From IMG/VR virus record IMGVR_UViG_3300020595_003017, positions 126,529 to 190,528 of that record: a stretch of 64,000 nucleotides of DNA. The stretch is one strand, 5' to 3'. The stretch comes from a virus. This document shows, one piece after another, positions 1 to 64,000 of this stretch; position 1 is the first letter of the stretch, and every line of letters begins with the position of its first letter. Made by a program: the position numbers and the translations under genes. A model generated the notes under the pieces. It worked only from the letters and a program-made list of their open reading frames with translations, made no database searches and was not told where the DNA came from.

Positions 1-1
1 A

Positions 2-199
2 GTTAAGTTAATGGGTGGTGGTCGTGATAAAGATTATGGGTACCTTGGGTTCTCTCACTGGGCTGAAGATGATAAAAAAACTATGGCTAATTTTAGTAAC
101 ATTGCAAGTTACTGGCCAATTGACGAAGCGGAATTGGAGAAAGTAGTTGACACTTTCCTGTTTGATGGAAAACCAAGCTACCTTAATTTAAAAAGATGA
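2..199 (+). CDS. 3' end of a transketolase-like (TPP-dependent, pyrimidine-binding domain) protein; 5' partial
   Basis: The frame is open from base 2: VKLMGGGRDKDYGYLGFSHWAEDD...GKPSYLNLKR, matching the transketolase central-domain pattern (VKLVG.G..YG.LG.THHA.ED ... GP.YIRL.R). Stop overlaps the next ATG (ATGA). Confidence 0.6.
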   Translation, partial: VKLMGGGRDKDYGYLGFSHWAEDDKKTMANFSNIASYWPIDEAELEKVVDTFLFDGKPSYLNLKR

Positions 200-1044
200 G
201 CAAAATATTAGTTACGGGAGCATCAGGTTTCCTTGGTAAATCTGTAAGTGAGTATTTTTCTAACAAAGGTCATGAAGTTTTTTCCTTGACAAGGCAAGAT
301 CTTGATGTTACTAATAAGGGACAAGTCACTGACTGGTTTAGACAAAACAAAGTTGACTTCGTAATTCACACGGCTGTAAAAGGTGGTCGTAGAGGTAACT
401 ATGATAGCTTCTCTGACTATGTGGCAAATATAAAAATGTTTGAAAATTTATTTGAAAATAAACACAGATTTTCAATGATGATTCATTTTGCTTCCGGTGC
501 TGAGTTTGATAGAAAAAATCATATAAACTGTTTCAAGGAAGATCGAATATTTGATTCTATGCCAGAGGATTTTTACGGACTATCAAAAAATATGATAGCC
601 AGAAAAATTATAAAACATAAAACTAATATTTATAACTTTAGACTTTTTGGTTGCTTTGGCAAAGACGAAGAAGAAAACAGGCTACTTAAGATTTTATCGA
701 AAGGTATAGAGGAACAGTCAGAAACTTTTATCGAAGGTAGAAAAACCATGGATTTTTTCTATGATAAGGATGTCTGTAGGGCAATTGAATATTATATGGA
801 TAACTACAAGAAAAACAATTTACCCAGAGACATTAATTTGGTTTATGAGGAAAAGTTAACTATCAAAGAAATATCAGATTATCTTGAGGAAGTTATGGGC
901 AAGCCTAACAAAAATTTAAAACTAAACGAAATTACCACTAACGGATATACTGGTGACTGGAAGCTGTGTACTAAGACGTTTCCCGACAACCTCTTTTCAG
1001 GGTTGAGGGAAGCTATATCTGAAATTTATTCGATGGAGAAGTAA
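196..1044 (+). CDS. NAD-dependent epimerase/dehydratase (extended SDR)
   Basis: N-terminal ILVTGASGFLG Rossmann motif and YxxxK (YGLSK); 282 aa. Confidence 0.85.
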   Translation: MSKILVTGASGFLGKSVSEYFSNKGHEVFSLTRQDLDVTNKGQVTDWFRQNKVDFVIHTAVKGGRRGNYDSFSDYVANIKMFENLFENKHRFSMMIHFASGAEFDRKNHINCFKEDRIFDSMPEDFYGLSKNMIARKIIKHKTNIYNFRLFGCFGKDEEENRLLKILSKGIEEQSETFIEGRKTMDFFYDKDVCRAIEYYMDNYKKNNLPRDINLVYEEKLTIKEISDYLEEVMGKPNKNLKLNEITTNGYTGDWKLCTKTFPDNLFSGLREAISEIYSMEK

Positions 1045-1047
1045 AAA

Positions 1048-2424
1048 GTGTCAAACGATAAAGTAGATCAGATTCTTGAGTTAGTAACTGAGTACATCAA
1101 CGAAAGAAGAGAAAATGATAAATGGGTTAAAGGAGAGGACTGGGTAAATTATTCGGGACCTTATTATAGTTCTGATGAATATACTTCGGCTATTAAGATT
1201 TTATTGAGCGAATGGTTGATTTTTGGCAAACAAGGCAGGCACTTTGAGAATGTTTTCCCTCAGCACCTTGGTCAGAAGTATGGCGTACTAACAAACTCAG
1301 GCAGTTCCGCTAATCTTTTGATGGCGAATGTGTTTAAGAGTAAGTCGATGGCCATGAGAAAGTACCACATGCCACCTGGGTCTAAGTTTATAACACCAGT
1401 TGTGTGCTTTCCAACTACTATTAACCCACTCATACAGGCTGGATATGAACCAGTGTTTGTTGATGTAGATCTTCCTAGTATGAATCTTAATCTTGATGAA
1501 GTTGAGGCTGAACTTGAAAAAGACCCTAATATTAGAGCGATAACTTTTGCTCATGTTTTAGGTAATCCACCTGATATGGATCGGGTAATGTCGCTGGTTG
1601 AGAAGTATAAGCTTAATTTTTTAGAGGATAGCTGCGATGCACTGGGATCATTTTATGATGGTAAAAAGTTAGGATCCTTTGGTCTGATATCGACTTGTTC
1701 TTTTTTTCCGGCACACCACATGACAACAGGTGAAGGTGGCTTTGCAGCGACCTCAAATCTCAGGGTCAGAAAAGTTTTAGCTAGTATTAGAGATTGGGGT
1801 CGTGCTTGTTACTGTAATGAAAGAAAGCCAGGGGATGTTACTTCTGGAACCGCCTGTGGCGATAGATTCCAAGAGTGGTTGAGTGATGGGAAAAACAAAA
1901 TTTGCTATGATCACAGGTATGTATTTGATGAGATTGGCTTCAACACCAAGCCGTTAGATCTTCAAGCAGCCATGGGACTACATCAGCTTGATAAATTACC
2001 TGAAATGGACGCTGCTCGTAGAAAGAACTTTAAACGGATGGAAGAATCTTTTTCGAAATATGAAGATTTTTTTATGCTGCCAAAAGCAACAAAAAAAGCA
2101 GACCCATGCTGGTTTGGATATGCGCTAACGGTAAAAGACAACGATGTTTTTGAGAAACAAGAACTTGTATCTCACTTCGAAGAAAATAAAGTTCAAACAA
2201 GATCCTATTTTACGGGTAATTGTCTCTATCATCCAGCGTATAGGGAGTATGCAGAAAAGTATGGCAAAGATTATGGCGATCTTGTTACAAGGTTCCCGAA
2301 CGCTGATGTTGTTACAAAGAACACTTTTTTCTTGGGAACATATATCGGACTCACTGAAGAAAAGCTTGCTTATATCGAGGAAGTTTTGGATGACTTTTTT
2401 AAGGATCGTGGTATAGAGAGATGA
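1048..2424 (+). CDS. rfbH: CDP-4-keto-6-deoxyglucose 3-dehydrase (E1, RfbH/DdhC-like)
   Basis: DegT fold with SFFPAHHMTTGEGG (His in place of the aminotransferase Lys), DWGRACYC and YDHRY typical of E1. GTG start. Confidence 0.85.
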   Translation: MSNDKVDQILELVTEYINERRENDKWVKGEDWVNYSGPYYSSDEYTSAIKILLSEWLIFGKQGRHFENVFPQHLGQKYGVLTNSGSSANLLMANVFKSKSMAMRKYHMPPGSKFITPVVCFPTTINPLIQAGYEPVFVDVDLPSMNLNLDEVEAELEKDPNIRAITFAHVLGNPPDMDRVMSLVEKYKLNFLEDSCDALGSFYDGKKLGSFGLISTCSFFPAHHMTTGEGGFAATSNLRVRKVLASIRDWGRACYCNERKPGDVTSGTACGDRFQEWLSDGKNKICYDHRYVFDEIGFNTKPLDLQAAMGLHQLDKLPEMDAARRKNFKRMEESFSKYEDFFMLPKATKKADPCWFGYALTVKDNDVFEKQELVSHFEENKVQTRSYFTGNCLYHPAYREYAEKYGKDYGDLVTRFPNADVVTKNTFFLGTYIGLTEEKLAYIEEVLDDFFKDRGIER

Positions 2425-3371
2425 AAATACTCTATGTTACAGGGTGCCTAGGTTTTATTCCATCTTATTTTGTTAAAAAAGCACTAGACAAAGGTTGGAT
2501 GGTCTTTGGCGTTGATAAGTTAACGTATGCCGCAAATACTAAGATTTTAAAAGAATTTCAAAAGTATGAAAACTTTAGATTTGAGCAAGTTGATATCAAA
2601 GATATGAACCTGTTGTATGATTGTGACTACGTTGTTAATTTTGCTGCTGAGTCACACGTTGGAAACAGTATTATTGATAGTGATGAATTTATAAATACGA
2701 ATATCTTAGGGACAAAAAATTTACTTGATTTAGTGAGAAACAAACCTAAGAATTGTGGCAACCGCCCTGTTTTCTTACACATAAGTACAGACGAAGTTTA
2801 TGGGGATATAATAGAGGGTAGTCATACAGAAAAAGATTTGTTACACCCTAGTAATCCATATTCAGCGGCGAAAGCGTCGGCTGACATGTTAGTGTTGGCT
2901 TGGTCTAGAACATATGGTATTGAGTATATGATAGCAAGGCCTACAAACAATTATGGGATCAGACAATATCCAGAAAAATTAATACCCCTCTGTGTAAAGA
3001 ATCTTTTAAGGGGTAGAAAAATAAGGCTTCATAATAATGGCACTCCCACAAGAAATTGGTTACATGCTGATGATACAGCGAATGCAATATTAACTCTTAT
3101 AGAAAAGGGTAAAACGAATGAAATATACAATATTGCTGGTGACTTTGAGCAACAGAACAAAGAGACAGTTCGTAAAATAATTAAAGCTTTTCACAAAACT
3201 GATGAGAACTGGGAAAAGTATGTTGATTATTCTTATTCTAGGGTTGGTCAAGATCTAAGGTACGCTCTTGATGACTCTAAAATTAAAGACCTTGGATGGA
3301 GTCCAGAGAAAAACTTTGACGAAGAAATAGACAGTATAACAAATTGGTACAAAGATAATTTCATATGGTAA
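2421..3371 (+). CDS. rmlB: dTDP-glucose 4,6-dehydratase
   Basis: NFAAESHV, HISTDEVYG, PSNPYSAAKA, NNYGIRQYPEKLIP, GQDLRYALD motifs. Confidence 0.85.
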   Translation: MKILYVTGCLGFIPSYFVKKALDKGWMVFGVDKLTYAANTKILKEFQKYENFRFEQVDIKDMNLLYDCDYVVNFAAESHVGNSIIDSDEFINTNILGTKNLLDLVRNKPKNCGNRPVFLHISTDEVYGDIIEGSHTEKDLLHPSNPYSAAKASADMLVLAWSRTYGIEYMIARPTNNYGIRQYPEKLIPLCVKNLLRGRKIRLHNNGTPTRNWLHADDTANAILTLIEKGKTNEIYNIAGDFEQQNKETVRKIIKAFHKTDENWEKYVDYSYSRVGQDLRYALDDSKIKDLGWSPEKNFDEEIDSITNWYKDNFIW

Positions 3372-4246
3372 AAAAAGAGCTAATAAACAGGTTCGATATA
3401 ACTGCTTTACAGGATAGTTTCAGCGAGTCTGCCATGGCCGCAGCTTGTCCAAAAGAATTTTGGAGAAAACCAACTTATGTTGAGTATACTAGAAATCAAA
3501 ACCCTTTTAGTGGAATAACAATCTTCACAGACAAACAATTACATCTAGCACCAGAAGTTGATTCAACTTACAAGGTTGCAATCATACAAGAGCCAAGAGA
3601 ATTGTTACCATGGGCTTATGATGTTATAGTTCAGTTTGAAGATCATTATGATTTAATTCTAACGTTTGACATTGACCTAATCAAAAGAGGTAAAAATTAC
3701 GTTTTTTGTCCTGGAGACACCGCTGCTATTAGGACCGAGGGTTGCAAGGTTCATAAAAAAAGTAAACTTATATCTTTTCCGTATTCTTTAAAGACACAAC
3801 TTTTTGGACATAAGCTAAGACACATCATAGCTAAGAGTATTATCCCTAATTTGGACCTATCCTATAATATCGATTATTTTGGCGCTGGTGTTGGAAACTT
3901 TGTTGATGATAAGTTAGAAACTTTACAGGATTATATGTTTCAGATTGCGACTGAAAATGTTCAAAAAGAGTTTTATTTCACTGACAAAATTTTAGACTGT
4001 GCTATAACCGGCACCGTACCGATTTACTGGGGTCCAAAAAATATCGGAAACTTTTTCAACCCAAAGGGTATACTTCAATTTGACCACCCAGAAGAATTAA
4101 AAAAAATACTTAAAAACTTAGACAAACAAGATTATTATGATATGCTCCCGTATGTAAAAGAAAACTATGAGGCAGCAAAATATTACATGATCCAAGACGA
4201 CTTTTTTTACGATATTATAAAGAGAGGATTGAAAGACAATGGTTAA
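3365..4246 (+). CDS. Glycosyltransferase family 10-like (fucosyltransferase-type) protein
   Basis: C-terminal DYMFQIATENVQKEFYFTDKILDCAITGTVPIYWG resembles the GT10 alpha-1,3-fucosyltransferase motif (YKF.LA.ENS...Y.TEK...A...G.VPIYWG). Confidence 0.65.
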   Translation: MVKKELINRFDITALQDSFSESAMAAACPKEFWRKPTYVEYTRNQNPFSGITIFTDKQLHLAPEVDSTYKVAIIQEPRELLPWAYDVIVQFEDHYDLILTFDIDLIKRGKNYVFCPGDTAAIRTEGCKVHKKSKLISFPYSLKTQLFGHKLRHIIAKSIIPNLDLSYNIDYFGAGVGNFVDDKLETLQDYMFQIATENVQKEFYFTDKILDCAITGTVPIYWGPKNIGNFFNPKGILQFDHPEELKKILKNLDKQDYYDMLPYVKENYEAAKYYMIQDDFFYDIIKRGLKDNG

Positions 4247-4907
4247 AGTATTAGAGTATGATACAGAAAGATATACATTTGCCAAAGAAGTAAGAAAGAT
4301 ATTCAATGTAACAGATTTAACTAAACTGCACAAGCATCGTAACGAAATGTACCCTGATTATGAGCTTGGGTTTCACAATGAAGTTAAAACTGATTATCAT
4401 AAAGAATTTTATTCTGTTCTAAATGATGATTCTAAAAATCTTGAGCTTAAAAAAGCGTATGAACGTTTTATAAAAGAAATAGTATCTCCTTATTTTAAAG
4501 AGTCTTTTTGTTATCAGGCCTTCCCATCATTTAGAGTTCATTTACCACACAAGAAGGCTGTTCATGAGTGGCATTTTGATAGCGATAAAAACCACATGCA
4601 CCCTGAGTGGGAAATTAATTTTCAGATAGCTTTAACAAATTCAAGAGATACTCAGGCGATGTGGATAGAAAGTGTTCCTGGACTTAGGGACTTCTTTCCA
4701 CTAAGTCTTAAACAGAATCAATTTGTTATTTTTAATGGTAACAAGTGTATGCATGGCAATAAACCAAATGAAACAGACGATACTAGAGTAAGTATGGACT
4801 TTAGAGTTCTCCCATTCAGTAAGTACAACCCAGAAAAATCTAAATCTTCGGCGGAAAAAGGCACTCAGTTTGTTGTTGGTAGTTATTACAGATTATTTGA
4901 AAAGTGA
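4239..4907 (+). CDS. StrG-like / 2OG-Fe(II) oxygenase-fold protein
   Basis: HxD (WHFD), distal His (MHGNKPN) and RVSMDFR strand of a double-stranded beta-helix oxygenase; PSFRVHLP and EINFQIALT resemble StrG-like proteins. Confidence 0.55.
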   Translation: MVKVLEYDTERYTFAKEVRKIFNVTDLTKLHKHRNEMYPDYELGFHNEVKTDYHKEFYSVLNDDSKNLELKKAYERFIKEIVSPYFKESFCYQAFPSFRVHLPHKKAVHEWHFDSDKNHMHPEWEINFQIALTNSRDTQAMWIESVPGLRDFFPLSLKQNQFVIFNGNKCMHGNKPNETDDTRVSMDFRVLPFSKYNPEKSKSSAEKGTQFVVGSYYRLFEK

Positions 4908-4914
4908 GGTGTGA

Positions 4915-5571
4915 ATGTTTGAGCCAATAAGTAGCGTTATTCCATTACTAGAAGATCAGGGCTACAAAGTCAACGACCCATGGGATATTGTTGACATTTT
5001 TGAAAAGAAGCTAGCTAAATTTGCTGGCAGTAAGTATGCGGTATCTGTTGATAATTGCACAGACGGAATGTTTCTTTGTTTAAAATATCTAGATTTTCAA
5101 GGGGAAATTACTATTCCTAGTAAGACATGGTTATCTGTTCCTGGGATGATAAAACATGCAGGATGTACTGTTAAATTTGAAGACTTTGAGTGGTCTGGTA
5201 TATATCAGTTAAAACCAACACCAGTCTATGATGGTGCAACTAGGTTTACAAAAGGTATGTATGTACCAGGAGCTTATCAGTGTGTTTCTTTTCATCACAG
5301 AAAGATATTGAAAATTGGAAAAGGGGGTATGATCTTTACTGACAATAAAGATGCTTACGAATGGTTTAAGATAGCTCGATATGAAGGTAGAAATCTCAAG
5401 GTGCCTTACGAACAAGACGATCACAAGGTGCTGGGATGGAACATGTACATGACTCCTGAGCAGGCAGCAAGAGGAATTATTTTATTTGAAGATATTAGTT
5501 TAGAAAATAAAGATACTGGTGGCAACTGGGCTTATAAAGATCTTTCTGAGTACGAGATTTTCACAAAATAG
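4915..5571 (+). CDS. Short DegT/DnrJ/EryC1/StrS-family PLP-dependent aminotransferase-like protein
   Basis: FEKKLAKFAGSKYAVSVDNCTDG and VSFHHRKILKIGKGGMI (Lys retained); only 218 aa. Confidence 0.7.
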   Translation: MFEPISSVIPLLEDQGYKVNDPWDIVDIFEKKLAKFAGSKYAVSVDNCTDGMFLCLKYLDFQGEITIPSKTWLSVPGMIKHAGCTVKFEDFEWSGIYQLKPTPVYDGATRFTKGMYVPGAYQCVSFHHRKILKIGKGGMIFTDNKDAYEWFKIARYEGRNLKVPYEQDDHKVLGWNMYMTPEQAARGIILFEDISLENKDTGGNWAYKDLSEYEIFTK

Positions 5572-5588
5572 AATAATTTCTGTATAAT
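5560..5588 (+). promoter_or_regulatory. Putative sigma70-type promoter
   Basis: TTCACA (5560-5565), 17 nt, TATAAT (5583-5588), upstream of the radical SAM gene. Confidence 0.45.
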
Positions 5589-5618
5589 TACGTTATAGGA
5601 AAAGTCTGGGAGTAAAAA

Positions 5619-7601
5619 TTGAAAAACGTCTACTTGTTTGAAATAAACGATATTATAGCAAATCAGATGAAACTTCCCTATAGTACGGGTCTTATTTGGT
5701 CTTATTGTATATTGGACGAGGTGATAACAAATAATTACAACCTTGATGGCTGGTTTTATTACCGACAAGATATGGATGAAATTGTAGATAAAATTGAAAA
5801 CCCTTCGGTCATAGGTTTCAGTTGTTTTGTGTGGAATTGGAAATTTAACAGAGACATTTCAAAAAAGATTAAAGAGAAGTGGCCAGATTGTAAGATAGTT
5901 TTTGGAGGTTGGTATCCTCCGATCCAAGACCGTAGTCAAGGATTTTTCCAAGACAATCCTTATGTTGATATTATTGTTCACGGTGAGGGCGAGTTTACCT
6001 TCAAGGACATACTTTTAGAAAATTTAAAACCAAAAGAGGAACAAGATTGGACTTCGGTAGCTGGTTGCTCCGTTCCTCTCGAAGACTTAACAACCTTCGT
6101 TACCCCTAGCAGAGATCGAATCCCGGACATAAATGGTATGCCAACCCCTTATCTAAATGGGTTGTTTGACGAAATAGCAAAAGATTGTCCCTATGTTTTA
6201 GAGGCTACTTTAGAGACAACAAGAGGGTGCCCTTACCAGTGTACTTTTTGTGAAATTGGAACAAAATATTATCAAAGAGTTAAGTGGCAAGATTTAGAAA
6301 AGGTCTATAAAGAAATTGACTGGATGTCTGATAATAAGGTTGCCTTTGTTTATAATGCTGATTCAAACTTTGGCTTACTTCCAAACCACCTAGAGGTAAC
6401 AAAGTATTTTGTCAAAAAGAAAGAAGAAACAGGATTCCCAGACAAGCACAGATGCGACTGGGCTAAAAATAAAGCAGATAAAGTTTTAGAACTTGCTAAA
6501 CTTTTTACTGATTCTGGAATGGACAAGGGAATTACGGTTGCGTTACAGTCCAGAAATCCTGAAACTCTCAAGGCTGTGAAGAGAAGAAACCTGGACGATG
6601 GTAAACTTGGCGAGTTTCTTAAGATGTATAACGAGGCAAAAGTCCCCGCCTATGTTGAACTGATTTTAGGACTTCCAGAAGAAACTCTTGAAACATTTAT
6701 TCAGGGGATATCTGACGTTATTGAATTAGACCAACACAATTACATTGGTATTTATGCTATGACAGCTTTACCTAATACACCCTTTGGGAAGCAGTCTTAT
6801 ATAGATGAATATGAACTTGAAATAATTAGTACTTTTCAAGCTTTTAATCATTATGATATATCAGGTGATAATGAACTTGAAAGAGAAAAGATGGTTGTTG
6901 GTCATAAAAAACTAACATTTGAAGATTACAAAAACATGCATTATTTTAGATGGGTTGTCATGTCCGGACATTATCTAGGGCTAACACAATTTATCAGTAG
7001 GTTTTTAAGGTCTGAGCATAATGTTTCTTATAAAGACTTTTATGAAAATCTCCTTAAATACTGTTATGATAATCCACATAGTTTTCTAGGAAACGAATTA
7101 AGGCAAACAATAGTTAATTTAGAGGGTTCTTTGGGGGCTACTCAACCATGGGGAAGAATCATTGATGAAGTTAGAGAAAACTTTGGCTGGGATTTTGAAG
7201 AGGCCACAGCGATAAATGTTTGCTTACATAAAGAAAAGTATTATCTAGAAATACTAGACTTTATGAATAGGTATCTCAAAGTAGAGATGCAACAAGATGT
7301 TATGGATGAATTAATGATTTATCAAAAAGTTGGTGTTCTTGATCCAACCTTAACTTATCCAATGAGAAAATCTTTCAAATATAACATTCATGACGTTATT
7401 ACTAAAAAATCAAAACTTAGAAAATATAAAAACGAAATTGAATTCAACGCCAAAAACTATAACGGTGATCTGTATGAGTGGGGAAAAGAGACACTATGGT
7501 GGGGTCGTCGTGTTGGTGCGTGTAAAACAAAAAGAACAAAGGTAACGAAAAAATATAAAACAACCGATGCTCTCAATCCGCTAAGTGGGTTCAAGAGGTA
7601 A
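5619..7601 (+). CDS. Cobalamin (B12)-binding radical SAM protein
   Basis: N-terminal B12-binding region (VIGFSCFVWN, IVFGG, DIIVHGEGE) and CxxxCxxC (RGCPYQCTFC); ELILGLPEET. TTG start; 660 aa. Confidence 0.85.
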   Translation: MKNVYLFEINDIIANQMKLPYSTGLIWSYCILDEVITNNYNLDGWFYYRQDMDEIVDKIENPSVIGFSCFVWNWKFNRDISKKIKEKWPDCKIVFGGWYPPIQDRSQGFFQDNPYVDIIVHGEGEFTFKDILLENLKPKEEQDWTSVAGCSVPLEDLTTFVTPSRDRIPDINGMPTPYLNGLFDEIAKDCPYVLEATLETTRGCPYQCTFCEIGTKYYQRVKWQDLEKVYKEIDWMSDNKVAFVYNADSNFGLLPNHLEVTKYFVKKKEETGFPDKHRCDWAKNKADKVLELAKLFTDSGMDKGITVALQSRNPETLKAVKRRNLDDGKLGEFLKMYNEAKVPAYVELILGLPEETLETFIQGISDVIELDQHNYIGIYAMTALPNTPFGKQSYIDEYELEIISTFQAFNHYDISGDNELEREKMVVGHKKLTFEDYKNMHYFRWVVMSGHYLGLTQFISRFLRSEHNVSYKDFYENLLKYCYDNPHSFLGNELRQTIVNLEGSLGATQPWGRIIDEVRENFGWDFEEATAINVCLHKEKYYLEILDFMNRYLKVEMQQDVMDELMIYQKVGVLDPTLTYPMRKSFKYNIHDVITKKSKLRKYKNEIEFNAKNYNGDLYEWGKETLWWGRRVGACKTKRTKVTKKYKTTDALNPLSGFKR

Positions 7602-7604
7602 TGA

Positions 7605-8039
7605 ATGGCAGGATTTAAATGGACATGGGAAACAGCACCACAATCCCCAGGCGCTGGCATTGTTGTAGTTCAGAATTTTGATAAGGAATATAAAGTTCTA
7701 GGTTTGTGGGCTCGTGGTGGCTATGATATTCCAAAAGGACATGTTGAAAGTGGCGAGGGATTTCTTGAGACCGCCATAAGGGAAACAGAAGAAGAATCAA
7801 GTATCACCGACTTAGATTTTAAATGGGGAAAAAGACCGATTATAGTAGATCAGCTTAAGGTATATCTAGCTGAAACAAGTCAACCTGGAAAAGTGGTGGC
7901 TAATGAACATTCGGGGATATTAGAACATGAATACTTGAAATGGATGGAATGGGAAGAGATGTATGAAAAAACTTATGATTACTTGAAGCCCGCTATTTTA
8001 TGGGCCAAAGAAAGCGTGGAAAAAGATGAAAGCAAATAA
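7605..8039 (+). CDS. Nudix hydrolase (Ap4A hydrolase-like)
   Basis: Nudix box PKGHVESGEGFLETAIRETEEES. Confidence 0.85.
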   Translation: MAGFKWTWETAPQSPGAGIVVVQNFDKEYKVLGLWARGGYDIPKGHVESGEGFLETAIRETEEESSITDLDFKWGKRPIIVDQLKVYLAETSQPGKVVANEHSGILEHEYLKWMEWEEMYEKTYDYLKPAILWAKESVEKDESK

Positions 8040-8895
8040 ATTAAAGCTAGCAGATATTATCGATAAACACAAAGGGACTGCTGCTGTTATTTGTGGTCAC
8101 GGTCCTAGTCTTAATGAGGATAAAGAGCGAATAGAGGAGTTGCAGAATAATAATGAGATCATAAGATTTTCTGTAAACAATTGGTATGATTATTTTAAAA
8201 TTGCGCCTGATTATTGGGTGATTTCTAATTCGCAGTTTTCTTTCCCTGTAATGCACGAAATAATGAATAAGTACAAGTCACCAGTTCTTTATTCGACTGA
8301 CGGTGATTTTTCAAGTGATGAATATATTCAATCTATCTTGCAATGTGATTACTTACCATATGATCAAAGACATTTCAAAGGCCACAATTGTGTTAAAATA
8401 CTTAAGTCTTTTAAAGACTATCAAGTGAAAAATAAAAACTTTGATTATAAAGAGTATGGCAACAATAGTGCCATGTGGCATCCACCTCGTATCGGTTATC
8501 CTGATGGCTGGGCAGGTTTTGACCTGCATGGCAGGTGTTGTAAAATGATTGATAGGACACAACTAACAATACAAGAAGAGCTACAAAAACAAACAGGACT
8601 TGATAGACATTATAGCACTGGGGACACAGTTGCGCTACATGCGATCGCTTTTGCTATTCTTATGGGATGTAGTCCAATATATTTGTCTGGTGTTGATTTA
8701 AGTTATAGGTTGGGATATGCAAGAAAAGATATCGCACTTCACCAAGATCATTTTACCCTTTGGGAAGACAATCACAAAAATCTCATATCTGACTTGACAA
8801 TTTTGCTTGACAGTGCTAACAATAAAGATATAAAAATTATGAACTTAAACAAGCAAACTTGGTTTGATTTATTTCCAATTTCTGAATTACCTTAA
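8026..8895 (+). CDS. DUF115 / Maf-like (sialyltransferase-like fold) protein
   Basis: ICGHGPSLN and STGDTVALHAIAFAILMGCSPIYLSGVDLSY motifs typical of DUF115/MptE-like/Maf proteins; directly upstream of neuA-neuB. Confidence 0.55.
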   Translation: MKANKLKLADIIDKHKGTAAVICGHGPSLNEDKERIEELQNNNEIIRFSVNNWYDYFKIAPDYWVISNSQFSFPVMHEIMNKYKSPVLYSTDGDFSSDEYIQSILQCDYLPYDQRHFKGHNCVKILKSFKDYQVKNKNFDYKEYGNNSAMWHPPRIGYPDGWAGFDLHGRCCKMIDRTQLTIQEELQKQTGLDRHYSTGDTVALHAIAFAILMGCSPIYLSGVDLSYRLGYARKDIALHQDHFTLWEDNHKNLISDLTILLDSANNKDIKIMNLNKQTWFDLFPISELP

Positions 8896-8957
8896 ATTTT
8901 TACTAAACATTTTTTCGATCAAGATATACAATCACTATTAGAGGGTCGTGAATACCT

Positions 8958-9635
8958 ATGAAAAAGTGTGTGGTTATCTTAGCAAGAGGTGGTAGCAAAA
9001 GCATACCAAGGAAAAACCTAGTTAAGATAAACGGTCAAGCTCTATTGTCATATCCTATAAAAGCAGCCTTTGCCGCTGGTATTGATGATGTTTGGGTATC
9101 TTCTGAGGACGAAGAAATTAAATCTTTAGCAAAAACTTTAGGTGCCAAAGTACATAACCGACCTTATTGGTTGGCTGGGGATCTCACAACGGATTTTGAA
9201 TGTTTTCAGGATTTCTTATCTGATCATAATCAATATGATTATGTTATTCACTTGAGAGCGACGTCTCCACAAATAAATGCTAAAATAATCCAAGAAGCAG
9301 TAACCAAGTTTGAAAATAATTACGAGATTGTTGATTCCCTTAGGTCTGTCACAAGGATGGAAAAATCTCCGTTCAAGTCTTGGTTTATGGAAAAGCAAGG
9401 ATTTTTGACGCCGGTTATACCTGATAATGATTTACATTCCTCGCCGAGACAGGTATTAAGAACTAGCTTTTATCAAAATGCTTGCATTGATATAATTAAA
9501 GCCGATACAATTACTAAAAAAAGTAGTATCATAGGTGAGCGGTGTATTCCATATCTTATGGAAGATGACTATAATATAGACATTGACACCGAACAAGATT
9601 TAACTCAAGCAAAGAATATATTTAAGGATCAATAA
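8958..9635 (+). CDS. neuA: Acylneuraminate cytidylyltransferase (CMP-nonulosonic acid synthetase)
   Basis: ILARGGSKSIPRKNL, LRATSP, YQNACIDI, IDIDTEQD motifs. Confidence 0.85.
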   Translation: MKKCVVILARGGSKSIPRKNLVKINGQALLSYPIKAAFAAGIDDVWVSSEDEEIKSLAKTLGAKVHNRPYWLAGDLTTDFECFQDFLSDHNQYDYVIHLRATSPQINAKIIQEAVTKFENNYEIVDSLRSVTRMEKSPFKSWFMEKQGFLTPVIPDNDLHSSPRQVLRTSFYQNACIDIIKADTITKKSSIIGERCIPYLMEDDYNIDIDTEQDLTQAKNIFKDQ

Positions 9636-11107
9636 TGTTTTTTATTTTAGAAATGGCTAACAATCATCAGGGTAGTGTGCAACATGCAAAAGCTATTATT
9701 GATGATTTCGTAGAAGTTAAAAACAAATACGATTTAAACGTAGGTTTAAAAGTTCAGTTTCGTAACCTTGACACCTTTATTCATCCTGATTTCAAGAACT
9801 CTGGACTGAAATATGTTAAAAGGTTTAATGAGACTAGACTAGAGGTAGAGGATTTTCGACAAATTTTAGAATATGCAAAATCAAAAGGTATGAAAACTGT
9901 CGCAACGCCTTTTGATAATGAATCTTTAAGATTGTTCGAGGAACTTGATGTTGATATACTAAAGATAGCTAGTTGTTCTGCTGATGATTGGCCACTCTTA
10001 AGGCAGGTTGCAAAAATACAAAGAAAAATTGTTATGTCAACCGCCGGCACAGAAATACCGGTACTACAAAAAGCATACAACTTATTCAAGGCTAACAATA
10101 GAGATTTTGCTTTCATGCACTGTGTGGGGGATTATCCGACACCAACTTCTAGTGCAGACTTGTCTAGAATTCTAACGCTTAGGGATACTTTTCCTGATAT
10201 AGAAATAGGTTTTTCTACTCACGAATCACCAGATGAGGTATCGTTAGCTTCACATGCTCGTGCCATGGGTTGTACGATATTTGAAAAACATGTTGGTAAA
10301 AAGACAGACACAGTAAATCTTAATGCTTATTCATGCACTAGAGAACAGTATGAAAATATGATAGTTGATTTGATGCGTTACCAGTCTGCTTTTGAGGGTA
10401 AATCTAACACGCAGAAACAATCTTTGAGAAACCTCAAAAGGGGAGTGTATATTAGGGAAGATTTGCCCAAAGGTCACACCCTCTCAGAAGAAGATCTTTT
10501 TTATGCAATGCCTTGCCAAGAGGATCAACTGGATGTATCAAAAATTGATATGGTTTTGGGCTCTGCTCTTGAAGTGGCAAAAAGCAGAAATGAAAAACTC
10601 TGTCTAGAAAACATTATAAATAAAACTGATGATGAGACACATAAAATCTGTGACTCTGTTAGAGAAGTTTTAGAACACGCAAAAATACCAGTTACCCCAA
10701 AAGATAAGTGTGAAATTTCTTGTCATTACGGATTGGAAAATTTTGAAAGATATGGTGCCTTTATCATTGATAAGGTTAATAGAGAATATTGTAAAAAGCT
10801 AATTGTAATGTTACCAGGACAAAAACACCCAGAGCATTATCACATAAGAAAAGAAGAAACCTTTGAGTTAATACACGGTGACTGTTCTATTGCCGTAAAA
10901 GGAAAAACTGTTGACTTAAAGCTTGGAGAGCCATTTCTTATTGTCAGAAATGTACCACACGCTTTCCAGACTTTGAATGGTTGTGTTATCGAAGAAGTTT
11001 CTACAACTCATCATCGTGGTGATTCAATATACACTGACCCATCAATTCTTCGAAAAGAAGTAAAAGACAGAAAAGTAACATGCAATATTTATAGGAAAAA
11101 AATATGA
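9635..11107 (+). CDS. neuB: N-acetylneuraminate synthase-family protein with SAF domain and C-terminal cupin
   Basis: EMANNHQG, KIASCS, HCVGDYPT, GFSTHE, FEKH motifs; SAF-like RGVYIREDLPKGHTL; C-terminal cupin HPEHYHIRKEETF...PHAF. Confidence 0.8.
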   Translation: MFFILEMANNHQGSVQHAKAIIDDFVEVKNKYDLNVGLKVQFRNLDTFIHPDFKNSGLKYVKRFNETRLEVEDFRQILEYAKSKGMKTVATPFDNESLRLFEELDVDILKIASCSADDWPLLRQVAKIQRKIVMSTAGTEIPVLQKAYNLFKANNRDFAFMHCVGDYPTPTSSADLSRILTLRDTFPDIEIGFSTHESPDEVSLASHARAMGCTIFEKHVGKKTDTVNLNAYSCTREQYENMIVDLMRYQSAFEGKSNTQKQSLRNLKRGVYIREDLPKGHTLSEEDLFYAMPCQEDQLDVSKIDMVLGSALEVAKSRNEKLCLENIINKTDDETHKICDSVREVLEHAKIPVTPKDKCEISCHYGLENFERYGAFIIDKVNREYCKKLIVMLPGQKHPEHYHIRKEETFELIHGDCSIAVKGKTVDLKLGEPFLIVRNVPHAFQTLNGCVIEEVSTTHHRGDSIYTDPSILRKEVKDRKVTCNIYRKKI

Positions 11108-12387
11108 CAAACCACTTTAAAAATATTACACAGTGCCGCATTTGTGGATCACAGGACTTGACTGAGGTTATCTCTATTGAGGAACAACATTTGTCTCCGA
11201 CATTTGTTCGAACGAATAAAGATAATCATTTAGCAGGTTTACTTGTTAGGCAGACTTTAGTTCTTTGTGACAAAAGTAAAAATAGTAAAAATTGTGGACT
11301 TTTACAACTCAAAGAAACTGTGAAGCCAGATTTATTATACAAGCAATACTTTTATCGCTCCGCCGTAAGTGATACGATGCGCAAGGACCTTAGAGAGGTT
11401 GTTGACGATGTTACATCTAGAGTAGACTTGAATGGTGGAGATGTTGTTCTTGATATTGGTGCAAATGATTGCACCATGTTGTCTTACTTTGACTCTTCTT
11501 TGGCGAGAGTAGGAGTTGAGCCAGCAGAAAATATTGAATGGGATCATGTCGATGAATCAATAACAATTGTTAATGATTACTTTTCTTGGCAGGCCGTGGA
11601 ATCAACACTGGCAGGAAGAAAAGTAAAGGCATTTACAAGTTGCGCCATGTTTTATGATCTTGATGATCCAAATAGCTTTGTAGCTGCAATCAAAAAATGT
11701 CTGGACAAAGATGGTGTCTGGTGTATTCAGTTGAGTTACTTGCCTTTAATGCTTGAGAATATTAATTTTTATGATATTTGTAACGAACACTTGGAATATT
11801 ATTCGCTGCAAGTTCTTGAAACACTGATGAATAGAAATGGATTAAAAATTGTAGACGCTAGCTTAAACAACGTCAATGGTGGGTCTGCTCGTGTTTTCAT
11901 TAAGCACATTGAACACCCTGATGCTCAAAGTGATGATCTTGTAAAACTTCTGAAGAAAGAGGACGAACTAAATCTCTATGAGCCAAAGACTTACGTTGAG
12001 TTTTATGACAAAATAAAAGATCTTAGAGATAGAATTAAAAACTCCATGCTTTCGGAAATTGAAAGAGGCGAGCTTGTCCTAGGTCTCGGAGCATCAACTA
12101 AAGGTAACATGCTACTTCAGCTTTTTGGTATCGATAATAAAATGCTTCCTTACATTAGCGAACGCAACCCAGATAAAGTTGGATTACGAACGCTGGGCAC
12201 AGACATAGAATTAATATCTGAGGAACACGCTCGGTCTCTTAATCCTAGTTGTATGCTTGTATTACCTTGGTACTTTAAAGACGAAATTGTCGAAAGGGAA
12301 CAGCCTTATATTCAGGCAGGCGGCAAGCTGATGTTTCCGATGCCGTATCCTCATATTGTGACAAAAGATGGGGAGATAAAAATCTAA
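11104..12387 (+). CDS. NDP-hexose C-methyltransferase (SAM-dependent, NovU/EryBIII-like)
   Basis: N-terminal CRICG zinc region, VLDIGANDCT, ICNEHLEYYS, GASTKGN, LPWYFKDEI. Confidence 0.85.
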   Translation: MTNHFKNITQCRICGSQDLTEVISIEEQHLSPTFVRTNKDNHLAGLLVRQTLVLCDKSKNSKNCGLLQLKETVKPDLLYKQYFYRSAVSDTMRKDLREVVDDVTSRVDLNGGDVVLDIGANDCTMLSYFDSSLARVGVEPAENIEWDHVDESITIVNDYFSWQAVESTLAGRKVKAFTSCAMFYDLDDPNSFVAAIKKCLDKDGVWCIQLSYLPLMLENINFYDICNEHLEYYSLQVLETLMNRNGLKIVDASLNNVNGGSARVFIKHIEHPDAQSDDLVKLLKKEDELNLYEPKTYVEFYDKIKDLRDRIKNSMLSEIERGELVLGLGASTKGNMLLQLFGIDNKMLPYISERNPDKVGLRTLGTDIELISEEHARSLNPSCMLVLPWYFKDEIVEREQPYIQAGGKLMFPMPYPHIVTKDGEIKI

Positions 12388-13289
12388 TGAAAGTTGTAGT
12401 AACTGGTGGTTCTGGATTTGTAGGTAAAAGGCTGCAATTAATCAAGCCAGATTGGACATATCTTTCTTCGAAAGATTATAACCTAATGGACTCAGGTGAC
12501 TGTGATAGGATGTACAAAGAATTAAAGCCCGACGCTGTGGTTCATTTAGCGGGTCAAGTAGGAGGCATAAAAGCCAATGACGACCGACCAGCAGACTTCT
12601 ACTATATGAACATAACTATGAACACAAACATCGTTCAAAAGGCTTACGAGAATGGTGTTAAAAGAGTGCTAGCTTCTTTGAGTACATGTACATTCCCAGA
12701 TGTTGTAAAAAAATACCCACTAACCGAAGAAGATATATTTGATGGACCTCCTGCGGCTACCAACATATCATATGGGTATGCTAAGAGGAGCCTGTTAATA
12801 CAAATTTTAGCGTACAGGAGACAGTACGGTTTAAATTATAGTTCCTTTTGTCCATCTAATTTGTATGGTCCGGGAGATAATTTCAACCTTAACACATCTC
12901 ACTTTGTGCCGGCCATGATAAGAAAGTTTTCCGAGGCGAGTGATGGCGACACAGTTGAAGTTTGGGGAACCGGAAAACCACTCCGGCAACAATTGTACGT
13001 TGATGATTTGGCAAATATAATTCCCATTCTTTTAGACAAACATCACACTGAAGTCCCTTTGATTGTAGCACCTTATGAGAACTTGTCTATATCAGAAATG
13101 GTATCGATGATCAAGGAGAAATCAGGAAAGAATTGTGAAGTTTTTTATAACAACAACCTTGATGGTCAGTTTAGGAAAGATGGATCTAATGAGAAGTTAA
13201 TTGATTTGATTGGTGAATATAATTTTATAAACTTTAAAGACGGAGTGGAGCAGACGTATGACTGGTACGCAAACAAAGTCCTACAATAA
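12387..13289 (+). CDS. fcl: GDP-L-fucose synthase (epimerase/reductase)
   Basis: HLAGQVGGIKAN, LSTCTFP, YGYAKR, PSNLYGPGDNF, WGTGKPLRQQLYVDD. Confidence 0.85.
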   Translation: MKVVVTGGSGFVGKRLQLIKPDWTYLSSKDYNLMDSGDCDRMYKELKPDAVVHLAGQVGGIKANDDRPADFYYMNITMNTNIVQKAYENGVKRVLASLSTCTFPDVVKKYPLTEEDIFDGPPAATNISYGYAKRSLLIQILAYRRQYGLNYSSFCPSNLYGPGDNFNLNTSHFVPAMIRKFSEASDGDTVEVWGTGKPLRQQLYVDDLANIIPILLDKHHTEVPLIVAPYENLSISEMVSMIKEKSGKNCEVFYNNNLDGQFRKDGSNEKLIDLIGEYNFINFKDGVEQTYDWYANKVLQ

Positions 13290-14268
13290 GACAGCTTTTG
13301 TTACTGGCGTAACAGGACAAGACGGATCATATCTTGTAGAACTTTTATTAGATAAAGGGTACAGAGTGATTGGGGCAAAAAGAAGAACCTCTACTATCTG
13401 TACTGACAGGATCGATCGTTTATTTGATAGGCCAAATTTTATTCTTGAATTTTATGACCTTAACGACACTTCTAGAACATGGGAACTAATAAATAAATAC
13501 AAGCCAGACGAGATCTATAATCTAGCAGCGATGTCGCATGTTAGAGTATCTTTTGAAATACCTGAACACACGGTAGATGGAATAGCTATGGGAACCTTGC
13601 GGCTTTTAAATGCCTGTAAGGAACTTGTACCAAATGCAAAATTTTACCAAGCATCATCTTCAGAAATGTATGGCGATAATCCAAATTATCCTTTCAATGA
13701 GGATTCTAGCTTAATGCCAGCATCTCCGTATGCTTGTGCTAAAGTATTTGCTCACAATCTCTGTAGAAATTATCGACTAGCATATGGTATGCATGTTTCA
13801 AGTGGAATACTTTTTAATCATGAGTCTCCACGCCGAGGCGAAACGTTTGTTACAAGGAAGATAACTTTAGCAGCAGCCAGAATCAAACAGGGGTTACAAG
13901 ACAAACTTTTCTTAGGTAACCTAGAGGCAAAAAGAGACTGGGGTTTCGCTGGCGACTATACCGAGGCCATGTGGCTCATGCTACAACAAGATGAGCCAGA
14001 TGATTATGTTATCGCCACAGGCGAAACTCATACAGTTAGAGAATTTTTGGAAGAAGTTTTCTCACATGCTGGTCTTGATGTCGATAAACATCTGTATATT
14101 GACCCAAGACTTTTCAGACCCCATGAAGTTCCTTATCTTCTCGGTAATCCCGAAAAAGCAAAAAAGAAATTAAACTGGGAACCAAAAATAACATTTAAAG
14201 AATTAGCAAAACAAATGTACGAGGAAGACTATAAACTCGTCGCAAAAAATAAAGGAGAAATAAAATGA
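13258..14268 (+). CDS. gmd: GDP-mannose 4,6-dehydratase
   Basis: AFVTGVTGQDGSYL, YQASSSEMYG, SPYACAK, NHESPRRGETFVTRKI, AKRDWG. GGAG 7 nt before the ATG. Confidence 0.95.
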   Translation: MTGTQTKSYNKTAFVTGVTGQDGSYLVELLLDKGYRVIGAKRRTSTICTDRIDRLFDRPNFILEFYDLNDTSRTWELINKYKPDEIYNLAAMSHVRVSFEIPEHTVDGIAMGTLRLLNACKELVPNAKFYQASSSEMYGDNPNYPFNEDSSLMPASPYACAKVFAHNLCRNYRLAYGMHVSSGILFNHESPRRGETFVTRKITLAAARIKQGLQDKLFLGNLEAKRDWGFAGDYTEAMWLMLQQDEPDDYVIATGETHTVREFLEEVFSHAGLDVDKHLYIDPRLFRPHEVPYLLGNPEKAKKKLNWEPKITFKELAKQMYEEDYKLVAKNKGEIK

Positions 14269-14441
14269 AATTATCACAGCAAGCAATTGGAGCACTATTG
14301 ATGACACTTCAGAAGTGCCTTGCAGAAGAGAAAGATATTACTGAGCTTTTGTCTGATTGGGATTTAGAAATTAATGAAGCGGGCGATGTTACTGTAACAA
14401 ACCCACCCAGTTTTAAAACTCAGGTATTTGAAACAGAGTAA
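14265..14441 (+). CDS. Small hypothetical protein (58 aa; not in the supplied ORF track)
   Basis: MKLSQQAIGALLMTLQKCLAEEKDITELLSDWDLEINEAGDVTVTNPPSFKTQVFETE; AAGGAG RBS; ATGA and TAATG overlaps with its neighbours. Confidence 0.6.
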   Translation: MKLSQQAIGALLMTLQKCLAEEKDITELLSDWDLEINEAGDVTVTNPPSFKTQVFETE

Positions 14442-14701
14442 TGCCAAAGTACACCTATGTTTGCAATAAGTGCAATCAACAATTTGATGTAATTCATTCT
14501 TATAAAGATGAAATAACAAAGTGTGAGATTTGTGGTGAAATCGGCACTGTTTCAAAATTTCTTGGAAACCCAATAAATGTGAGAAATAAAGTTACACAAA
14601 AAAAACCAGAAATTGGAAGCGTTGTCATAGAGACAATAGAAGAAGCTAAGAAAGAGATAGAAAATGAAAAAGCTAAAAAAAGGAAAGAGGTAAGAAAATG
14701 A
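14441..14701 (+). CDS. FmdB-family zinc-ribbon protein
   Basis: MPKYTYVCNKCNQQFDV...CEICG, the MPxYxYxCxxC...CxxC pattern. Confidence 0.7.
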   Translation: MPKYTYVCNKCNQQFDVIHSYKDEITKCEICGEIGTVSKFLGNPINVRNKVTQKKPEIGSVVIETIEEAKKEIENEKAKKRKEVRK

Positions 14702-14976
14702 CTCTTTATTATATTTTGGCCTTTTCTGTTATCTGTAATATTTTCTTTGTTTGGTATGTTAGGCAGCTTTTGATTCGCTTTAATTATTTTTCTACAAACT
14801 TTGAAGCCCTTTCGGATATGATACAGGTATATCACGATCACCTAGAAAAGGTTTATGGTCTTGAAACGTTTTATGGAGACACAACTCTACAAGGGCTCCT
14901 AAATCATACGAAAGATTTTTCAGAGTTCATAACAGGAATGAAGGTAAATTTTGAAATCGACCAAGAAGAGGAATAA
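14698..14976 (+). CDS. Small membrane-anchored hypothetical protein
   Basis: N-terminal hydrophobic stretch ILAFSVICNIFFVWYV followed by a helical segment. Confidence 0.55.
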   Translation: MTLYYILAFSVICNIFFVWYVRQLLIRFNYFSTNFEALSDMIQVYHDHLEKVYGLETFYGDTTLQGLLNHTKDFSEFITGMKVNFEIDQEEE

Positions 14977-15640
14977 AAACCATTACTTTACAAAAGATAC
15001 GGAGAGAGCAATAATTGCTTATTGCAGCACTGATGATCTATCTGTAAGGTCTAAACTTTACATAGAACAAATCCAGCCAGCGTTTAATGAGCTTGTTGAC
15101 AAGATCGTATATACTTATAAATTTACTTCCCTTGAAAACATTGATGTATTAAAAGACGACTGTAAAATTTGGCTAACAACAATATTGTCTAAGTTTGATC
15201 CTACACAAGGCACTAAGGCTTTCTCATATTTTTCTGTTGTAACGAAAAACTGGTTTACCCACAAGGCTAAAAAACAAACTCAAAAAAACAAAAGAGAGAT
15301 AAATTATGATCTCATGATAAAAGAGGTAGAGATCGCCGATGTTAACAGGTCGGATTTTTTATCTGAGGCAGAGGAAAGAGAATTTTGGGCTTTTTTACTG
15401 AATGAAGTAGAAAGTTGGCAAAGACTAAAGATGAAAGGAAACGATCAAAAAGTTTTAGATGCCGTACTAACTTTAATGAAAAACATAGAAGACATAGAAA
15501 TTTTTAATAAAAAAGCGGTTTATCTTTATATGAGAGAGATAACAGGGCTAAACACCAAACAGATAGTTGGTTGTCTAAATAAAATGCGAGCCAGGTTTAG
15601 AGTTTTTAAGGAAAAATGGGACAGGGGAGAAATTAAGTGA
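14951..15640 (+). CDS. Phage sigma factor, T4 gp55-like (late transcription)
   Basis: SKFDPTQGTKAFSYFSVVTKNWF resembles the sigma region-2 signature of gp55-like proteins (FDP.K..N.F.YFT.I...AF). Located just before the structural block. TTG start. Confidence 0.6.
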   Translation: MKSTKKRNKNHYFTKDTERAIIAYCSTDDLSVRSKLYIEQIQPAFNELVDKIVYTYKFTSLENIDVLKDDCKIWLTTILSKFDPTQGTKAFSYFSVVTKNWFTHKAKKQTQKNKREINYDLMIKEVEIADVNRSDFLSEAEEREFWAFLLNEVESWQRLKMKGNDQKVLDAVLTLMKNIEDIEIFNKKAVYLYMREITGLNTKQIVGCLNKMRARFRVFKEKWDRGEIK

Positions 15641-15644
15641 CGTT

Positions 15645-15653
15645 CTATTTATA
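15645..15653 (+). promoter_or_regulatory. CTATTTATA motif, candidate phage late promoter
   Basis: In the gap before the structural block; the same core recurs before several other genes (see findings). Confidence 0.45.
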
Positions 15654-15667
15654 TTCGAGGGCAAAAT

Positions 15668-15961
15668 ATGAGAAAAGATCTAGATTCTTTAATAGAACAA
15701 GCACTTGCTAATATAAACAATGATCGTCAAGAAACTGAAATACTTCTTGACGAACTTAAAGAGTATATGAGCGTTTCGAAAGATCGATATTCAGATTCTG
15801 GAAATATAGCAGCTAAATTTGTTGAAACTTTGCAAAGAAGTAATGAGCAACTTGTCAAGCTAGCTACACTAGTTTATAAAAAAGAAAGTCAATCAAATTC
15901 AAATGCATTATCTGATGAGGATAAAGACAGTCTATTTGACATTATAAACGAGGAAAAGTAA
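15668..15961 (+). CDS. Hypothetical helical protein
   Basis: 97-aa ORF with GAGG RBS, tightly packed with the next gene; no recognisable motif. Confidence 0.6.
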   Translation: MRKDLDSLIEQALANINNDRQETEILLDELKEYMSVSKDRYSDSGNIAAKFVETLQRSNEQLVKLATLVYKKESQSNSNALSDEDKDSLFDIINEEK

Positions 15962-17332
15962 ATGTCAGTCCCTAAAACAAATAGAGGTTTGAACCCCAAC
16001 CCAGCTACAACTCCACGCAGAAAAGAAGCTCCTCTACGAAGAGGTTTTGATCTAGATTCTAATAATGGTGTGTCTGAGTTCAAAAAAATTATCAGACAAC
16101 AGTATACCACGGACATAACCGCAGACAAAAATGATTATGTGTGTAAGGCTATTACTAAGCCGGTAACAAGGGGAGAGGGCGCATTGGCAACTGTTTCCGT
16201 AAGAGGCCGAGCAAGAAACATACATGACTATCTGCCAATAATAGAGGGACCACCTAATGAGGATACCGCTTTTGGTAGACTTCAAATATGTAAGGCTTTC
16301 CTACACCCAGAGTTTAGCTCAACTCAAGCTAACTTGTTTTCATCTTTGGAGCCAGGATCTGAGTTTCTTGGTGACCTTCAATATCCAAAGTCGCCATTAG
16401 AATTTTTTAATGGCACCATAAAATCAAACTATACTAGAGGAGTTGATATAGCCGGTCTAACACCCAGTTCAGCCTTTAAGGTTTGTAGTGATTTTATACA
16501 ACCGTCATCTGTAACTCCGGCAACAGGGAAAGCAGATGCTGGATCACAAAACCCTGGATCGAATGCAAGAACTGCTGGAGCGATCTCGCCGGCACAACTG
16601 AAACAAAAGTGTAATACGATTTACTCAGTAGCAGATTTTGAACTTGCCGGTGATCTGCGAGCCGGTGGCACACTTCTTTCTTCTGCGGCAACAACTGAAC
16701 TGGGCGAATTTATTGCCTCTCACGAAGGTTTTATTCCGCAAATAAGAGAAGATTGGGATTACAACACAAGAACCAAGGAGCGCCTTGATAGCGCCGGATA
16801 TGGTTCTGTTGTCGATGACTCGCCACGATCGGGCGGATCTGCCCGCCGAGCAAAGCTTGAGTCTATCTTGCAGGAGACTAGACCAAGATCAACCTGGGGA
16901 ACTGTCGGCAGTTTAGACAGAGACGGAAAACTTAAACCTGTGCCAAAAACAGCCTGGGTTAAATACGGTACTACGAACTATTCAAAAATTGTACCTGGAG
17001 ATTATACAAGCATTTCACCGATTGAAGCACAAAGATTAATGCTTGAGCATGATGTAGTGCCAACAGTTAAGAGATTCATAGGCAATCTGAAAAAAGATGT
17101 AGAGGTTACTGATGACATGATAATCGCCGTTACTTCTGCATCATATCAGTGCGGGCCTAGAGCACTTTTAAGAATTGCTAAAGTCATGAATCGAAAAGGA
17201 AGTCCGCAAGAAATATATTCAGCGTTTTTAGATCTAACCCCAGCATTTAGAAAAAGAAGGATGCAAGAGGCAGAGTTTTTCTTTGGAAACAAAAACTTTA
17301 AATATACAGATAAAGATAAGTTGAGGAAATAG
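15962..17332 (+). CDS. Baseplate-associated protein with C-terminal GH24-like lysozyme domain
   Basis: FIASHEGF...D...SAGYG, AVTSASYQCG and RRMQEAEFF match phage GH24 lysozyme motifs (EG, GYG, ALVSF.YN.G, RRR.AE..LF). Upstream of spike/gp25 genes. Confidence 0.6.
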   Translation: MSVPKTNRGLNPNPATTPRRKEAPLRRGFDLDSNNGVSEFKKIIRQQYTTDITADKNDYVCKAITKPVTRGEGALATVSVRGRARNIHDYLPIIEGPPNEDTAFGRLQICKAFLHPEFSSTQANLFSSLEPGSEFLGDLQYPKSPLEFFNGTIKSNYTRGVDIAGLTPSSAFKVCSDFIQPSSVTPATGKADAGSQNPGSNARTAGAISPAQLKQKCNTIYSVADFELAGDLRAGGTLLSSAATTELGEFIASHEGFIPQIREDWDYNTRTKERLDSAGYGSVVDDSPRSGGSARRAKLESILQETRPRSTWGTVGSLDRDGKLKPVPKTAWVKYGTTNYSKIVPGDYTSISPIEAQRLMLEHDVVPTVKRFIGNLKKDVEVTDDMIIAVTSASYQCGPRALLRIAKVMNRKGSPQEIYSAFLDLTPAFRKRRMQEAEFFFGNKNFKYTDKDKLRK

Positions 17333-17337
17333 TAAAC

Positions 17338-18273
17338 ATGCCAATAGTTCCTGTAGATATGAAGTTTGGTGTTGATAAGAAGTTGTTGGAGCAGTCCTCT
17401 AACTTCACTGACTTCTTTAAATTAAACGGCGGTATGTTTAACGAGAAAATTATAGAGCCGGTCCCAAACCCATCAAGGTCAGGTCCAGAAGTCGTTGAGC
17501 CTGAATACAGACCGTCAAACTGTATGATTGTTTATGGTAGGGATAGACCAAGGGGCGTTACGAGTGGATATGGTGGACGAGGAAACACTCATGCAGGCTG
17601 TATAGATATTATTGCCGGCATGTCTGGTCGTCTAGCTAGAGCAAAAAATCCGAACACTAATGAAGCAGTTTTTACGAACAAGAGTCCAGAGCTTGATGCG
17701 GCTAGAATTTATATAAGCCAAAAAGCCGATATTGATGACTATTTTAGTTTGCATGATGGCAAAGTAGGAGTATCAAGGGCCAAATCGGCAATAGCAATAA
17801 AAGCTGATGATGTCAGAGTTGTTGCTCGTGAGGGTATAAAGTTAGTGACGGGAACTGATGTTTTTAACTCACAGGGTATTAGAATATCAGTTATCTCCGG
17901 CATAGATCTGATAGCAGGAAATAAAGGGTCAGAATTACAGCCCTTGGTCTTAGGGAACAGTCTTGTTAATGCGATGAAAGACCAAAACAAATTAATTACT
18001 GACTTAAATGGTATTGTGTTTAGTTTGATTAATGCTTATTTGTCTTTGGTGGCAGCTTTAGCCGCTCATGTTCATGTTAGTGCTCCTCTTGTTGGCGGAC
18101 CATCATCGCCATCGCCAGACTTGGCAGCAGCTTGTATATCTCAATTAAACAATGTTGCTCTTTTGATGGGAGATTTAAATGCTCACCAGACTAATGTTGT
18201 TTTACATAATACAAATTTTTATACTCCGATCGGGGAAGGCTTTATAAACAGTCCTTATAATAGCACAAACTAA
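17338..18273 (+). CDS. Baseplate central spike-like protein (gp5/gpV-type C-terminus)
   Basis: Beta-repeat-like segment (IAIKADDVRVVAREGIKLVTG...IDLIAG), then a helix and an HxH tip motif (AHVHVS); baseplate context. Confidence 0.55.
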   Translation: MPIVPVDMKFGVDKKLLEQSSNFTDFFKLNGGMFNEKIIEPVPNPSRSGPEVVEPEYRPSNCMIVYGRDRPRGVTSGYGGRGNTHAGCIDIIAGMSGRLARAKNPNTNEAVFTNKSPELDAARIYISQKADIDDYFSLHDGKVGVSRAKSAIAIKADDVRVVAREGIKLVTGTDVFNSQGIRISVISGIDLIAGNKGSELQPLVLGNSLVNAMKDQNKLITDLNGIVFSLINAYLSLVAALAAHVHVSAPLVGGPSSPSPDLAAACISQLNNVALLMGDLNAHQTNVVLHNTNFYTPIGEGFINSPYNSTN

Positions 18274-18274
18274 A

Positions 18275-21200
18275 ATGAATACTAATAGATTAAATGACAT
18301 AGTAAATCCATACCCTGAAAGATACGCAGACAATACTGGGTTTGACGGATCTGGCGGGAGATCTGGCATAACTTATGACTATGACAACGAGAGAAATAAA
18401 TGGGTTATTGAGGGGATACATGATTCTTTTATAAATTACGGGGCATTTCCAGAAATTGGAACAGTGATAAATTCTGGTGGACCCATAACTGATAATGATA
18501 ATAGTATAACCTTAGAAGATGCCATGGCTTATACTGCTATTTACCCACAAAATGCAACAGTTATCAAGCTAGAACAGCCAAAAAATTTATCTGAAGCTAT
18601 AACACAGTTTGATTTTTCTCCTTTGTCTAGAGCCTCAATGATAACTGAGTTGCAACAAGTATATCAATTTGTTACACAATCGCCCTCTGCTAATTCTCTG
18701 TTAACTGTTTCCGAACTAGCTTTGTATAAAGAGGATAGCGAAGAATTAAATTATCTTAGACTCCCAGCTATAAAATACCAGTCATCTCAAAATAGAACTA
18801 TAAAAATAAGAAAATCTTTTGGTCTAAATCCTACCGAAGCAACCTTGGGAAAAAATATAGAGGAAGCAGACGATATAGAAAACAAAATTCAAACAAAACA
18901 GAGAGATGGGTTAGATTTTGTTGATTGGACTAAGAACCTCCGCCCATCTCAGAGTCCCTCGGTTGTTTATTATAACGCTAGGGATGGATTTATTTACTAC
19001 CTCTCTAGAACAAGATCAAGATCTGCTAATAGCTACGATGCTAAATTTTCTAATGACGGTAACTACCTTGGTAGAAAAAGGACATTTCTTAAGAAAGCTA
19101 CATCAAAAATGCTAGCCTTTATGGAAATAGATTATGTCCCCCAAGAGGACAGAAGAGAATTTGTAAGCAGGTTAGAGTTTTTAACTAAATATGGTGACCG
19201 GGACCGGCCCCCTGCGCCTGATGGAGTATCTGTCTGGCTCCTTGGGGCAAGAGTTCAATTAGCCGATATACAAAGCTTGAAAGATATTGCAACCACCACA
19301 ACACCACCGCCAGAAGTTCAAATAAACGAAGGAAACCAGAAGGGCAAGGGTGGTAAACAAGCTAAGACTAAGAATAAAAACCGCAACAATCAGGTAAACA
19401 CAGTACCATATGAATCTTATTTATCACCCTACCAAATAAGCAAAAAACTAATATCAAATAACTCGGTGAATAGAGGTGTGGTATATCAAATTAAAAACAT
19501 GTTACCAGCCCTGGTTCAAACAGAAAAGGTAATCAGCAATTACTCTGACGCAATTTCAAACGCTAGAGTAACGCCAAGTATGATATCAGGGTTCAATATA
19601 AGGAATCAACTGGAGAATTTTAGATTAACAAATCAATCAGTTCAAAAATTTATTTCTCTGAACGCCTTGCCTAATGAAACCTATGACATGATAGAATTTA
19701 GAATGTCTCCTGAGTTTGAAATAAGATATGCCTTCTATAATGGTTCACTTATTTTGGATGGTCTCGGGTTATCCAAGAAGAATCTCATAAAAGATAATAG
19801 TTCTGAAAATGCGTTCAAAGAATTGACAAACACTTCAGTGGGATATTTTTATTATTCAACTGAGCTATCAACATTTGAGGGTAGAAAAGATATACCACCG
19901 TGGACTACTTTCTTAACTCAATATACATATCCTAATTTAAACGCCAATAGTTTCTTTAAGAGTAAAATAGCAAATACTACCAACCAAGGAAGTTCTACTA
20001 GTTTAAAAGATATATCAAAACTGATGGATGACGGTGATCGGAAAAAAAGCTCTTCACAAAAAATGGCTAAAGCGTCTGGAGACACTAAACTTTTTCCGTC
20101 TGAAAAAGACTTAAGGACAATTAGGGCAAAGAAAGATTTTATCTCTAGTAAAGAACTTCACAATGCCGTAAGAAGTGCTGTTGGTTCTTGTGATACAGGA
20201 TTATCGTCAGCTTTGTCGGAGGCATTTCAAATATATGATCTTGTTAGCAATAGAGCAGATAAAAAAGCTCTGATAGCAGGTATCCTTGTTAAGTCAAAAG
20301 ATGCGATATTATTCCTTCAAAAAAAGTATGCCTTTGAGGTATTAGAAAATCCGGAGAAGATTTTATCTGGAGAATCAGTATTTGAATTTGGTAAATTGAG
20401 AATATCTGCTGATAATGTAGAATCTTATATAAACAGACCTGATTTTTTACTTCAAGAAATTGAAAGGGAAATCTACAGGCAGGTAAGCTGCATATTCGAT
20501 CTTATTGGTGATGGCGTTAATGAGTTAATTCTAGATCCTCTTATTGATGAACCCGGACCACTCAAAACGCTTGTTCGTGACGTTGTTAGCGAAACCAACA
20601 GATCTTCAAAGGCTTATACGGTTGATTTTTTAAGGTACAAGATAACAACCAGAGACAGTCAAAAAGGCTGGCGCTTGGCTGTTGAAAAAATTATTGAGAG
20701 CTTTCTGAAACAAATGATACTAGACATCTTTAAGGATGTTGTTACAGCCTTGCTGGGATGTGGGCCAGAGCAGAGTGAGGATAAAGAAACTGAAAATAAA
20801 AATAAACTATTAGAATCTTACGGAGAGTTGAGGTTAAATCTTTTAATTGAGAACGCCGAAAGCCAAGTTAAGTTGCTTGAAATATGCGAAAACCTAGACA
20901 TAAAAAATACCACTCTTACGGGAGATAACCTAGATCAAGTGACAATAAGTCCAGTGACAGAGGAGCAACTATACCAGCTTCATGAGGATATTTCTGATAC
21001 CTGCACTAAATCAGAGGTGGAGGGATTGCTGGAGGGTAATGCACCCAGGGATCTTGTTGTTGATCTTGTTGATATGACAAATGACAACATTGATATTGGT
21101 GAATATAACAATTTTTTAACTGCCGAACAAAAAGAAATACTCATTCAATCATCTGTCGAAAATAACTTTGATTATGCTGATCCTAGCAGTGTTATTTTCA

Positions 21201-24200
21201 CCAGACTAGCAAAAAATGCAGGTATTAGATTTACTGAGGATAGAAAAGCTCTAGGAATTACAGAGACAGCAAAAATAAGACTTAAAATGTCAGCAGAGTC
21301 TTTTAGATCTGGTGATATTCGTTATGCTACTTTAGATTTTGATGAGAATAAATTAAGAGAGTACTTTAAAGAATTGGGGAAAGCTTTAGGTCCTGATTCA
21401 TTACCAAGTTCACCTTTGGTACCAGAGGATGCATTTTGTGATCCAAAGCTGTTGGCAGCCAGGGGATTAGAAGGTGTGGGAGTATCCTTAGAACAATTAA
21501 ATCTAGAAGTCCAGCAAGGAACCCAAGCAGAATTGACAAAACTTTTAGACTTGTGTGAACTTTTTAATGGAGCTTTTGATGGATTCGATCTTAAATTCTT
21601 TAACAAATGGGAAGAGGGATTACCGATTGCTGAAGGATACAGGGCTATATTAGAGAAAATAGCGTTCTTATCTAGACTTTTTCAGGCGTTTATATCCGAT
21701 GCATTAAGTATGTCAGCCGAGGCTGCTGATGCACCACTTGAAAGACAAAGAACAAGTGTAAGAGACACTCAATTGTGGTCAACTATAACCACAAATTTTG
21801 GGACTCAAAGAATAATACCAAAAGTTAGGATGGTCCCTAACCCCACGGATCGAGAAAAAGATGACGTGTTCCAGTGGTATATATCTGCTGGTGTTGATCA
21901 AACATTTGTTGTTAACTTTCAAATTAGAGGTAACACTGTCTTTCTGGCAGGACAACGACCGAGTGATAGCCCTGAAGATGAAGAAGAATTTATGACTGAA
22001 TCATTAGGGTCTTTTGAACTCAATAGAAATAATGGAATGGGTATCAACAAGGGAACACTGCACAATTACATTAAAGAAGATGGCTTGCTTTTCAGAGCAT
22101 ATAGTGCTGCTTTAGACAATTATAATAATGAGATAGCTACCTCTATTAATGCTTTGGTAGAGAACACTGTAATTAGGTCACGAACTATAGAGGGCGGGTT
22201 TCCGCTAGCGATTGCTAACCCAAACAAAATTGCTGAAATTGTAACTTCATTTTATATCACTAATTCGGACAGACTCAGACCACTAACCCAGGCCATATCC
22301 GAACCACTATTTGCAACTAATGGTGATCCCTGTGTTTTGACACAGCAGGAGAGAATAGCGATCGCTTGTTTAAACTCGATACAGACGAGAATAAGTAATT
22401 TTATATTGAATTCTGGTGTTTTGTTCCCGGCTCTTGGTTGGGGTATGGGTGTTCCCGATATTATTGATATGATTTCTGGGTATTTGGCGAAAAAATTTGA
22501 GTATGAAATGACAGACAAAAAAATGTTTGACATATATCTTAAATCGATGGATGATGTTGACAAAGCTTTTTCTAAAGGACCCGCTAATGCAGCAGGTGTT
22601 TTGTTTGATATATCTACAACAAACGATCTAAGAGAAAAGTTTAAATTAGCAATTAAATTTTCTGTTCAGTCAATGTTCTTTAATATTTCTAAGCAGTCTT
22701 TCGAAAACCCAGGAAGAAATCCTTACGAGAATCAGGCTACTGATAACCGAGGAACAACTCTTTTAAATTATTTACGAACAGGTGAGGTTTTACCCGAGGG
22801 TCGAGATCAAGTTGCTAATTATAACCCATCAAATTCTTTAGCAGGCTTTACAGACGGAGAATTTAATAGACCTGCCGTCGCTCCCACTGTAGCAGCATTG
22901 CAACAAGCAGGTGGTTTTGATGGTTCCGCTGAACTAACCTGGACTCAACAATATGGTTATTATTATATGCCAATATCTCTATTGAACGCATTGACTATGA
23001 TATATTATGATTATGCTGTCAAGCCGCAACAGAGATTACCAAACTTTAAATTTTTTGCAGAAAAAAGAGTAGCTAATGCTGACGATACACTGTTGACTGC
23101 TATAAATCCAGAAAACGTTTCGGCGTTTAGTGAAAGGTTTAGTGGATACCCGCTAACAGTCGCTGGCGAAACATACTACTCAGATGAAGAAGTCATGAAG
23201 GCGATTAAACTTTATGAAAGACAATTTGGAACGTATGAAAGATATCTTAATGTTCTTAAAACGCCTTTATATTCCGGAGGCGATGGTTCATATGACTTCT
23301 TATCATATAAACATGGGGAGGTTAGTTATACCATACTTGGTAATACTCCACAAGAAAACGAGTTTAGAACTTTGCAACTCGGCGCTCTAGAATTTAATAG
23401 TCCTACTTTTACAGACAACTCAGAAAATGATGGAAGAGACTTTTTTAACCCCTTGTATTCAATGTATGTTCCAATATTTAAGAGACTACCAGCAGAGGAA
23501 CAAGATTTTTGGATCAAAGAGGCCTTAAAATATAACTACAGTGATGCATCGTTAGTAAGTTATATTCCTTTGGGAGATGAGATGGGCACCGCTGAACAAA
23601 GAGCCAACCCCAACACACAAAAGGCTTTCGCTTTTTATGAGAGAAAAAGAGTTTTAGAAATAGCTACACCACCAAACGGCGACTACACTTTTATGAGACT
23701 GTATAAGAGAGCTTATTCCACTTTTTTAAATCACAATCCGTATGCACCTGTTGGAGAAAGAACAAGTGACGGCAAAGCGAAAATAAAAGCGTGGGTCTCT
23801 AAAGAAAGAACTGAGGCTCTGGCAAGAAACACATCATCCAATGATGAACTTTCGGGCGTCATTAATTCATATGGCAGTCAGGAAAGAAATAATTTTGATA
23901 TGATAAACTATCCACAACCAGGGCAATGGGGTATTAGGAGAGGTAAGCTTGTATTAGACCCAGATTATTTGCGCCGTGGTGGCGGACCCGCACCGTACAA
24001 CGCCCAGGGCTATCAACTTATTAGTTTGGAGGATGATATTCTATCGTATTGGAAATATCTGATTGCAAACTCAGCGGGCGCTGCGTCATCTAGACAAAAT
24101 GATCTCATTAAGGTTGCCATAAATCATGTTTATTATATATTGAGTTCGTTAACGCAGAGGCATATTGCTAATATTAACCCAGATGATGATAGTTCATCAA

Positions 24201-24235
24201 TTAACATATTAAAAAGGCATTTAGGTTTGAGCTAA
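18275..24235 (+). CDS. Very large hypothetical virion-associated protein (1986 aa)
   Basis: Long uninterrupted ORF between the spike-like gene and gp25; no motif recognised. Confidence 0.7.
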   Translation: MNTNRLNDIVNPYPERYADNTGFDGSGGRSGITYDYDNERNKWVIEGIHDSFINYGAFPEIGTVINSGGPITDNDNSITLEDAMAYTAIYPQNATVIKLEQPKNLSEAITQFDFSPLSRASMITELQQVYQFVTQSPSANSLLTVSELALYKEDSEELNYLRLPAIKYQSSQNRTIKIRKSFGLNPTEATLGKNIEEADDIENKIQTKQRDGLDFVDWTKNLRPSQSPSVVYYNARDGFIYYLSRTRSRSANSYDAKFSNDGNYLGRKRTFLKKATSKMLAFMEIDYVPQEDRREFVSRLEFLTKYGDRDRPPAPDGVSVWLLGARVQLADIQSLKDIATTTTPPPEVQINEGNQKGKGGKQAKTKNKNRNNQVNTVPYESYLSPYQISKKLISNNSVNRGVVYQIKNMLPALVQTEKVISNYSDAISNARVTPSMISGFNIRNQLENFRLTNQSVQKFISLNALPNETYDMIEFRMSPEFEIRYAFYNGSLILDGLGLSKKNLIKDNSSENAFKELTNTSVGYFYYSTELSTFEGRKDIPPWTTFLTQYTYPNLNANSFFKSKIANTTNQGSSTSLKDISKLMDDGDRKKSSSQKMAKASGDTKLFPSEKDLRTIRAKKDFISSKELHNAVRSAVGSCDTGLSSALSEAFQIYDLVSNRADKKALIAGILVKSKDAILFLQKKYAFEVLENPEKILSGESVFEFGKLRISADNVESYINRPDFLLQEIEREIYRQVSCIFDLIGDGVNELILDPLIDEPGPLKTLVRDVVSETNRSSKAYTVDFLRYKITTRDSQKGWRLAVEKIIESFLKQMILDIFKDVVTALLGCGPEQSEDKETENKNKLLESYGELRLNLLIENAESQVKLLEICENLDIKNTTLTGDNLDQVTISPVTEEQLYQLHEDISDTCTKSEVEGLLEGNAPRDLVVDLVDMTNDNIDIGEYNNFLTAEQKEILIQSSVENNFDYADPSSVIFTRLAKNAGIRFTEDRKALGITETAKIRLKMSAESFRSGDIRYATLDFDENKLREYFKELGKALGPDSLPSSPLVPEDAFCDPKLLAARGLEGVGVSLEQLNLEVQQGTQAELTKLLDLCELFNGAFDGFDLKFFNKWEEGLPIAEGYRAILEKIAFLSRLFQAFISDALSMSAEAADAPLERQRTSVRDTQLWSTITTNFGTQRIIPKVRMVPNPTDREKDDVFQWYISAGVDQTFVVNFQIRGNTVFLAGQRPSDSPEDEEEFMTESLGSFELNRNNGMGINKGTLHNYIKEDGLLFRAYSAALDNYNNEIATSINALVENTVIRSRTIEGGFPLAIANPNKIAEIVTSFYITNSDRLRPLTQAISEPLFATNGDPCVLTQQERIAIACLNSIQTRISNFILNSGVLFPALGWGMGVPDIIDMISGYLAKKFEYEMTDKKMFDIYLKSMDDVDKAFSKGPANAAGVLFDISTTNDLREKFKLAIKFSVQSMFFNISKQSFENPGRNPYENQATDNRGTTLLNYLRTGEVLPEGRDQVANYNPSNSLAGFTDGEFNRPAVAPTVAALQQAGGFDGSAELTWTQQYGYYYMPISLLNALTMIYYDYAVKPQQRLPNFKFFAEKRVANADDTLLTAINPENVSAFSERFSGYPLTVAGETYYSDEEVMKAIKLYERQFGTYERYLNVLKTPLYSGGDGSYDFLSYKHGEVSYTILGNTPQENEFRTLQLGALEFNSPTFTDNSENDGRDFFNPLYSMYVPIFKRLPAEEQDFWIKEALKYNYSDASLVSYIPLGDEMGTAEQRANPNTQKAFAFYERKRVLEIATPPNGDYTFMRLYKRAYSTFLNHNPYAPVGERTSDGKAKIKAWVSKERTEALARNTSSNDELSGVINSYGSQERNNFDMINYPQPGQWGIRRGKLVLDPDYLRRGGGPAPYNAQGYQLISLEDDILSYWKYLIANSAGAASSRQNDLIKVAINHVYYILSSLTQRHIANINPDDDSSSINILKRHLGLS

Positions 24236-24273
24236 ATTGTACCTAGAAGAATACTTATAGGAGGAGAGTTAAT

Positions 24274-24681
24274 ATGTCAAATAAAATGCAAGGTTTGTCT
24301 GTGGCTCTGCCGCTTCAATTAGACGCAACTGACGGACCTTATAGATTGAATAAAAATTTAGGACAGGTTATAAAACAAAATTTCAAAAACATGATACTAA
24401 CATCTCCCGGCGAAAGAATAATGATTCCAGACTTTGGTGTTGGATTAAAAAGGATTCTATTTGAAAACTTTTCGAGCAGAACTAAAGAAAGAATTGTAAC
24501 TCAAATTCAAAAACAAATTGACGTCTACATGCCCTTCATAGTTTTAGAAAGAGTAAGTTTTTTGACTAACGAAGATAATAACATGGTGGCTTTAAATGAA
24601 TTAAGAATTACAATTCAATATAACGCTCCATCAATAAACTTTAGCGATACGTTACAATTTACTGAGGAAATCACTACTTAA
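24274..24681 (+). CDS. Baseplate wedge protein gp25-like (GPW/gp25 family)
   Basis: IKQNFKNMILTSPGERIMIPDFGVGLKRILFE, the T.PGER...P.FG signature; strong GGAGGAG RBS. Confidence 0.9.
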   Translation: MSNKMQGLSVALPLQLDATDGPYRLNKNLGQVIKQNFKNMILTSPGERIMIPDFGVGLKRILFENFSSRTKERIVTQIQKQIDVYMPFIVLERVSFLTNEDNNMVALNELRITIQYNAPSINFSDTLQFTEEITT

Positions 24682-24706
24682 TTTTATAGTGATCTGAGGA
24701 TTTTTA

Positions 24707-26500
24707 ATGAAAAAAATAAGACCAATTTCTTATACTAGCAGAGACTTTGATTCAATCAAGGAAGATCTGGTAAATTACGCTAAGAGATATTACCCAAACA
24801 CGTTTCAAGATTTTAACGAGGCCTCGTTTGGTGCAATGATGCTAGACTTAGTGGCGTATGTTGGAGATCAACTTTCATTTTATGTTGATTATCAAGCTAA
24901 TGAAAGTTTCATAGATTCTGCGATTGAGTACAAGAATATTGTAAAATTAGCTAAGCAAATGGGTTTTAAGATGCCAGGTGCTGCCGCATCAGTAGGTAAC
25001 TGTGCTTTCTATGCAATAATACCTGCTTTGTCCTCAAACGGCAATCCGGACTTTTCTTACAGTCCAATATTGAGAAGAGGATCCATACTATCAGCCACAA
25101 ATGGTTTAACATTTACACTAAATGAAAGTGTAGATTTTTCAAGACCAGAAAATGAAATAACTGTAGCAAAAGTAAATACTTCAACCGGGGTTCCTACCCA
25201 TTACGCTATAAAATCATTTGGTCAGGTCATATCTGGACAGTTATATCAAACTGACATTACAGTTGATCAGTATCAGAGATTTCTCAGGTTACCACTAGAA
25301 GCAACAAGTGTTATTGAAATACTCAGTGTTGTCGATAGTCAGGGAAATGAATACTACGAAGTGGACCATTTGACACAGGATGTTGTATTAAATGAAGAAC
25401 CAAACTTTTCAGACGACAAGGATGTTGTTCCAAACATAATGAAAGTAAAGCCTGTACCTAGAAGGTTTGTAACTGAATTTGATTCGTCAGGGAATTGTTT
25501 TTTACAATTTGGTTTTGGTTCTGGTGAAAATTTAACGACTGATTTGGTGGCCGACCCAGCAAATGTTGTCCTTGATATTCATGGAAAAAACCATATTACG
25601 GACGGCAGCTTTGACCCTTCAAATTTAATTAAGACCGACAAGTTTGGTGTTGTTCCGACTAACACCACCTTGACTGTTCGGTACCGATCTAATAATGTTA
25701 GAGAGATAAATGTCGCTGCTGGCGCTGTCACAAAAGTTATATTCCCAGATGTGGTATTTAAGAACAGGGATACTTTAACAGAAGCAACAGCAACTGAAGT
25801 GATCTCAACAATAGAGGTAGAAAACGAGGAGCCAATCCTTGGTGATTCAAATATTATAACAGCCGAAGAGATTAAGCAAAGAGCAATGTCTAGCTTCTCT
25901 TCACAAAATAGAGCCGTCACTCGTACAGATTACATTTCGTTGTGCTACAGAATGCCTGCAAAATTTGGAAAAATAAAAAGAGCCAATATCTTACAAGATT
26001 CTTCAGCACTAAAGAGAAACTTAAATCTTTACGTTTTATCAGAAAACGAAAACGGAAATTTTATAGAAGCAAATTCAACCATTAAGAAAAATTTGAAAGT
26101 TTGGTTAAACAGACATAGAATGCTTAATGATACAATTGATATTTTAAATGCTAAAATAATAAACTACGGTGTTAACTTTGAGATCATAACTGATCTTGGT
26201 GTTAATAAGTTTGAAGTTCTTAGTAGATGTACGGAAAAATTAATTGATAGACTTTCCGTAAGCCACTCAATTGGTGAATCAATTCAAATAACTAATATTT
26301 TCAAAATTTTAAATGAAGTTCCTGGTGTTACAGATACTGTTAATGTTTTCCTAGAAAATAAGGCAGGTGGTATTTATAGTGGTTTCTTTTACGACGTAAA
26401 TGCAAACATTTCTGACGATGGTAGATTTCTAAAAATACCTGATGACGCTGTTGCGGAAATTTTGATACCTCAAACAGATATTGTGGGAGTTATTAGATAA
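24707..26500 (+). CDS. Baseplate wedge subunit (T4 gp6 / baseplate J-like)
   Basis: SYTSRDFDSIKEDL...DFNEASFG.MMLDLVAYVGD.LSFY.D.Q.NE and QNRAVTRTDY motifs. Confidence 0.85.
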   Translation: MKKIRPISYTSRDFDSIKEDLVNYAKRYYPNTFQDFNEASFGAMMLDLVAYVGDQLSFYVDYQANESFIDSAIEYKNIVKLAKQMGFKMPGAAASVGNCAFYAIIPALSSNGNPDFSYSPILRRGSILSATNGLTFTLNESVDFSRPENEITVAKVNTSTGVPTHYAIKSFGQVISGQLYQTDITVDQYQRFLRLPLEATSVIEILSVVDSQGNEYYEVDHLTQDVVLNEEPNFSDDKDVVPNIMKVKPVPRRFVTEFDSSGNCFLQFGFGSGENLTTDLVADPANVVLDIHGKNHITDGSFDPSNLIKTDKFGVVPTNTTLTVRYRSNNVREINVAAGAVTKVIFPDVVFKNRDTLTEATATEVISTIEVENEEPILGDSNIITAEEIKQRAMSSFSSQNRAVTRTDYISLCYRMPAKFGKIKRANILQDSSALKRNLNLYVLSENENGNFIEANSTIKKNLKVWLNRHRMLNDTIDILNAKIINYGVNFEIITDLGVNKFEVLSRCTEKLIDRLSVSHSIGESIQITNIFKILNEVPGVTDTVNVFLENKAGGIYSGFFYDVNANISDDGRFLKIPDDAVAEILIPQTDIVGVIR

Positions 26501-28023
26501 TGGGTATAAAAAGATATTTTGCAACACAAGACAATACAATTTCTAATGCCTTTAAGGCTGATCTAAAAAATCGAGGAACAGGATCCAATATGGGAGCCTC
26601 AGATATACTAGAGGCATTTGTTATACATGGACAGACATCAGCATCTATTGACTCTAATAGTGCAGAACAGTCAAGAATTTTACTTCAATTTGACATGAAT
26701 CAGGTATTAGATGATATTGCCAACGGTGTGATCCCGTCATCTAGTGTTGATTTTCGTCTCAAGATGTACAACGCACCCCACACAGACACAACTCCTCTTA
26801 GCTATAGTTTAAATGTGATAATGCTTACTCAGTCCTGGGAAGAAGGACGGGGATTAGACATGGACAGTTACACAGACCTAGGGGTGTGCAATTGGGTAAG
26901 TTCTAGTAAAGGAACTTTCTGGGGCTCAAATCCTGCAAATCCAGCGACCGCTATCACTGGTGGATATTTTGAGACAGGTGAGAACGCATCTGCGAGTTAT
27001 TTCTTTTCAGGCGGCCTGGAAGATTTAGATGTCAATGTTAATTTTGCTGTGGATCGCTGGCGCTCGTCGGGCTCAACTTATAACAACGGATTTATTTTGA
27101 AACACACTGACGAGGTTATAGCTGGAGCAAAAGGAACCTTTTTTACCAAGAAGTTTTTTGGTAGAAACAGTGAGTTTTATTTTAAAAGACCTGTTCTTGA
27201 GGCTCGTTGGGATTCATCAAGAAAAGATAATAGAGGTAATTTTATTGTTAGTAGTAGTCTTGCTGATGGTACAGATAATTTAAATACTCTTTTTCTCTAT
27301 AATAACGTTCGAGGACAGCTAAAAAATATACCGGGACTCAAAGACAATCAATTATTGGTAAAAGTTTACAGTGGTAGTGCCACCTCTCCCGGAACACAAA
27401 GCGTTTTAATAATTGACTCAGACAACAATGCGGAACATCATTTAACAGGTGGAATCCTTATTGAAAATGGTGTAGAGGTATCAGGTGTTTATACTTGTTC
27501 TTTTGCAACAACATCCTCTAATGATTATTTGTACGATGTCTGGCATACTGCATCGGCTGTTGGTAATATAACAGAATTTTTTACTGGGTCATATGAGCCA
27601 ACAACATTGAGGGCTTTAGAGCTTGTGTATTCAGATGAGTATATAACTGATATAACAAATCTTAAGAGTTCTTATATAAAGGGGCAACAACCAAGACTAA
27701 GAGTATTCCCAAGAAAGAAAAACTGGAATCCAAATATTTATACGGTTGCAACTGCGGAAGTTGTGCCTGAAATAATTGAAGATGCGTACTATAGGTTGCA
27801 TAGGGAAGTTGACAATTTAGAAGTTGTTCCGTTTGGAACAGGAAGTTCAGTCAAGGACTATACTAGAATGTCGTATGATGTTAGTGGTAGCTACTTCCAA
27901 GTTGACACCAATTATTTAGAACCGGGCTATACATATAAAATTCAATTTGTATACTATTTACAAGGAGAGTATAGACAACAGCCCGAAGTTTTCAAATTTA
28001 GGGTCGAAGAACCTGCGCCATGA
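26500..28023 (+). CDS. Putative virion structural protein
   Basis: 507-aa beta-rich, S/T/G-rich ORF translationally coupled to the gp6-like gene; ends RP.LEARWD...Y..QF.Y...FKFRV. Confidence 0.6.
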   Translation: MGIKRYFATQDNTISNAFKADLKNRGTGSNMGASDILEAFVIHGQTSASIDSNSAEQSRILLQFDMNQVLDDIANGVIPSSSVDFRLKMYNAPHTDTTPLSYSLNVIMLTQSWEEGRGLDMDSYTDLGVCNWVSSSKGTFWGSNPANPATAITGGYFETGENASASYFFSGGLEDLDVNVNFAVDRWRSSGSTYNNGFILKHTDEVIAGAKGTFFTKKFFGRNSEFYFKRPVLEARWDSSRKDNRGNFIVSSSLADGTDNLNTLFLYNNVRGQLKNIPGLKDNQLLVKVYSGSATSPGTQSVLIIDSDNNAEHHLTGGILIENGVEVSGVYTCSFATTSSNDYLYDVWHTASAVGNITEFFTGSYEPTTLRALELVYSDEYITDITNLKSSYIKGQQPRLRVFPRKKNWNPNIYTVATAEVVPEIIEDAYYRLHREVDNLEVVPFGTGSSVKDYTRMSYDVSGSYFQVDTNYLEPGYTYKIQFVYYLQGEYRQQPEVFKFRVEEPAP

Positions 28024-31000
28024 GTGTTAAAAAGCTTTTTGAAAAAAGTAACAAAGGAAAGCCAATTAGTAAGTACTTGAAGAAGTCTTCATCTACTTCT
28101 ATTGATCCTAAAATAGAATCGTTAGGTCACTTAAGTGAAAGCGTCGAAAAGCAAAAATATTTTCTACCGCCGGTAGACTATTCCCGACCTGAAAACTTTG
28201 CAAGGTACGGGTCTGCTGAAAAATATTATAGTGCAGCTTTCGATCATATTGTTAATAACTATCCTTATGATGGGTCTGGTTTAGAAAAAACAAAATTTTA
28301 TAATGATTTATCGCCTTTAGAAAAATATACTCTGCAACATGTTTATCCTAAGGAGACTGGATTTGTTGCCTTTGGGTCAACTTATGGTGATGTTTCTGGA
28401 ATTACTGACAATACCACAGGGTATTACTCCTCGTCAATAGATTTCATCCAAGCAAAAGGTGGACCACACTCAGGAACTCTATACTCCTCTGGCAGCAACA
28501 AAACAACAAATATAACTTTTGGTGGACCGTCCGGATCTACAGTTGAATTCTTACTCAAGAAAAACGACCTTATCCCAGCCAGTAATGCCCAATCAAATAA
28601 CCAAGTAATCTTTGATTTGGTTAACGGTGATGGGTCTTCACATGACGGGGGCTCTATTGGTGGCGGCGTTACTGGATCTACAGGCTACGCCCGCATGAGA
28701 ATAGAACTCCGCCACCCCGATCAGGATAGATTTTTTGTTACACTAGTTTCTGGAACCACTGGGTTTATGACACAATCAGTCCCCACAACAGGCGGCCTAG
28801 AGATTGCAAGTGGTTCTTTTCATCACTATGCCTTTGTTTTTAATACGTCTGGATCAGATCCTACTATAGATTTTTACATGGATGGTGTTTGTCATCAGAC
28901 ACATATTACTGCTAGCAGTTACGCCGGTAGAGACCCGGCACAAGCTGATGATCCTTCTGTCGGCGGTGTGAAGTCAGGCTCTATATCTCAGGTCACGGGA
29001 ACAATGATTGCAAACATTGGCGCTCTTAGAGCCCCGGTTAGCGGCGCATCTGATGATATGATGCCCGCCGAAGGCTGGGGTAAGTTATCCGCCTCGATAG
29101 ATGAGTTTAGATTTTGGAAAACAGCTAGAACAGGTAAAGAAATAGGAAGAAATTGGTTTACAGATGTTGATGGTGGTGCTGACGTAGATGATCCTGACTT
29201 TAATTTAGGTGTCTATTATCGATTCAACGAGGGAACAACGGGAACTAGTAGTATAGACAAGGTTTATTTAGATTATGCCGGCAGGCTGTCTAACGCTTCT
29301 CATGTTGGCTACAGCGCAACGAATTCTAGACAAACAGGGTCAGGGATTAATTTATTGGGACTAACAGATGTATTTGAGGATGCGTCGCCTGTTGTTAGGG
29401 TAGGGAATTTAAACTTCCAAAATATCAAGACAAATCTTGAAGAGTCTGGATCTCAGTACGATTATGGAAATACCTCTAACATGATGAACACGCTTCCGTC
29501 ATGGATATCTGAAGAGGATGAAAACACTGGTGGTGAACTTAGAAACCTAAATCAAGTTCTAGGCGGCTATTTTGACACCTTGTATGTACAAGTGTCACAA
29601 CTTAATCAGATAAAGGATTTAAGATATTTAAGTGGCACTCTAACTGGAAGCTCAAATGAATTTCCATACAATGATAGAATTTTAGAAAATTTTGGACTTG
29701 AGGTCCCAGAGTTGTTTGCAAATGCAACTGTTCTGGAGAGATATTTTAACCGCTCGGAAGATAAAAACTTTGAGCAAACAATTGAGAATATTAAGAACAC
29801 GATTTATAAAAACATCTATAACAACTTGTCCTACATATACAAGTCTAAAGGAAATGAAAAGGCGATAAGAAATCTCATTAGATGTTATGGTATTGATGAT
29901 GATGTAATATCTCTTAATACTTATGCTAACGAATATTCTTATACCTTACAGGAAAATTACAAACAAGTATCAAGCAAGAAAAAATATGCAGATTTTTCCG
30001 GCTTAACAGATGCAACTAGTTCAGCCGCTACTTGTTATCAGTTTTATGATTCAAGCAATCCAGCCTCCCATGGTGCAATATCAGGATCAGATGGGATTCT
30101 AGCATCTTTGGGTATTACTGCCCAAGCAGAGTTTATATTCCCTAATAGGCAAAGATTCGATGAGTCCAATGTAACCTCTGTAAGTCAGTCATTTTATCTT
30201 AGTTCTTCTTTGTTTGGTTGGCATACACCTGCTAGTGCCACTCATGTAGCTGACACTGGAATGCACGCTCAAACCTGGGCAGACATAAATCCGGAGACTG
30301 CTGGTGTATCTGACAAAGGATTTCAGGTTTATGCGGTTAAAACACAGTCAGCATATGCTGAGATAACCGATGATCCAAAAAAAGGAAAAGACGTTCGGTT
30401 TATTGTAAAAGATAGATTTGATAATACTTTGATTACAAGCTCTGTGTTTCAAAATGTTTATGATAATCAAAAGTGGAACCTGTCTTTAACTTTGGCACCT
30501 GAAAAATATCCTTTATCTGGAGGCGTTGCTGGTGTAGTGGGGCCTGGATCTGCCCGATACAGCTTATCTCTTTATGGAGTCAATTATGACTCTGGAATAA
30601 AGAGAGGGTCTTTCCTTGAAATTGCCAGCTTGCCTCATATCACAGGATCTGAATCCTTGGCACTTGATAAAAAGTTCTTTATTGGAGCACATCGAACTAA
30701 CTTTACAGGATCTGTGCTGACAAATACTGATGTCAGGGCTAGTAGCCTTAGGGTTTGGTCAACAATTTTATCAACGGGAACAATAGACTTACACGCTAGA
30801 GAGGTTGATAGTCACGGCACCATACATCCGTTCCGCCAGGCGTATGAATTTGCCTCCTCCTCGGAAAGTTCATATCCTGATTTGTTCATACCTGAAATAG
30901 AGACTTTGGCTCTAAATTGGGATTTTTCAAATGTCACGGGAAGCGACACCTCTGGTAGGTTTATTGTTGCTGACATGTCCTCGGGATCATCAGGTTCGGC

Positions 31001-34000
31001 TGTTGGTGTAACCCCAGCAGTGGGTGGATATGAGGCAACTTATCAGGGACCTTTATTAAGTAATATAAATCTTAGACAACACACAGGACGAGGAGAGTTT
31101 TTCTCGGATACTTATGATCCTGTCACAAAACAATATATTGAATCAAGTAGGAAAAATCTGCCAGAATATGTCGCTAGTAGTGATATGATTGAGATTCAAG
31201 ACGCTGATGTCCAAATATTTCAGCCAACAATGAGACCGTCTAATTTTTATTATTCTTTGGAAAAGAGCATGTATCAGAGTATCTCTAGAAAGATGCTTGA
31301 TTTGTTTGCGTCAATGGACGATTTTAATAATCTGATAGGTGAGCCTGTCAATACTTATAGACCAAATTATAAATCCATGGAAAAGATGCGGGAGATATTC
31401 TTCCGAAAAGTTGGCAATACACCAGACTTGGAAAAATATGTTAAGTACTTTAAGTGGATAGACTCTTCTATAGGACAATTGGTGCAACAACTATTCCCAG
31501 CTTCAGCAAAACACTCTGAAGAACTCAGAACAATTATAGAGAGTCATGTCTTAGAGCGGAACAAACACAAATATAGTTATCTAGGTAATAGGCAAGAGAT
31601 GCTGTCTCTTGTAGACGATGGTATAGAATCACTTGTAGGCGGTGATTTAGGTTACTCTCAGAACAGTTCAAGTGCTCAAACAATACGAGAAAATCGTAGA
31701 CAAGGACTTGACAAAACAGTCAGCTTATCTAGTTTTAGTCTTACTAATCAAAAAGCACCACAATTTAAGTTCTTGACTCCACCGTTGAGTGGTCTTCAAA
31801 AGGACAACACAGGGTTCTGGAAATATACTGCCGATGTTCCAACACTGTTATCCTCGTCCGTCACTGACTTAAACTCAGCCAAGACTAGCATAAGAAACGC
31901 AGCTAGAAGCGAAGATCTTAGAACTAGGGCTGTCAATATATCTGCTTTTTACGAACAAGAAAAGATAGACAACAGAAGTCTCGTACAAAGAGGTTCTAGT
32001 CCAGCTAAGAAAAATAACATTTTTGATGTTAATACGGATAATTATGAGGTTTTGCCGGACAATGAAGATGTAAGAAAAGTTGTTCCAAATCAAAAAAGAA
32101 AGATACCGTTTAGAGCAAATGCTTTTATAGACGGGGACAAGTCTGGAGACTTGATAGCTCCATTTAGTGCCTACGATTTAAGTGGGTCTGAGGTCATCGC
32201 TGGTTATGTTACTGTATTACAAGCGGCTTCGAGTTCTTTGAATCTTGATGTTACTAATTTTCATGAGGACATACCGGGTAACTATAATGATGGTATGCCG
32301 TTACAAGGGCCATTCACTAGTCAACATGTGGGTGGACTTTTGGGTAGAAATGTACCTGCCTTAAAAGAAAATATTCTTGCACAAAACATAAACAGAAGAG
32401 AAGTGTTTTCTACAACTGTTACAAGTCAGAGCAGTTCTGTGGCACGGATTGTCCTTGATGCTGGAATATCTGATCCTGCAACTGAACTTAACGGATTAAC
32501 AGTAACTTTAACTCTCGGAGGAGTTGATTACTCAGCCACTTATAATGGTGCGGTAGATGGTGCTGATACGTCAAAAACTGTTATTGGCGTAGCTGATGCC
32601 TTTGATGCCGACGACGCAACAACAAATTTAGTAACAAGCTTAAATCTGGCCGCAACGGCTGATGGTTTACCTCTGGCAGCTTCCATTAGCCTTGCTGGGG
32701 CAAACGTACTTACCGTATTTGGAAGTAATGTTGGACCCAGAGATAATGGCACATCTTTCGCTGGCACGGCGTTTGCTGGAGGATCACCCAAAGCAACTAC
32801 TTCTGTTTTCGCCAGTGGTAGCTTGTTCGGCATAAATTTAGCAACACATAAAATAGGTACTACACCAAAGGGTCATTATACCCGCAACAACCTAGCAAAG
32901 TCACCAGTCAATATTGCTAATGTAAGATCTGCAACAGGCAGCTTAACAGCAGCAGGCAGTTCAAGCAGGGGTATACAAATACTAGGCAACTTTGATAAAA
33001 ACTATGAAGTAATACATGGCTTTGGACGAGAAAATGCAAACATGGATTTTGTGTTTAACAATCGCTTTTATACAGCAAGCAATCCAACTGCATTTTTAAC
33101 AACTCCTGCTCGACGTTTAGCTGGACTTACTGGCTCTGCTGATTATACAGCGCCACGACAAAAAGAAACAAGAAGAACAAACAAGAGCATAATAGCGAGC
33201 AGGTTTGCCGCACCCGGTAGCAAAGAGGATTCAAAACAGCAATTTAGAGATATTGCTACAGATCAGTTTTCTCCTAATAATGCATTGCCATTTAGAAACC
33301 TTCTCATAAGGAATATTTTTAATTCTCAGTCCATGACCTTTACTGGGTGGGGCGGATTTAAAAATTCAGATGTTGTAGGTATACTCCCTGATCCAAAAAT
33401 AACAGATGCCGTATCACCAATGGACAATAATCAGGGTCCTGTTGCTTTGACACAATTGAATGAGGGTTCAGGTTCTTTTGCAGCCATACACAAAACTCAA
33501 AGGAACCAAACTTCTAGGTTTGAAATTCTTGAAAATTATCCTGTTGGATCATCTTCTGACGCACCTTATAATCCTGATGGTGGTGAATACAGAACATTTC
33601 AGACAGCCTCCGTCAGAGACAACGATTTTGTACAGAGACCAATACCTGCTGCCGACAGAATAAAGTGGTTTACCTTTTTAACAGGCGCTAATTTTACAAG
33701 AGACATAAACCGTGCCGGGGCTGGCTTAAAAGATCAAGAGATCGAGTGGACCTTATCAGGTTCTAGATTCCCAGAATCAATAATTGTGATCAAAACTGAT
33801 TATGCCAACACTGGCTCTGTTGAGTTGAACGGTTATATGCTTGGGGCATACTCTCTCAATAATAGTAAGAGATATGATGCAGTATCGAAAATTAATCCAC
33901 AGAGGCCTCTCTCTGTGATTTATAATTACGATCCTTTTTATTCCAGAATACAGCCACCAGCACCCTGGACCCAAACAAGAGTTGGTCAAACCACACTAGG

Positions 34001-37000
34001 GTCTTTTCACAGAAGGCAAAATTTATATGAGTTAGTGCCTAAAAAATCACCGCTCCTTGAGCCAAAAGGCATAAGAGACCCGGAAAAAATGTTTGAGGTG
34101 TTTTCTACAACAACTCGCACTGATATTGATAGGGGATACTTTGAGAACGCAGCACTTCAATATAATCCAACACAACTTGTTGAAAGAAGTATAGACTTTA
34201 GGCATTATAAAAAGTTTAAAGAACCGCCTGTAACATCAAGATATAAGCCTTTAATTCATACAATTGAAACTCCATCCGGAACACCAGAGAATATTAATGG
34301 TGACCCCGTTACAGTAGATGTTAGATACTCTTACGGTAATGTATTGCAAGGATTTGCAAATAGAGATCTTAATCAGGAAATACAAGGGTCTAGAAATTAT
34401 TCTTTGGGTAAAATAAAACGTCCATATGAGGTATTCTTAGACTACAGAAGGGACGGGGTTGACGAATCTATTTCTGGCTTGGGTGATATAAAGTCATTTG
34501 TGTACGAGGAAACTATTTTTCCAAAAGAGGTATACACTTATCTGTCGGGAACTAGAGCTAGATTATCTTTTACAAATAGAACTTTTTGGAGAGATGATCA
34601 AGTTACGGGATCACAAGATATTTCAGCGGTTGTGGCGGATATGGGCGGTGCCACAGAAGGGGTCGGCACCGCTTTTAACAATATCATAATGGAGAGGAAC
34701 AACAGACAGTTCCCAAGGATGAAAGATAATTTCACAACTTCTCAGGGAACTCTTTTAATAAAAACCATGCAGGTTCCAAATTCTAAAAATGTAGCGGACT
34801 ACGAGGAGACGAGCGACGGCAGTATATTAGGTTCCGGTTCAGTATGGCCACTAGACTCTTTCATGTACTCAGATTACATGCTTACAGATTTAACTGGTGG
34901 CGCTACTGATCAAAAGTTTGCAACTAATATGGCTAGCACTTTGCCGGCTGGTGAATTGATGATGGTTCATTACGGTAGAGCTTTTCTCAACGCTGCACCT
35001 CTCCATACAGCGTCGTCTACGACGAGTGATGTGTGGACTACCTCAAGTGTAAATTCTGCCCAATATGTTTATGTTGCTCCTTGTCTTATATCCGGAACAT
35101 ACGGGAGTGCCAACACTAGAGATCTTAGGGTTACCGCATCATATCCTGGCTGTCCATCTCTTGCTCTGCCTCCGTGGACCGCAGGTACAAGAAGAAGATT
35201 TGTTGATGGAATAAACAAAGGACAACTTGCTCCCGAGGGTCATCCTTTCTATGACGACTATGATACATGGAAAAAAGAAATAAGAGTGATAGCTAAAGAT
35301 TATGCCATCGTACCAGAGTTTAGAATTAGCGAAAACTTAGAGGAATACAAGGTACAAGGATCTGTTACCTCATTTATTTCTTCATCAATTGAGTTAACTG
35401 GCGCATCCGATACTGTGTTTGATTCTACTGATAGTGATTTCTTGGAGAGGTATTCTACATCCGATGTCATGGAATATTTGAATCCATTTATGCAGGCAGG
35501 GAGCGATGATTTAGAAATTAATAAATATCCCCGCCAATTATCTTTAAAATCTGATGCTGTGTTGAAACTCTTGCCATATGATGGGTTTTATCCAGTTTTA
35601 AGAACAGTACAAATAGCTCAATTATTCTCTCAGTCTTACGGTCCACATGCAATTTATGGTGGAGTATCTGCAAGCCACCCAGGAAGATGGCGAACACTGA
35701 CTCGTCCTTTCTTTGCACCTGGAATTTTATACAACTCCATTAAGGGTGGTGTTGCAGTTAGTCATCCTGTCAGAAGAAAATTAGGTGCAGACAACGTTAG
35801 TGGACAACCAATTTTGCAGGACATCAATTACTTGACAGCATCTGCCATTGTCCTTGGCGGCACTACCTGCTTTATGGACACTTATATGGAACCCCTTCGA
35901 GGCTGTTTGAGCGGCACTAATATCGCTACTCTTGAGCAATTCCCCGGCGGCAGAAGAAGACGCCGCCAAGGGGGAGAAAGTAATTACAACTTTAGTCTTG
36001 ATGTGGTATCCGAATTGTTTTGGGCTGATTCAGTACCCTTTGAGGGATTATTAAATCCTTTACAGCATATTGGTGAGGGCAAAGAGGCTCTATTGACACA
36101 TGATATTAATACTTACATACGACATTTTGTCTCGGCATCGATCGGGCCCGATGCTGCTTCAGATGATAATCTTTACAGATTAGCAATGTCTAATTTCCTT
36201 GCCTCTACGCCTGAATTCTTTTTGAAGAAAAAGAAAGAGGGTGGCTTTATGACAAAGATAGTGGCTGAATTGCCAGCTAAGAATGACCCGTCTTCCCCTA
36301 AAGGCAACGCTGCTGTTTCGGATACAGAACCAAGAACTGTTTTTGTTGATAAGAAAAAAGCATACTTGATGGAGGTTGTCCTAAGGAAGACTGATAGCTT
36401 TAACCTATACAACAACCCTGCTGCCTTTGGTATTCCAACTGCGACAGGTTCATCGCACTGGGACGGCACATCGGGCAATACTCGTCCAACAACAGGATCG
36501 TCTAACCCCTCTGACGGTTATGGAACTGTTCCTCCTGGTAGAGACTGGCCACGACATAGAGGTGAGTTTGCACCATTCACACCACCATACTACTACGGAC
36601 CAAGTGTTGCCAGGTTTACTTACTTTCCGGACGAATCAAAAAATGTAACATTGGATGAAATTCTTAATGGAACTGAGTTGTACGTTGAATATGTTAACGA
36701 AGATGGTTTTCATTACGAGGTAAGTAGTGGATCTTTTGCACTGCCCAACGGAGCGATAGTAGAATCATCAGGGTCCACTGAAATCGTTGATTATGGCTTC
36801 AATCGAGCATGGTTAAATAGAATGGATTTAGACGAAACGATCGTGATCGATAATAGTTATCCTTCAGACTTTGGAAAAGAGTTTTCGCCGGCAAATAAAA
36901 ACCGCTGGGTTATTATGCCTAAGTGGGAATGCCCGGTCCTAGATTTTCCCAGGTATGACCAGACATCGAGTTTGAGCGGCCCAGCACATACAGGTAGGTA

Positions 37001-38651
37001 TAATTTCTCATCGTCCGTTGCAATGGGTGCTTTCTCAACAAGTTCTGCCACTAAGGGAATGTGGCACCAATATGGTGTTATGCCAGATGACGGTCAGGGT
37101 TTGTATATGTATATTTCTGATGTTGATAGTCAAGCGGTTGAAATCAGAATGACAAATGATGATCCGAACCGAGAACGTTCGTCTTCGAATGCCTATAAAC
37201 TATTAAAAGTATTAAAACTTCCATCATTTGTCAAACGCTCTAAACGAGAAATAGATTCTTTGGCTAAATTAGTTGGCTTTAAGGACGAAGATATTATGCC
37301 ACCTGGGCAGTTTTTGCCGGATAAAGCAAAACGAATTGGTGAACTTGCAGAGGATGGGGAAAAAATACTATCGGAGGCAATTTTAGCTATTCCGTATTAC
37401 TATGATACAAATTCTCAGAAGGTGTCATTTGTAAACCTTCAGGCTGACGCCGACAAGCTAGGACCCAAAGTTAAAGAATTTAGAAGAGTCTTTTCCAACT
37501 ATTCTTTCCCGCCAGCTTTAAGAAAAGCGTTGCGAGGTTTGCTACCGCCAGATTATCCTAGCGTTCCTAATTTTATAAACCCTTTTGGTGGCGATGAGTT
37601 GGATGAGGTTCTCACCGATACAGACCTAGCAAAAGTTCCAGTTGTCTACTTGCTGGAACATAAAGTGTCTTTGTCAAGGCAAGACCTGTCCGATATATGG
37701 CAAGGTATCATGCCCGATGTTGGTGGGAAAGCGCAATTATCTGTTTCTTCAATCGATCACTATATGCCTGGTAAATCAACTGAAAAAGGTTCAAGACCTG
37801 TTTTTGACGAAGTGTTACAAAAACAAATTGACTTAGGTATAGAAAGAGATGGATTCCCACGAGTTGATTTACTGGATACAACTGCATTCCCTGATAGGAA
37901 TGGGTTTACTCCTGATATAAGATGGTTAGTTTTCAAAGTCAAAAAACGTGGCAAAACAAATTATACTTCAATGATTCTTAGTGAAATAAATGGCGGCGAT
38001 GATAAAACATCCTTTGCTTCAATATATGGTTATCTAGCAGATGGTCTTCCTGATGCTCAGAAGGAAGAACTGCTTAAGAGAAAAGATGAGTTTACAAAAC
38101 AACTTTATCATTCTGATAATTTGGGCGAGGGCAGAAACACTTTTAACTGGCCTTACGATTATTTTTCGCTAATAGAAATGACTAAGTTGACTGCTAAAGT
38201 TGGATTTAGACCAGACTTGCCTTACGCAGAAGTTGGCGAAGAGGCACAAGAATCAATTAGAAGGAAGGCTGCCTCAAAAATAGCAAAGTCTTTAAAACTT
38301 GATCCAAACATGATAGGTAGGCAGAAAAATGTTGGGACCCCTTCTTCTGCACCACCCGCAGCAGTAACTGTGGATGTGGACGCATTAGCTGCGGCAGCTA
38401 CGACTCAAGCTACAGCAGTGGCTGTACAAAACACAGCCCAACAAATGACTAATTTTACTACGGCAACAGCGATCGAGAGACCACCCGCACGCCCCCAATT
38501 TACGCAAGGATTGGGTAGAAGTCTAACTGTTAACACACGAGCTTTACAATCTGGTTTTAATAATAATAGCGGCGGCGGATTTTCTGGCGGCGGTGGCGGC
38601 GGATTTTCTGGCGGCGGCGGCGGCGGATTCTCTGGCGGTGGAGGCTATTAA
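28020..38651 (+). CDS. Giant virion protein (3543 aa) with LamG/concanavalin-A-like domain(s) and a Gly-rich tail
   Basis: SFHHYAFVF and SASIDEFRFWKTART are LamG-like motifs; S/T/G-rich; ends in (GGGFSGGG)x3. Confidence 0.7.
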   Translation: MSVKKLFEKSNKGKPISKYLKKSSSTSIDPKIESLGHLSESVEKQKYFLPPVDYSRPENFARYGSAEKYYSAAFDHIVNNYPYDGSGLEKTKFYNDLSPLEKYTLQHVYPKETGFVAFGSTYGDVSGITDNTTGYYSSSIDFIQAKGGPHSGTLYSSGSNKTTNITFGGPSGSTVEFLLKKNDLIPASNAQSNNQVIFDLVNGDGSSHDGGSIGGGVTGSTGYARMRIELRHPDQDRFFVTLVSGTTGFMTQSVPTTGGLEIASGSFHHYAFVFNTSGSDPTIDFYMDGVCHQTHITASSYAGRDPAQADDPSVGGVKSGSISQVTGTMIANIGALRAPVSGASDDMMPAEGWGKLSASIDEFRFWKTARTGKEIGRNWFTDVDGGADVDDPDFNLGVYYRFNEGTTGTSSIDKVYLDYAGRLSNASHVGYSATNSRQTGSGINLLGLTDVFEDASPVVRVGNLNFQNIKTNLEESGSQYDYGNTSNMMNTLPSWISEEDENTGGELRNLNQVLGGYFDTLYVQVSQLNQIKDLRYLSGTLTGSSNEFPYNDRILENFGLEVPELFANATVLERYFNRSEDKNFEQTIENIKNTIYKNIYNNLSYIYKSKGNEKAIRNLIRCYGIDDDVISLNTYANEYSYTLQENYKQVSSKKKYADFSGLTDATSSAATCYQFYDSSNPASHGAISGSDGILASLGITAQAEFIFPNRQRFDESNVTSVSQSFYLSSSLFGWHTPASATHVADTGMHAQTWADINPETAGVSDKGFQVYAVKTQSAYAEITDDPKKGKDVRFIVKDRFDNTLITSSVFQNVYDNQKWNLSLTLAPEKYPLSGGVAGVVGPGSARYSLSLYGVNYDSGIKRGSFLEIASLPHITGSESLALDKKFFIGAHRTNFTGSVLTNTDVRASSLRVWSTILSTGTIDLHAREVDSHGTIHPFRQAYEFASSSESSYPDLFIPEIETLALNWDFSNVTGSDTSGRFIVADMSSGSSGSAVGVTPAVGGYEATYQGPLLSNINLRQHTGRGEFFSDTYDPVTKQYIESSRKNLPEYVASSDMIEIQDADVQIFQPTMRPSNFYYSLEKSMYQSISRKMLDLFASMDDFNNLIGEPVNTYRPNYKSMEKMREIFFRKVGNTPDLEKYVKYFKWIDSSIGQLVQQLFPASAKHSEELRTIIESHVLERNKHKYSYLGNRQEMLSLVDDGIESLVGGDLGYSQNSSSAQTIRENRRQGLDKTVSLSSFSLTNQKAPQFKFLTPPLSGLQKDNTGFWKYTADVPTLLSSSVTDLNSAKTSIRNAARSEDLRTRAVNISAFYEQEKIDNRSLVQRGSSPAKKNNIFDVNTDNYEVLPDNEDVRKVVPNQKRKIPFRANAFIDGDKSGDLIAPFSAYDLSGSEVIAGYVTVLQAASSSLNLDVTNFHEDIPGNYNDGMPLQGPFTSQHVGGLLGRNVPALKENILAQNINRREVFSTTVTSQSSSVARIVLDAGISDPATELNGLTVTLTLGGVDYSATYNGAVDGADTSKTVIGVADAFDADDATTNLVTSLNLAATADGLPLAASISLAGANVLTVFGSNVGPRDNGTSFAGTAFAGGSPKATTSVFASGSLFGINLATHKIGTTPKGHYTRNNLAKSPVNIANVRSATGSLTAAGSSSRGIQILGNFDKNYEVIHGFGRENANMDFVFNNRFYTASNPTAFLTTPARRLAGLTGSADYTAPRQKETRRTNKSIIASRFAAPGSKEDSKQQFRDIATDQFSPNNALPFRNLLIRNIFNSQSMTFTGWGGFKNSDVVGILPDPKITDAVSPMDNNQGPVALTQLNEGSGSFAAIHKTQRNQTSRFEILENYPVGSSSDAPYNPDGGEYRTFQTASVRDNDFVQRPIPAADRIKWFTFLTGANFTRDINRAGAGLKDQEIEWTLSGSRFPESIIVIKTDYANTGSVELNGYMLGAYSLNNSKRYDAVSKINPQRPLSVIYNYDPFYSRIQPPAPWTQTRVGQTTLGSFHRRQNLYELVPKKSPLLEPKGIRDPEKMFEVFSTTTRTDIDRGYFENAALQYNPTQLVERSIDFRHYKKFKEPPVTSRYKPLIHTIETPSGTPENINGDPVTVDVRYSYGNVLQGFANRDLNQEIQGSRNYSLGKIKRPYEVFLDYRRDGVDESISGLGDIKSFVYEETIFPKEVYTYLSGTRARLSFTNRTFWRDDQVTGSQDISAVVADMGGATEGVGTAFNNIIMERNNRQFPRMKDNFTTSQGTLLIKTMQVPNSKNVADYEETSDGSILGSGSVWPLDSFMYSDYMLTDLTGGATDQKFATNMASTLPAGELMMVHYGRAFLNAAPLHTASSTTSDVWTTSSVNSAQYVYVAPCLISGTYGSANTRDLRVTASYPGCPSLALPPWTAGTRRRFVDGINKGQLAPEGHPFYDDYDTWKKEIRVIAKDYAIVPEFRISENLEEYKVQGSVTSFISSSIELTGASDTVFDSTDSDFLERYSTSDVMEYLNPFMQAGSDDLEINKYPRQLSLKSDAVLKLLPYDGFYPVLRTVQIAQLFSQSYGPHAIYGGVSASHPGRWRTLTRPFFAPGILYNSIKGGVAVSHPVRRKLGADNVSGQPILQDINYLTASAIVLGGTTCFMDTYMEPLRGCLSGTNIATLEQFPGGRRRRRQGGESNYNFSLDVVSELFWADSVPFEGLLNPLQHIGEGKEALLTHDINTYIRHFVSASIGPDAASDDNLYRLAMSNFLASTPEFFLKKKKEGGFMTKIVAELPAKNDPSSPKGNAAVSDTEPRTVFVDKKKAYLMEVVLRKTDSFNLYNNPAAFGIPTATGSSHWDGTSGNTRPTTGSSNPSDGYGTVPPGRDWPRHRGEFAPFTPPYYYGPSVARFTYFPDESKNVTLDEILNGTELYVEYVNEDGFHYEVSSGSFALPNGAIVESSGSTEIVDYGFNRAWLNRMDLDETIVIDNSYPSDFGKEFSPANKNRWVIMPKWECPVLDFPRYDQTSSLSGPAHTGRYNFSSSVAMGAFSTSSATKGMWHQYGVMPDDGQGLYMYISDVDSQAVEIRMTNDDPNRERSSSNAYKLLKVLKLPSFVKRSKREIDSLAKLVGFKDEDIMPPGQFLPDKAKRIGELAEDGEKILSEAILAIPYYYDTNSQKVSFVNLQADADKLGPKVKEFRRVFSNYSFPPALRKALRGLLPPDYPSVPNFINPFGGDELDEVLTDTDLAKVPVVYLLEHKVSLSRQDLSDIWQGIMPDVGGKAQLSVSSIDHYMPGKSTEKGSRPVFDEVLQKQIDLGIERDGFPRVDLLDTTAFPDRNGFTPDIRWLVFKVKKRGKTNYTSMILSEINGGDDKTSFASIYGYLADGLPDAQKEELLKRKDEFTKQLYHSDNLGEGRNTFNWPYDYFSLIEMTKLTAKVGFRPDLPYAEVGEEAQESIRRKAASKIAKSLKLDPNMIGRQKNVGTPSSAPPAAVTVDVDALAAAATTQATAVAVQNTAQQMTNFTTATAIERPPARPQFTQGLGRSLTVNTRALQSGFNNNSGGGFSGGGGGGFSGGGGGGFSGGGGY
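38571..38642 (+). repeat. 3 x 24-bp tandem repeat encoding GGGFSGGG
   Basis: GGCGGCGGATTTTCTGGCGGCGGT / ...GGC / GGCGGCGGATTCTCTGGCGGTGGA at 38571, 38595 and 38619. Confidence 0.95.
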
Positions 38652-38675
38652 TAAAAGGTAATAATTTTATTGTAG

Positions 38676-38685
38676 AGTATTTATT
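38676..38685 (+). promoter_or_regulatory. TATTTAT motif, candidate late promoter
   Basis: AGTATTTATT immediately before the ATG at 38688. Confidence 0.35.
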
Positions 38686-38687
38686 GT

Positions 38688-39680
38688 ATGGTATTATTTT
38701 TAGATAAAAAAGAGCAGGTCATTGAATTTGAATTAACCAATCACGGGAAACATTTATTTTCTGTAGGAAAGTTGGATCCTAAATTTTATTCTTTCTATGA
38801 TGATGACATTCTTTATGATTCAAATTACCAAACAGGTACAATTGGTGGAGCAGTTACATCTCCTGTTTTTGGCGAGCCACAAAATGCGATAGTTGACAGA
38901 ATAAAAGACACACAAAGAATAGGATTAACCACTGATTTTGTTGGGTTTCTAACCAACAATCAAATAGGAGAGGTTTCATTTGGAACGTTATCCAATGAAT
39001 TTAACCAGTCGGAACAAGGGGAACAACCTAATGGACCACGGACCTCTGATGGAGAAGAACAAACCCGTGGTGTTCCAATTTATATGGAAAAATTTCAAAA
39101 ACCCATAGGTTCAAACGATCCTTTTAAAGATTTTGCACCAGCTTGGTCCGTGAGATCAATTTCAGGTAGCAAACAATTTAGTGAAAATTACAATTATTCT
39201 ATAGGTGGCACGCCAAAACTAACTGCCAATCTAGATTTACAATATGGAACAAGAACTGAGCAAGCTTTTGATCCTGAGCAAGGAATTAATGTAGACAGGC
39301 CTGCTTATCAGCTTATTAAGAACGAAAGATTACTTTTAGATATTGAGGAATTAAATTCTGTTTTTAAGGAACAGGGTAATTTTGATATAGAAGTATATAA
39401 AATAACATCAGGCGGAGATGAAAAGATTGAGAAGCTACATTTTATAAACGATTTGTCTCCGGCGGCTGGAGATCTAAGAATACAAACAGATTTTTATTCT
39501 TTCGCTGGTCAAATATATGGTACCGAAGGTGAGATAGAAGAATATTTTGCAACTCTTGATAACTCGTATGTTGATTATTATTTATCGATAAGGGTTGATG
39601 ACGAGATAGATGAACCACTGCCGACTGGTAGTCCTTTGTACGGCAACAGAAGAACAACTATACCTGAGGATCCGTGTTAA
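38688..39680 (+). CDS. Putative structural protein, N-terminus paralogous to 46997..48034
   Basis: FLDKKEQVIEFELTNHGKHLFSVG...FYDDDILY aligns by eye with FLDNSGDIILDAVLTDTGRKRLAAG...ADDEIDY. Confidence 0.55.
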   Translation: MVLFLDKKEQVIEFELTNHGKHLFSVGKLDPKFYSFYDDDILYDSNYQTGTIGGAVTSPVFGEPQNAIVDRIKDTQRIGLTTDFVGFLTNNQIGEVSFGTLSNEFNQSEQGEQPNGPRTSDGEEQTRGVPIYMEKFQKPIGSNDPFKDFAPAWSVRSISGSKQFSENYNYSIGGTPKLTANLDLQYGTRTEQAFDPEQGINVDRPAYQLIKNERLLLDIEELNSVFKEQGNFDIEVYKITSGGDEKIEKLHFINDLSPAAGDLRIQTDFYSFAGQIYGTEGEIEEYFATLDNSYVDYYLSIRVDDEIDEPLPTGSPLYGNRRTTIPEDPC

Positions 39681-39692
39681 TGAGAGATAATA

Positions 39693-42600
39693 ATGGTTGA
39701 TAATAGATTACCAGCGCCAGGATTTATTAATCCACCAACAACATCTTTTGCGGGTGTTACAGGATATGTGTCTGCTGATTCTCCAACTGCCATATTTAAA
39801 TCCTCGGTACTTTTCAACAAAAATTCAAGTAGTCCAGTTTTAAAATCAAACTTAGAGTTTTACAATATATCTTCAAACTTGAGCAGTCCAGAAAATAACT
39901 GGTATTTGAATGAAGATATCTTGCCCGATTTAAGAGTTAGGACCATAATATCTTTTAACCCTCAGGCAACAAAAATACTAGATTTCCTCTCTCAGAGATT
40001 TAACGAATACCAGGCAGGTAAAATGAGCTTTAGAGGCAACGACAAAGCCTCTATATTATATGAGTCATTAATGGGTGCTGTTGATAATTCTTTTGTATCT
40101 AATAATGAAGACGATGAACTTTTCTCTCTTGAATTGTTTGATTCTATTATGGGTTCAGGCGGGCCTTATGACACTATAAATGTCACCAGAACCATAAAAA
40201 ATGGACCAAACCCTATTTTAAACTATAGTCAGGTGGATGACAGTGTAATGGATGGAGTTATGATACATGACGTCCCGCTGAAAAACTTCTTGCTTCACGA
40301 TGACAACAATGAGGTTATTAAAAAGAAGTTAAACTCTCTACCCTGGCAAGTCGGCAGACTGACAAACCAAGATAATTATACCGCAGAGATAGTATCCTCT
40401 AAAGGGTTTGAGATCGATTTAGCAAGCTTGGGCATTGAGACTTTTTTAGACCAAGCATTCTCTGTTTATTGTTATTGCTATTCGGACTACCAATCTTTCG
40501 TGGAGAGATATGATTCTAACATATCCGCTAACCCCCCTATAGACACATCAGCATTACGAAACGGAATGGGTTTTGTAGATATAAAAACTTTTAGTGGCAC
40601 TAGGACCAAATACATACCACAAGTTGGTGATATTGTAGCTGGACCAACTATTAGTGCAACAACGGAAAACCCAGATGCCAGAATGTTTTCTGATATTCGA
40701 CAAGATCAAAACATAACACCCGACAACCTAAGAGACAAATTGCAAGATACTTTTTACCGAACAATGGTCGGTGCCATTGGCGGAGAAAGAACAATATCTC
40801 AAACAATAAAGAACCAAAACCATTTCTCAGATTTATGGATATGTAAGGATCAAGAGGAAAATACTAGATATTCTTATGCTTTTGATTTGGCCTCCTATTT
40901 GTCAGAAAATAGCCCGTTTCCGTTTTTGTACATTAGTAATGGCACAAGCTCTGAATTACTTCGTGGCGGTGATTTTATAGAGTTTGGAGAAATATCAAAA
41001 GTTATTTCTAAAACAATGAAAAAAAGAAGAGTTGAAAAAAATTCATTTGTAGCAATAAATGATTTGTCAGTGCAAACGAGCAAAACGTATTATGATGACA
41101 GGTTAGGTTTTGAAAAAAACATAGGCGAGGCAATGGAGGTTCGGAACATATTTTTAAGTGAGGGTATTACAGACTACATTAAAATATACGAGGGTGTGTA
41201 TTTTAACAGAACCGAGAAAAAAACACAAGCAGATATAGATTGTCAGTACGGCGTAAATGTGACAGTTCATGACTCCTCACTACTATATCTCACTAGGGTG
41301 CAAACAGCTATGATGTCCCTTGAAAAAGCTGTTCGCAATGTGTATGATTCTATTGTTTATTCACCTCCTGGTGCAGGCATCTATAGTCAAAAAACTCAAA
41401 TGCTTGAAACCTCGCTTTCTAGTATTGCTGTGGGCGAAACTAACGCCGAAGAAGTTGTGACAGGCGCTATTGAATTTTATGTATCAATACTTGATAATTT
41501 TGGCGTTATTAGATCTGATGCACTGAACATTGCTAGAACAAATATGGAAACAAGAATTTTAGCCGGCGATACAGATGGTATAAAAAATGTTGCTGATCTT
41601 ATTTTGACTTTTTCTAACGAACTGAACTCTTTGTTGAGATCTTACTACCCGAATAATACGGGTGTCGATGGTAGTGTTAAAGAATCAAAAATTGAAACGT
41701 CACGTTCAAGTAAAAATATTTTGTTAAGAACAGAACATTACTTTAAAGAAACTAGTGATTACGGTAAGCATTATGGATCTGGGTATTCTTATCTGACCTC
41801 AAACGTGCCAAACTCTATAAATTCATTGCAGGGTTTGTCTAGAATATCAAAACAAGCACACTTATCAAGGGCTTCGACAGAATTTTCAAAATACTTTAAT
41901 ATTGCCGGATCCAACAATCCTAACGCTTTAACTGAGGGATTTGCAGATTCTTCTATTAGTTATTATTCACCGTTAAAAATTAGTGTGTACGGTAAACAAC
42001 CAGTTGATCAAACATCTTACAAGATTGATGAAGAAAATGCCCTTGACTTTGATTTTAATCGATATGCTGAACTGTTCGTTGATCTTTTAAAGCTTAACAA
42101 AAAACAAACACCGTTCCAGTTTTTGCAAAACAATTCTGTAAATGATACCTTTGAGACATCGCTAGGGAAACAAACACAAGATCTTTTTACCATGTTATCT
42201 TGTGAGGTGGTACCTAGTATTGATTTACAATTTGCGGAACTTGACCCGGCTAACATCAGGGACGATGTTTTAACAGTCATTGATAGAGGTGCCAAAAAAG
42301 AGTCAAGCACAGATGTGGGAACAACAGTACTCGGAGGAGGAGATGACGCCAGCACTGCATCCGGCGGAGTTACCTCAGCTAAAGAAACAATATCTGCTCT
42401 AGAAAAAAGCCTAATAGATAGTGATTTTGAAAACCTCAAGAAAGATGATGAAAGAAATAATGTTTCTGCGCAACAAAAAAAGATGCCAACAAAAATAATG
42501 TTTAATATTCTAGGTGAACTGTTTGTAAATAGTGGTATGAATGAGACAAACTCTTTAGACTATAACTCAATTGAGTTTAATTCTTTGAGCAATTTAGCTA

Positions 42601-43217
42601 GCATTTTAGGCGTGAGTTCTCAAAACATTCAAGATATTTTAGAGGGCAGCGTCGCATCATCTTTACCTAACCAATTAAAATCCATGATTGTTGTGGCCAC
42701 AATGAATGAAGGATTATCTTTTGGAAATGGGTTTGACGCTGTTCGTCCCAAATTAAAAGATAAAGTTGAAATTTCAGGTAACAATTATATATCCGCCGTC
42801 TTTAACGAGGGCGAGTACCCACCCTATGAGAGAACCGGTGACCCCATGAAAGCGTACGCTAAAATGTTAGCTTTCTGGATGAACTATAAACAGCTTGCTT
42901 GTGTAGAGTATTTGGCAGGGTTCTCTTCAGTAAATTCAAACTCAGTGTCTAAATACTACATTCAAAAAAATGAAGATGACAGTTATTACTACAAAGCAAA
43001 GAGACCGGTTTGGAGAAAGTTTACACGAGCTTTTTATGAAAGTAACATAGATAAGAAGTTTTTGTGTAGGCTTCGACCCATAGGTGATTTGGATTTATCC
43101 CCAACAGATAATTTTGTAGATAAATTTAGCGCCAATTCGTTTGTTGACAAATCAGATGTTTTTGATTTGCCTATTTACAACAGGTATTTTCTGTTGAACG
43201 GTGAGACTGGAGACTAG
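39693..43217 (+). CDS. Large hypothetical protein (1174 aa), probably virion-associated
   Basis: Uninterrupted ORF in the structural block; no motif recognised. Confidence 0.65.
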   Translation: MVDNRLPAPGFINPPTTSFAGVTGYVSADSPTAIFKSSVLFNKNSSSPVLKSNLEFYNISSNLSSPENNWYLNEDILPDLRVRTIISFNPQATKILDFLSQRFNEYQAGKMSFRGNDKASILYESLMGAVDNSFVSNNEDDELFSLELFDSIMGSGGPYDTINVTRTIKNGPNPILNYSQVDDSVMDGVMIHDVPLKNFLLHDDNNEVIKKKLNSLPWQVGRLTNQDNYTAEIVSSKGFEIDLASLGIETFLDQAFSVYCYCYSDYQSFVERYDSNISANPPIDTSALRNGMGFVDIKTFSGTRTKYIPQVGDIVAGPTISATTENPDARMFSDIRQDQNITPDNLRDKLQDTFYRTMVGAIGGERTISQTIKNQNHFSDLWICKDQEENTRYSYAFDLASYLSENSPFPFLYISNGTSSELLRGGDFIEFGEISKVISKTMKKRRVEKNSFVAINDLSVQTSKTYYDDRLGFEKNIGEAMEVRNIFLSEGITDYIKIYEGVYFNRTEKKTQADIDCQYGVNVTVHDSSLLYLTRVQTAMMSLEKAVRNVYDSIVYSPPGAGIYSQKTQMLETSLSSIAVGETNAEEVVTGAIEFYVSILDNFGVIRSDALNIARTNMETRILAGDTDGIKNVADLILTFSNELNSLLRSYYPNNTGVDGSVKESKIETSRSSKNILLRTEHYFKETSDYGKHYGSGYSYLTSNVPNSINSLQGLSRISKQAHLSRASTEFSKYFNIAGSNNPNALTEGFADSSISYYSPLKISVYGKQPVDQTSYKIDEENALDFDFNRYAELFVDLLKLNKKQTPFQFLQNNSVNDTFETSLGKQTQDLFTMLSCEVVPSIDLQFAELDPANIRDDVLTVIDRGAKKESSTDVGTTVLGGGDDASTASGGVTSAKETISALEKSLIDSDFENLKKDDERNNVSAQQKKMPTKIMFNILGELFVNSGMNETNSLDYNSIEFNSLSNLASILGVSSQNIQDILEGSVASSLPNQLKSMIVVATMNEGLSFGNGFDAVRPKLKDKVEISGNNYISAVFNEGEYPPYERTGDPMKAYAKMLAFWMNYKQLACVEYLAGFSSVNSNSVSKYYIQKNEDDSYYYKAKRPVWRKFTRAFYESNIDKKFLCRLRPIGDLDLSPTDNFVDKFSANSFVDKSDVFDLPIYNRYFLLNGETGD

Positions 43218-43218
43218 T

Positions 43219-46200
43219 ATGCCTTTTAATTGGAACTTTGGCAACGATGATTTAAATAATCGCCAAGATAGAAATAACGAGAACAGACCGGCGGAGCCAA
43301 AAGGTGACCCTGCGGACCCGCCCAGAGACAAGTCCGGCGTAGACGTAACTCTTGCTGCTCTTGTGCAACAAATTCGCACAGGTGAAGGTGGTATACCACC
43401 ATTTCTAGATTTATACCTAAATTATTTACGTCTAGCGGTTGATGGCGCTTTTGGTCCTGGGGATGCTGTCAAAGCGCAAAAAAATCTCAGGTTTTTTGAG
43501 GATTTCTCAACATTTCTTACCAGAAATCCAGATCAAGAAATACCGGAGGATGGTATCGAGCGGCTAAGAATGTTTATAGAAGAAGCCTACAATTTTAGAG
43601 ATTCCGAAGAATTTGAACGAGAAAGACAAACTACCCGAAACGGACCTGACGGAGGACTTGAGATTGTAGCAGAAGAGGATACAAGGGCTGGCAAACTTAG
43701 AAGACTTATGCAAGCCGGAGTTGCTCTTATACCCCCTAATGATACCGATGAAGACATTGATAGGGCTTTGAATAGAGTCCGCCGACGAAGGATTGAGGCA
43801 AGAGAAAGACGCAGACAAAGAGAGCGTGAAAGCAGACTCTTCCCGGAGCAACAAGAGGGACCCCAGGGTCGAACAAGAACGATCATGGCCAAACGACCTA
43901 TTGGTGATGCTACACTAGATCCTATAACAAGATATTATCATTTAAATTTTCAAGCGGGTAGTGCATTTACAAAACCCTCTGATGATGCCTTATATCGTGT
44001 TGTAGTAGGCGACATGCAGCAGCGAGCATATGCCAAATTATCTATGAACCAAGTATTCGAACCATCGACAAATCAAGTATCCCAAATAGCTAGATACAGG
44101 GGAACTGACCTATCAATAGCCAATGACAGGGTTAACTGGTCTTTGGGCGGCTATGCATTCGAACAAATGCCTATGGGATATCAAAATGCACCACAGCAAA
44201 TTAATAAGTGGAACTTTTCTTTTACTGCTGGCGACAATGGTGTGGTTCCTCGCAATGCGGACGAAAACCCACCAAGTGAGCAGGAGCTTGCAGGTGTCCC
44301 AAGAAACTTATTTACCTCTAATGAGGGAGGTGAATTTGGACAAGTAGAACAATTTAATTTTCCTGCTAGGATGAATGATTTGGCACTAGCTGCTTTCCCA
44401 GACCCAGTTGAGTATTTTGGTGCTCAGGCTGCAACACGTTTGATAAATGCCTCTTTTAGAATACCGGCTGAGGGACAGCCATATCCTCAAGCCGACTTGT
44501 TGAAGATGCAAAAAATGCTAGGAATTGGTGGCTGGCAACTCAATGTTAATTCTTTTTTGCGTGCATATGCGGAAGACGAAAGATTTAACATAAATCCCTA
44601 CAATTCTGACGGATATGTTTTCTATAGAGCTATTAGAGATTACTTTAACATAACTGAGGGCAGTGTAAAAGACCGGTTGCTTTTTATGGCAGGACTTTCT
44701 TCGTCAAGTGCCAGAGAGGTTATCGAAAATACATTTGTGTCTTACAGCTTCTATAATTTTAAAGCTTATACAGGTGTAGCTAGAGACTTATACGGACATA
44801 AGATGGCTGAAGCCGGAGGTAGCTTTGACGGCTCAATATTTGGCTACATAGACCCAGAGTATAATTATTTTGACGCCAAGTACGAAACAGCAACTGCTGG
44901 ATCCAGCATACCACATGCTTTGTTGCCTAACTTTTATACTTACATAATAGCTTCAAATACAACATTGCCCGAGACTCCAGATAATGGCTCGGTTGATTTC
45001 TTAGGTGGAGATAGAGCATCAACTATTCGATCGCAAGCAATACAGCAAATAACTCTTGGAGAATTTTCTGAACAATTATTGCCAAGTCTTGGCGATGAAA
45101 ATGTTTCCTCTTATCTTGATAGTTATGCAGAGGCCATTGGTTCTGGACTTGTTACATCCCTTGGGTCACAATTAACTAGACTGTATAGAAATCTTGGCGT
45201 TCCTGCGGGGGAAATAGACATATTCAACCGTTTAAATTCTAGATCAAAAACTTTTCCCATGTGCATGAAGATAGGCGTACCAACTGGACCAATTGGACCC
45301 ATCGGGGCACTGATAGAACAAACAGGAACCAGTACCTCGATAATGAATATACTAGTTGAGACATCAACTGTTTCTGAAGAATTTCAATTTAAGTGTAACG
45401 CCTATCAGGCACCGGTAAATCCAGAAGATCCTTTTGACGTGGAGTCACCAGAAAACGGAGTTCAGTTAGCTAACTTAGCAATTAGAAGAAACTCTGTTGT
45501 TTATGACTTTGACACATGGATAGAGGGTATACAAACAACGAGCGAGAACATTGCTAGCATACAAACTGGTGGCAATAGCTATAGAGCCGGCGGAGAGAGA
45601 ATGCCAAATGAAGTTGTTACTTTATCTGGACAGCACTTTGTTGATAATCTTAAACTTGCAGTTAAGTCAAAAGCAGATGAAGTTACCGTAACGTATGTAA
45701 ATTTACTAAGCTCAGTCTATGAATCAACTGAATCCCACAGTGAAACTTTTATGTATAAGTTAAAAAAATTCACTACAAACTTAGACGGTGCCGCTAAAAC
45801 TTTAGTTAATGAATTTTATTTTCCTAACACGCAATTGTCTGAAATTATAGAGTATGTTGATACACAAGTCAAATACGAACAGACATATCAATACGAACTA
45901 GTTGGGTATGAGTTAGTTTTTGGTTCAGAATTTAAATTTCGGACAAATGCATATGAATCTTCAGGGGGAGGCTGGCCAGCGAACGTCCCCAGGGCTTTGT
46001 ATTTTGATTTCTATGTAGAGACCTTGCCAAATATTAAAGTAATTGAATACCCGATATTCACAAAAGAGTGGAATGAAGAAAATATATTAAATGATAATTT
46101 TGGTGGTGGTGTTTCATATCCGCTAGCTAGGGTAGTCGATAATCCACCAGTTCAACCGAACGCTTTCATATATCCGTATAAAGACAATTACAGGCAAGTT

Positions 46201-46887
46201 CTGATGAATTTTCAACCGATGAATGATAACCGTGTTGAAAAATATATTGCCATGACAGATGCAGAAAAAGAACAATTTGAAAACATATCAAAAACGCAAA
46301 AAAGATTAACAAACTTTGACCTAGAAAAAGGTAGTGTTCGATTTAAAAATGAGGGATTAGAGGAAATACACAGTGTCCAAGTTTTCAGGAGTGAAACAAT
46401 AGAACCTCATTTTGATGAAGATCAATCACTTTATGATAACTTTAAAGGTAAACTTTATGCGACAATATTACAAGAGGGTGGACTAGATTTAGTTGATACG
46501 CTGGTACCAAATCAAAAATATTATTATATGTTTAGAAGTGTCGATAGACACAATCAAGTTTCTAATCCATCTGAAATATATGAGGTTATGTTATCTTATT
46601 CCGAAGGTGTTTATATACCGAAGATAAAATTGTACAACCCTGAGAAAACATTGGTACAAAACACAAAGCCATCTAAAAAAATGGCTAGATTTATAGAGAT
46701 AAAAGCTGCTGATATTCAGAGCTTAACTTTTGATGAGCGTAACGATACTGGTGACTTAGTAAGATCTCGCAAGGGACTTGTTAGTGAAGAGGATGATAAA
46801 GTGACAGAAAGCAAATTCTTAGTCAGATTGGTGTCTAGGGATACTGGTAGGAAAATAAATATAGTTGTTGATTTTAGGGAAAGATAA
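43219..46887 (+). CDS. Large hypothetical protein with C-terminal fibronectin-III-like segments
   Basis: ATG at 43219 follows a GGAG RBS (preferred over the GTG at 43201). YVDTQVKYEQTYQYELVGY and VDTLVPNQKYYYMFRSVDRHNQVSNPS are FN3-like endings. Confidence 0.6.
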   Translation: MPFNWNFGNDDLNNRQDRNNENRPAEPKGDPADPPRDKSGVDVTLAALVQQIRTGEGGIPPFLDLYLNYLRLAVDGAFGPGDAVKAQKNLRFFEDFSTFLTRNPDQEIPEDGIERLRMFIEEAYNFRDSEEFERERQTTRNGPDGGLEIVAEEDTRAGKLRRLMQAGVALIPPNDTDEDIDRALNRVRRRRIEARERRRQRERESRLFPEQQEGPQGRTRTIMAKRPIGDATLDPITRYYHLNFQAGSAFTKPSDDALYRVVVGDMQQRAYAKLSMNQVFEPSTNQVSQIARYRGTDLSIANDRVNWSLGGYAFEQMPMGYQNAPQQINKWNFSFTAGDNGVVPRNADENPPSEQELAGVPRNLFTSNEGGEFGQVEQFNFPARMNDLALAAFPDPVEYFGAQAATRLINASFRIPAEGQPYPQADLLKMQKMLGIGGWQLNVNSFLRAYAEDERFNINPYNSDGYVFYRAIRDYFNITEGSVKDRLLFMAGLSSSSAREVIENTFVSYSFYNFKAYTGVARDLYGHKMAEAGGSFDGSIFGYIDPEYNYFDAKYETATAGSSIPHALLPNFYTYIIASNTTLPETPDNGSVDFLGGDRASTIRSQAIQQITLGEFSEQLLPSLGDENVSSYLDSYAEAIGSGLVTSLGSQLTRLYRNLGVPAGEIDIFNRLNSRSKTFPMCMKIGVPTGPIGPIGALIEQTGTSTSIMNILVETSTVSEEFQFKCNAYQAPVNPEDPFDVESPENGVQLANLAIRRNSVVYDFDTWIEGIQTTSENIASIQTGGNSYRAGGERMPNEVVTLSGQHFVDNLKLAVKSKADEVTVTYVNLLSSVYESTESHSETFMYKLKKFTTNLDGAAKTLVNEFYFPNTQLSEIIEYVDTQVKYEQTYQYELVGYELVFGSEFKFRTNAYESSGGGWPANVPRALYFDFYVETLPNIKVIEYPIFTKEWNEENILNDNFGGGVSYPLARVVDNPPVQPNAFIYPYKDNYRQVLMNFQPMNDNRVEKYIAMTDAEKEQFENISKTQKRLTNFDLEKGSVRFKNEGLEEIHSVQVFRSETIEPHFDEDQSLYDNFKGKLYATILQEGGLDLVDTLVPNQKYYYMFRSVDRHNQVSNPSEIYEVMLSYSEGVYIPKIKLYNPEKTLVQNTKPSKKMARFIEIKAADIQSLTFDERNDTGDLVRSRKGLVSEEDDKVTESKFLVRLVSRDTGRKINIVVDFRER

Positions 46888-46996
46888 AACATTGTTAGAT
46901 ACTCAAAATCTTGTTTTATTCAAAAATAGATACAAATTATCATTTGCAGACTAATTAAGATATGTTATGTCTGTAGGATTACAGCGGAGATAAAAA

Positions 46997-48034
46997 ATGG
47001 CATTTTTAGATAACAGTGGCGATATAATTTTAGATGCAGTGTTAACCGACACAGGAAGAAAAAGACTTGCGGCTGGTGATGGTAGTTTTAGAATTGCAAA
47101 ATTTGCTTTAGCCGACGATGAAATCGACTACAATCTCTATAATTTAACTCACCCCAGTGGTTCAGCCTTTTATGACCTTAACATTTTGCAAAGCCCCGTC
47201 TTGGAGGCTTTTACTAATAATACGTCTTTGTTGAAATCTAAACTGATATCCTTTGCCAGGGGTGATCTTCTTTATCTTCCTGTGATTAAGCTTAACAATA
47301 AAAAATTCCCAACAATTGATTTAGCATCGGGAATCAGTGATACTGATATTCCTGGTGGCGGTTATGTTTTAACTGCTGACCACGCTACATCGAATGTTAA
47401 CAACTCATCGTATACGGCTAATTCCTTATTAACACAAGCTGATGCTGATGGGGTTATCCGGGGCCGAGCACCTTTTGCAAACGTGTCCAGACCCATCATC
47501 ATGGATCAAGGCTTGGATACTCCCGATCTATCTGCTGGAAAACTTGCAAATGGTGACCCTTTAAAAGAAACACAATATTTAGTAGAAGTAGATTATCGTT
47601 TTGTTCGAGTTTCTACTCCTGCTGCTCCGGGCACACAAGCTAGTCCGTCATTCATAGACGACGATGACATTGCAACTTATTACTTCTCTTTGAATTCAAA
47701 CTCAGAATATTTTGCATCTCCTGATGGTAGCGCACCCAAGGATATACCAGCTTATCAGTTGGACAACAATAACGAAGAAAATGCTGATAAATTAAGTGTA
47801 ATTGGCAATGCATCAACAACAGGTAGATATGGTAGTAGGTTCGCAGTTCAATTATTGGCAAGCGATGACGTTGCAACCAGTAATACTTTGTTCTCAAAGT
47901 TGGGCGGCACAACTGGCGCTAACTATTTAGGTAGTGGGGCACAATTTAGGTTTATTGACACAGTAATAAGAATCACAGGATTTACAACTGGGTATCGTGT
48001 TGATGTGCCACTAAGACTAATTAAAAAGATATAA
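46997..48034 (+). CDS. Putative baseplate/tail structural protein
   Basis: DAVLTDTGRKRLAAG...IAKFALADD resembles the N-terminal part of the tail-fibre baseplate-anchor (DUF3751-like) domain; GGAG RBS. Confidence 0.55.
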   Translation: MAFLDNSGDIILDAVLTDTGRKRLAAGDGSFRIAKFALADDEIDYNLYNLTHPSGSAFYDLNILQSPVLEAFTNNTSLLKSKLISFARGDLLYLPVIKLNNKKFPTIDLASGISDTDIPGGGYVLTADHATSNVNNSSYTANSLLTQADADGVIRGRAPFANVSRPIIMDQGLDTPDLSAGKLANGDPLKETQYLVEVDYRFVRVSTPAAPGTQASPSFIDDDDIATYYFSLNSNSEYFASPDGSAPKDIPAYQLDNNNEENADKLSVIGNASTTGRYGSRFAVQLLASDDVATSNTLFSKLGGTTGANYLGSGAQFRFIDTVIRITGFTTGYRVDVPLRLIKKI

Positions 48035-48049
48035 GGTAAGGTATAAAGT

Positions 48050-49189
48050 ATGGCTACGTCTTTTAAATCGCTTTTAAACCAAGACATTCAAAACACAAGA
48101 ACAAAACTCCACGAGTCAATCCCTTTGACTGGGACAGTTATTTCAGGAACATATACGGACCTGAATATCAAAAACTATGCCCACGGAATGTTTCAGTCCG
48201 TTTACGACTATCCTTTTCTTAGCTCTTCAGCTAATCATATAATGGACATTACATTGGGATATGCCTCGGCTTCGAACTTTTCCTCATCGGCAGCAACACA
48301 AAATACACAAAAAATACAAATATACAACCAAATGGCACAAGTTCTTGTAGGCCATGATGCAACTGGTAGTATTAGAAACTTTGATGAGGATGGCAACTTA
48401 TCCTCTGGTGCAAAGTTGAAAGAGTGTTTCTTTGTTAATTTTGCTAGGCTGATAACAAAAGACGAGATACAAAAGGGCACATTCTCAATGACCTTGGGTG
48501 TTGATACCACGGGTAATGCAGGATCTAATAATACCAGACAGCTTGTATTAACGGACGCTAGTGGTACCAATGGATTTAAATCTAATTCTCCTGCTGGTGA
48601 GTATGGTATACTTTTTGTAACCGCATCACAAACTGGGGTGTTAGCAGCCTCGATGCCTAACGGCGGCGGAGTTGCTTGCGGGCTGCTGTATTATCAGGCA
48701 GGTATAGCAGTTTTGACCTCATCTTTGTTTATCTCAGAATTTAGTGGCGGGCTCCTTAACCATGGTCTGTTTGCAGGAAGTAATTTACCTCCTGTCAACA
48801 AGGGCTATATTAATATGATTAGTGGAAACACAGCAGCGACAGCATTCACTATGCAGGATGTTCTTGCCACAGCCTCTATATCTGGAGCCGCTGACGCTCT
48901 AAGAAATAGAATTCAAAATCTTTCGTTCAACAATACGACAGAATTAAACTCTACAATTTATATGTGTCGTGCGAACGCCAACGACTTTAATTACTCTAGT
49001 AACCCAACTTATGTATCGGCTAGTAAAATACGAGTTAAAGACGTTCGGGGCGACCAGCCAATTTCTTATATAACAACAGTCGGACTTTATTCTCCTGATA
49101 ATGAGCTTTTGGCGGTGGCAAAATTAAGTGAACCACTTAAGAAAACACCAGCAAACGAGTTTACTTTAAGAGTTCGGCTAGATTATTAA
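48050..49189 (+). CDS. Putative tail/baseplate structural protein (paralog of the next gene)
   Basis: C-terminal NDFNYSSNPTY...YITTVGLYSPDNELLAVAKLSEPLKK...FTLRVRLDY. Confidence 0.6.
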   Translation: MATSFKSLLNQDIQNTRTKLHESIPLTGTVISGTYTDLNIKNYAHGMFQSVYDYPFLSSSANHIMDITLGYASASNFSSSAATQNTQKIQIYNQMAQVLVGHDATGSIRNFDEDGNLSSGAKLKECFFVNFARLITKDEIQKGTFSMTLGVDTTGNAGSNNTRQLVLTDASGTNGFKSNSPAGEYGILFVTASQTGVLAASMPNGGGVACGLLYYQAGIAVLTSSLFISEFSGGLLNHGLFAGSNLPPVNKGYINMISGNTAATAFTMQDVLATASISGAADALRNRIQNLSFNNTTELNSTIYMCRANANDFNYSSNPTYVSASKIRVKDVRGDQPISYITTVGLYSPDNELLAVAKLSEPLKKTPANEFTLRVRLDY

Positions 49190-49201
49190 TGGCGGTTTGT
49201 G

Positions 49202-50542
49202 ATGGCTTACCTTCACGAATTCTCTAGAGATTCTGTATTTCGGAATAGTATAAAGACCGAACCTCAGTTCACTGTGTCGATGTACAGTGGATCAATGTTT
49301 GTAAATAGGTCAAGGTTTACGGGTTTTAATTCTTCGTCTGCTGAAATTTTTATTGGAAGCACCCAACACCCAACCAACCCACAGGTGCCTACAGGCTCGA
49401 TTAGTTTGTTCGAATTGAACGTCGGCATAGCTAGATCAGCTAGTCATGGACAAGGAGAGGCTGCTCTAATAAGGCCTTTCGTTGTTAAAGATGGTACAAA
49501 CTTTTCGTTTAAGAATATATCACGAGGTGTTTATAATGAAGCACAACCAGGGACTTTTCTTTATGGCAAGTACCCTTTAACTTCAAGCGTGGTGAGAGAA
49601 TTTATACCGTCTGTTGGAGCTACCCCAAACGCAGACAATCTTCGTGGGACTCGATTGACAAAGCCTTTTATTACAAACGCTAATTCTTACACTGGTGGTG
49701 GGGGACTTTTATTCTTTGAAACAAGAAAAAGAATCGTCGCACTAAGAAACACATTAGATTTTTACAAAAGATTTTCTAACACTTTTGGCTATACAGGGAG
49801 CTATGAAACAGCATCAGTAAATCTTATTAGCATACCTTCGATCTTTTATGGATCTAAAATTAAAAAAGGTTCGATTAGTTTAAAGTTCTTTGTCACTGGG
49901 ACACTAGTTGATGAGGCACAAGATGTTAGACAAAACGGGGAACTTATCTCCATAACAACAACATCACCAGTTAGTGGACAGGTTGTTGGAAATGTGTTGT
50001 ACAATGAGGGCTTTATTCTACTTACAGGGTCAACAGACATAGGATCAGCCGATGCTAATTTTGGTGGTGATACTTATGAATTTGACGGAACTCATAAACT
50101 GCCTAAGTGGATTTACTTTGGAGCGTTTTCTTCGGGCACTATGTCCAATCTTGCACCAAGTGCGAGTTTATATGAGATGTCTTTCAGGGGCACAAACGAA
50201 GTTCCTGTAATGACAATGTTTGCAGAAGCAGAGGCTGGTGATCTGAACTCCTCTCAAAATCCTACATGGGTCTCATCGTCAATGAAAGGCTGGACTGATA
50301 AAGCCAACAAGAAAGTAAAATATGACAGAGGGACATTTAGAGAGCCAGAATTTTTAGAGATTAAAAATACATCACAAAATGATTTCTGTCTTTCTGAAGA
50401 GGATTTTGAAAAACAAGTCTTTATTAGTAAGGTGGGGGTTTTTGATAAAGATAAAAATCTTATTGGTGTAGCAAAACTAGCAAATCCTGTTTTGAAAAAA
50501 GAGTCCGATGATTTTACATTTAAATTAAAGATGGACTTCTGA
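49202..50542 (+). CDS. Putative tail/baseplate structural protein (paralog of the previous gene)
   Basis: C-terminal GDLNSSQNPTW...FISKVGVFDKDKNLIGVAKLANPVLKK...FTFKLKMDF. ATG at 49202 (in-frame GTG at 49199). Confidence 0.6.
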   Translation: MAYLHEFSRDSVFRNSIKTEPQFTVSMYSGSMFVNRSRFTGFNSSSAEIFIGSTQHPTNPQVPTGSISLFELNVGIARSASHGQGEAALIRPFVVKDGTNFSFKNISRGVYNEAQPGTFLYGKYPLTSSVVREFIPSVGATPNADNLRGTRLTKPFITNANSYTGGGGLLFFETRKRIVALRNTLDFYKRFSNTFGYTGSYETASVNLISIPSIFYGSKIKKGSISLKFFVTGTLVDEAQDVRQNGELISITTTSPVSGQVVGNVLYNEGFILLTGSTDIGSADANFGGDTYEFDGTHKLPKWIYFGAFSSGTMSNLAPSASLYEMSFRGTNEVPVMTMFAEAEAGDLNSSQNPTWVSSSMKGWTDKANKKVKYDRGTFREPEFLEIKNTSQNDFCLSEEDFEKQVFISKVGVFDKDKNLIGVAKLANPVLKKESDDFTFKLKMDF

Positions 50543-50553
50543 TAGAATAAGTA

Positions 50554-51132
50554 ATGATTTTAGGATTAGATATTTCAACCACCATGGTTGGAGTTGCAAT
50601 TATAGACCCAGACTCTAGGACTCTTGTTTATTGTGAGGGCTGGGATATATCGAAGTGCGATACTTTGTTTGACAAAGCGGAACTTGTTGGTGCCAATCTT
50701 TATACTTTAAGATCAGAATTTGATGTAGAAAATGTTTTTGTAGAAACAGCGTTGAAAAAATTCTTACCTGGAAAATCTAGAGCAGACACGATAATAAAGT
50801 TAGCAAAGTTTAATGGCATAGCATCTTGGATATGTTTTGAATGTTTTGGTTTTTCTCCGACTTATATTAATGTTAATACTGCTCGGACTCTTTATGGCCT
50901 TTCTTTTCCACGGGGCACTAAAGGTCCACAAAGAAAAAAGATGGTTATTGAGGCAGTCATCGAAAAAGAGAAAACATCATTTAAATACGAGATGGCTCGT
51001 GGTAACAAAAACTATAAGAAAGGCACTGATGATAAGGCGGACGCCGTTGTCATAGCTCGTGCTGGGGAATTCTTATTAAGAAATAAAGACAATAAAGGAT
51101 TCCTAACGGAAAAAATTGTTTTAGTTGATTAG
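50554..51132 (+). CDS. ruvC: RuvC-like Holliday junction resolvase
   Basis: ILGLDISTT (catalytic D), VFVETAL (E), DDKADAVVIA (D..D). Confidence 0.8.
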   Translation: MILGLDISTTMVGVAIIDPDSRTLVYCEGWDISKCDTLFDKAELVGANLYTLRSEFDVENVFVETALKKFLPGKSRADTIIKLAKFNGIASWICFECFGFSPTYINVNTARTLYGLSFPRGTKGPQRKKMVIEAVIEKEKTSFKYEMARGNKNYKKGTDDKADAVVIARAGEFLLRNKDNKGFLTEKIVLVD

Positions 51133-51135
51133 CGA

Positions 51136-51144
51136 ACTATTTAA
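51136..51144 (+). promoter_or_regulatory. ACTATTTAA motif, candidate late promoter
   Basis: Sits in the 15-nt gap before the ATG at 51148. Confidence 0.4.
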
Positions 51145-51147
51145 GAC

Positions 51148-51753
51148 ATGGAATTAAACACCGATATCCTTAGATTCATGATAAAAGAAGAGATACAACG
51201 ATCTCTCTTGTTGGAAATGAGACCCGAAGAGGAAGAGGCTGCTGGTACTATAGTCGGAATACTTTCTAGATTAGCAGCCGAAGATATGGACACCGATAGC
51301 GTCATGAACGCTGCGCAGCAACAATTTAAGGCTGCATCTGCTGCGACTGGTGCAGGCAATAGAAGAGACATAAACGAAATGGGCTATGATAAAATGCAGT
51401 CAATAGATATGGGTGTTAAACATCATGACGATCACGAGGGGAACATGGCAAAGCGCCAAATGTTTAAAACAGCCCAATACGCTGCCGAAATCTTTGACAA
51501 TATTCAAGACGGCGATGAGTTTCCAGCCTGGATTCAGAGCAAAATGACAAAGGTAGCAGACTATATCGGAGCCGTCAAGCACTATCTTGAATATGATCAT
51601 GTGATGGGGGAGAAACTTGACAAGGACGCCACCGCTGGTGATTATGTTAAGGACTTTCGAGATTCTGACGCCCCACAATTTAAAGGCAAGTCAAAAAAGA
51701 AAAAGCAAGAGATGGCTGTAGCAGCCTATCTTGATGCAAAAGATAACAAGTAA
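51148..51753 (+). CDS. Modular hypothetical protein with a class-I-like leader
   Basis: MELNTDILRFMIKEEIQRSLLLE leader variant, then modules HEGNMAK...PAWIQSKMTK...HYLEY and DATAGDY.KDF..SDAPQFKGKSKKK...AVAAYLDAK. Confidence 0.65.
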   Translation: MELNTDILRFMIKEEIQRSLLLEMRPEEEEAAGTIVGILSRLAAEDMDTDSVMNAAQQQFKAASAATGAGNRRDINEMGYDKMQSIDMGVKHHDDHEGNMAKRQMFKTAQYAAEIFDNIQDGDEFPAWIQSKMTKVADYIGAVKHYLEYDHVMGEKLDKDATAGDYVKDFRDSDAPQFKGKSKKKKQEMAVAAYLDAKDNK

Positions 51754-51760
51754 AAATTAC

Positions 51761-51788
51761 TTGACCTAATAAAAACATATGGTATTAT
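51761..51788 (+). promoter_or_regulatory. Putative sigma70-type promoter
   Basis: TTGACC (51761-51766), 16 nt, TATTAT (51783-51788) with TG at the extended -10 position; GGGAGG RBS follows. Confidence 0.55.
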
Positions 51789-51810
51789 AGTGTTGAAGGG
51801 AGGTGCTCCT

Positions 51811-52416
51811 ATGAAGTACCAAGTCTTTAGCGATATGGATGGTGTCCTCGTCAATTTTGAGGATGGCGTTCTAAGATTTATGAACCAACGTCTTCGGGAA
51901 CTAAAAGATCAGCCAGATCATCCTGATCACAAACTTGCCCGTTCGGCAGCCAAAGAGATTGGCGGTTGGGATGTTGAGATTGATAAGTGGCACATTGCCC
52001 GCTCCGATCAAGAAGGAAGCCTAAAGAGAAATTACCGTACGAGAGACTTCATGTATCGACTCGTAGAGAACGACGTTGACCTTTGGGCCAACCTCGGCTG
52101 GGAACGTGGTGGCAAAGAACTTTGGGATTATATTAAAGATATTCCAGGTCTTGAGATTTTGTCGGCTCCCATGGCTGAGGGATCAAAGGTCGGCAAGCGG
52201 ATGTGGGTTGAGCGAGAACTGGGTGTCCCAGTTGAAAAAGTCAATCTTTCGGATAGCAAGAAGCCTTATGGAGTCTGGAAAGGAAAACAAGGACTTCTGA
52301 TTGACGACCGTGATAAGTATGTCAACGAGTTCCGAGAAGGTGGTGGTATCGCTATTAAACATAATCCAGATGATGTGGATAATACGATTAGGCAACTCAA
52401 AGAACTAGGGTACTAA
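51811..52416 (+). CDS. HAD-superfamily 5'(3')-deoxyribonucleotidase-like protein
   Basis: FSDMDGVLVNF (DxDG), ILSAP, LLIDDR. ATG at 51811 after GGGAGG. Confidence 0.8.
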   Translation: MKYQVFSDMDGVLVNFEDGVLRFMNQRLRELKDQPDHPDHKLARSAAKEIGGWDVEIDKWHIARSDQEGSLKRNYRTRDFMYRLVENDVDLWANLGWERGGKELWDYIKDIPGLEILSAPMAEGSKVGKRMWVERELGVPVEKVNLSDSKKPYGVWKGKQGLLIDDRDKYVNEFREGGGIAIKHNPDDVDNTIRQLKELGY

Positions 52417-53364
52417 TTGCTCAACGATCCCAACTCGGCGAAGAAGAAAAGAATCCTTGATGAAGTCCTTGGCAGGCCATCCCGCCAGGGCAAGGAATAT
52501 CTTTATACTTCCCGATGTTGCGGTCATCACAAAAAGAAACTATCAGTCAACTTTGACAAGAATGTTGCTAAGTGTTGGACTTGTGACTGGCGCACTAAAA
52601 ATTTACGACGCCTAGTCAGGCGTTGGGGTGATATAAGTCACATCCATAGATGGAAGGACTTTGACGCCGATATTGAGTTGGGCGACCTAGACAACCTGTT
52701 TGCCAAGGAGGAAGAAACTAGCCAACGAATCGACCTTCCAAATGAGTTTCAAACACTTACGGGACGAACACACCCTGCTTCCGCAAGAGTCCCCCTAAAC
52801 TATTTACGCAAGCGTGCCGTTGTAGGGAAAGACATTCTGTTTTGGAAGATAGGCTACTGCGCTTCCGGCGAATACAAAAACAGACTGATTCTCCCATCAT
52901 TTGACGAAGAAGGTTATTGTAACTTTTTTACTTCCCGCACATATGACCCGAACATCTGGCCTCCGTATATGAACGGACCCGGCAACAAAGACATCATATT
53001 TAATGAACTGCTGATTGACTGGGAACGAGAGGTCACTTTGGTTGAGGGTGTTTTTGATGCAATCGTTGCTGGCGAGAACAGTATCCCGCTGCTCGGCTCA
53101 ACCCTGCGAGAAGACAGCCGACTTTTCAGGAAGATTGTAAAAAACGACACTCCTGTCCTGTTGGGGCTGGATGCTGACGCACACAAAAAAGCCATGAGAC
53201 TTGTGAAAGCTTTACTGGCTTATGATGTAGAGGTTCGGTTTATGGACACCTCTGGGTATAAAGATATTGGCGAGATGCCACAAGAAGTTTATGAACAGCG
53301 CAAAGAAGATGCGCCTTTTATTGATTCTGATGCCTATTTATTCAAGATTGCTTTAATGGCATGA
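52417..53364 (+). CDS. dnaG: DNA primase (zinc finger + TOPRIM)
   Basis: CCGH...CWTC zinc region, LVEGVFDAI, PLLGS, LGLDADA TOPRIM motifs, KDIGEM. Confidence 0.85.
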   Translation: MLNDPNSAKKKRILDEVLGRPSRQGKEYLYTSRCCGHHKKKLSVNFDKNVAKCWTCDWRTKNLRRLVRRWGDISHIHRWKDFDADIELGDLDNLFAKEEETSQRIDLPNEFQTLTGRTHPASARVPLNYLRKRAVVGKDILFWKIGYCASGEYKNRLILPSFDEEGYCNFFTSRTYDPNIWPPYMNGPGNKDIIFNELLIDWEREVTLVEGVFDAIVAGENSIPLLGSTLREDSRLFRKIVKNDTPVLLGLDADAHKKAMRLVKALLAYDVEVRFMDTSGYKDIGEMPQEVYEQRKEDAPFIDSDAYLFKIALMA

Positions 53365-53373
53365 GGAATCAGA

Positions 53374-54174
53374 ATGAAGATTACACTATCACAACTTCGG
53401 GGAATGGTTGAAGAAGCCCTTCTTGAGAAGAAGAAAAAGAGTGGCGGTAAAAAAGATGCCTGTTATCATAAGGTGAAAGCCCGTTATGATGTGTGGCCTT
53501 CTGCATATGCTTCTGGTGCCTTGGTTAAGTGTCGTAAAGTTGGTGCTGCCAACTGGGGTAACAAAAGCAAAAAGGAGGGTCTAGAACAAGACCCGCTTCG
53601 TGACATGATCCGTGAAGCTATAGCAGAGTTGGCTGAAAAAAAAACTAACCCTCGCATTCCAAGAAAAAAAGGACAGAAGTCTAAGTCAAAAAAACACAGT
53701 GACCTCTATACCGATGAAGACCCCAAGGGCACCATACACGGATTAAAGTTTGCTACAGAAGCAGACGCTAAAAAAAGCGTGTCTAAAATTAAAAGCTCTA
53801 GCAGGTCACACGCCCATAAAGTTCAGGCTGCTGTCGCCATGGAGCAACGTGCAAAAGCTGCTGGCAAAGCATCAGCCGCTGCTGTATACAGAAAATATAT
53901 TAACTCTGTAAAAAAAGAAGAAGCTATCGAAGAAGCTGACAGCGAAGGATTGCGCAAGTGGTTTGGTCGCAAAGGTGAAAAGGGAAGCAAGAGCGGGTGG
54001 GTAGATTGTAATACTTGCCGCAAAGATAAAAAGACGGGCAGAAAGAAGTGTAGTGCCTGCGGTCGTGAAAGCGGCGAAAAACGAGCTAAATATCCAAAGT
54101 GCCGACCCACGCCCTCAGCGTGTGGCAAGCGAGGCAGCTACGGCAAAAAATCAAAGGCAGGTAAAAAAGGATGA
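53374..54174 (+). CDS. Class-I-leader protein made of three basic modules
   Basis: MKITLSQLRGMVEEALLE, then three Lys/Arg-rich modules separated by Glu-containing linkers. Confidence 0.7.
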   Translation: MKITLSQLRGMVEEALLEKKKKSGGKKDACYHKVKARYDVWPSAYASGALVKCRKVGAANWGNKSKKEGLEQDPLRDMIREAIAELAEKKTNPRIPRKKGQKSKSKKHSDLYTDEDPKGTIHGLKFATEADAKKSVSKIKSSSRSHAHKVQAAVAMEQRAKAAGKASAAAVYRKYINSVKKEEAIEEADSEGLRKWFGRKGEKGSKSGWVDCNTCRKDKKTGRKKCSACGRESGEKRAKYPKCRPTPSACGKRGSYGKKSKAGKKG

Positions 54175-55445
54175 AAATTAAAAAATCAATTTTAATTGAG
54201 GCGGTTAGGAAAGTTATTAAGGAGCAAGATTTTGATGCTTCAAAGTTTCCATACCCCACACCAGACAAGTCAGGAAAATACGCAAAATTTGTAGCACAAG
54301 CTGGAAAACCAGAATTAGACAAAGGTCCACCCAACGACGATCAGGTGTCTTATGACAAAAGATCTGATTTTAGCGCCGATGATTTAAAACCCTCCCAGAA
54401 GGAAATTAAATTAGGTCAAGCTCTTGGTATGGCTATTTCTATGATAGGTAAGCTACCTGGCCCCTTTAAAGACGGACCCGGCGGAGACCTTGGTGCAGTT
54501 ATTTCTAATGATGGTTATATTATGGACGGTCATCATCGTTGGGCTGCCTCCATTTTTGCAGTCGGACCAGAGGTTGAACTAGGAGGTTTTCAGATTGACA
54601 TGCCTGGTGAAGACCTTGTTCAGGTTCTGGCACTGATGGGTGATGCTTTTCACCCTGGCGAGAGAAAGAAGCCATCACCACATAATATCATGACTGCTAC
54701 TATTGATGACGTCAATAATATGATCAATAAATTTGTTCAAGAGGGTGTTGGCGATTTTGTAGATGCAGAAACCGTTAAGAGAGTCCTGGATGAGGCTTAC
54801 GGTGGAGTAGAGCAAGCCAAAGCGCATTTTGTCACACAACTTAAAAATGTTCAAAAACCACCTCCAGAGTGGGCAGAGTCCAGAGATAAGATGCCGGTTC
54901 TTGAACCAGACGCTGGTGAACCTGAGAAGGTTGCAAAAGCAATGAAAACTGGTAATGTCGATGTTTTTTATCCCTACGCTGACCAGGACGCTGAAGAAGA
55001 AGAGGAAGAGGAAGAGGAAGAGGCAGCAAATCGTAAGGACATCAATATCAGTAAAATAAAAATTACGAGAGAAAGTATTACAAGAATTGTTAAGGAATCC
55101 CTCAAGGTTAAACAACAAGAACAATACTATCACATTGCGGATGCTATGTATGATGATGGCACACTTGCAGAAGATATCGAATTTTGGGATGATGTTATTG
55201 AAGAGGCAGAGTACCAAGGACGCAAGGTTACTCTTAATAAACCTATGCGTGGCGACGTAAAGAAATCTAAAGTTTATGTTAAAGACCCTAAGACTGGAAA
55301 CGTGAAGAAGGTAAACTTTGGGGATCCTAACATGAAAATTAAAAAGTCAAACCCAGAAAGACGAAAGTCTTTTCGTGCCCGTCATAACTGTAAAAACCCA
55401 GGACCCAAAACGAAAGCACGCTACTGGTCCTGTAAGGCTTGGTAA
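54171..55445 (+). CDS. Class-I-leader protein: ParB/Srx-like domain + poly-Glu + internal leader + basic Cys module
   Basis: LKPSQKEI...VISNDGYIMDGHHRWAA (ParB-like), E10 run at 54993-55022, IKITRESITRIVKESL, C-terminal RRKSFRARHNC...ARYWSCKAW. Confidence 0.7.
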   Translation: MKIKKSILIEAVRKVIKEQDFDASKFPYPTPDKSGKYAKFVAQAGKPELDKGPPNDDQVSYDKRSDFSADDLKPSQKEIKLGQALGMAISMIGKLPGPFKDGPGGDLGAVISNDGYIMDGHHRWAASIFAVGPEVELGGFQIDMPGEDLVQVLALMGDAFHPGERKKPSPHNIMTATIDDVNNMINKFVQEGVGDFVDAETVKRVLDEAYGGVEQAKAHFVTQLKNVQKPPPEWAESRDKMPVLEPDAGEPEKVAKAMKTGNVDVFYPYADQDAEEEEEEEEEEAANRKDINISKIKITRESITRIVKESLKVKQQEQYYHIADAMYDDGTLAEDIEFWDDVIEEAEYQGRKVTLNKPMRGDVKKSKVYVKDPKTGNVKKVNFGDPNMKIKKSNPERRKSFRARHNCKNPGPKTKARYWSCKAW

Positions 55446-55909
55446 TGAAGAAACTAATGACAGAGTGGAGAAATTTTCTCCAAGAAGAAATGAAAGTTGT
55501 TATTGGAGCAGTCAAGGATTATGTTTGCCCACCAGCAACTCAAGATTTAAAATTAAATACCAAAAACCGTGATGCTTCCATCCATGCAGACCATATTAAA
55601 TATGGACCTTTGAATGTTGACGAGCCTGGTGATTATTGGGAAAAGATAGCAAAGTATTGGGATACCTCTGTTGATGCAGCAAAGAAATCTTTGTGCGCAA
55701 ATTGCACGGCTTTCGATATTTCCCCTCGAATGAAAGAGTGTATGCCCGGTGTAACCTCTGATGAAGACGGAGAACTTGGCTATTGTTGGATGCACCACTT
55801 CAAATGCCATTCAGCCCGTGCTTGTTACACTTGGGCCAAAGGTGGACCAATTGATGAAGATAGTGTATCTCACGAATGGCAATCTCGAAGTCCATTTTCG
55901 GAAAAATAA
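55445..55909 (+). CDS. Class-II-leader Cys/His-rich protein
   Basis: MKKLMTEWRNFLQEE, then CPPAT...CANCTAFD...C...GYCWMHHFKCHSARACYTW. TAATG overlap gives the start at 55445. Confidence 0.7.
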   Translation: MKKLMTEWRNFLQEEMKVVIGAVKDYVCPPATQDLKLNTKNRDASIHADHIKYGPLNVDEPGDYWEKIAKYWDTSVDAAKKSLCANCTAFDISPRMKECMPGVTSDEDGELGYCWMHHFKCHSARACYTWAKGGPIDEDSVSHEWQSRSPFSEK

Positions 55910-55910
55910 A

Positions 55911-56741
55911 ATGAAATTGATCATGGAACAGTGGCGAGGCTTTCTCCAAGAGGGAAGGTACGAAGCAGCCACAACAGAACTGACCCGCAAGGTAATACCT
56001 CACGTCAAATATATTATTGACGAGGTTATTCCCAGTGAGGGTGTTCAAAACTCACGCAAGGATTTGATTCTCGTAATCGGCAAGAAATATCAAGCAGGTA
56101 AAACTCTCCCAAAAGAACTTGAAGATATGATGTATATGGCTGAGTTTACTTTCCATATTGATAAAAAACTAGCGGAAGAAACAGGCGATAAGTTTATGAT
56201 AGGCGGGATGCATATGAGCGTCCCTGGTGAGGGTAAGGAAGACGACTACATAAAAATCAATAGTTATTTTGACATTGGCTTCAACGAGCAAGACCTTAAT
56301 GAATATCTTGGTGAACTCAAAGCTGTCACCATCCACGAAATCCAGCACGGCGGACAAACTGATGATGTGCTAGCCACCGCTTTCCCGCCCAGAGAACCCC
56401 TGAAAATCCCGCAGACCAGATGGGACTACAATAAAATAGATGGTATTCGTGGATATTATGCTTCGGACTCCGAAACAGACACCTACACCAAAGAAGTCTA
56501 TAAAAGAGCAAAGTATTACAAGGTGCCCTACACAGAAGCGTTGGATATGCGTATCAAGCAATTCTTTGATATGTTCCGCCGCCGCCGAGACAAGATAAAC
56601 GCCGAAGACGAGAAAGAAACTCCCGGCGAATATAGAGTAAAATACACAGAAGAAGAACTGAAAGACTTCTTTTACAACGAACTGCGTGATAAATATATTG
56701 CGTTTGCTAAAACAAAATACCCAGAGGCTGTGGGCATATGA
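55911..56741 (+). CDS. Class-II-leader protein with HExxH zinc-metallopeptidase-like motif
   Basis: MKLIMEQWRGFLQE (start re-called from 55761); VTIHEIQHGGQ...YYASDSETDTY. Confidence 0.65.
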   Translation: MKLIMEQWRGFLQEGRYEAATTELTRKVIPHVKYIIDEVIPSEGVQNSRKDLILVIGKKYQAGKTLPKELEDMMYMAEFTFHIDKKLAEETGDKFMIGGMHMSVPGEGKEDDYIKINSYFDIGFNEQDLNEYLGELKAVTIHEIQHGGQTDDVLATAFPPREPLKIPQTRWDYNKIDGIRGYYASDSETDTYTKEVYKRAKYYKVPYTEALDMRIKQFFDMFRRRRDKINAEDEKETPGEYRVKYTEEELKDFFYNELRDKYIAFAKTKYPEAVGI

Positions 56742-57250
56742 AAAAACTCCTAACAGAGTGGCGACAATTTCTAAAAGAATCACAAGAGTTTGTGGAAGAG
56801 AAATCGCCTTTGTCTTATGACCGTGCCAGCAACATTCAGAGACTAGCCCTGCGAGACCCCAGCATAGAACCACCTTACCGTGGGGACTTCGGTTTTGCCG
56901 ACCAGTATAGTTATCGTAATCCCCGCACGGGACGGATGACTAAGAAGAGACACTTGGAAGCCCCAGGGTCAGGCGATGATATTATTGGGTTCTTGGATTA
57001 TCACAGCCAAGGCGAAACCTCCGACGGTAAGCCCTTTCTTTACATTGATTACATGAAGACCCGCCGGGAACACAAGGGACAAGGTGTTGCTACGAAATTG
57101 TTAGAAGAGTTTATCAGCCGCTTCGCACCCGAGCCTGGTTCAGTTATTCACTTCGGGAAAATACAAAACCCAGATATGTGGAGCCTCTACGAGAAAATTA
57201 AAGAGAAATACCCAGAGCACCAGATTATGGGAGCAAAGAACTTCCGATGA
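56738..57250 (+). CDS. Class-II-leader GNAT-family acetyltransferase-like protein
   Basis: MKKLLTEWRQFLKE; IIGFLDY...LYIDYMKTRREHKGQGVATKLLEEF (GNAT motif A, R/Q-x-x-G-x-G/A). Confidence 0.7.
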   Translation: MKKLLTEWRQFLKESQEFVEEKSPLSYDRASNIQRLALRDPSIEPPYRGDFGFADQYSYRNPRTGRMTKKRHLEAPGSGDDIIGFLDYHSQGETSDGKPFLYIDYMKTRREHKGQGVATKLLEEFISRFAPEPGSVIHFGKIQNPDMWSLYEKIKEKYPEHQIMGAKNFR

Positions 57251-57723
57251 AAAAACTATTAACAGAGTGGCGAAAGTATTTGAAGGAAGAGGAAAGCCTT
57301 GATCCTGAACTATACGGAAACTGTGGAACACTAGCAGTCGCTCTTTTACAAGAGGCAATCAGCCGTGGGATAAAAGGCACGGAAGTTGTCCTCGTAGTGG
57401 ACTCAGACCCAGAGTTAGATTCAGGTAACCCCTCGGAAGAATTTGATATTTATCATACAGCCATTTATCGTAATGGAAAATATTATGATACTCGTGGGGA
57501 AATTTCACGAGAAGATGTTGGTTCTGTGGCTCCACTGGGATTGACTACTGACCCATCGGAAAAACCCAAGGAAGGCAGAGACTACCTAGTGTTTAGTTAT
57601 ATGATTGATGACCCTGATAGTTTGGCCTACATCAAAGAGGTTATAGACAACAATACCAACTGGACTAACACCTGTGAGTTCTATGGCGACCGAGCCACAA
57701 AATTTTGGGACACAGTAGGATGA
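57247..57723 (+). CDS. Class-II-leader protein with a possible Cys-His-Asp (papain/transglutaminase-like) triad
   Basis: MKKLLTEWRKYLKEE; GNCGTLAVAL...YHTAIYRNGKYYDTRG. Confidence 0.55.
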   Translation: MKKLLTEWRKYLKEEESLDPELYGNCGTLAVALLQEAISRGIKGTEVVLVVDSDPELDSGNPSEEFDIYHTAIYRNGKYYDTRGEISREDVGSVAPLGLTTDPSEKPKEGRDYLVFSYMIDDPDSLAYIKEVIDNNTNWTNTCEFYGDRATKFWDTVG

Positions 57724-58382
57724 AGCAACTACTAACAGAGTGGCGGAAGTTTGTTCTGACTGAAGGAATGAAGACGGCAGCCAAACTACCTCAAGGCTCG
57801 GCAATTGCTATGATGTCCAGGGGCACAAACCCTATGTTTGTTTATACTTATGGCGGCAAGCCCCTGTATGACGAGCCCAACCCTCGCTTCAATCCTGGCG
57901 TCCCAGAAGGGGCACCTTGGGGAGAGGTTCTGATAGGGAAACTAAAACCAAATAGTCAGGGTGATTGTTCTGATGCTTACGGCGTTGACCATTCTGAAGC
58001 CAAGCGTGGCTGGGGTCCGTTGCTTTACGATGTAGCGATGGAATGGGCAAGCCAGAACGGCGGCGGTCTTACTTCTGATAGGGGCAGCGTATCTCAGAAA
58101 GCATACAGGGTATGGAAGCATTACTTAAACAGCCGACCAGATGTTGAGTCAGCACAACTAGACATTAGAAACAAAGGTTATGAGAAAGTTACTCCTGACG
58201 ATGAAAGCGATGACTGCGAGCAAGCCATCTCTATACAGTGGTCTAGATATTATAGAACTAGTAACGAATTTGGATGGTCAGCCGAACCCACAGCCTACCT
58301 GTATAGAGTAAGCGGAACTCCGACGACGGATGCGTTAAGAGCATCAGGACAATTTTTGGAATTAGGGGATCGCTCGCCGTGA
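57720..58382 (+). CDS. Class-II-leader protein with a divergent GNAT-like domain
   Basis: MKQLLTEWRKFVLTE (start re-called from 57705); VDHSEAKRGWGPLLYDVAMEWA...LTSD..VSQKAYRVWKHY. Confidence 0.55.
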   Translation: MKQLLTEWRKFVLTEGMKTAAKLPQGSAIAMMSRGTNPMFVYTYGGKPLYDEPNPRFNPGVPEGAPWGEVLIGKLKPNSQGDCSDAYGVDHSEAKRGWGPLLYDVAMEWASQNGGGLTSDRGSVSQKAYRVWKHYLNSRPDVESAQLDIRNKGYEKVTPDDESDDCEQAISIQWSRYYRTSNEFGWSAEPTAYLYRVSGTPTTDALRASGQFLELGDRSP

Positions 58383-58978
58383 AAAAATTAATGACAGAGT
58401 GGCGAAAATTTAGACACATTGAAAAAGTAAACGAAAAGGTTTACAAGCAGTACGCCTCTCGTTTGAGCGAAGAATTTCAAGAGGCTTTCTGGAACTTATC
58501 GGAAGACCAAAAAGTATTTGTGGTTGAAGACTGGATAAGCCAAGGACGCCCAGCCCAACATTTAACTGAAGAAAAGATGGCAGACCTTGACGCCGAACAA
58601 GCATATAGCACAAAAGTTCGTGGTGTCAATGTTATTATTAATTTAAAAGATACTGATCTTGAAGCAACCAAACACAGCAAGGAGCGTCAGTTCCGCCACG
58701 ACGAAAAGATTTCCAACAAAGCAATCATCCAGGCAGTTGAAATGGCCATCGGCAAGATTATTCAGGACTATGCGAACGGCGAACTAGGTAATGACGAACC
58801 CTTTCATATTCGCATGGTAGGTAAAGGAAAAGTCCCAGCACTTAATGTCATAGCGGTATTAAACATGCAGAGAGGTCCTGATACAATAAAGGTGATCACA
58901 GTCATGAGAAAAGACGATTTCCAAACTGATGATTTTGCCGACGGACAACAAAAAACTTACACAGTACAAACAAGATAA
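58379..58978 (+). CDS. Class-II-leader protein with a possible RelE/DUF4258-like ribonuclease domain
   Basis: GTG start, MKKLMTEWRKF; ATKHSKERQFRH...IKVITVMRK (H..ER...R and terminal vITv..K pattern). Confidence 0.5.
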   Translation: MKKLMTEWRKFRHIEKVNEKVYKQYASRLSEEFQEAFWNLSEDQKVFVVEDWISQGRPAQHLTEEKMADLDAEQAYSTKVRGVNVIINLKDTDLEATKHSKERQFRHDEKISNKAIIQAVEMAIGKIIQDYANGELGNDEPFHIRMVGKGKVPALNVIAVLNMQRGPDTIKVITVMRKDDFQTDDFADGQQKTYTVQTR

Positions 58979-58991
58979 GAGAGATATATTT

Positions 58992-59363
58992 ATGGCTACT
59001 ATGATTACAGAAGATTGTATTAATTGCGGTGCTTGTGAGCCCGAGTGCCCTAATCAGGCAATTATGGAAGGCAATGAAAAGTATGTGATTAATCCTAATC
59101 TTTGCACAGAGTGTGTTGGTTTTTATGGTTATGAGATGTGCCAAGACGTTTGTCCTGTCGTGTGTTGTATACCTAATCAGCTTCTTCGTGAGTCTGAGGA
59201 AACACTTTATGAGCGTGCTGTTAAGCTACACGGGGATGACTCATTACCACCTAAAGAGGAACTAAGCCCAGAAACCAGTCGCTTTCGAAATCCTGATTGG
59301 GAAAATGAAATTAGTGATTTTGCAGAACCAGCAGAAGATTACACTGAGTATTGGGAAGACTAA
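58992..59363 (+). CDS. yfhL: YfhL-family 2x[4Fe-4S] ferredoxin
   Basis: MATMITEDCINCGACEPECPN...CTECVGF...CQDVCPVVCC. Start re-called to 58992, right after TATTT. Confidence 0.85.
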   Translation: MATMITEDCINCGACEPECPNQAIMEGNEKYVINPNLCTECVGFYGYEMCQDVCPVVCCIPNQLLRESEETLYERAVKLHGDDSLPPKEELSPETSRFRNPDWENEISDFAEPAEDYTEYWED

Positions 59364-59377
59364 AACACCTTTCGCAA

Positions 59378-59386
59378 ACTATTTAC
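59378..59386 (+). promoter_or_regulatory. ACTATTTAC motif, candidate late promoter
   Basis: In the gap before the ATG at 59390. Confidence 0.4.
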
Positions 59387-59389
59387 TTT

Positions 59390-59896
59390 ATGAATAGGGA
59401 AAGGGACTTTTACAGAAAAATGCAAGAAGACGCTCGTAATTCTATGTACGAGCCTGAGATTATTGATGTCTCCCCTTCCGCCGAAACAACAAAACCCAAC
59501 TATATTACAGCAACCATATGGACTACAATTGTGGCCGTACTAGTGTGCGGTGTATTTTCAGGCTTTCTCCTCTACCTTTACAACGAGAGTAATGTAGAAG
59601 AAACTTTGTCTCGTGCTGTTAGTCAAGCCGTAATGAGCCTTGAGCAGACTATAGAACTCCAGAGTAAAGAGATATCTGCTTTGAAGGAAGAAAATAAAAA
59701 GATACACAATTACCTACAACTTTGGACCCCGCTTGACACTCAACGCTTACGACAGCAATATGAAGACAGGCACAAGCCACCAACAGCCGATGACTTATTT
59801 AATACAGGTCCAGACATTATTATCAGGGGACGTGCTTTACCTCCCCTTAGAAAACTTAGCCATGGGGAAAAACTATGCTTACCTTTCTTGGAATAA
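59390..59896 (+). CDS. Single-pass membrane protein with a coiled coil
   Basis: About 38 polar residues, TM helix ITATIWTTIVAVLVCGVFSGFLLYLY, then heptad-like SLEQTIELQSKEISALKEENKKI. Start re-called from 59351. Confidence 0.65.
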   Translation: MNRERDFYRKMQEDARNSMYEPEIIDVSPSAETTKPNYITATIWTTIVAVLVCGVFSGFLLYLYNESNVEETLSRAVSQAVMSLEQTIELQSKEISALKEENKKIHNYLQLWTPLDTQRLRQQYEDRHKPPTADDLFNTGPDIIIRGRALPPLRKLSHGEKLCLPFLE

Positions 59897-60678
59897 TTGT
59901 TTTAGTAATCTTTGTCCACGAATTGGGACATTATGCTGCTGCCCGTGCTTGTGGTGTAGCGGTTGATAGTTTCTCAATAGGCTTCGGCAAAGTCCTCCTT
60001 AAGAAGCAACTGTGGGGAACTGAGTGGCGTTTGTCGCTAATACCTTTCGGTGGCTACATCAAGCCTCGGGGAGAGAATGATTATAATAATGTAAAGAACG
60101 ACCCTCAATCATTCTGGGCAACATCCCCCTTGAAACGAGCCTTCATCGCTGTAATGGGTCCAGTCTTTAATTTATTGTTGCCCTGGCCATTATATTTTAT
60201 GCTCCTGGTAGGACAGCCTTATCCTGATATTGTTGTTCCTGACGGAGCACAGGCAGGACGAATTGGAGTAGTCGAGGCGGCTGTATATTCTGACAGGATT
60301 GCCCGCAAAATGTATAGCAGTATCTGGGATCAGGTGGTCCAGCCCAGAAAAGAACCTTTATCCATCAAGGAGGTGGGTGGACCTGTAGCTGTTTACGAGT
60401 TTACTGAGTCAGCAAGAAAACGTAGTGTTGAAACAGGAGACTGGGGATTTTTGATAGACTGGATAGCTTTCTTCTCTATCAATCTCGGCGTTATTAACTT
60501 ATTGCCAATTCCAGTGTTAGATGGTGGACATATTAGTATTTCTGTGGTAGAAGGCATAAGACGCAAAAAACTAGCCGTAAAGACAAGGAACGTACTAAAT
60601 ATTATTGGTGCGGTTCTAGTGCTCGGTATCTTTGTTTTAGCGATAACTTCTGATGTGCTACGCCTTACCGGCATCTAG
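59875..60678 (+). CDS. rseP: Site-2 intramembrane zinc protease (RseP/M50 family) lacking PDZ domains
   Basis: HELGH, FSIGFG, IPFGGYIK, GPVFN, GGPVAV, NLLPIPVLDGGH; 267 aa. Confidence 0.9.
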   Translation: MLTFLGIIVLVIFVHELGHYAAARACGVAVDSFSIGFGKVLLKKQLWGTEWRLSLIPFGGYIKPRGENDYNNVKNDPQSFWATSPLKRAFIAVMGPVFNLLLPWPLYFMLLVGQPYPDIVVPDGAQAGRIGVVEAAVYSDRIARKMYSSIWDQVVQPRKEPLSIKEVGGPVAVYEFTESARKRSVETGDWGFLIDWIAFFSINLGVINLLPIPVLDGGHISISVVEGIRRKKLAVKTRNVLNIIGAVLVLGIFVLAITSDVLRLTGI

Positions 60679-60680
60679 GA

Positions 60681-60690
60681 ACTATTTATA
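60681..60690 (+). promoter_or_regulatory. ACTATTTATA motif, candidate late promoter
   Basis: Directly after the rseP stop, 20 nt before the ATG at 60711. Confidence 0.45.
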
Positions 60691-60710
60691 TCAACCCAAG
60701 GGGACAAAAG

Positions 60711-60812
60711 ATGAAAAAAATACTTCATAAATTGGTTAATCTTTTTAATGATAAACACTGTTGCTGCTGTGGCACATGCTCTTGTTCTTGCTGTAAGGGA
60801 GAGTGTAAGTGA
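60711..60812 (+). CDS. 33-aa cysteine-rich (metallothionein-like) peptide; not in the supplied ORF track
   Basis: MKKILHKLVNLFNDKHCCCCGTCSCSCCKGECK; AAGGGGA RBS-like sequence upstream; its TGA overlaps the GTG of the next gene. Confidence 0.6.
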   Translation: MKKILHKLVNLFNDKHCCCCGTCSCSCCKGECK

Positions 60813-61330
60813 GAATTACCAAGTCCCAACTTATTCAACTAATCAAAGAAGAAGTAGATAAAGAATTTGAACAGGGTATTGTTCTTGAGTCGGATCTTCG
60901 TAGTTCCGAGCCGAATACGAATAGGCGAAGTGCGCACGGTGATAATAGATCCATCCTGATTCACAAAACAGATTTGCCTACCCTTATGACCACAAGGCAT
61001 TTGGTTTTTCCTGCTCCGAGCGAGGGAACTTATAAAGGTATTAGGGTTGCGCTTAAATTAGTAGAAGGTAAGGACACTATAAAAACGGTAGCTAAGGGAC
61101 GTAAGGACTTGAGGTACCTGTTTTTCGGGCCTATACCGAAGCCCACCAAGTTATCTAAGCCTATTAAATTCACTGTAGATGAAGCTATCTTTAGCACCGA
61201 GAACAACGACGTTGGTAAAATCACTTACGATCGAACTGGTTCTGGTGCTATACTTAAGGATAAACAAGGAAGACGCTACAAAGCTAGTCCTATGGTTTTT
61301 GAAGTGATATTCATCAAAGACGATTCTTAA
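60809..61330 (+). CDS. Class-I-leader hypothetical protein
   Basis: MRITKSQLIQLIKEEV leader; cargo not recognised. Confidence 0.65.
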   Translation: MRITKSQLIQLIKEEVDKEFEQGIVLESDLRSSEPNTNRRSAHGDNRSILIHKTDLPTLMTTRHLVFPAPSEGTYKGIRVALKLVEGKDTIKTVAKGRKDLRYLFFGPIPKPTKLSKPIKFTVDEAIFSTENNDVGKITYDRTGSGAILKDKQGRRYKASPMVFEVIFIKDDS

Positions 61331-61351
61331 GTTAATGGAGATTAAGACAAA

Positions 61352-62068
61352 ATGAAATTGACAGCATCTGATTTACGACAAATAATACAGGAAGTCACCC
61401 AAGGTGAGATGGAGTTTTCTGAACTGGAAGCTGCCCGTGAAGACTATTTGCAAGACAAAAACGACGAAACTCGCTACCAGTTCGGAAGAATGGTGGAAAA
61501 ACTTGTAGAACCTCTTATGGCTGAGATGGGACTTTTCTTTGAGGCTGAAGCCTTTTATAATCGAGGCGAGGTTGTCTTTACTAATAATAGAAATATAGAG
61601 GTGACCATTGATCCTGAAGGTATGCAAGGGGGTTACGATGTATACATTAATCCATTGTATGGAGCGGAGGACGATGTTTCGCCAACTGAAACAACAGTTA
61701 AAAGCATGAAGGGTGCAGCACAATTTGTGGCAGACTTTATGGACCTTGGACCAGAGCCTGCCGGCATGGTCGGCGAACCCGAAGCACAAACAGAATTACC
61801 TTTGGAAAATAAAATGAAAATCACTAAATCACAACTACAACAAGTTATTAGAGAGGCACTTGACGAAGAGATGGAAGACCGCATCTCCGGCAAAGATATG
61901 CTGGCTAAGTATGACGCAGAGGAAGGACTGGACGTAATGTCCGCCGAGGAAGCCATGGAAGAACTTGATAACATCTTGACAGATATCCGACAAACATCCA
62001 CGGACGCCCGTTCAGCCAAACAAGCATACCGAGCCGAAGATATGCTCAGAGTTATAACGAGGGGCTAA
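61352..62068 (+). CDS. Acidic protein with two class-I leaders (N-terminal and internal at 61814)
   Basis: MKLTASDLRQIIQE and in-frame MKITKSQLQQVIRE; GGAG RBS. Confidence 0.7.
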   Translation: MKLTASDLRQIIQEVTQGEMEFSELEAAREDYLQDKNDETRYQFGRMVEKLVEPLMAEMGLFFEAEAFYNRGEVVFTNNRNIEVTIDPEGMQGGYDVYINPLYGAEDDVSPTETTVKSMKGAAQFVADFMDLGPEPAGMVGEPEAQTELPLENKMKITKSQLQQVIREALDEEMEDRISGKDMLAKYDAEEGLDVMSAEEAMEELDNILTDIRQTSTDARSAKQAYRAEDMLRVITRG

Positions 62069-62072
62069 AAAA

Positions 62073-62489
62073 ATGAAAATTACAAAATCACAACTACAAC
62101 AAATCATCAAAGAAGAGATGAAAGCAGAACTTAGCGAAGATAAGTATGCCACCGAAGATGACCGCCCTTTGGGAACAAGCCGCTCTTTGATGAGCGATAA
62201 AGACGCAAGAAGAGTGTTGAAGATGGCAAAAATGCTGTCCGACATGATTACACCAGACCAGTCCATGCCCGCAGAAGCCAGAGCTTTGGCTTCGGACATC
62301 TATGGTATTCTGGAAAAGGGTGTGACTGGTGGCATTTCCGACGGACCAGAAGGAAGCGGACCATCAGCCGATATGGAAGATTACGAAAGTGATTACCGTG
62401 ACCCGCCCCGAAAGCCACTCAAAATGGACAAAGGACGCCGAGCCCCAAGCAAGGCAGAACTTGATAGGATGAAGGACTACGACATCTAA
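62073..62489 (+). CDS. Class-I-leader hypothetical protein
   Basis: MKITKSQLQQIIKEEM leader. Confidence 0.7.
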   Translation: MKITKSQLQQIIKEEMKAELSEDKYATEDDRPLGTSRSLMSDKDARRVLKMAKMLSDMITPDQSMPAEARALASDIYGILEKGVTGGISDGPEGSGPSADMEDYESDYRDPPRKPLKMDKGRRAPSKAELDRMKDYDI

Positions 62490-62490
62490 A

Positions 62491-62784
62491 ATGAAAATCA
62501 CTAAAGCCCAACTACGAAAGATTATCAAAGAAGAACTCCTCAGAGAGGCTAACGGTCCCTTTGGCGACGCTCGTGATGAACCAGTTGCTAGTAGTATCTA
62601 TGATGATCATGATGAATATATGGAGGAGCACGCATACGCACTTGGAAGTTCACTTTCAGCCAGCCCGCCGCTCGCCAGAGAAATCTCCGCTCTTTTAGCA
62701 GAGCAATATCCAAAATCCTCTGAGGCTGTCATGAAAGGGTTCAAAGTGGGCGAGGATAGACTTGCCGACCAATATGTTGATTAA
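62491..62784 (+). CDS. Class-I-leader hypothetical protein
   Basis: MKITKAQLRKIIKEELLRE leader. Confidence 0.7.
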   Translation: MKITKAQLRKIIKEELLREANGPFGDARDEPVASSIYDDHDEYMEEHAYALGSSLSASPPLAREISALLAEQYPKSSEAVMKGFKVGEDRLADQYVD

Positions 62785-62798
62785 TGTGAGAACATAAA

Positions 62799-63116
62799 AT
62801 GAAAATCACCAAATCCCAACTACGAAAGATAATCAAAGAGGAACTTCTCAAAGAAGCGTTACCTCCTCATTTACAAAAGCATTTTCGTAAGGATGGGTCT
62901 TCGGTCCATGGACCCGAAATCAAAGATGTCACTCCTGCTGGTTATGGACCAGAAGATGCGGGAATGGATAGTCAAGTAGCAGCGGACGACTTCAATCAAA
63001 TAAGTAGAAGACTTAGCAAATTGTATAGGCGTCTTGATGATATGGATCAGCAAGATGAGGTTATGGATATAAGAAAGCAACTCGTTGCTTTACGGAAAAG
63101 AGTGACGGGAGCATAA
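62799..63116 (+). CDS. Class-I-leader hypothetical protein
   Basis: MKITKSQLRKIIKEELLKE leader, then ALPPHLQKHF. Confidence 0.7.
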   Translation: MKITKSQLRKIIKEELLKEALPPHLQKHFRKDGSSVHGPEIKDVTPAGYGPEDAGMDSQVAADDFNQISRRLSKLYRRLDDMDQQDEVMDIRKQLVALRKRVTGA

Positions 63117-63117
63117 A

Positions 63118-63489
63118 GTGAAAATCACCAAAGCCCAACTCCGTGAAATGGTGAAGCAACAAATAGAAGAGCGTTGCCAAAAGGGCTACAAGACCCACGA
63201 AAAGCGGAAGACCAAAAAGATGTTCGGCAAGCAGTATAGAAACTGCGTCAAGGCAGAGGCTAATTTGAAAGAACGAGCCGCCATCCCTATGGAAGATATT
63301 GTGCGGGCAGAAGATATTATAAAAAAACATCTAGAAGAAATGTTTGACGAGATAGGCAGAGATGGCCTACCCGAACGATTCTCCCTTGATACTCTTGTGG
63401 AACCAATTATACAAAAGTATATTAGTGCTCGCCGAAGTGATAGGACTCCTCGCTTCAATAAAATGACTGGGCGAATGACTCGCCGCTAG
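63118..63489 (+). CDS. Class-I-leader hypothetical protein with a basic two-Cys module
   Basis: GTG start, MKITKAQLREMVKQQIEE, then RCQKGYKTH...KMFGKQYRNCVKAE. Confidence 0.7.
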   Translation: MKITKAQLREMVKQQIEERCQKGYKTHEKRKTKKMFGKQYRNCVKAEANLKERAAIPMEDIVRAEDIIKKHLEEMFDEIGRDGLPERFSLDTLVEPIIQKYISARRSDRTPRFNKMTGRMTRR

Positions 63490-63516
63490 ATTAGATTAAA
63501 CACCCTAAACATTACC

Positions 63517-63525
63517 TGATACAAT
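63517..63525 (+). promoter_or_regulatory. Putative extended -10 promoter element
   Basis: TGATACAAT (TGn-TACAAT) in the gap before the SbcD-like gene. Confidence 0.4.
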
Positions 63526-63554
63526 AAGGCACGCTTACAAAAGGAGTGCGCTTA
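63525..63554 (+). promoter_or_regulatory. Imperfect hairpin covering the RBS of the SbcD-like gene
   Basis: TAAG-GCAC-G-CTT-[ACAA]-AAG-GA-GTGC-G-CTTA; the 3' arm contains AAGGAG and ends at the A of the ATG. Confidence 0.4.
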
Positions 63555-64000
63555 TGGTGCGGATTGCACATTTCGGGGACACCCACATCAAAAATCTGAA
63601 ATACCATTATGAGTATCGTCAGGCATTTGAGGAAATTTACCAGACCCTGCGAGAGCAGGACGTAGACTATATTGTTCACACAGGCGATTTGGCTCATACA
63701 AAGACACAACTCTCGCCAGAGTATTTTGAACTGGCCACAGAGTTCTTGAAGAACTTGGCGGACATCGCCGAGACTCACATCATCCTTGGCAATCATGACG
63801 GCAACCTCAGGAACAGCAGTCGCCAAGATGCCATCACTCCAATCGTTGACGCTCTTGACCACGCAAGTCTTATCCTTCACAAGTATTCTGGTGAGGTTCA
63901 ATTGGAAGACGACTTGACTATTAACGTTTTGTCAATCTTTGACGAGACCAACTGGCAAGACCCAACTGACCCAGAAGCTATCAACATCGCCCTTTATCAC
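63554..64000 (+). CDS. sbcD: SbcD/Mre11 (T4 gp47-like) metallophosphoesterase nuclease; 3' partial, not in the supplied ORF track
   Basis: MVRIAHFGDTH, IVHTGDLAH, ILGNHD motifs; AAGGAG RBS; the frame runs off the window end. Confidence 0.85.
   Translation, partial: MVRIAHFGDTHIKNLKYHYEYRQAFEEIYQTLREQDVDYIVHTGDLAHTKTQLSPEYFELATEFLKNLADIAETHIILGNHDGNLRNSSRQDAITPIVDALDHASLILHKYSGEVQLEDDLTINVLSIFDETNWQDPTDPEAINIALYH

Follow-up and report, generated by a model that had tools for sequence, protein, structure and literature searches.

Two interchangeable N-terminal leader peptides in hypervariable gene arrays of an uncultured marine T4-type phage are candidate capsid-targeting sequences

The DNA analysed here is a 64,000-nt stretch (the window, in whose coordinates positions are given unless marked as genome positions) within the 190.5-kb genome of an uncultured marine T4-type phage. 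It holds two arrays of + strand genes whose products begin with one of two short leaders, class I or class II, followed by unrelated bodies. Ahead of the first array, the gene at 51148..51753 (+ strand) encodes a 201-aa protein with a variant class I-like leader (MELNTDILRFMIKE followed by E). This gene is kept in several relatives between RuvC-like and nucleotidase genes, and a candidate late motif lies at 51137, 11 nt 5' of it. An early-type sigma-70-like promoter match (TTGAC-N17-TATTAT; 51761..51789, + strand) is found upstream of the nucleotidase and primase genes and shares a AAAACTTGAC-type consensus with about 12 other sites in early regions. A candidate late-promoter motif, CTATTTAT, occupies 53334..53341 on the + strand, 40 nt 5' of the first array gene, and marks the same position in four relatives (L015, L029, L038 and L042).

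The first array opens with a class I leader joined to a 266-aa basic (pI 10.1), Cys-rich body that matches phrog_727 and carries a PSAYA-type motif (53374..54174, + strand). The next gene (54171..55445, + strand) combines a variant leader and a ParB-like-looking body with a second cassette, and a degenerate internal class I leader (55053-55097) precedes that cassette. In relatives, this C-terminal module is found as a free-standing cassette under either class I or class II. Class II genes follow, all on the + strand. Leaders matched by the profile hidden Markov model (HMM) precede a 154-aa body with seven Cys (55445..55909), a 276-aa body with an HEIQH motif (55911..56741), whose family has eight members in relatives, and an acidic 158-aa body to which no family name could be given (57247..57723). 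The class II protein at 56738..57250 has a GNAT acetyltransferase body (Pfam PF00583, E 3.6e-6, above the cut-off), and the one at 57720..58382 has a 220-aa body with a weak GNAT-like fold: the top Foldseek matches of its AF2 model (pLDDT 73.6) are nearly all GNATs, at E 0.03 or worse. The array closes at 58379..58978 with a GTG-started class II leader, also found by HMM, in which the motif is shifted to V-N-E at residue 19, and a 199-aa body.

A conserved spacer on the + strand (58929..60678), encoding a ferredoxin-like protein, a 181-aa membrane protein and an M50 site-2-type protease, separates the two arrays. A second copy of the candidate late-promoter motif CTATTTAT (60682..60689, + strand) then stands before a 33-aa Cys-rich ORF and the class I array. 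The leaders of this array, all on the + strand, were found by HMM on a basic 173-aa body (60809..61330, GTG start), acidic bodies of 138 aa (62073..62489) and 97 aa (62491..62784), a 105-aa body (62799..63116) and a basic 123-aa body (63118..63489, GTG start, with the motif shifted to I-E-E at residue 18). The gene at 61352..62068 (+ strand) encodes a 238-aa protein with a class I leader at its N-terminus and again at residue 155 (nt 61814). This double-leader protein is widely conserved in marine metagenomes, and the internal leaders are kept in about 120 orthologues. In its AF2 model both leaders are helical, of low confidence and undocked from a confident core at residues 21-133.

The preliminary description had listed 15 leader gene starts in the region 51148-63489, and all 15 exist as + strand ORF starts. 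It had called those at 51148 and 54171 variants, and they are indeed weak: the former scores 8.6 bits and the latter is seen by eye only. An HMM search of the six-frame translation of the whole genome gave 15 class I matches (18.9-39 bits; 13 at ORF starts and two internal) and eight class II matches (27-32 bits), every one of the latter at an ORF start. All 23 strong matches are in the coding frame of the + strand; the non-coding frames and the - strand of the genome gave no leader match. Nothing reached 15 bits in three residue-shuffled copies of the six-frame set, in which the maximum was 10.9. The proposed pattern was thus borne out in this genome and its relatives, and further copies lie outside the region first described, at genome positions 102, 382, 557, 1161, 48432, 93254 and 95516. 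The first 2.2 kb of the contig is a variant of its last 1.6 kb (84-94% identical), and the cassettes in the two differ. Because the contig ends are variants of one another, the four copies at genome 102-1161 may be allelic alternatives of those at window 62491-63118.

We then considered the leader peptides themselves, using 204 distinct leader ORFs from this genome and 37 related viral contigs or loci. Among these ORFs, relative entropy falls to background beyond residue 14 for class II and beyond residue 16 for class I, in agreement with the original observation that similarity stops at L/I-x-E. In 88% of class I and 83% of class II leaders, the Glu of an [LIV]-x-E motif is residue 14 itself, and in 97-99% of leaders such a motif ends somewhere between residues 12 and 20, compared with 13% of same-size body windows. 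Where the residue-14 motif is lost, another [LIV]-x-E is found close by. The motif is short, and a helix rich in E, K, I and L easily yields it. In class II, W8 never varies, and among the late positions conservation is strongest at residues 12 and 14. The leaders form charged amphipathic helices, with no transmembrane segments. Every synonymous codon occurs at the conserved leader positions, indicating that selection acts on the peptide; codon entropy there is 38-100% of the genome-wide value and exceeds 60% at 14 of the 18 positions examined.

Database searches returned little for the leaders. When 20 leader-bearing proteins were scanned whole against Pfam, no domain match was obtained (compare the PF00583 match to the body of 56738..57250), and literature searches with the leader strings and for virion proteomes in this clade retrieved nothing relevant. 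When 50,697 phage records were searched by tblastn with two leader proteins at full length, no match was obtained at E up to 1; the leaders are too short for BLAST. The sole megablast match of the region is 69 nt long, in phage Bellamy, and neither the cyanophages S-SSM4 and Bellamy nor RM378 gave a match to the leader profiles. The class II pattern has one confirmed match in 596 Gb of prokaryote genomes, which is a mis-binned relative; as judged from these sequences, only phages have the pattern. The phage belongs to a distant "Far-T4" marine clade, and its major capsid protein (MCP) is 45% identical to that of Flavobacterium phage immuto and about 32-34% identical to cyanophage gp23.

The bodies behind the leaders are highly diverse. 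The 202 leader proteins of this genome and the 37 related loci fall into 93 body clusters, 66 of which are singletons, and few bodies are named by Pfam or PHROGs; the enzyme-like ones include GNAT, HExxH and DUF3293 proteins. One body, 98% identical between two contigs, has a class I leader in one and a class II leader in the other. Such exchange upholds the claim that the bodies form a shufflable set, and by sequence and model the leaders behave as tags separate from the body fold. The relatives share the frame RuvC-nucleotidase-primase-[array]-TM-M50-[array]-SbcCD, with a different cassette content in every one, and where the two contig-end variants switch from one cassette to another, the breakpoints are at leaders. 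Copies of the leader DNA share 83-96% identity, and codons at conserved leader residues are skewed to CTA, ACA and CGA/CGG, unlike the rest of the genome, which indicates gene conversion. Cassette junctions are stereotyped, being either TAAAATG or ATGA, with spacers of 0-20 nt or 4-nt overlaps. Mobile regulatory cassettes known as PeSLs occur in hyperplastic regions of T4-like phages (PMC2839356, PMC4122927) and likewise place short repeats at gene boundaries and shuffle accessory genes between core genes. We rejected them as an equivalent, since PeSLs are intergenic promoter/terminator elements, whereas the repeat here is coding, starts at ATG and is kept as a peptide.

The search for a prohead protease proposed in the preliminary description located a gp21-type (S77) gene at genome 14940-15536. 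It matches PF03420 at genome 15033-15455 (E 1.2e-31, 106 bits) as well as phrog_207 (E 6e-54), and it is one of the genes of a T4-like head module, together with those for TerL, portal, scaffold and MCP. In eight of eight relatives aligned, the MCP propeptide has an [LIV]-x-E that precedes the conserved PIVRRVF block by about 23 residues, at the site corresponding to the T4 gp23 cut. Besides this genome, S77 is present in all six leader-bearing records that are at least 90% complete, a co-occurrence that is inseparable from shared ancestry. In six relatives the gene that immediately follows the protease gene encodes a conserved head-module protein; here its gene is one position further along. 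An HMM of the first 14 residues of this protein finds class I genes as its best non-self matches here (E 3e-5 to 8e-4 among the 226 N-termini of this genome). This class I prototype is itself a head-module protein with many [LIV]-x-E sites; hhalign revealed no relation of its family to T4 gp67 or gp68. Small leader-like genes adjoin the protease gene of phage immuto, and about 20 class I-like genes lie within the head module of a 484-kb uncultured phage. As for class II, the protease N-terminus reads MKLLTEW or MQLLREW in two distant relatives, but the likeness is significant only when these two are included, and we therefore treat it as a lead only. Complex prediction with the scaffold-like protein and segments of class I leaders gave no result (score 0.00), which speaks neither for nor against binding.

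Taken together with the example of T4, these sequences suggest that the leaders are probably T4-like capsid-targeting sequences removed by the prohead protease, a reading that agreed with every sequence-level expectation that could be tested. Freshly made accessory proteins would dock, by their leaders, on the scaffolding core of the prohead during its assembly, and cleavage by the S77 protease behind the Glu of [I/L/V]-x-E at residues 12-14 would release the body within the head. The bodies may then remain there and be carried into the host with the DNA. The candidate cargo genes form the two hypervariable arrays between conserved core genes, with the shared leader DNA allowing cassettes to be exchanged, fused and re-tagged. 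What the sequences show is the leader pattern, where it occurs, how modular it is and that the protease is encoded; docking, cleavage, late expression, retention of the bodies and host entry are what we infer. The original proposal of two address codes for loading the head is partly supported, but only a few bodies match its suggestion of basic peptides for DNA packaging; acidic ones (pI 4.2-5.6) are in the majority. The bodies carry 2-9 further [LIV]-x-E sites per protein. Acidic bodies are also a poorer fit with retention in a DNA-filled head.

The closest known counterpart is the capsid-targeting sequence of T4. Proteins that carry it are brought to the core, and its cleavage takes place at L/I-x-E (PMC9026906, PMC3012670); targeting depends on aromatic residue 7 and residue 4, and processing on residues 8 and 10 (PMC9026906). 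We checked ipII and ipIII of T4 and found adjacent genes with a common MKTYQEFIAE before unrelated bodies. The T-even internal proteins (IPI, IPII, IPIII and Alt) and the proteins described here thus share a short amphipathic M-K-... N-terminal leader on unrelated bodies and its I/L-x-E end, and both phages have adjacent genes in polymorphic loci and encode an S77 protease. However, the leaders here have 14 residues rather than 10 and no demonstrable homology to MKTYQEFIAE; class II and the T4 sequence share only the pattern M-K-x-hydrophobic-polar-E-aromatic, in peptides too short for statistics. Unlike T4, the present phage has two distinct leader classes interchangeable on one body, internal leaders in fused cassettes, about 20 cargo genes per genome rather than 3-4, and mostly acidic bodies where the T4 internal proteins are basic; the system here is predicted from sequence. 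In phiKZ-like giant phages (201phi2-1, SPN3US), ejection or inner-body proteins are processed by gp21-related proteases (PMC9026906). As proposed here, many of these head-packaged proteins lose an N-terminal propeptide by cleavage after Glu at a short motif, and the sites are redundant (PMC9026906). Their cut motif is S/A-x-E, in contrast to [LIV]-x-E, and no common leader across unrelated cargo has been described for them; their proteins were found by virion mass spectrometry, whereas those here are predicted from gene sequences.

Other explanations of the same data were weighed. The leaders may target the prohead and be cut there while most bodies are expendable core or scaffold filler, or head-internal workers, that are expelled or degraded. 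The acidity of most bodies, as in the T4 core proteins gp67 and gp68, their further cut motifs and the motif-rich class I prototype would suit such a role. However, hypervariability, with 66 singleton families and cassettes that differ in co-occurring strains, fits arms-race effectors better, and so do the enzyme-like bodies; we consider this explanation unlikely. A leader that serves as a docking helix for a partner outside the prohead (a modifying enzyme, the phage M50 protease, phage GroEL or a host hub protein) seems to us very doubtful. The M50 protease, ferredoxin and Cys-rich peptide do lie between the arrays in most close relatives, and the genome encodes GroEL and one radical-SAM protein, but neither M50 nor radical SAM explains the fixed, compensated [LIV]-x-E or the likeness to the head-module protein. 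A radical-SAM/RiPP-like maturase was rejected as partner, as PF04055 is absent from two leader-rich genomes, G001 (98% complete) and G002 (95% complete). The single PF04055 copy here belongs to a sugar-biosynthesis cluster that is about 46 kb away from the nearer window array and about 37 kb away from the leaders at genome 93254-95516. The leaders were likewise rejected as substrates of the M50 (site-2) protease, because PF02163 is absent from the complete immuto genome, which has leader genes, and the leaders are not transmembrane. Finally, it is highly improbable that the shared 5' end acts mainly at the DNA level, as a homology patch for shuffling and a good translation start, with a peptide that has no sorting role. 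The similarity of the leader DNA between copies, the gene conversion indicated by codon skew, the breakpoints at leaders and the stereotyped junctions would fit. However, all synonymous codons are used with substantial entropy, the peptide is kept in phages whose MCP is only 45% identical, internal leaders persist in the fused 238-aa protein, and DNA homology needs neither a Glu at residue 14 nor a compensating motif.

Beyond capsid targeting as such, we put forward tentatively, as a possibility, that two interchangeable tags serve a clade of marine and huge T4-related phages for loading shuffling effectors, with fusions resolved by the protease at internal tags and the products injected with the DNA. 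In detail, one tag would come from a conserved prohead-core protein and the other would resemble some prohead protease N-termini, with about 20 effectors per genome and more than 90 families in the 37 loci. If the capsid-targeting reading is right, such delivery is not peculiar to T-even coliphages with three or four internal proteins, and abundant ocean phages carry a large, evolvable cargo system taking up about a tenth of their genes. The rule of a tag plus [I/L/V]-x-E at residue 14 would then predict virion-delivered effectors, probably anti-defence and host-takeover enzymes, from metagenomes. The reading would also suggest that the tags originated as N-termini of resident prohead proteins, and would provide two orthogonal natural tags for packing foreign proteins into phage heads.

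Replication genes surround the arrays, and the early-type promoter precedes the first array by 1.6 kb. The leader genes are intermediate in codon usage: ATA makes up 24% of their Ile codons, compared with 43% in structural and 12-16% in early/replication genes, a value that gives no clear indication of expression time. Considered by itself, the window has five copies of the 9-mer form of the late motif against two expected, which is not an enrichment. Over the whole genome, CTATTTAY occurs 19 times on the + strand and twice on the - strand, and 11 of the 19 + strand copies lie within 100 nt 5' of a start (p 9e-7). The motif, a candidate late-promoter element on this evidence, precedes scaffold, sheath and other structural genes and stands directly ahead of both arrays.

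All of the gene starts named in the preliminary description, which had recognised two short N-terminal leaders (class I and class II) ahead of unrelated protein bodies in window 51148-63489, were found to be real ORF starts on the plus strand. The whole-genome scan with leader HMMs that it had suggested, run against the six-frame translation, returned 15 class I and 8 class II matches above 18 bits. All of these are in the coding frame of plus-strand genes and all but two are at a start codon, and no residue-shuffled control scored above 10.9 bits with the leader HMMs. Further leader copies lie outside that region at genome positions 102, 382, 557, 1161, 48432, 93254 and 95516, and weak variants were located at genome positions 16814, 63976, 92219, 177676 (window 51148) and 180699 (window 54171). 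At the two ends of the contig, genome 1-2252 (the first 2.2 kb, locus L002) and window 62390-64000 (the last 1.6 kb) are 84-94% identical and carry different leader cassettes between common flanks. The two ends are probably strain variants co-assembled from a circularly permuted genome, and their difference shows cassette turnover inside one population. In the class II-tagged protein at genome 48432-49130 (L004:533-1231), a DUF3293 domain scores 37.8 bits, which exceeds its cut-off, and the S-adenosylmethionine lyase family matches below threshold; this protein might serve as an anti-restriction-type cargo.

To characterise the leaders, 204 distinct ORFs carrying them were gathered from this genome and from 37 loci in IMG/VR. 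The class II consensus in this set is M-K-(K/L/Q)-L-(L/M)-(T/E)-E-W-R-x-(F/Y)-L-x-E, with an invariant W8, and relative entropy reaches the background level at residue 15-16. The class I consensus is M-K-I-T-K-S-Q-L-R-x-(I/M/L)-(I/V)-K-E-E-(L/I/V), reaching background at residue 17-20. The hydrophobic residues of both classes are spaced i, i+3/4, i+7, resembling an amphipathic helix. A [LIV]-x-E motif with its last residue at exactly position 14 was observed in 88% of class I and 83% of class II leaders, and the remainder nearly always have another such motif a few residues away; overall, the motif ends at residues 12-20 in 97-99% of leaders, compared with 13% in body windows of equal size. 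Every synonymous codon is in use at the conserved leader residues, a sign of selection on the peptide. Even so, CTA, ACA and CGA/CGG are favoured there, in contrast to the genome at large, which points to some DNA-level homogenisation in addition to peptide selection.

The 202 bodies fell into 93 clusters, 66 of which are singletons. Few recognisable families were found among them (GNAT, a second weak GNAT-like fold, DUF3293, phrog_727 and an HEIQH motif), and the majority are acidic, with few strongly basic. The same body can occur with either leader: for example, the class I protein at L042:9600 and the class II protein at L038:10001, two related loci, are 98% identical over 107 residues. 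In the 424-aa protein at window 54171 this module makes up the C-terminal portion, preceded by a decayed internal class I leader (window 55053-55097). The 238-aa protein at window 61352 has a second, well-preserved class I leader at residue 155, retained in about 120 metagenomic orthologues. Therefore, cassettes fuse and the internal tag remains conserved. An AlphaFold2 model of the 238-aa protein, with 42 orthologues as input, has a confident globular core (residues 21-133) and two helical leaders that are undocked, with pLDDT below 50.

The arrays lie in a gene frame common to close relatives: a RuvC-like gene (followed by a gene of the type at window 51148), a nucleotidase, a primase, a class I basic gene with the class II array, a membrane protein, an M50 protease, the class I array and an SbcCD-like gene. 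The cassette content within this frame is different in each close relative. ATGA overlaps join the class II genes, and TAA-A-ATG precedes the class I genes. The block between the arrays (window 58929-60678), encoding a ferredoxin-like 2x[4Fe-4S] protein, a 181-aa membrane protein and the M50 site-2-type protease, is conserved at this place in most close relatives; the M50 gene of G002, a leader-rich relative, is elsewhere.

The 190,528-bp IMG/VR virus record of which the window is the final 64 kb contains a T4-like head module with a large terminase, a gp20-type portal, a gp21-type prohead protease, an acidic scaffold-like protein and a gp23-type major capsid protein. The protease, which was also sought at the suggestion of the preliminary description, is a PF03420 member (E 1e-31). 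In capsid protein sequence, the phage is closest among isolates to Flavobacterium phage vB_FspM_immuto (45% identity), Microcystis phage Mel-JY01 and Rhodothermus phage RM378, and cyanophage gp23 is about 32-34% identical. These affinities, together with the head module, identify an uncultured 'Far-T4' myovirus. The module also includes a ribosomal protein S21-like gene (L003:8197-8478, genome 17197-17478), whose syntenic counterpart in Mel-JY01 is annotated RpsU.

A conserved head-module protein of 123-153 aa, starting with MKKSELKxIIKEC or MSKITKNDLKGIVKEC, was found in seven genomes including this one. Its gene immediately follows the protease gene in six of the seven; a 419-aa gene intervenes here. 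An HMM covering residues 1-14 of the conserved protein was run on the N-termini of the genome's full set of 226 ORFs, and its best non-self matches were class I cargo genes (E 3e-5 to 8e-4). The immuto phage has two cargo-type genes starting with MKKSQLRQIIKE and MKKSQLREIIRKE, and two small leader-like genes lie next to its protease gene. Leaders of the MKKSQLR type are borne by its genes immuto35A_176 and _190, and its head module contains immuto35A_198 and _201. In the head module of LR756508, a 484-kb uncultured phage, roughly 20 small genes start in a class I-like manner (MKLTERKLRNLVKE, MRLTERRLKKIVKEE and similar). They lie between its portal-adjacent gene, the protease and the scaffold (L061 and L063; 150-166 kb and 189-192 kb), around a 574-aa protein that contains the protease. 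After its capsid gene, LR756508 has a run of paralogous 170-280-aa genes (L062, 177.7-182 kb) with an MRLKEILLE-like start and an L-Y/M-R-G-T motif, possibly encoding ADP-ribosyltransferase-like proteins. The protease of two distant relatives starts with MKLLTEW or MQLLREW. An HMM of protease N-termini including both retrieved class II genes with E values of 2e-4 to 4e-2, and one built without them did not, so we regard the class II-protease likeness as a lead only. The scaffold-like protein (L003:8965-9945) and the small post-protease protein (L003:7814-8197) both have a conserved W-x-x-L-A motif at the C-terminus, which may be a capsid-binding tail common to the two.

The genome has 19 plus-strand copies of the motif CTATTTAY, 11 of which have a start codon no more than 100 nt downstream (p 9e-7), and two minus-strand copies. 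Genes preceded by the motif include those for the scaffold, the sheath and other structural proteins; its positions are kept in relatives, and in immuto it continues into TATAAATA, the T4 late-promoter consensus. One copy is 40 nt upstream of the first array gene (window 53334), which is likewise marked in many relatives, and another precedes the second array (60682). Just downstream of the latter candidate late motif and directly 3' of the M50 protease gene is a 33-aa ORF (window 60711-60812) with the C-terminal end CCCCGTCSCSCCKGECK, kept in two relatives (100% and 85%). Against late expression stand an early-type TTGAC-N17-TAnnAT site preceding the nucleotidase and primase genes, no late-motif enrichment within the window alone, and an intermediate codon usage. 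ATA makes up 43% of Ile codons and AGR 71% of Arg codons in structural genes, versus 12-16% and 25-34% in early and replication genes; the leader genes fall between early and tail genes, near head genes. Late expression of the leader genes is thus plausible.

The class II pattern was confirmed at 41 places in IMG/VR, versus a single place in the 596 Gb of prokaryote genomes searched, on a contig that also carries homologues of this phage's genes and is therefore a mis-binned relative. For class I, pattern searches of IMG/VR gave at least 587 matching places. The S77 (gp21-type) protease was present in all six leader-bearing records at least 90% complete and in 12 of 25 fragmentary ones (9.6 expected), near the rate predicted from completeness. 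No leaders were found in Mel-JY01, RM378, S-SSM4 or Bellamy, no Pfam family fell on the leaders of 20 whole proteins at E 0.01, and a literature search gave no match to the leader strings.

In T4, a ten-residue capsid-targeting sequence brings proteins to the scaffolding core and gp21 cuts after L/I-x-E; across T-even phages the cargo is diverse and the tag alone is conserved (PMC9026906, PMC3012670). The neighbouring T4 genes ipII and ipIII have MKTYQEFIAE in common and unrelated bodies. Considering that the same logic applies here and that every sequence-level expectation open to testing was borne out, the leaders are probably prohead-targeting tags that would be taken off by the prohead protease, as the preliminary description had proposed. 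That the bodies are also delivered into the host goes a step further and is a tentative suggestion. Compared with T4, the system is larger in scale, having two interchangeable tag classes, a tag length of 14 residues, about twenty cargo genes per genome, fused cassettes with internal tags, and a class I leader resembling a resident head-module protein. Strict membership in the T4 system cannot be claimed, because tag homology is undetectable and packaging here is a prediction.

The proteins might also be targeted to the prohead and yet be expendable, which we consider unlikely. Less likely still, the leader could be a docking site for some other partner, but of the partners considered, M50 is missing from immuto and the radical-SAM protein from two leader-rich genomes. 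A DNA-level device only, for shuffling or translation, would suit the codon skew but is very improbable given the synonymous variation and the conservation of the peptide across distant phages.

Outside the arrays, a 660-aa radical-SAM protein (PF04055, 51 bits) is encoded upstream of the tail genes (window 5619-7601), in a gene cluster that looks like one for sugar or glycan biosynthesis. A GroEL-like chaperonin with the N-terminus MTKDHILFGEDIRQRLL is encoded at genome 67798-69384.

Follow-up and report, generated by a model that had tools for sequence, protein, structure and literature searches.

Genes with a common leader peptide

What does a short peptide do when it is placed, almost unchanged, in front of six proteins that have no detectable similarity to each other? 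The question is raised by the genome of an uncultured marine myovirus of the T4 superfamily (190,528 bp; IMG/VR record IMGVR_UViG_3300020595_003017), analysed here with a window of 64,000 nucleotides (positions 126,529 to 190,528 of the record). Six contiguous genes, G1 to G6, occupy 55445-58978 on the plus strand of this window and all open with the same 14-residue type of peptide, termed class II leader. G1 (55445-55909, 154 aa) has the leader MKKLMTEWRNFLQE at residues 1-14 followed by a 140-aa Cys/His-rich cargo, while G2 (55911-56741, 276 aa) joins the leader variant MKLIMEQWRGFLQE to a 262-aa cargo with an HExxH motif. G3 (56738-57250, 170 aa; leader MKKLLTEWRQFLKE) carries a GNAT acetyltransferase cargo and G4 (57247-57723, 158 aa; leader MKKLLTEWRKYLKE) an acidic cargo of 144 aa with conserved Cys26, His70 and Asp81. 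G5 (57720-58382, 220 aa) consists of the leader MKQLLTEWRKFVLTE, with L-x-E one residue off, and a 205-aa cargo. G6 (58379-58978, 199 aa) starts with GTG and is composed of a leader beginning MKKLMTEWRKF, a linker and a core. The 14-residue stretches of G5 and G6, MKQLLTEWRKFVLT(E) and MKKLMTEWRKFRHI(E), are the two of the six without the motif at residues 12-14. The consensus of all six is MK(K/Q/L)L(L/M/I)(T/E)(E/Q)WR..(F/Y)L.E.

Mean pairwise identity of the six leaders was 61% over 14 residues, and nucleotide identity among the genes was on average 67% in the first 42 nt vs 28% in the next 78 nt. After removal of the leader, the cargos fell in six different BLAST clusters, and hhalign of the G5 family with G3 aligned the 16 leader residues only. 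The pattern [MVL]K.[LIVM][LIVM].[EQ]W[RK] occurred eight times in the 190.5-kb genome, always at the start of a plus strand ORF, while in 100 block-wise shuffles it was met 0.04 times on average and never more than once. The original prediction of six consecutive genes with a common TEWR-type leader was thus confirmed, with the pattern far commoner than by chance. Its description of the junctions was also correct: the upstream gene 54171-55445 meets G1 at TAATG, and the junctions that follow are TAA-a-ATG, ATGA, ATGA, ATGA and GTGA, so that in four cases the upstream TGA stop lies within the next start codon and the first base of the Lys codon. The junctions leave no room for other genes, and no interspersed or immunity-like gene was found in the array, as had been stated.

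The genome carries a second leader class, with about 12 class I genes beside about 8 class II genes. Two class I genes lie upstream of the array (53374-55445, plus strand; leaders starting MKITLSQLRGMVEE and MKIKKSILIEAVRKVIKE) and six downstream (60809-63489, plus strand; MRITKSQL, MKLTASDL, MKITKSQL twice and MKITKAQL twice), each of these six with (I/V)-x-E at about residues 12-14.

Conservation of the leader in viral genomes

IMG/VR yielded 96 distinct proteins with this leader from about 25 contigs. With the leader removed, BLAST grouped the cargos in 38 unrelated clusters, which bears out the proposed combination of a constant tag and a variable cargo. Lys2 and Trp8 were present in all 96 proteins and Arg9 in 95. 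The motif [LIVM]-x-E occupied residues 12-14 in 83 of the 96 and was shifted by one or few residues in the rest; conservation collapsed at residue 15, directly after the Glu. L/I-x-E is short and frequent by chance, yet not at a fixed position in so many proteins. The hydrophobic residues L4, L5, W8, F11 and L12 would line one face of a helix, and AlphaFold2 (AF2) models were helical over residues 2-21 in one case and 2-26 in another.

The array in a variable island

The array is situated in a syntenic island between a primase-like gene and a Peptidase_M50 gene, and its content and order vary from phage to phage. The primase-like gene on the left (52417-53364, plus strand; weak DNAG_N match) is conserved in relatives, with 87-92% amino acid identity in the close ones and 56-57% in L093 and L100. 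On the right follow a small membrane protein gene (59351-59896, plus strand) and a site-2 protease gene (59875-60678, plus strand; Peptidase_M50, E 3.1e-57). This flank, with 59-87% amino acid identity, comes directly after the array in L098, L092, L099, L109, L110, L084 and L105, and both of its genes adjoin the array in every relative with the right flank recovered. Breakpoints between relatives fall at cassette borders. Identical cargo in all relatives had been named as the observation that would speak against an effector array; the content and order were found to differ at the syntenic locus. The upstream gene 54171-55445 contains the motif DGHHRW, ends in a domain that is widespread, and matches phrog_2859 and phrog_7595. 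Its C-terminal part stands behind a class I leader here and behind a class II leader in other phages (cluster 1).

Domains of the cargo proteins

The cargo types originally proposed were a Cys/His-rich module, an HExxH domain, a GNAT, a Cys-His-Asp domain, a divergent GNAT-like domain and an RNase-like domain. Among these, the GNAT assignment of G3 stood in Pfam and the motifs of G1, G2 and G4 proved conserved, while G5 is only weakly GNAT-like and for G6 the RNase proposal is left with leads. By its matches to Pfam PF00583 Acetyltransf_1 (E 3.6e-6, 27.7 bits vs a cut-off of 20.7) and phrog_3810 (acetyltransferase), G3 is a GNAT and the sole verified family member among the six cargos. It is a singleton (cluster 36) among the relatives sampled.

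For G1, G2 and G4 the evidence consists of conserved motifs and leads. The G1 cargo is the most widespread one and usually stands first in the array; C28, C84, C87, C99, C114, C121 and C127 along with H50, H117, H118 and H122 were invariant in 7 homologues of 75-86% identity. Depositors have labelled phage homologues of G1 'high potential iron-sulfur protein'. In Actinomycetia phage DSL-LC01 a G1 homologue immediately precedes the genes for the capsid maturation protease and the major capsid protein (MCP). The Pfam HIPIP profile gave no match to G1. HEIQH occupies residues 142-146 of G2, and none of 16 sequences, the most distant at 54% identity, departs from H142, E143 and H146. The G2 cargo is found behind either leader variant, MKLIMEQWR or MKKLMTEWR, and has no sequence match in Pfam, PHROG, NCBIfam or PDB. 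H70, D81, R83, G84 and E85 of G4 were invariant down to 43% identity, and G-(N/D)-C, which contains C26, was kept over the same range in all homologues covering that region. ESM gave a YunG-like lead for G4 (score 0.90); Pfam PF24591 and PF01841, run on the genome, gave no confirmation of it.

The AF2 model of G5 (pLDDT 66.5, pTM 0.72) weakly suggests a GNAT-like fold. Nearly all of the top 50 VIA-align matches were GNAT-superfamily acetyltransferases (Z 4.0-5.1; 76-120 residues aligned, rmsd mostly 3.4-5.1 A), and the weak Foldseek matches in PDB and BFVD were enriched in GNAT/NAT_SF. For G6, the AF2 model (pLDDT 45) gave no usable fold. Members of the G5 family stand at 37 IMG/VR loci, where they follow at least five different types of leader. 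All of these types have about 14 residues and close with hydrophobic-x-E, after which the conserved part of the cargo begins immediately.

In G6, a 50-aa linker ending in HLTE (residues 61-64) precedes a conserved core of 135 aa (65-199) with an H..ER..RH motif. The core begins directly after (L/I)-x-E in all five homologues, a second cleavage-type site, and in the relative L098 the leader is joined straight to it (YIKE/EKMADLD). G6 has 430 close homologues in marine metagenomes, and its homologues form 62 cluster representatives, including multidomain proteins of about 1000 aa; in proteins of about 900-1060 aa the core is the C-terminal domain. The profile phrog_2859, found above for the upstream gene, was also matched by 6 of the 46 scanned G6-domain homologues, of the 1000-aa type, and other G6-domain proteins have PARP-like, NT5C or cytidylyltransferase domains. 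As an 'RNase-like' protein of DUF4258 type G6 is a lead only, which comes from an ESM match to a DUF4258 cluster (score 0.83) and DUF4258 matches in 2 of 46 homologues (E 1.7e-4). Toxic or enzymatic action of the cargos is at most predicted from such motifs and folds.

The leader as a predicted capsid-targeting sequence

The genome encodes a gp21-type prohead protease (Peptidase_S77, E 1.2e-31) and a gp23 capsid protein (Gp23, E 7.6e-71). It also has T4-type genes for the baseplate wedge and a scaffold-like gene with an acidic product. The N-terminus of the protease is MNKKYVLQE, with LQE at 9, parallel to LIE at 9 in T4 gp21 (PMC9026906), and the MCP has LLRE/TTT upstream of its conserved core. 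Among the virus records with the leader, seven have a completeness of at least 81%, and six of them encode S77; the exception is G003 (81%). In T4, capsid-targeting sequences (CTSs) are N-terminal propeptides of 10-19 residues which gp21 cleaves after L/I-x-E (PMC9026906; PMC3012670); the T4 decapeptide is MKTYQEFIAE (PMC8442874). Homologues of the G6 core in other phages begin with MKSFKDYIIE, MKRFEDFIVE, MKNWNDYIEE or MHFKDFYLLQE, which by sequence are near-canonical versions of this decapeptide. The gene with MKSFKDYIIE lies between Portal_T4 and Peptidase_S77/T4_CASP/Gp23 genes, next to a GNAT starting with MKSFKEFINE, and this T4-type head module holds 5-6 genes with a common tag.

Since the leader ends in the motif expected for the phage's own head-maturation protease, the cargos are most likely exchangeable proteins loaded in the capsid. 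The leader is probably a lineage-specific capsid-targeting sequence on polymorphic internal head proteins that are ejected; the peptide M-K-K-L-L/M-T-E-W-R-K-F/Y-L-x-E would be this lineage's own version of the T4 CTS. As an amphipathic helix it would bind the scaffolding core of the assembling prohead, by which the attached protein would be enclosed, and the gp21-type protease would then cut after the Glu of (L/I/V)-x-E and free the mature cargo inside the head. At the next infection the cargo would exit with the DNA and could act on the host or its defences before phage gene expression. Core binding, cleavage, packaging, ejection and cargo action are all steps that we infer from sequence. 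The array is separate from the head gene module; on a circular genome about 18 kb would lie between them. The T4 late promoter in its canonical form, TATAAATA, showed no enrichment on the coding strand, with 3 copies vs about 15 expected, so late co-expression of the array with the head genes is not supported by it.

Both points stand against the capsid-targeting reading, and so do the brevity of the L/I-x-E motif, its displacement in G5 and G6 and the codon conservation described below. In addition, comparison of the leader with the T4 CTS gave no significant sequence similarity (14 vs 10 residues, W-R in place of Y..F), and the M50 gene beside the array is an alternative candidate for the processing enzyme. 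Site-2 protease SpoIVFB removes the pro-sequence of pro-sigma-K, and on that model the leader might be an amphipathic pro-peptide with another address or enzyme, which docks the protein to a membrane until M50 removes it, or restrains an enzyme in the producer cell, with no packaging involved. The hydrophobic face and the modelled helix described above would suit such a pro-peptide, the M50 and small membrane protein genes follow the array in relatives too, and the absence of immunity genes makes it plausible that the cell producing the cargo restrains it in some way. Nevertheless it is an unlikely explanation. S2P substrates are cleaved within membrane-embedded helices; the leader, by contrast, is a short peptide of high charge that does not span a membrane. 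What every leader type has in common is a junction with hydrophobic-x-Glu, the specificity of gp21. The linkage to M50 may simply mirror a conserved flank. Moreover, the T4-tagged G6 homologues stand between portal and S77 genes, and no M50 gene is present in that 12-kb locus.

Codon usage and cassette exchange

Under capsid targeting, each gene would be a cassette of leader and cargo, and the leader DNA may have a role of its own. The start overlaps the upstream stop as (A/G)TGA in 59 of 94 leader genes and as TAATG in 11 more; since the ATG-AAR start of the leader usually overlaps the upstream stop (ATGA), the cassettes would be translationally coupled. The conserved leader DNA of about 40 nt could double as a recombination joint, and coupling and joint together would account for the differing cargo sets in the primase-M50 island. 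At residues 2-6 and 10-11 synonymous codons were shared far more often than expected, for example 0.69-0.73 vs 0.20-0.30 expected at residues 5-6, and the rare codons CTA and CGG are favoured. Nucleotide-level conservation of the first six codons goes beyond the need of the peptide and possibly reflects, in part, translation initiation or recombination.

These overlaps, the excess codon sharing and the coincidence of breakpoints with cassette borders would also fit a leader that works mainly at the DNA/RNA level, as a coupling and recombination joint, with the peptide a functionless by-product. This is quite improbable, as R9, L12 and E14 are kept as amino acids with same-codon fractions of 0.31, 0.21 and 0.51 vs 0.24, 0.20 and 0.52 expected, and all six Arg codons are in use at R9. 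Synonymous codons at chance level under a retained amino acid demonstrate, as far as codon statistics go, selection on the peptide. Variants with different DNA (MKLIMEQWRGFLQE, MKLLIENWRKFLTE and MNLLREYVRQLLSE) retain the pattern and length of the peptide, and the conservation ends precisely with this Glu. One role does not preclude the other, and the leader DNA probably does serve as a joint alongside the function of the peptide.

Comparison with known systems

The locus had been viewed as a polymorphic effector array like those of bacterial polymorphic toxins (Rhs, CDI, T6SS/T7SS effectors). The tag with exchangeable cargo stands, and so does the likeness in modular logic and cassette exchange by recombination; the comparison has to be moved to T4. 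A bacterial polymorphic-toxin locus has a secretion-system trafficking domain and an immunity gene, while the present array is viral and has no immunity genes, secretion apparatus or large trafficking domain. That the tag leads to a secretion apparatus and the cargos are toxins against competing cells is hardly credible, for although the constant N-terminus with a variable C-terminal domain and the C-terminal G6 core of the 1000-aa multidomain proteins would suit it, the array has no immunity genes, the scanned window genes include no secretion-system genes, the 14-residue tag is neither a trafficking domain nor a signal peptide, and the element is a lytic-type T4-like phage genome.

The closest system is the T4 CTS, because of the own gp21-type protease, the L/I-x-E end of the tag and the T4-tagged G6 homologues. 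By this analogy the array is most likely a larger, enzyme-rich counterpart of the T4 internal proteins. In the gp21-processed Ip1, Ip2 and Ip3 of T4 and the T-evens, and in the Alt propeptide, a short N-terminal peptide is the sole common part, as it is here. The own tag likewise ends in hydrophobic-x-Glu, the gp21 motif, in a genome with S77 protease, scaffold and gp23-type MCP, and homologues of one cargo (G6) carry near-T4 decapeptides in a T4-type head module. Like the genes of the array, Ip genes form clusters outside the core genome and vary from one related phage to the next; at least 10 different Ips are known in T-evens (PMC12373910; PMC3012670). Differences are also evident. The leader has 14 residues rather than 10 and lacks sequence similarity to MKTYQEFIAE, and two leader classes (about 8 class II and 12 class I genes) contrast with 3 Ips. 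At about 16-31 kDa (in relatives up to about 540 aa) the cargos exceed the Ips in size, and most of them are acidic. Several resemble enzymes (GNAT, HExxH, Cys-His-Asp), in contrast to T4 Ip1-3, which inhibit GmrSD. The array is located away from the head genes, and packaging and cleavage of its products are predictions.

For phage 'polyvalent' proteins, injection is either established or predicted (Iyer et al. 2017; PMC5512222). Together with P1 Dar/DdrB and T4 Alt they overlap with the array in domains (GNAT, zincin-like HExxH, ParB-like and a candidate BECR/DUF4258-type RNase), and these virion-packaged effectors would share the predicted role of injection with the DNA at the start of infection. 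Polyvalent proteins have many domains in one polypeptide, while here each domain forms a small tagged gene, with no MuF or portal fusion. In the giant phages phiKZ, 201phi2-1 and SPN3US, a protease related to gp21 matures the head and ejection proteins by cutting after x-x-Glu, and SPN3US gp53 and gp54 are paralogues with identical N-termini, MANFVKSKLARESVE (PMC5694885). The propeptides of giant phages are mostly longer than 100 residues with the motif S/A/G-x-E, while the tag described here is short and T4-like and ends in L/I/V-x-E.

Gene organization of the array

Six neighbouring genes on the plus strand, between positions 55445 and 58978 of the window, were found to begin with the same short N-terminal tag. 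Each N-terminus is a variant of MKKLLTEWRKFLKE, here called the class II leader, and the part of the protein after it is called the cargo. G1 (55445-55909) possesses a Cys/His-rich cargo, G2 (55911-56741) a cargo with an HEIQH motif, G3 (56738-57250) a GNAT domain, G4 (57247-57723) a cargo with Cys26, His70 and Asp81, G5 (57720-58382) a weakly GNAT-like cargo and G6 (58379-58978), which starts with GTG, a core with the pattern H..ER..RH. Mean pairwise amino acid identity among the six was 61% over the first 14 residues, and nucleotide identity was 67% in the first 42 nt against 28% in the next 78 nt. After removal of the leader no similarity was detectable among the cargos, each of which fell in its own BLAST cluster, and profile comparison (hhalign) of the G5 family with G3 aligned the 16 leader residues only. 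Both the common leader and the different cargo in each cassette, as described in the original prediction, are thus confirmed. The leader pattern occurs in 8 copies in the 190.5-kb genome, all at ORF starts, compared with 0.04 per shuffled genome; the two copies outside the array are at genome positions 48432 and 93254.

The junctions before G1 to G6 are TAATG, TAA-a-ATG, three ATGA and one GTGA, exactly the types named in the prediction. Among 94 leader genes, 59 start in an (A/G)TGA which contains the upstream stop codon and 11 in TAATG, so that the earlier observation of a leader supplying the stop of the preceding gene holds widely. The proportion of (A/G)TGA starts is well above the one-third expected from random upstream frames, indicating that the cassettes are translationally coupled.

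Cargo domains

Searches of Pfam, PHROGs and NCBIfam with the six proteins gave matches to G3 only. G3 scored 27.7 bits with Pfam Acetyltransf_1 (cut-off 20.7, E 3.6e-6), which confirms its earlier assignment as a GNAT. The family profiles of G1, G2, G5 and G6 found nothing among PDB sequences at E <= 1, and a deeper G6 profile returned chance-level rows only. The DUF4258 (PF14076), Transglut_core, HIPIP (PF01355) and Phage_YunG-like models gave no match in the phage's own genome at E <= 10.

Three other cargos were characterized by the conservation of the residues first noticed in them. HEIQH of G2 is invariant in 16 sequences, in agreement with the predicted HExxH motif, and the protein had no match in Pfam or among PDB sequences. 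Cys26, His70 and Asp81 of G4 are kept in its homologues, and seven cysteine and four histidine residues are invariant in G1. Search of 50,697 cultured or deposited phage records by blastn/tblastn with the array, G2 and G5 found nothing, and among the G1, G2 and G5 queries only G1 had homologues in deposited phages. These homologues bear a HiPIP label from their submitters only; the CxxC...C...C pattern is present in G1, with an insert longer than the HiPIP spacing. One G1 homologue, in an actinophage, lies immediately upstream of the genes for the capsid maturation protease and the major capsid protein (MCP). The gene neighbourhoods of G1 homologues in two small 'Manatee Spring' genomes gave no further clue.

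The divergent GNAT-like domain assigned to G5 is plausible but not established. Its AF2 model (pLDDT 66.5, pTM 0.72) retrieved almost exclusively GNAT-superfamily chains among the best 50 in VIA-align, but with Z values of only 4.0-5.1; Foldseek matches were weak (E >= 0.17), and outside the leader the G5 family resembles G3 neither in sequence nor in profile (hhalign). The RNase-like assignment of G6 is tentative. In ESM comparison the named cluster nearest to its core is DUF4258 (0.83), which we take to have a RelE/BECR-type fold, and 2 of 46 distant homologues weakly match DUF4258 (E 1.7e-4), but the G6 protein itself is not matched by PF14076. The AF2 model of G6, built on a shallow alignment, had a pLDDT of 45 and was unusable.

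The G6 core also forms the C-terminus of proteins about 900-1060 aa long, and other G6-core proteins contain PARP-like, NT5C or cytidylyltransferase domains. The family phrog_2859 is matched by 6 of the 46 G6 homologues scanned and by the gene directly upstream of the array (54171-55445), which carries a second class of leader. The architecture of the long proteins is that of phage 'polyvalent proteins', which are multidomain and predicted to be packaged and injected (PMC5512222). In view of this overlap, the cargo set looks like a polyvalent-protein repertoire divided among separately tagged genes. Two other readings were rejected: folded cargo domains of 80-540 aa do not fit a leader and core of RiPP type, and unrelated cargos do not fit an ordinary paralogue family.

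The gene at 54171-55445 also contains a DGHHRW motif, judged by eye to be presumably ParB/Srx-like, and has no Pfam match. Its last ~85 residues (phrog_7595) are very widespread, with more than 598 stretches in IMG/VR.

Conservation of the leader peptide

A degenerate DNA pattern of the leader identified 31 loci on about 24 IMG/VR contigs, and a relaxed peptide pattern applied to these loci and the phage's own genome gave 96 distinct leader proteins. All 96 have K2 and W8, 95 have R9, and 83 have [LIVM]-x-E at residues 12-14. In the remaining leaders this motif is shifted by one residue (VLTE, LLSE) or lies a few residues later. Conservation drops sharply at residue 15. In synonymous-site analysis, codon sharing at residues 2-6 and 10-11 was far above the prediction from codon usage. 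At R9, L12 and E14 the amino acid is conserved but codons are shared no more often than by chance, so that the peptide, and above all its L-x-E end, is under selection.

Codons 4-6 of the class II leader showed a strong preference for CTA-CTA-ACA in this genome and at the loci of relatives L083-L113. R9 prefers CGG/CGA, and AGA, common in the genome (41%), is rare at this position (11 of 95). Genome-wide, CTA represents 13% of leucine codons and CGG 5% of arginine codons.

A second leader of about 14 residues with an I-x-E end, MKITKSQL..IIKEE (class I), heads about 12 further genes. Two of them are directly upstream of the array, six are downstream and the others are at the contig start and at 95516.

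Cassette exchange in relatives

The array is situated in an island with conserved flanks. On the left is a primase-like gene (window 52417-53364, mostly about 90% amino acid identity) along with class I genes, and the genes of the right flank (59-87% identity) encode a small membrane protein and an M50 protease. Between the primase and M50 genes, content and order of the cassettes differ in at least 10 relatives. Against G1-G2-G3-G4-G5-G6 in this genome, the order is G1-G6-G2 in L098, G1-G6-c7-G2 in L087, G6'-c20-G2-c13-c5 in L104, c25-G4-G5' in L092 and c11-G5-c11-c17-c18 in L099, where c-numbers denote BLAST cargo clusters and L-numbers IMG/VR loci of relatives. Altogether 38 cargo clusters were distinguished behind the leader among the 96 proteins. 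The cargo swapping behind a constant leader that had been proposed as a check was therefore observed. Recombination between leader and cargo was also evident: G2 was found with two leader sub-variants, and the C-terminal part of the class I gene at 54171-55445 has a class II leader in other phages.

A metagenomic protein of 206 aa (P0171) consists of a leader and the first ~70 residues of G2 type joined to a G6 core; it may be a natural recombinant of two cassettes or an assembly chimera. G6 is separated from the conserved flank by a gene for a 4Fe-4S dicluster ferredoxin (window 58992-59363; Fer4_7, E 9.8e-9), which was found in this genome only among the relatives compared. The M50 site-2 protease (E 3.1e-57) and the small membrane protein (window 59351-60678) follow the array in every relative with a recovered right flank; to our knowledge, phages do not usually encode intramembrane proteases.

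The leader as a probable capsid-targeting sequence

The internal proteins (Ips) of T4 are the textbook case of proteins injected along with phage DNA. T4 Ips and Alt possess N-terminal capsid-targeting sequences (CTSs), propeptides of 10-19 residues (PMC9026906, PMC3012670), which is MKTYQEFIAE in IpII/IpIII (PMC8442874). Each CTS attaches to the scaffolding core and is cleaved off behind its L/I-x-E by the prohead protease gp21 (PMC9026906). The Ips have only the leader in common, differ from one T-even phage to another and are injected together with the DNA (PMC3012670, PMC12373910), and all three T4 Ips are specific inhibitors of GmrSD restriction enzymes (PMC12373910). The class II leader resembles the T4 CTS in its length, position and terminal motif, and as in T4 the protease is encoded, the cargos are unrelated and they vary between phages. 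Compared directly with MKTYQEFIAE and MKTFKEF.., the leader has in common with them no more than the initial MK, an aromatic residue and a hydrophobic-x-E terminus; it is 14 residues long against 10 in T4 and not recognisably similar in sequence. It is likely that the leader represents a CTS on internal head proteins, which would bind the core, be cleaved and packaged and finally be ejected.

The genome has the components which such a system would use. The record, of 190,528 bp and rated complete by CheckV, has the window as its final 64 kb and is a T4-superfamily myovirus, because it encodes a gp21-type prohead protease (Peptidase_S77, PF03420, E 1.2e-31; genome 14940-15536), a gp23-type MCP (PF07068, E 7.6e-71), a scaffold-like acidic ORF upstream of the MCP gene and gp25/gp6-type baseplate wedge genes. 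For the wedge genes, the nearest deposited relatives, at about 33% identity, come from Microcystis phage Mel-JY01 and Flavobacterium phage immuto. Of the seven virus records with the leader and a completeness of at least 81%, six encode S77, all except G003 (81%). The N-terminus of the phage's own protease, MNKKYVLQE, parallels the LIE-9 site of T4 gp21 (PMC9026906), and its MCP has LLRE|TTT ahead of the conserved core.

Three comparative results go beyond resemblance. First, in all homologues an (L/I)-x-E immediately precedes the conserved G6 core. The core follows the leader without a linker in one relative (YIKE|EKMADLD), and in G6 itself a 50-residue linker ends in HLTE|EKMADLD. Second, a G6-core search of 1.84 billion cluster representatives identified 62 homologues, and several short ones begin with the near-canonical T4-type decapeptides MKSFKDYIIE, MKRFEDFIVE, MKNWNDYIEE or MHFKDFYLLQE; others have class I-like tags. 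On a contig of 135 kb, the gene of one T4-tagged homologue (P0213) has Portal_T4 on one side and Peptidase_S77/T4_CASP/Gp23 on the other, an interval which we take to be that of the prohead-core genes 67 and 68 on the T4 map. It adjoins a GNAT gene beginning with MKSFKEFINE, and five or six genes of this head module share the tag. Third, the G5 family occurs at 37 further loci behind at least five leader types (..TEWR.., ..ENWR.., MNLLREYVRQLLSE, MKLTEAILKKLINE and MKIRIVRKNKQIIKE), all of ~14 residues with a hydrophobic-x-E end directly before the conserved cargo start.

At one of these loci (L137:2501-3130, IMGVR_UViG_3300025122_000005) the leader ends in L-T-D instead of L-T-E (MKLIMENWRSFLTD). 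Since Asp at the cleavage position of the T4 CTS blocks processing while still allowing targeting (PMC9026906), by analogy this leader could be a natural uncleaved variant.

In another processing route, the M50 site-2 protease and the membrane protein would process the leader as an amphipathic pro-peptide. Both genes are conserved neighbours of the array, but the leader is not membrane-embedded and the constant feature across leader types is that of a gp21 site, so this route is improbable. That the leader is purely a nucleotide-level joint for coupling or recombination is less probable still, since the conservation at the amino acid level would be left without explanation; a joint function at the nucleotide level probably exists in addition to that of the peptide. 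A bacterial polymorphic-toxin system can practically be dismissed: immunity ORFs could not fit between genes that overlap or are 1 nt apart, the tag has a length of 14 aa and is not an N-terminal trafficking domain, and the scanned genes of the window show only phage structural, sugar-metabolism and replication functions. The prediction of a delivery tag with a variable effector array thus stands in its constant tag and exchangeable unrelated cargo and in the noted absence of interspersed immunity genes, but not in its parallel with bacterial toxin loci.

Possible organization of a two-tag system

Taking a capsid-targeting function for the leader as given, a more complete scheme can be put forward tentatively; that all its elements hold jointly is possible but rather doubtful. 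The T4 CTS would have been made into a two-address, plug-and-play system in an abundant marine T4-type lineage. Two 14-residue tags, MKKLLTEWRKFLKE and MKITKSQLRQIIKE, would be borne by about 20 single-domain proteins carrying the domain set which other phages fuse into giant injected 'polyvalent' proteins, and the tags might set different positions, copy numbers or order of release in the head. The ATGA start of the leader would serve as a universal cassette joint, allowing any cargo to be swapped at one hot spot. The head would then carry a strain-specific enzymatic arsenal, comprising acetyltransferases, a metallopeptidase, a Cys peptidase-like protein, an RNase-like protein and a possible Fe-S protein, delivered before transcription starts.

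The presence of CTSs on polymorphic internal proteins of T-even phages is well known. What is new is that an abundant marine far-T4 lineage carries a non-homologous tag of 14 residues, that one genome contains two tag classes with about 20 tagged genes, that the cassette architecture is clear and tied to one fixed hot spot and that the cargos, as far as the sequences indicate, are enzyme-like and overlap the polyvalent-protein repertoire. No paper describing a tagged cargo array of this kind was found in the literature. Close homologues of the cargos number in the hundreds in Tara and other marine metagenomes. If the leader is indeed a CTS, abundant uncultured ocean phages use the T4 loading principle with a different tag and with a cargo set that is much larger, rich in enzymes and quickly exchanged. 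A tag plus L-x-E would then be a simple rule by which candidate injected effectors and anti-defence proteins could be listed in metagenomes. The cargos would make up a natural catalogue of proteins tolerating packaging and ejection, and engineered phage capsids would gain new tags for delivering proteins. Single-domain tagged cargos and multidomain 'polyvalent' proteins would be linked as two solutions to one delivery problem.

Other features of the genome

The contig ends are homologous but diverged: window 62390-64000 matches genome positions 1-2252 with 85-94% nucleotide identity, rearranged within class I leader genes. A circular or permuted genome whose mixed-strain assembly was broken in the hypervariable class I cassette region is the likely explanation, and a real diverged terminal duplication is possible. 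The T4 late-promoter octamer TATAAATA occurs in the whole genome 3 times on the plus (coding) strand, against ~15 expected, and 14 times on the other strand. The late promoter motif of this phage probably differs from that of T4, and the scan carries no information on the timing of the array.

Giant ORFs of 1986, 3543, 1174 and 1228 aa (window 18275-24235, 28020-38651 and 39693-46887) adjoin the baseplate wedge genes. They had no PHROG match at E <= 1e-4 and are presumably tail-fibre or baseplate-associated proteins. Window 196-14268 contains a cluster of nucleotide-sugar epimerase and aminotransferase genes along with a cupin/cysteine-dioxygenase-like match and a NUDIX hydrolase, and represents a phage-borne sugar-modification pathway.
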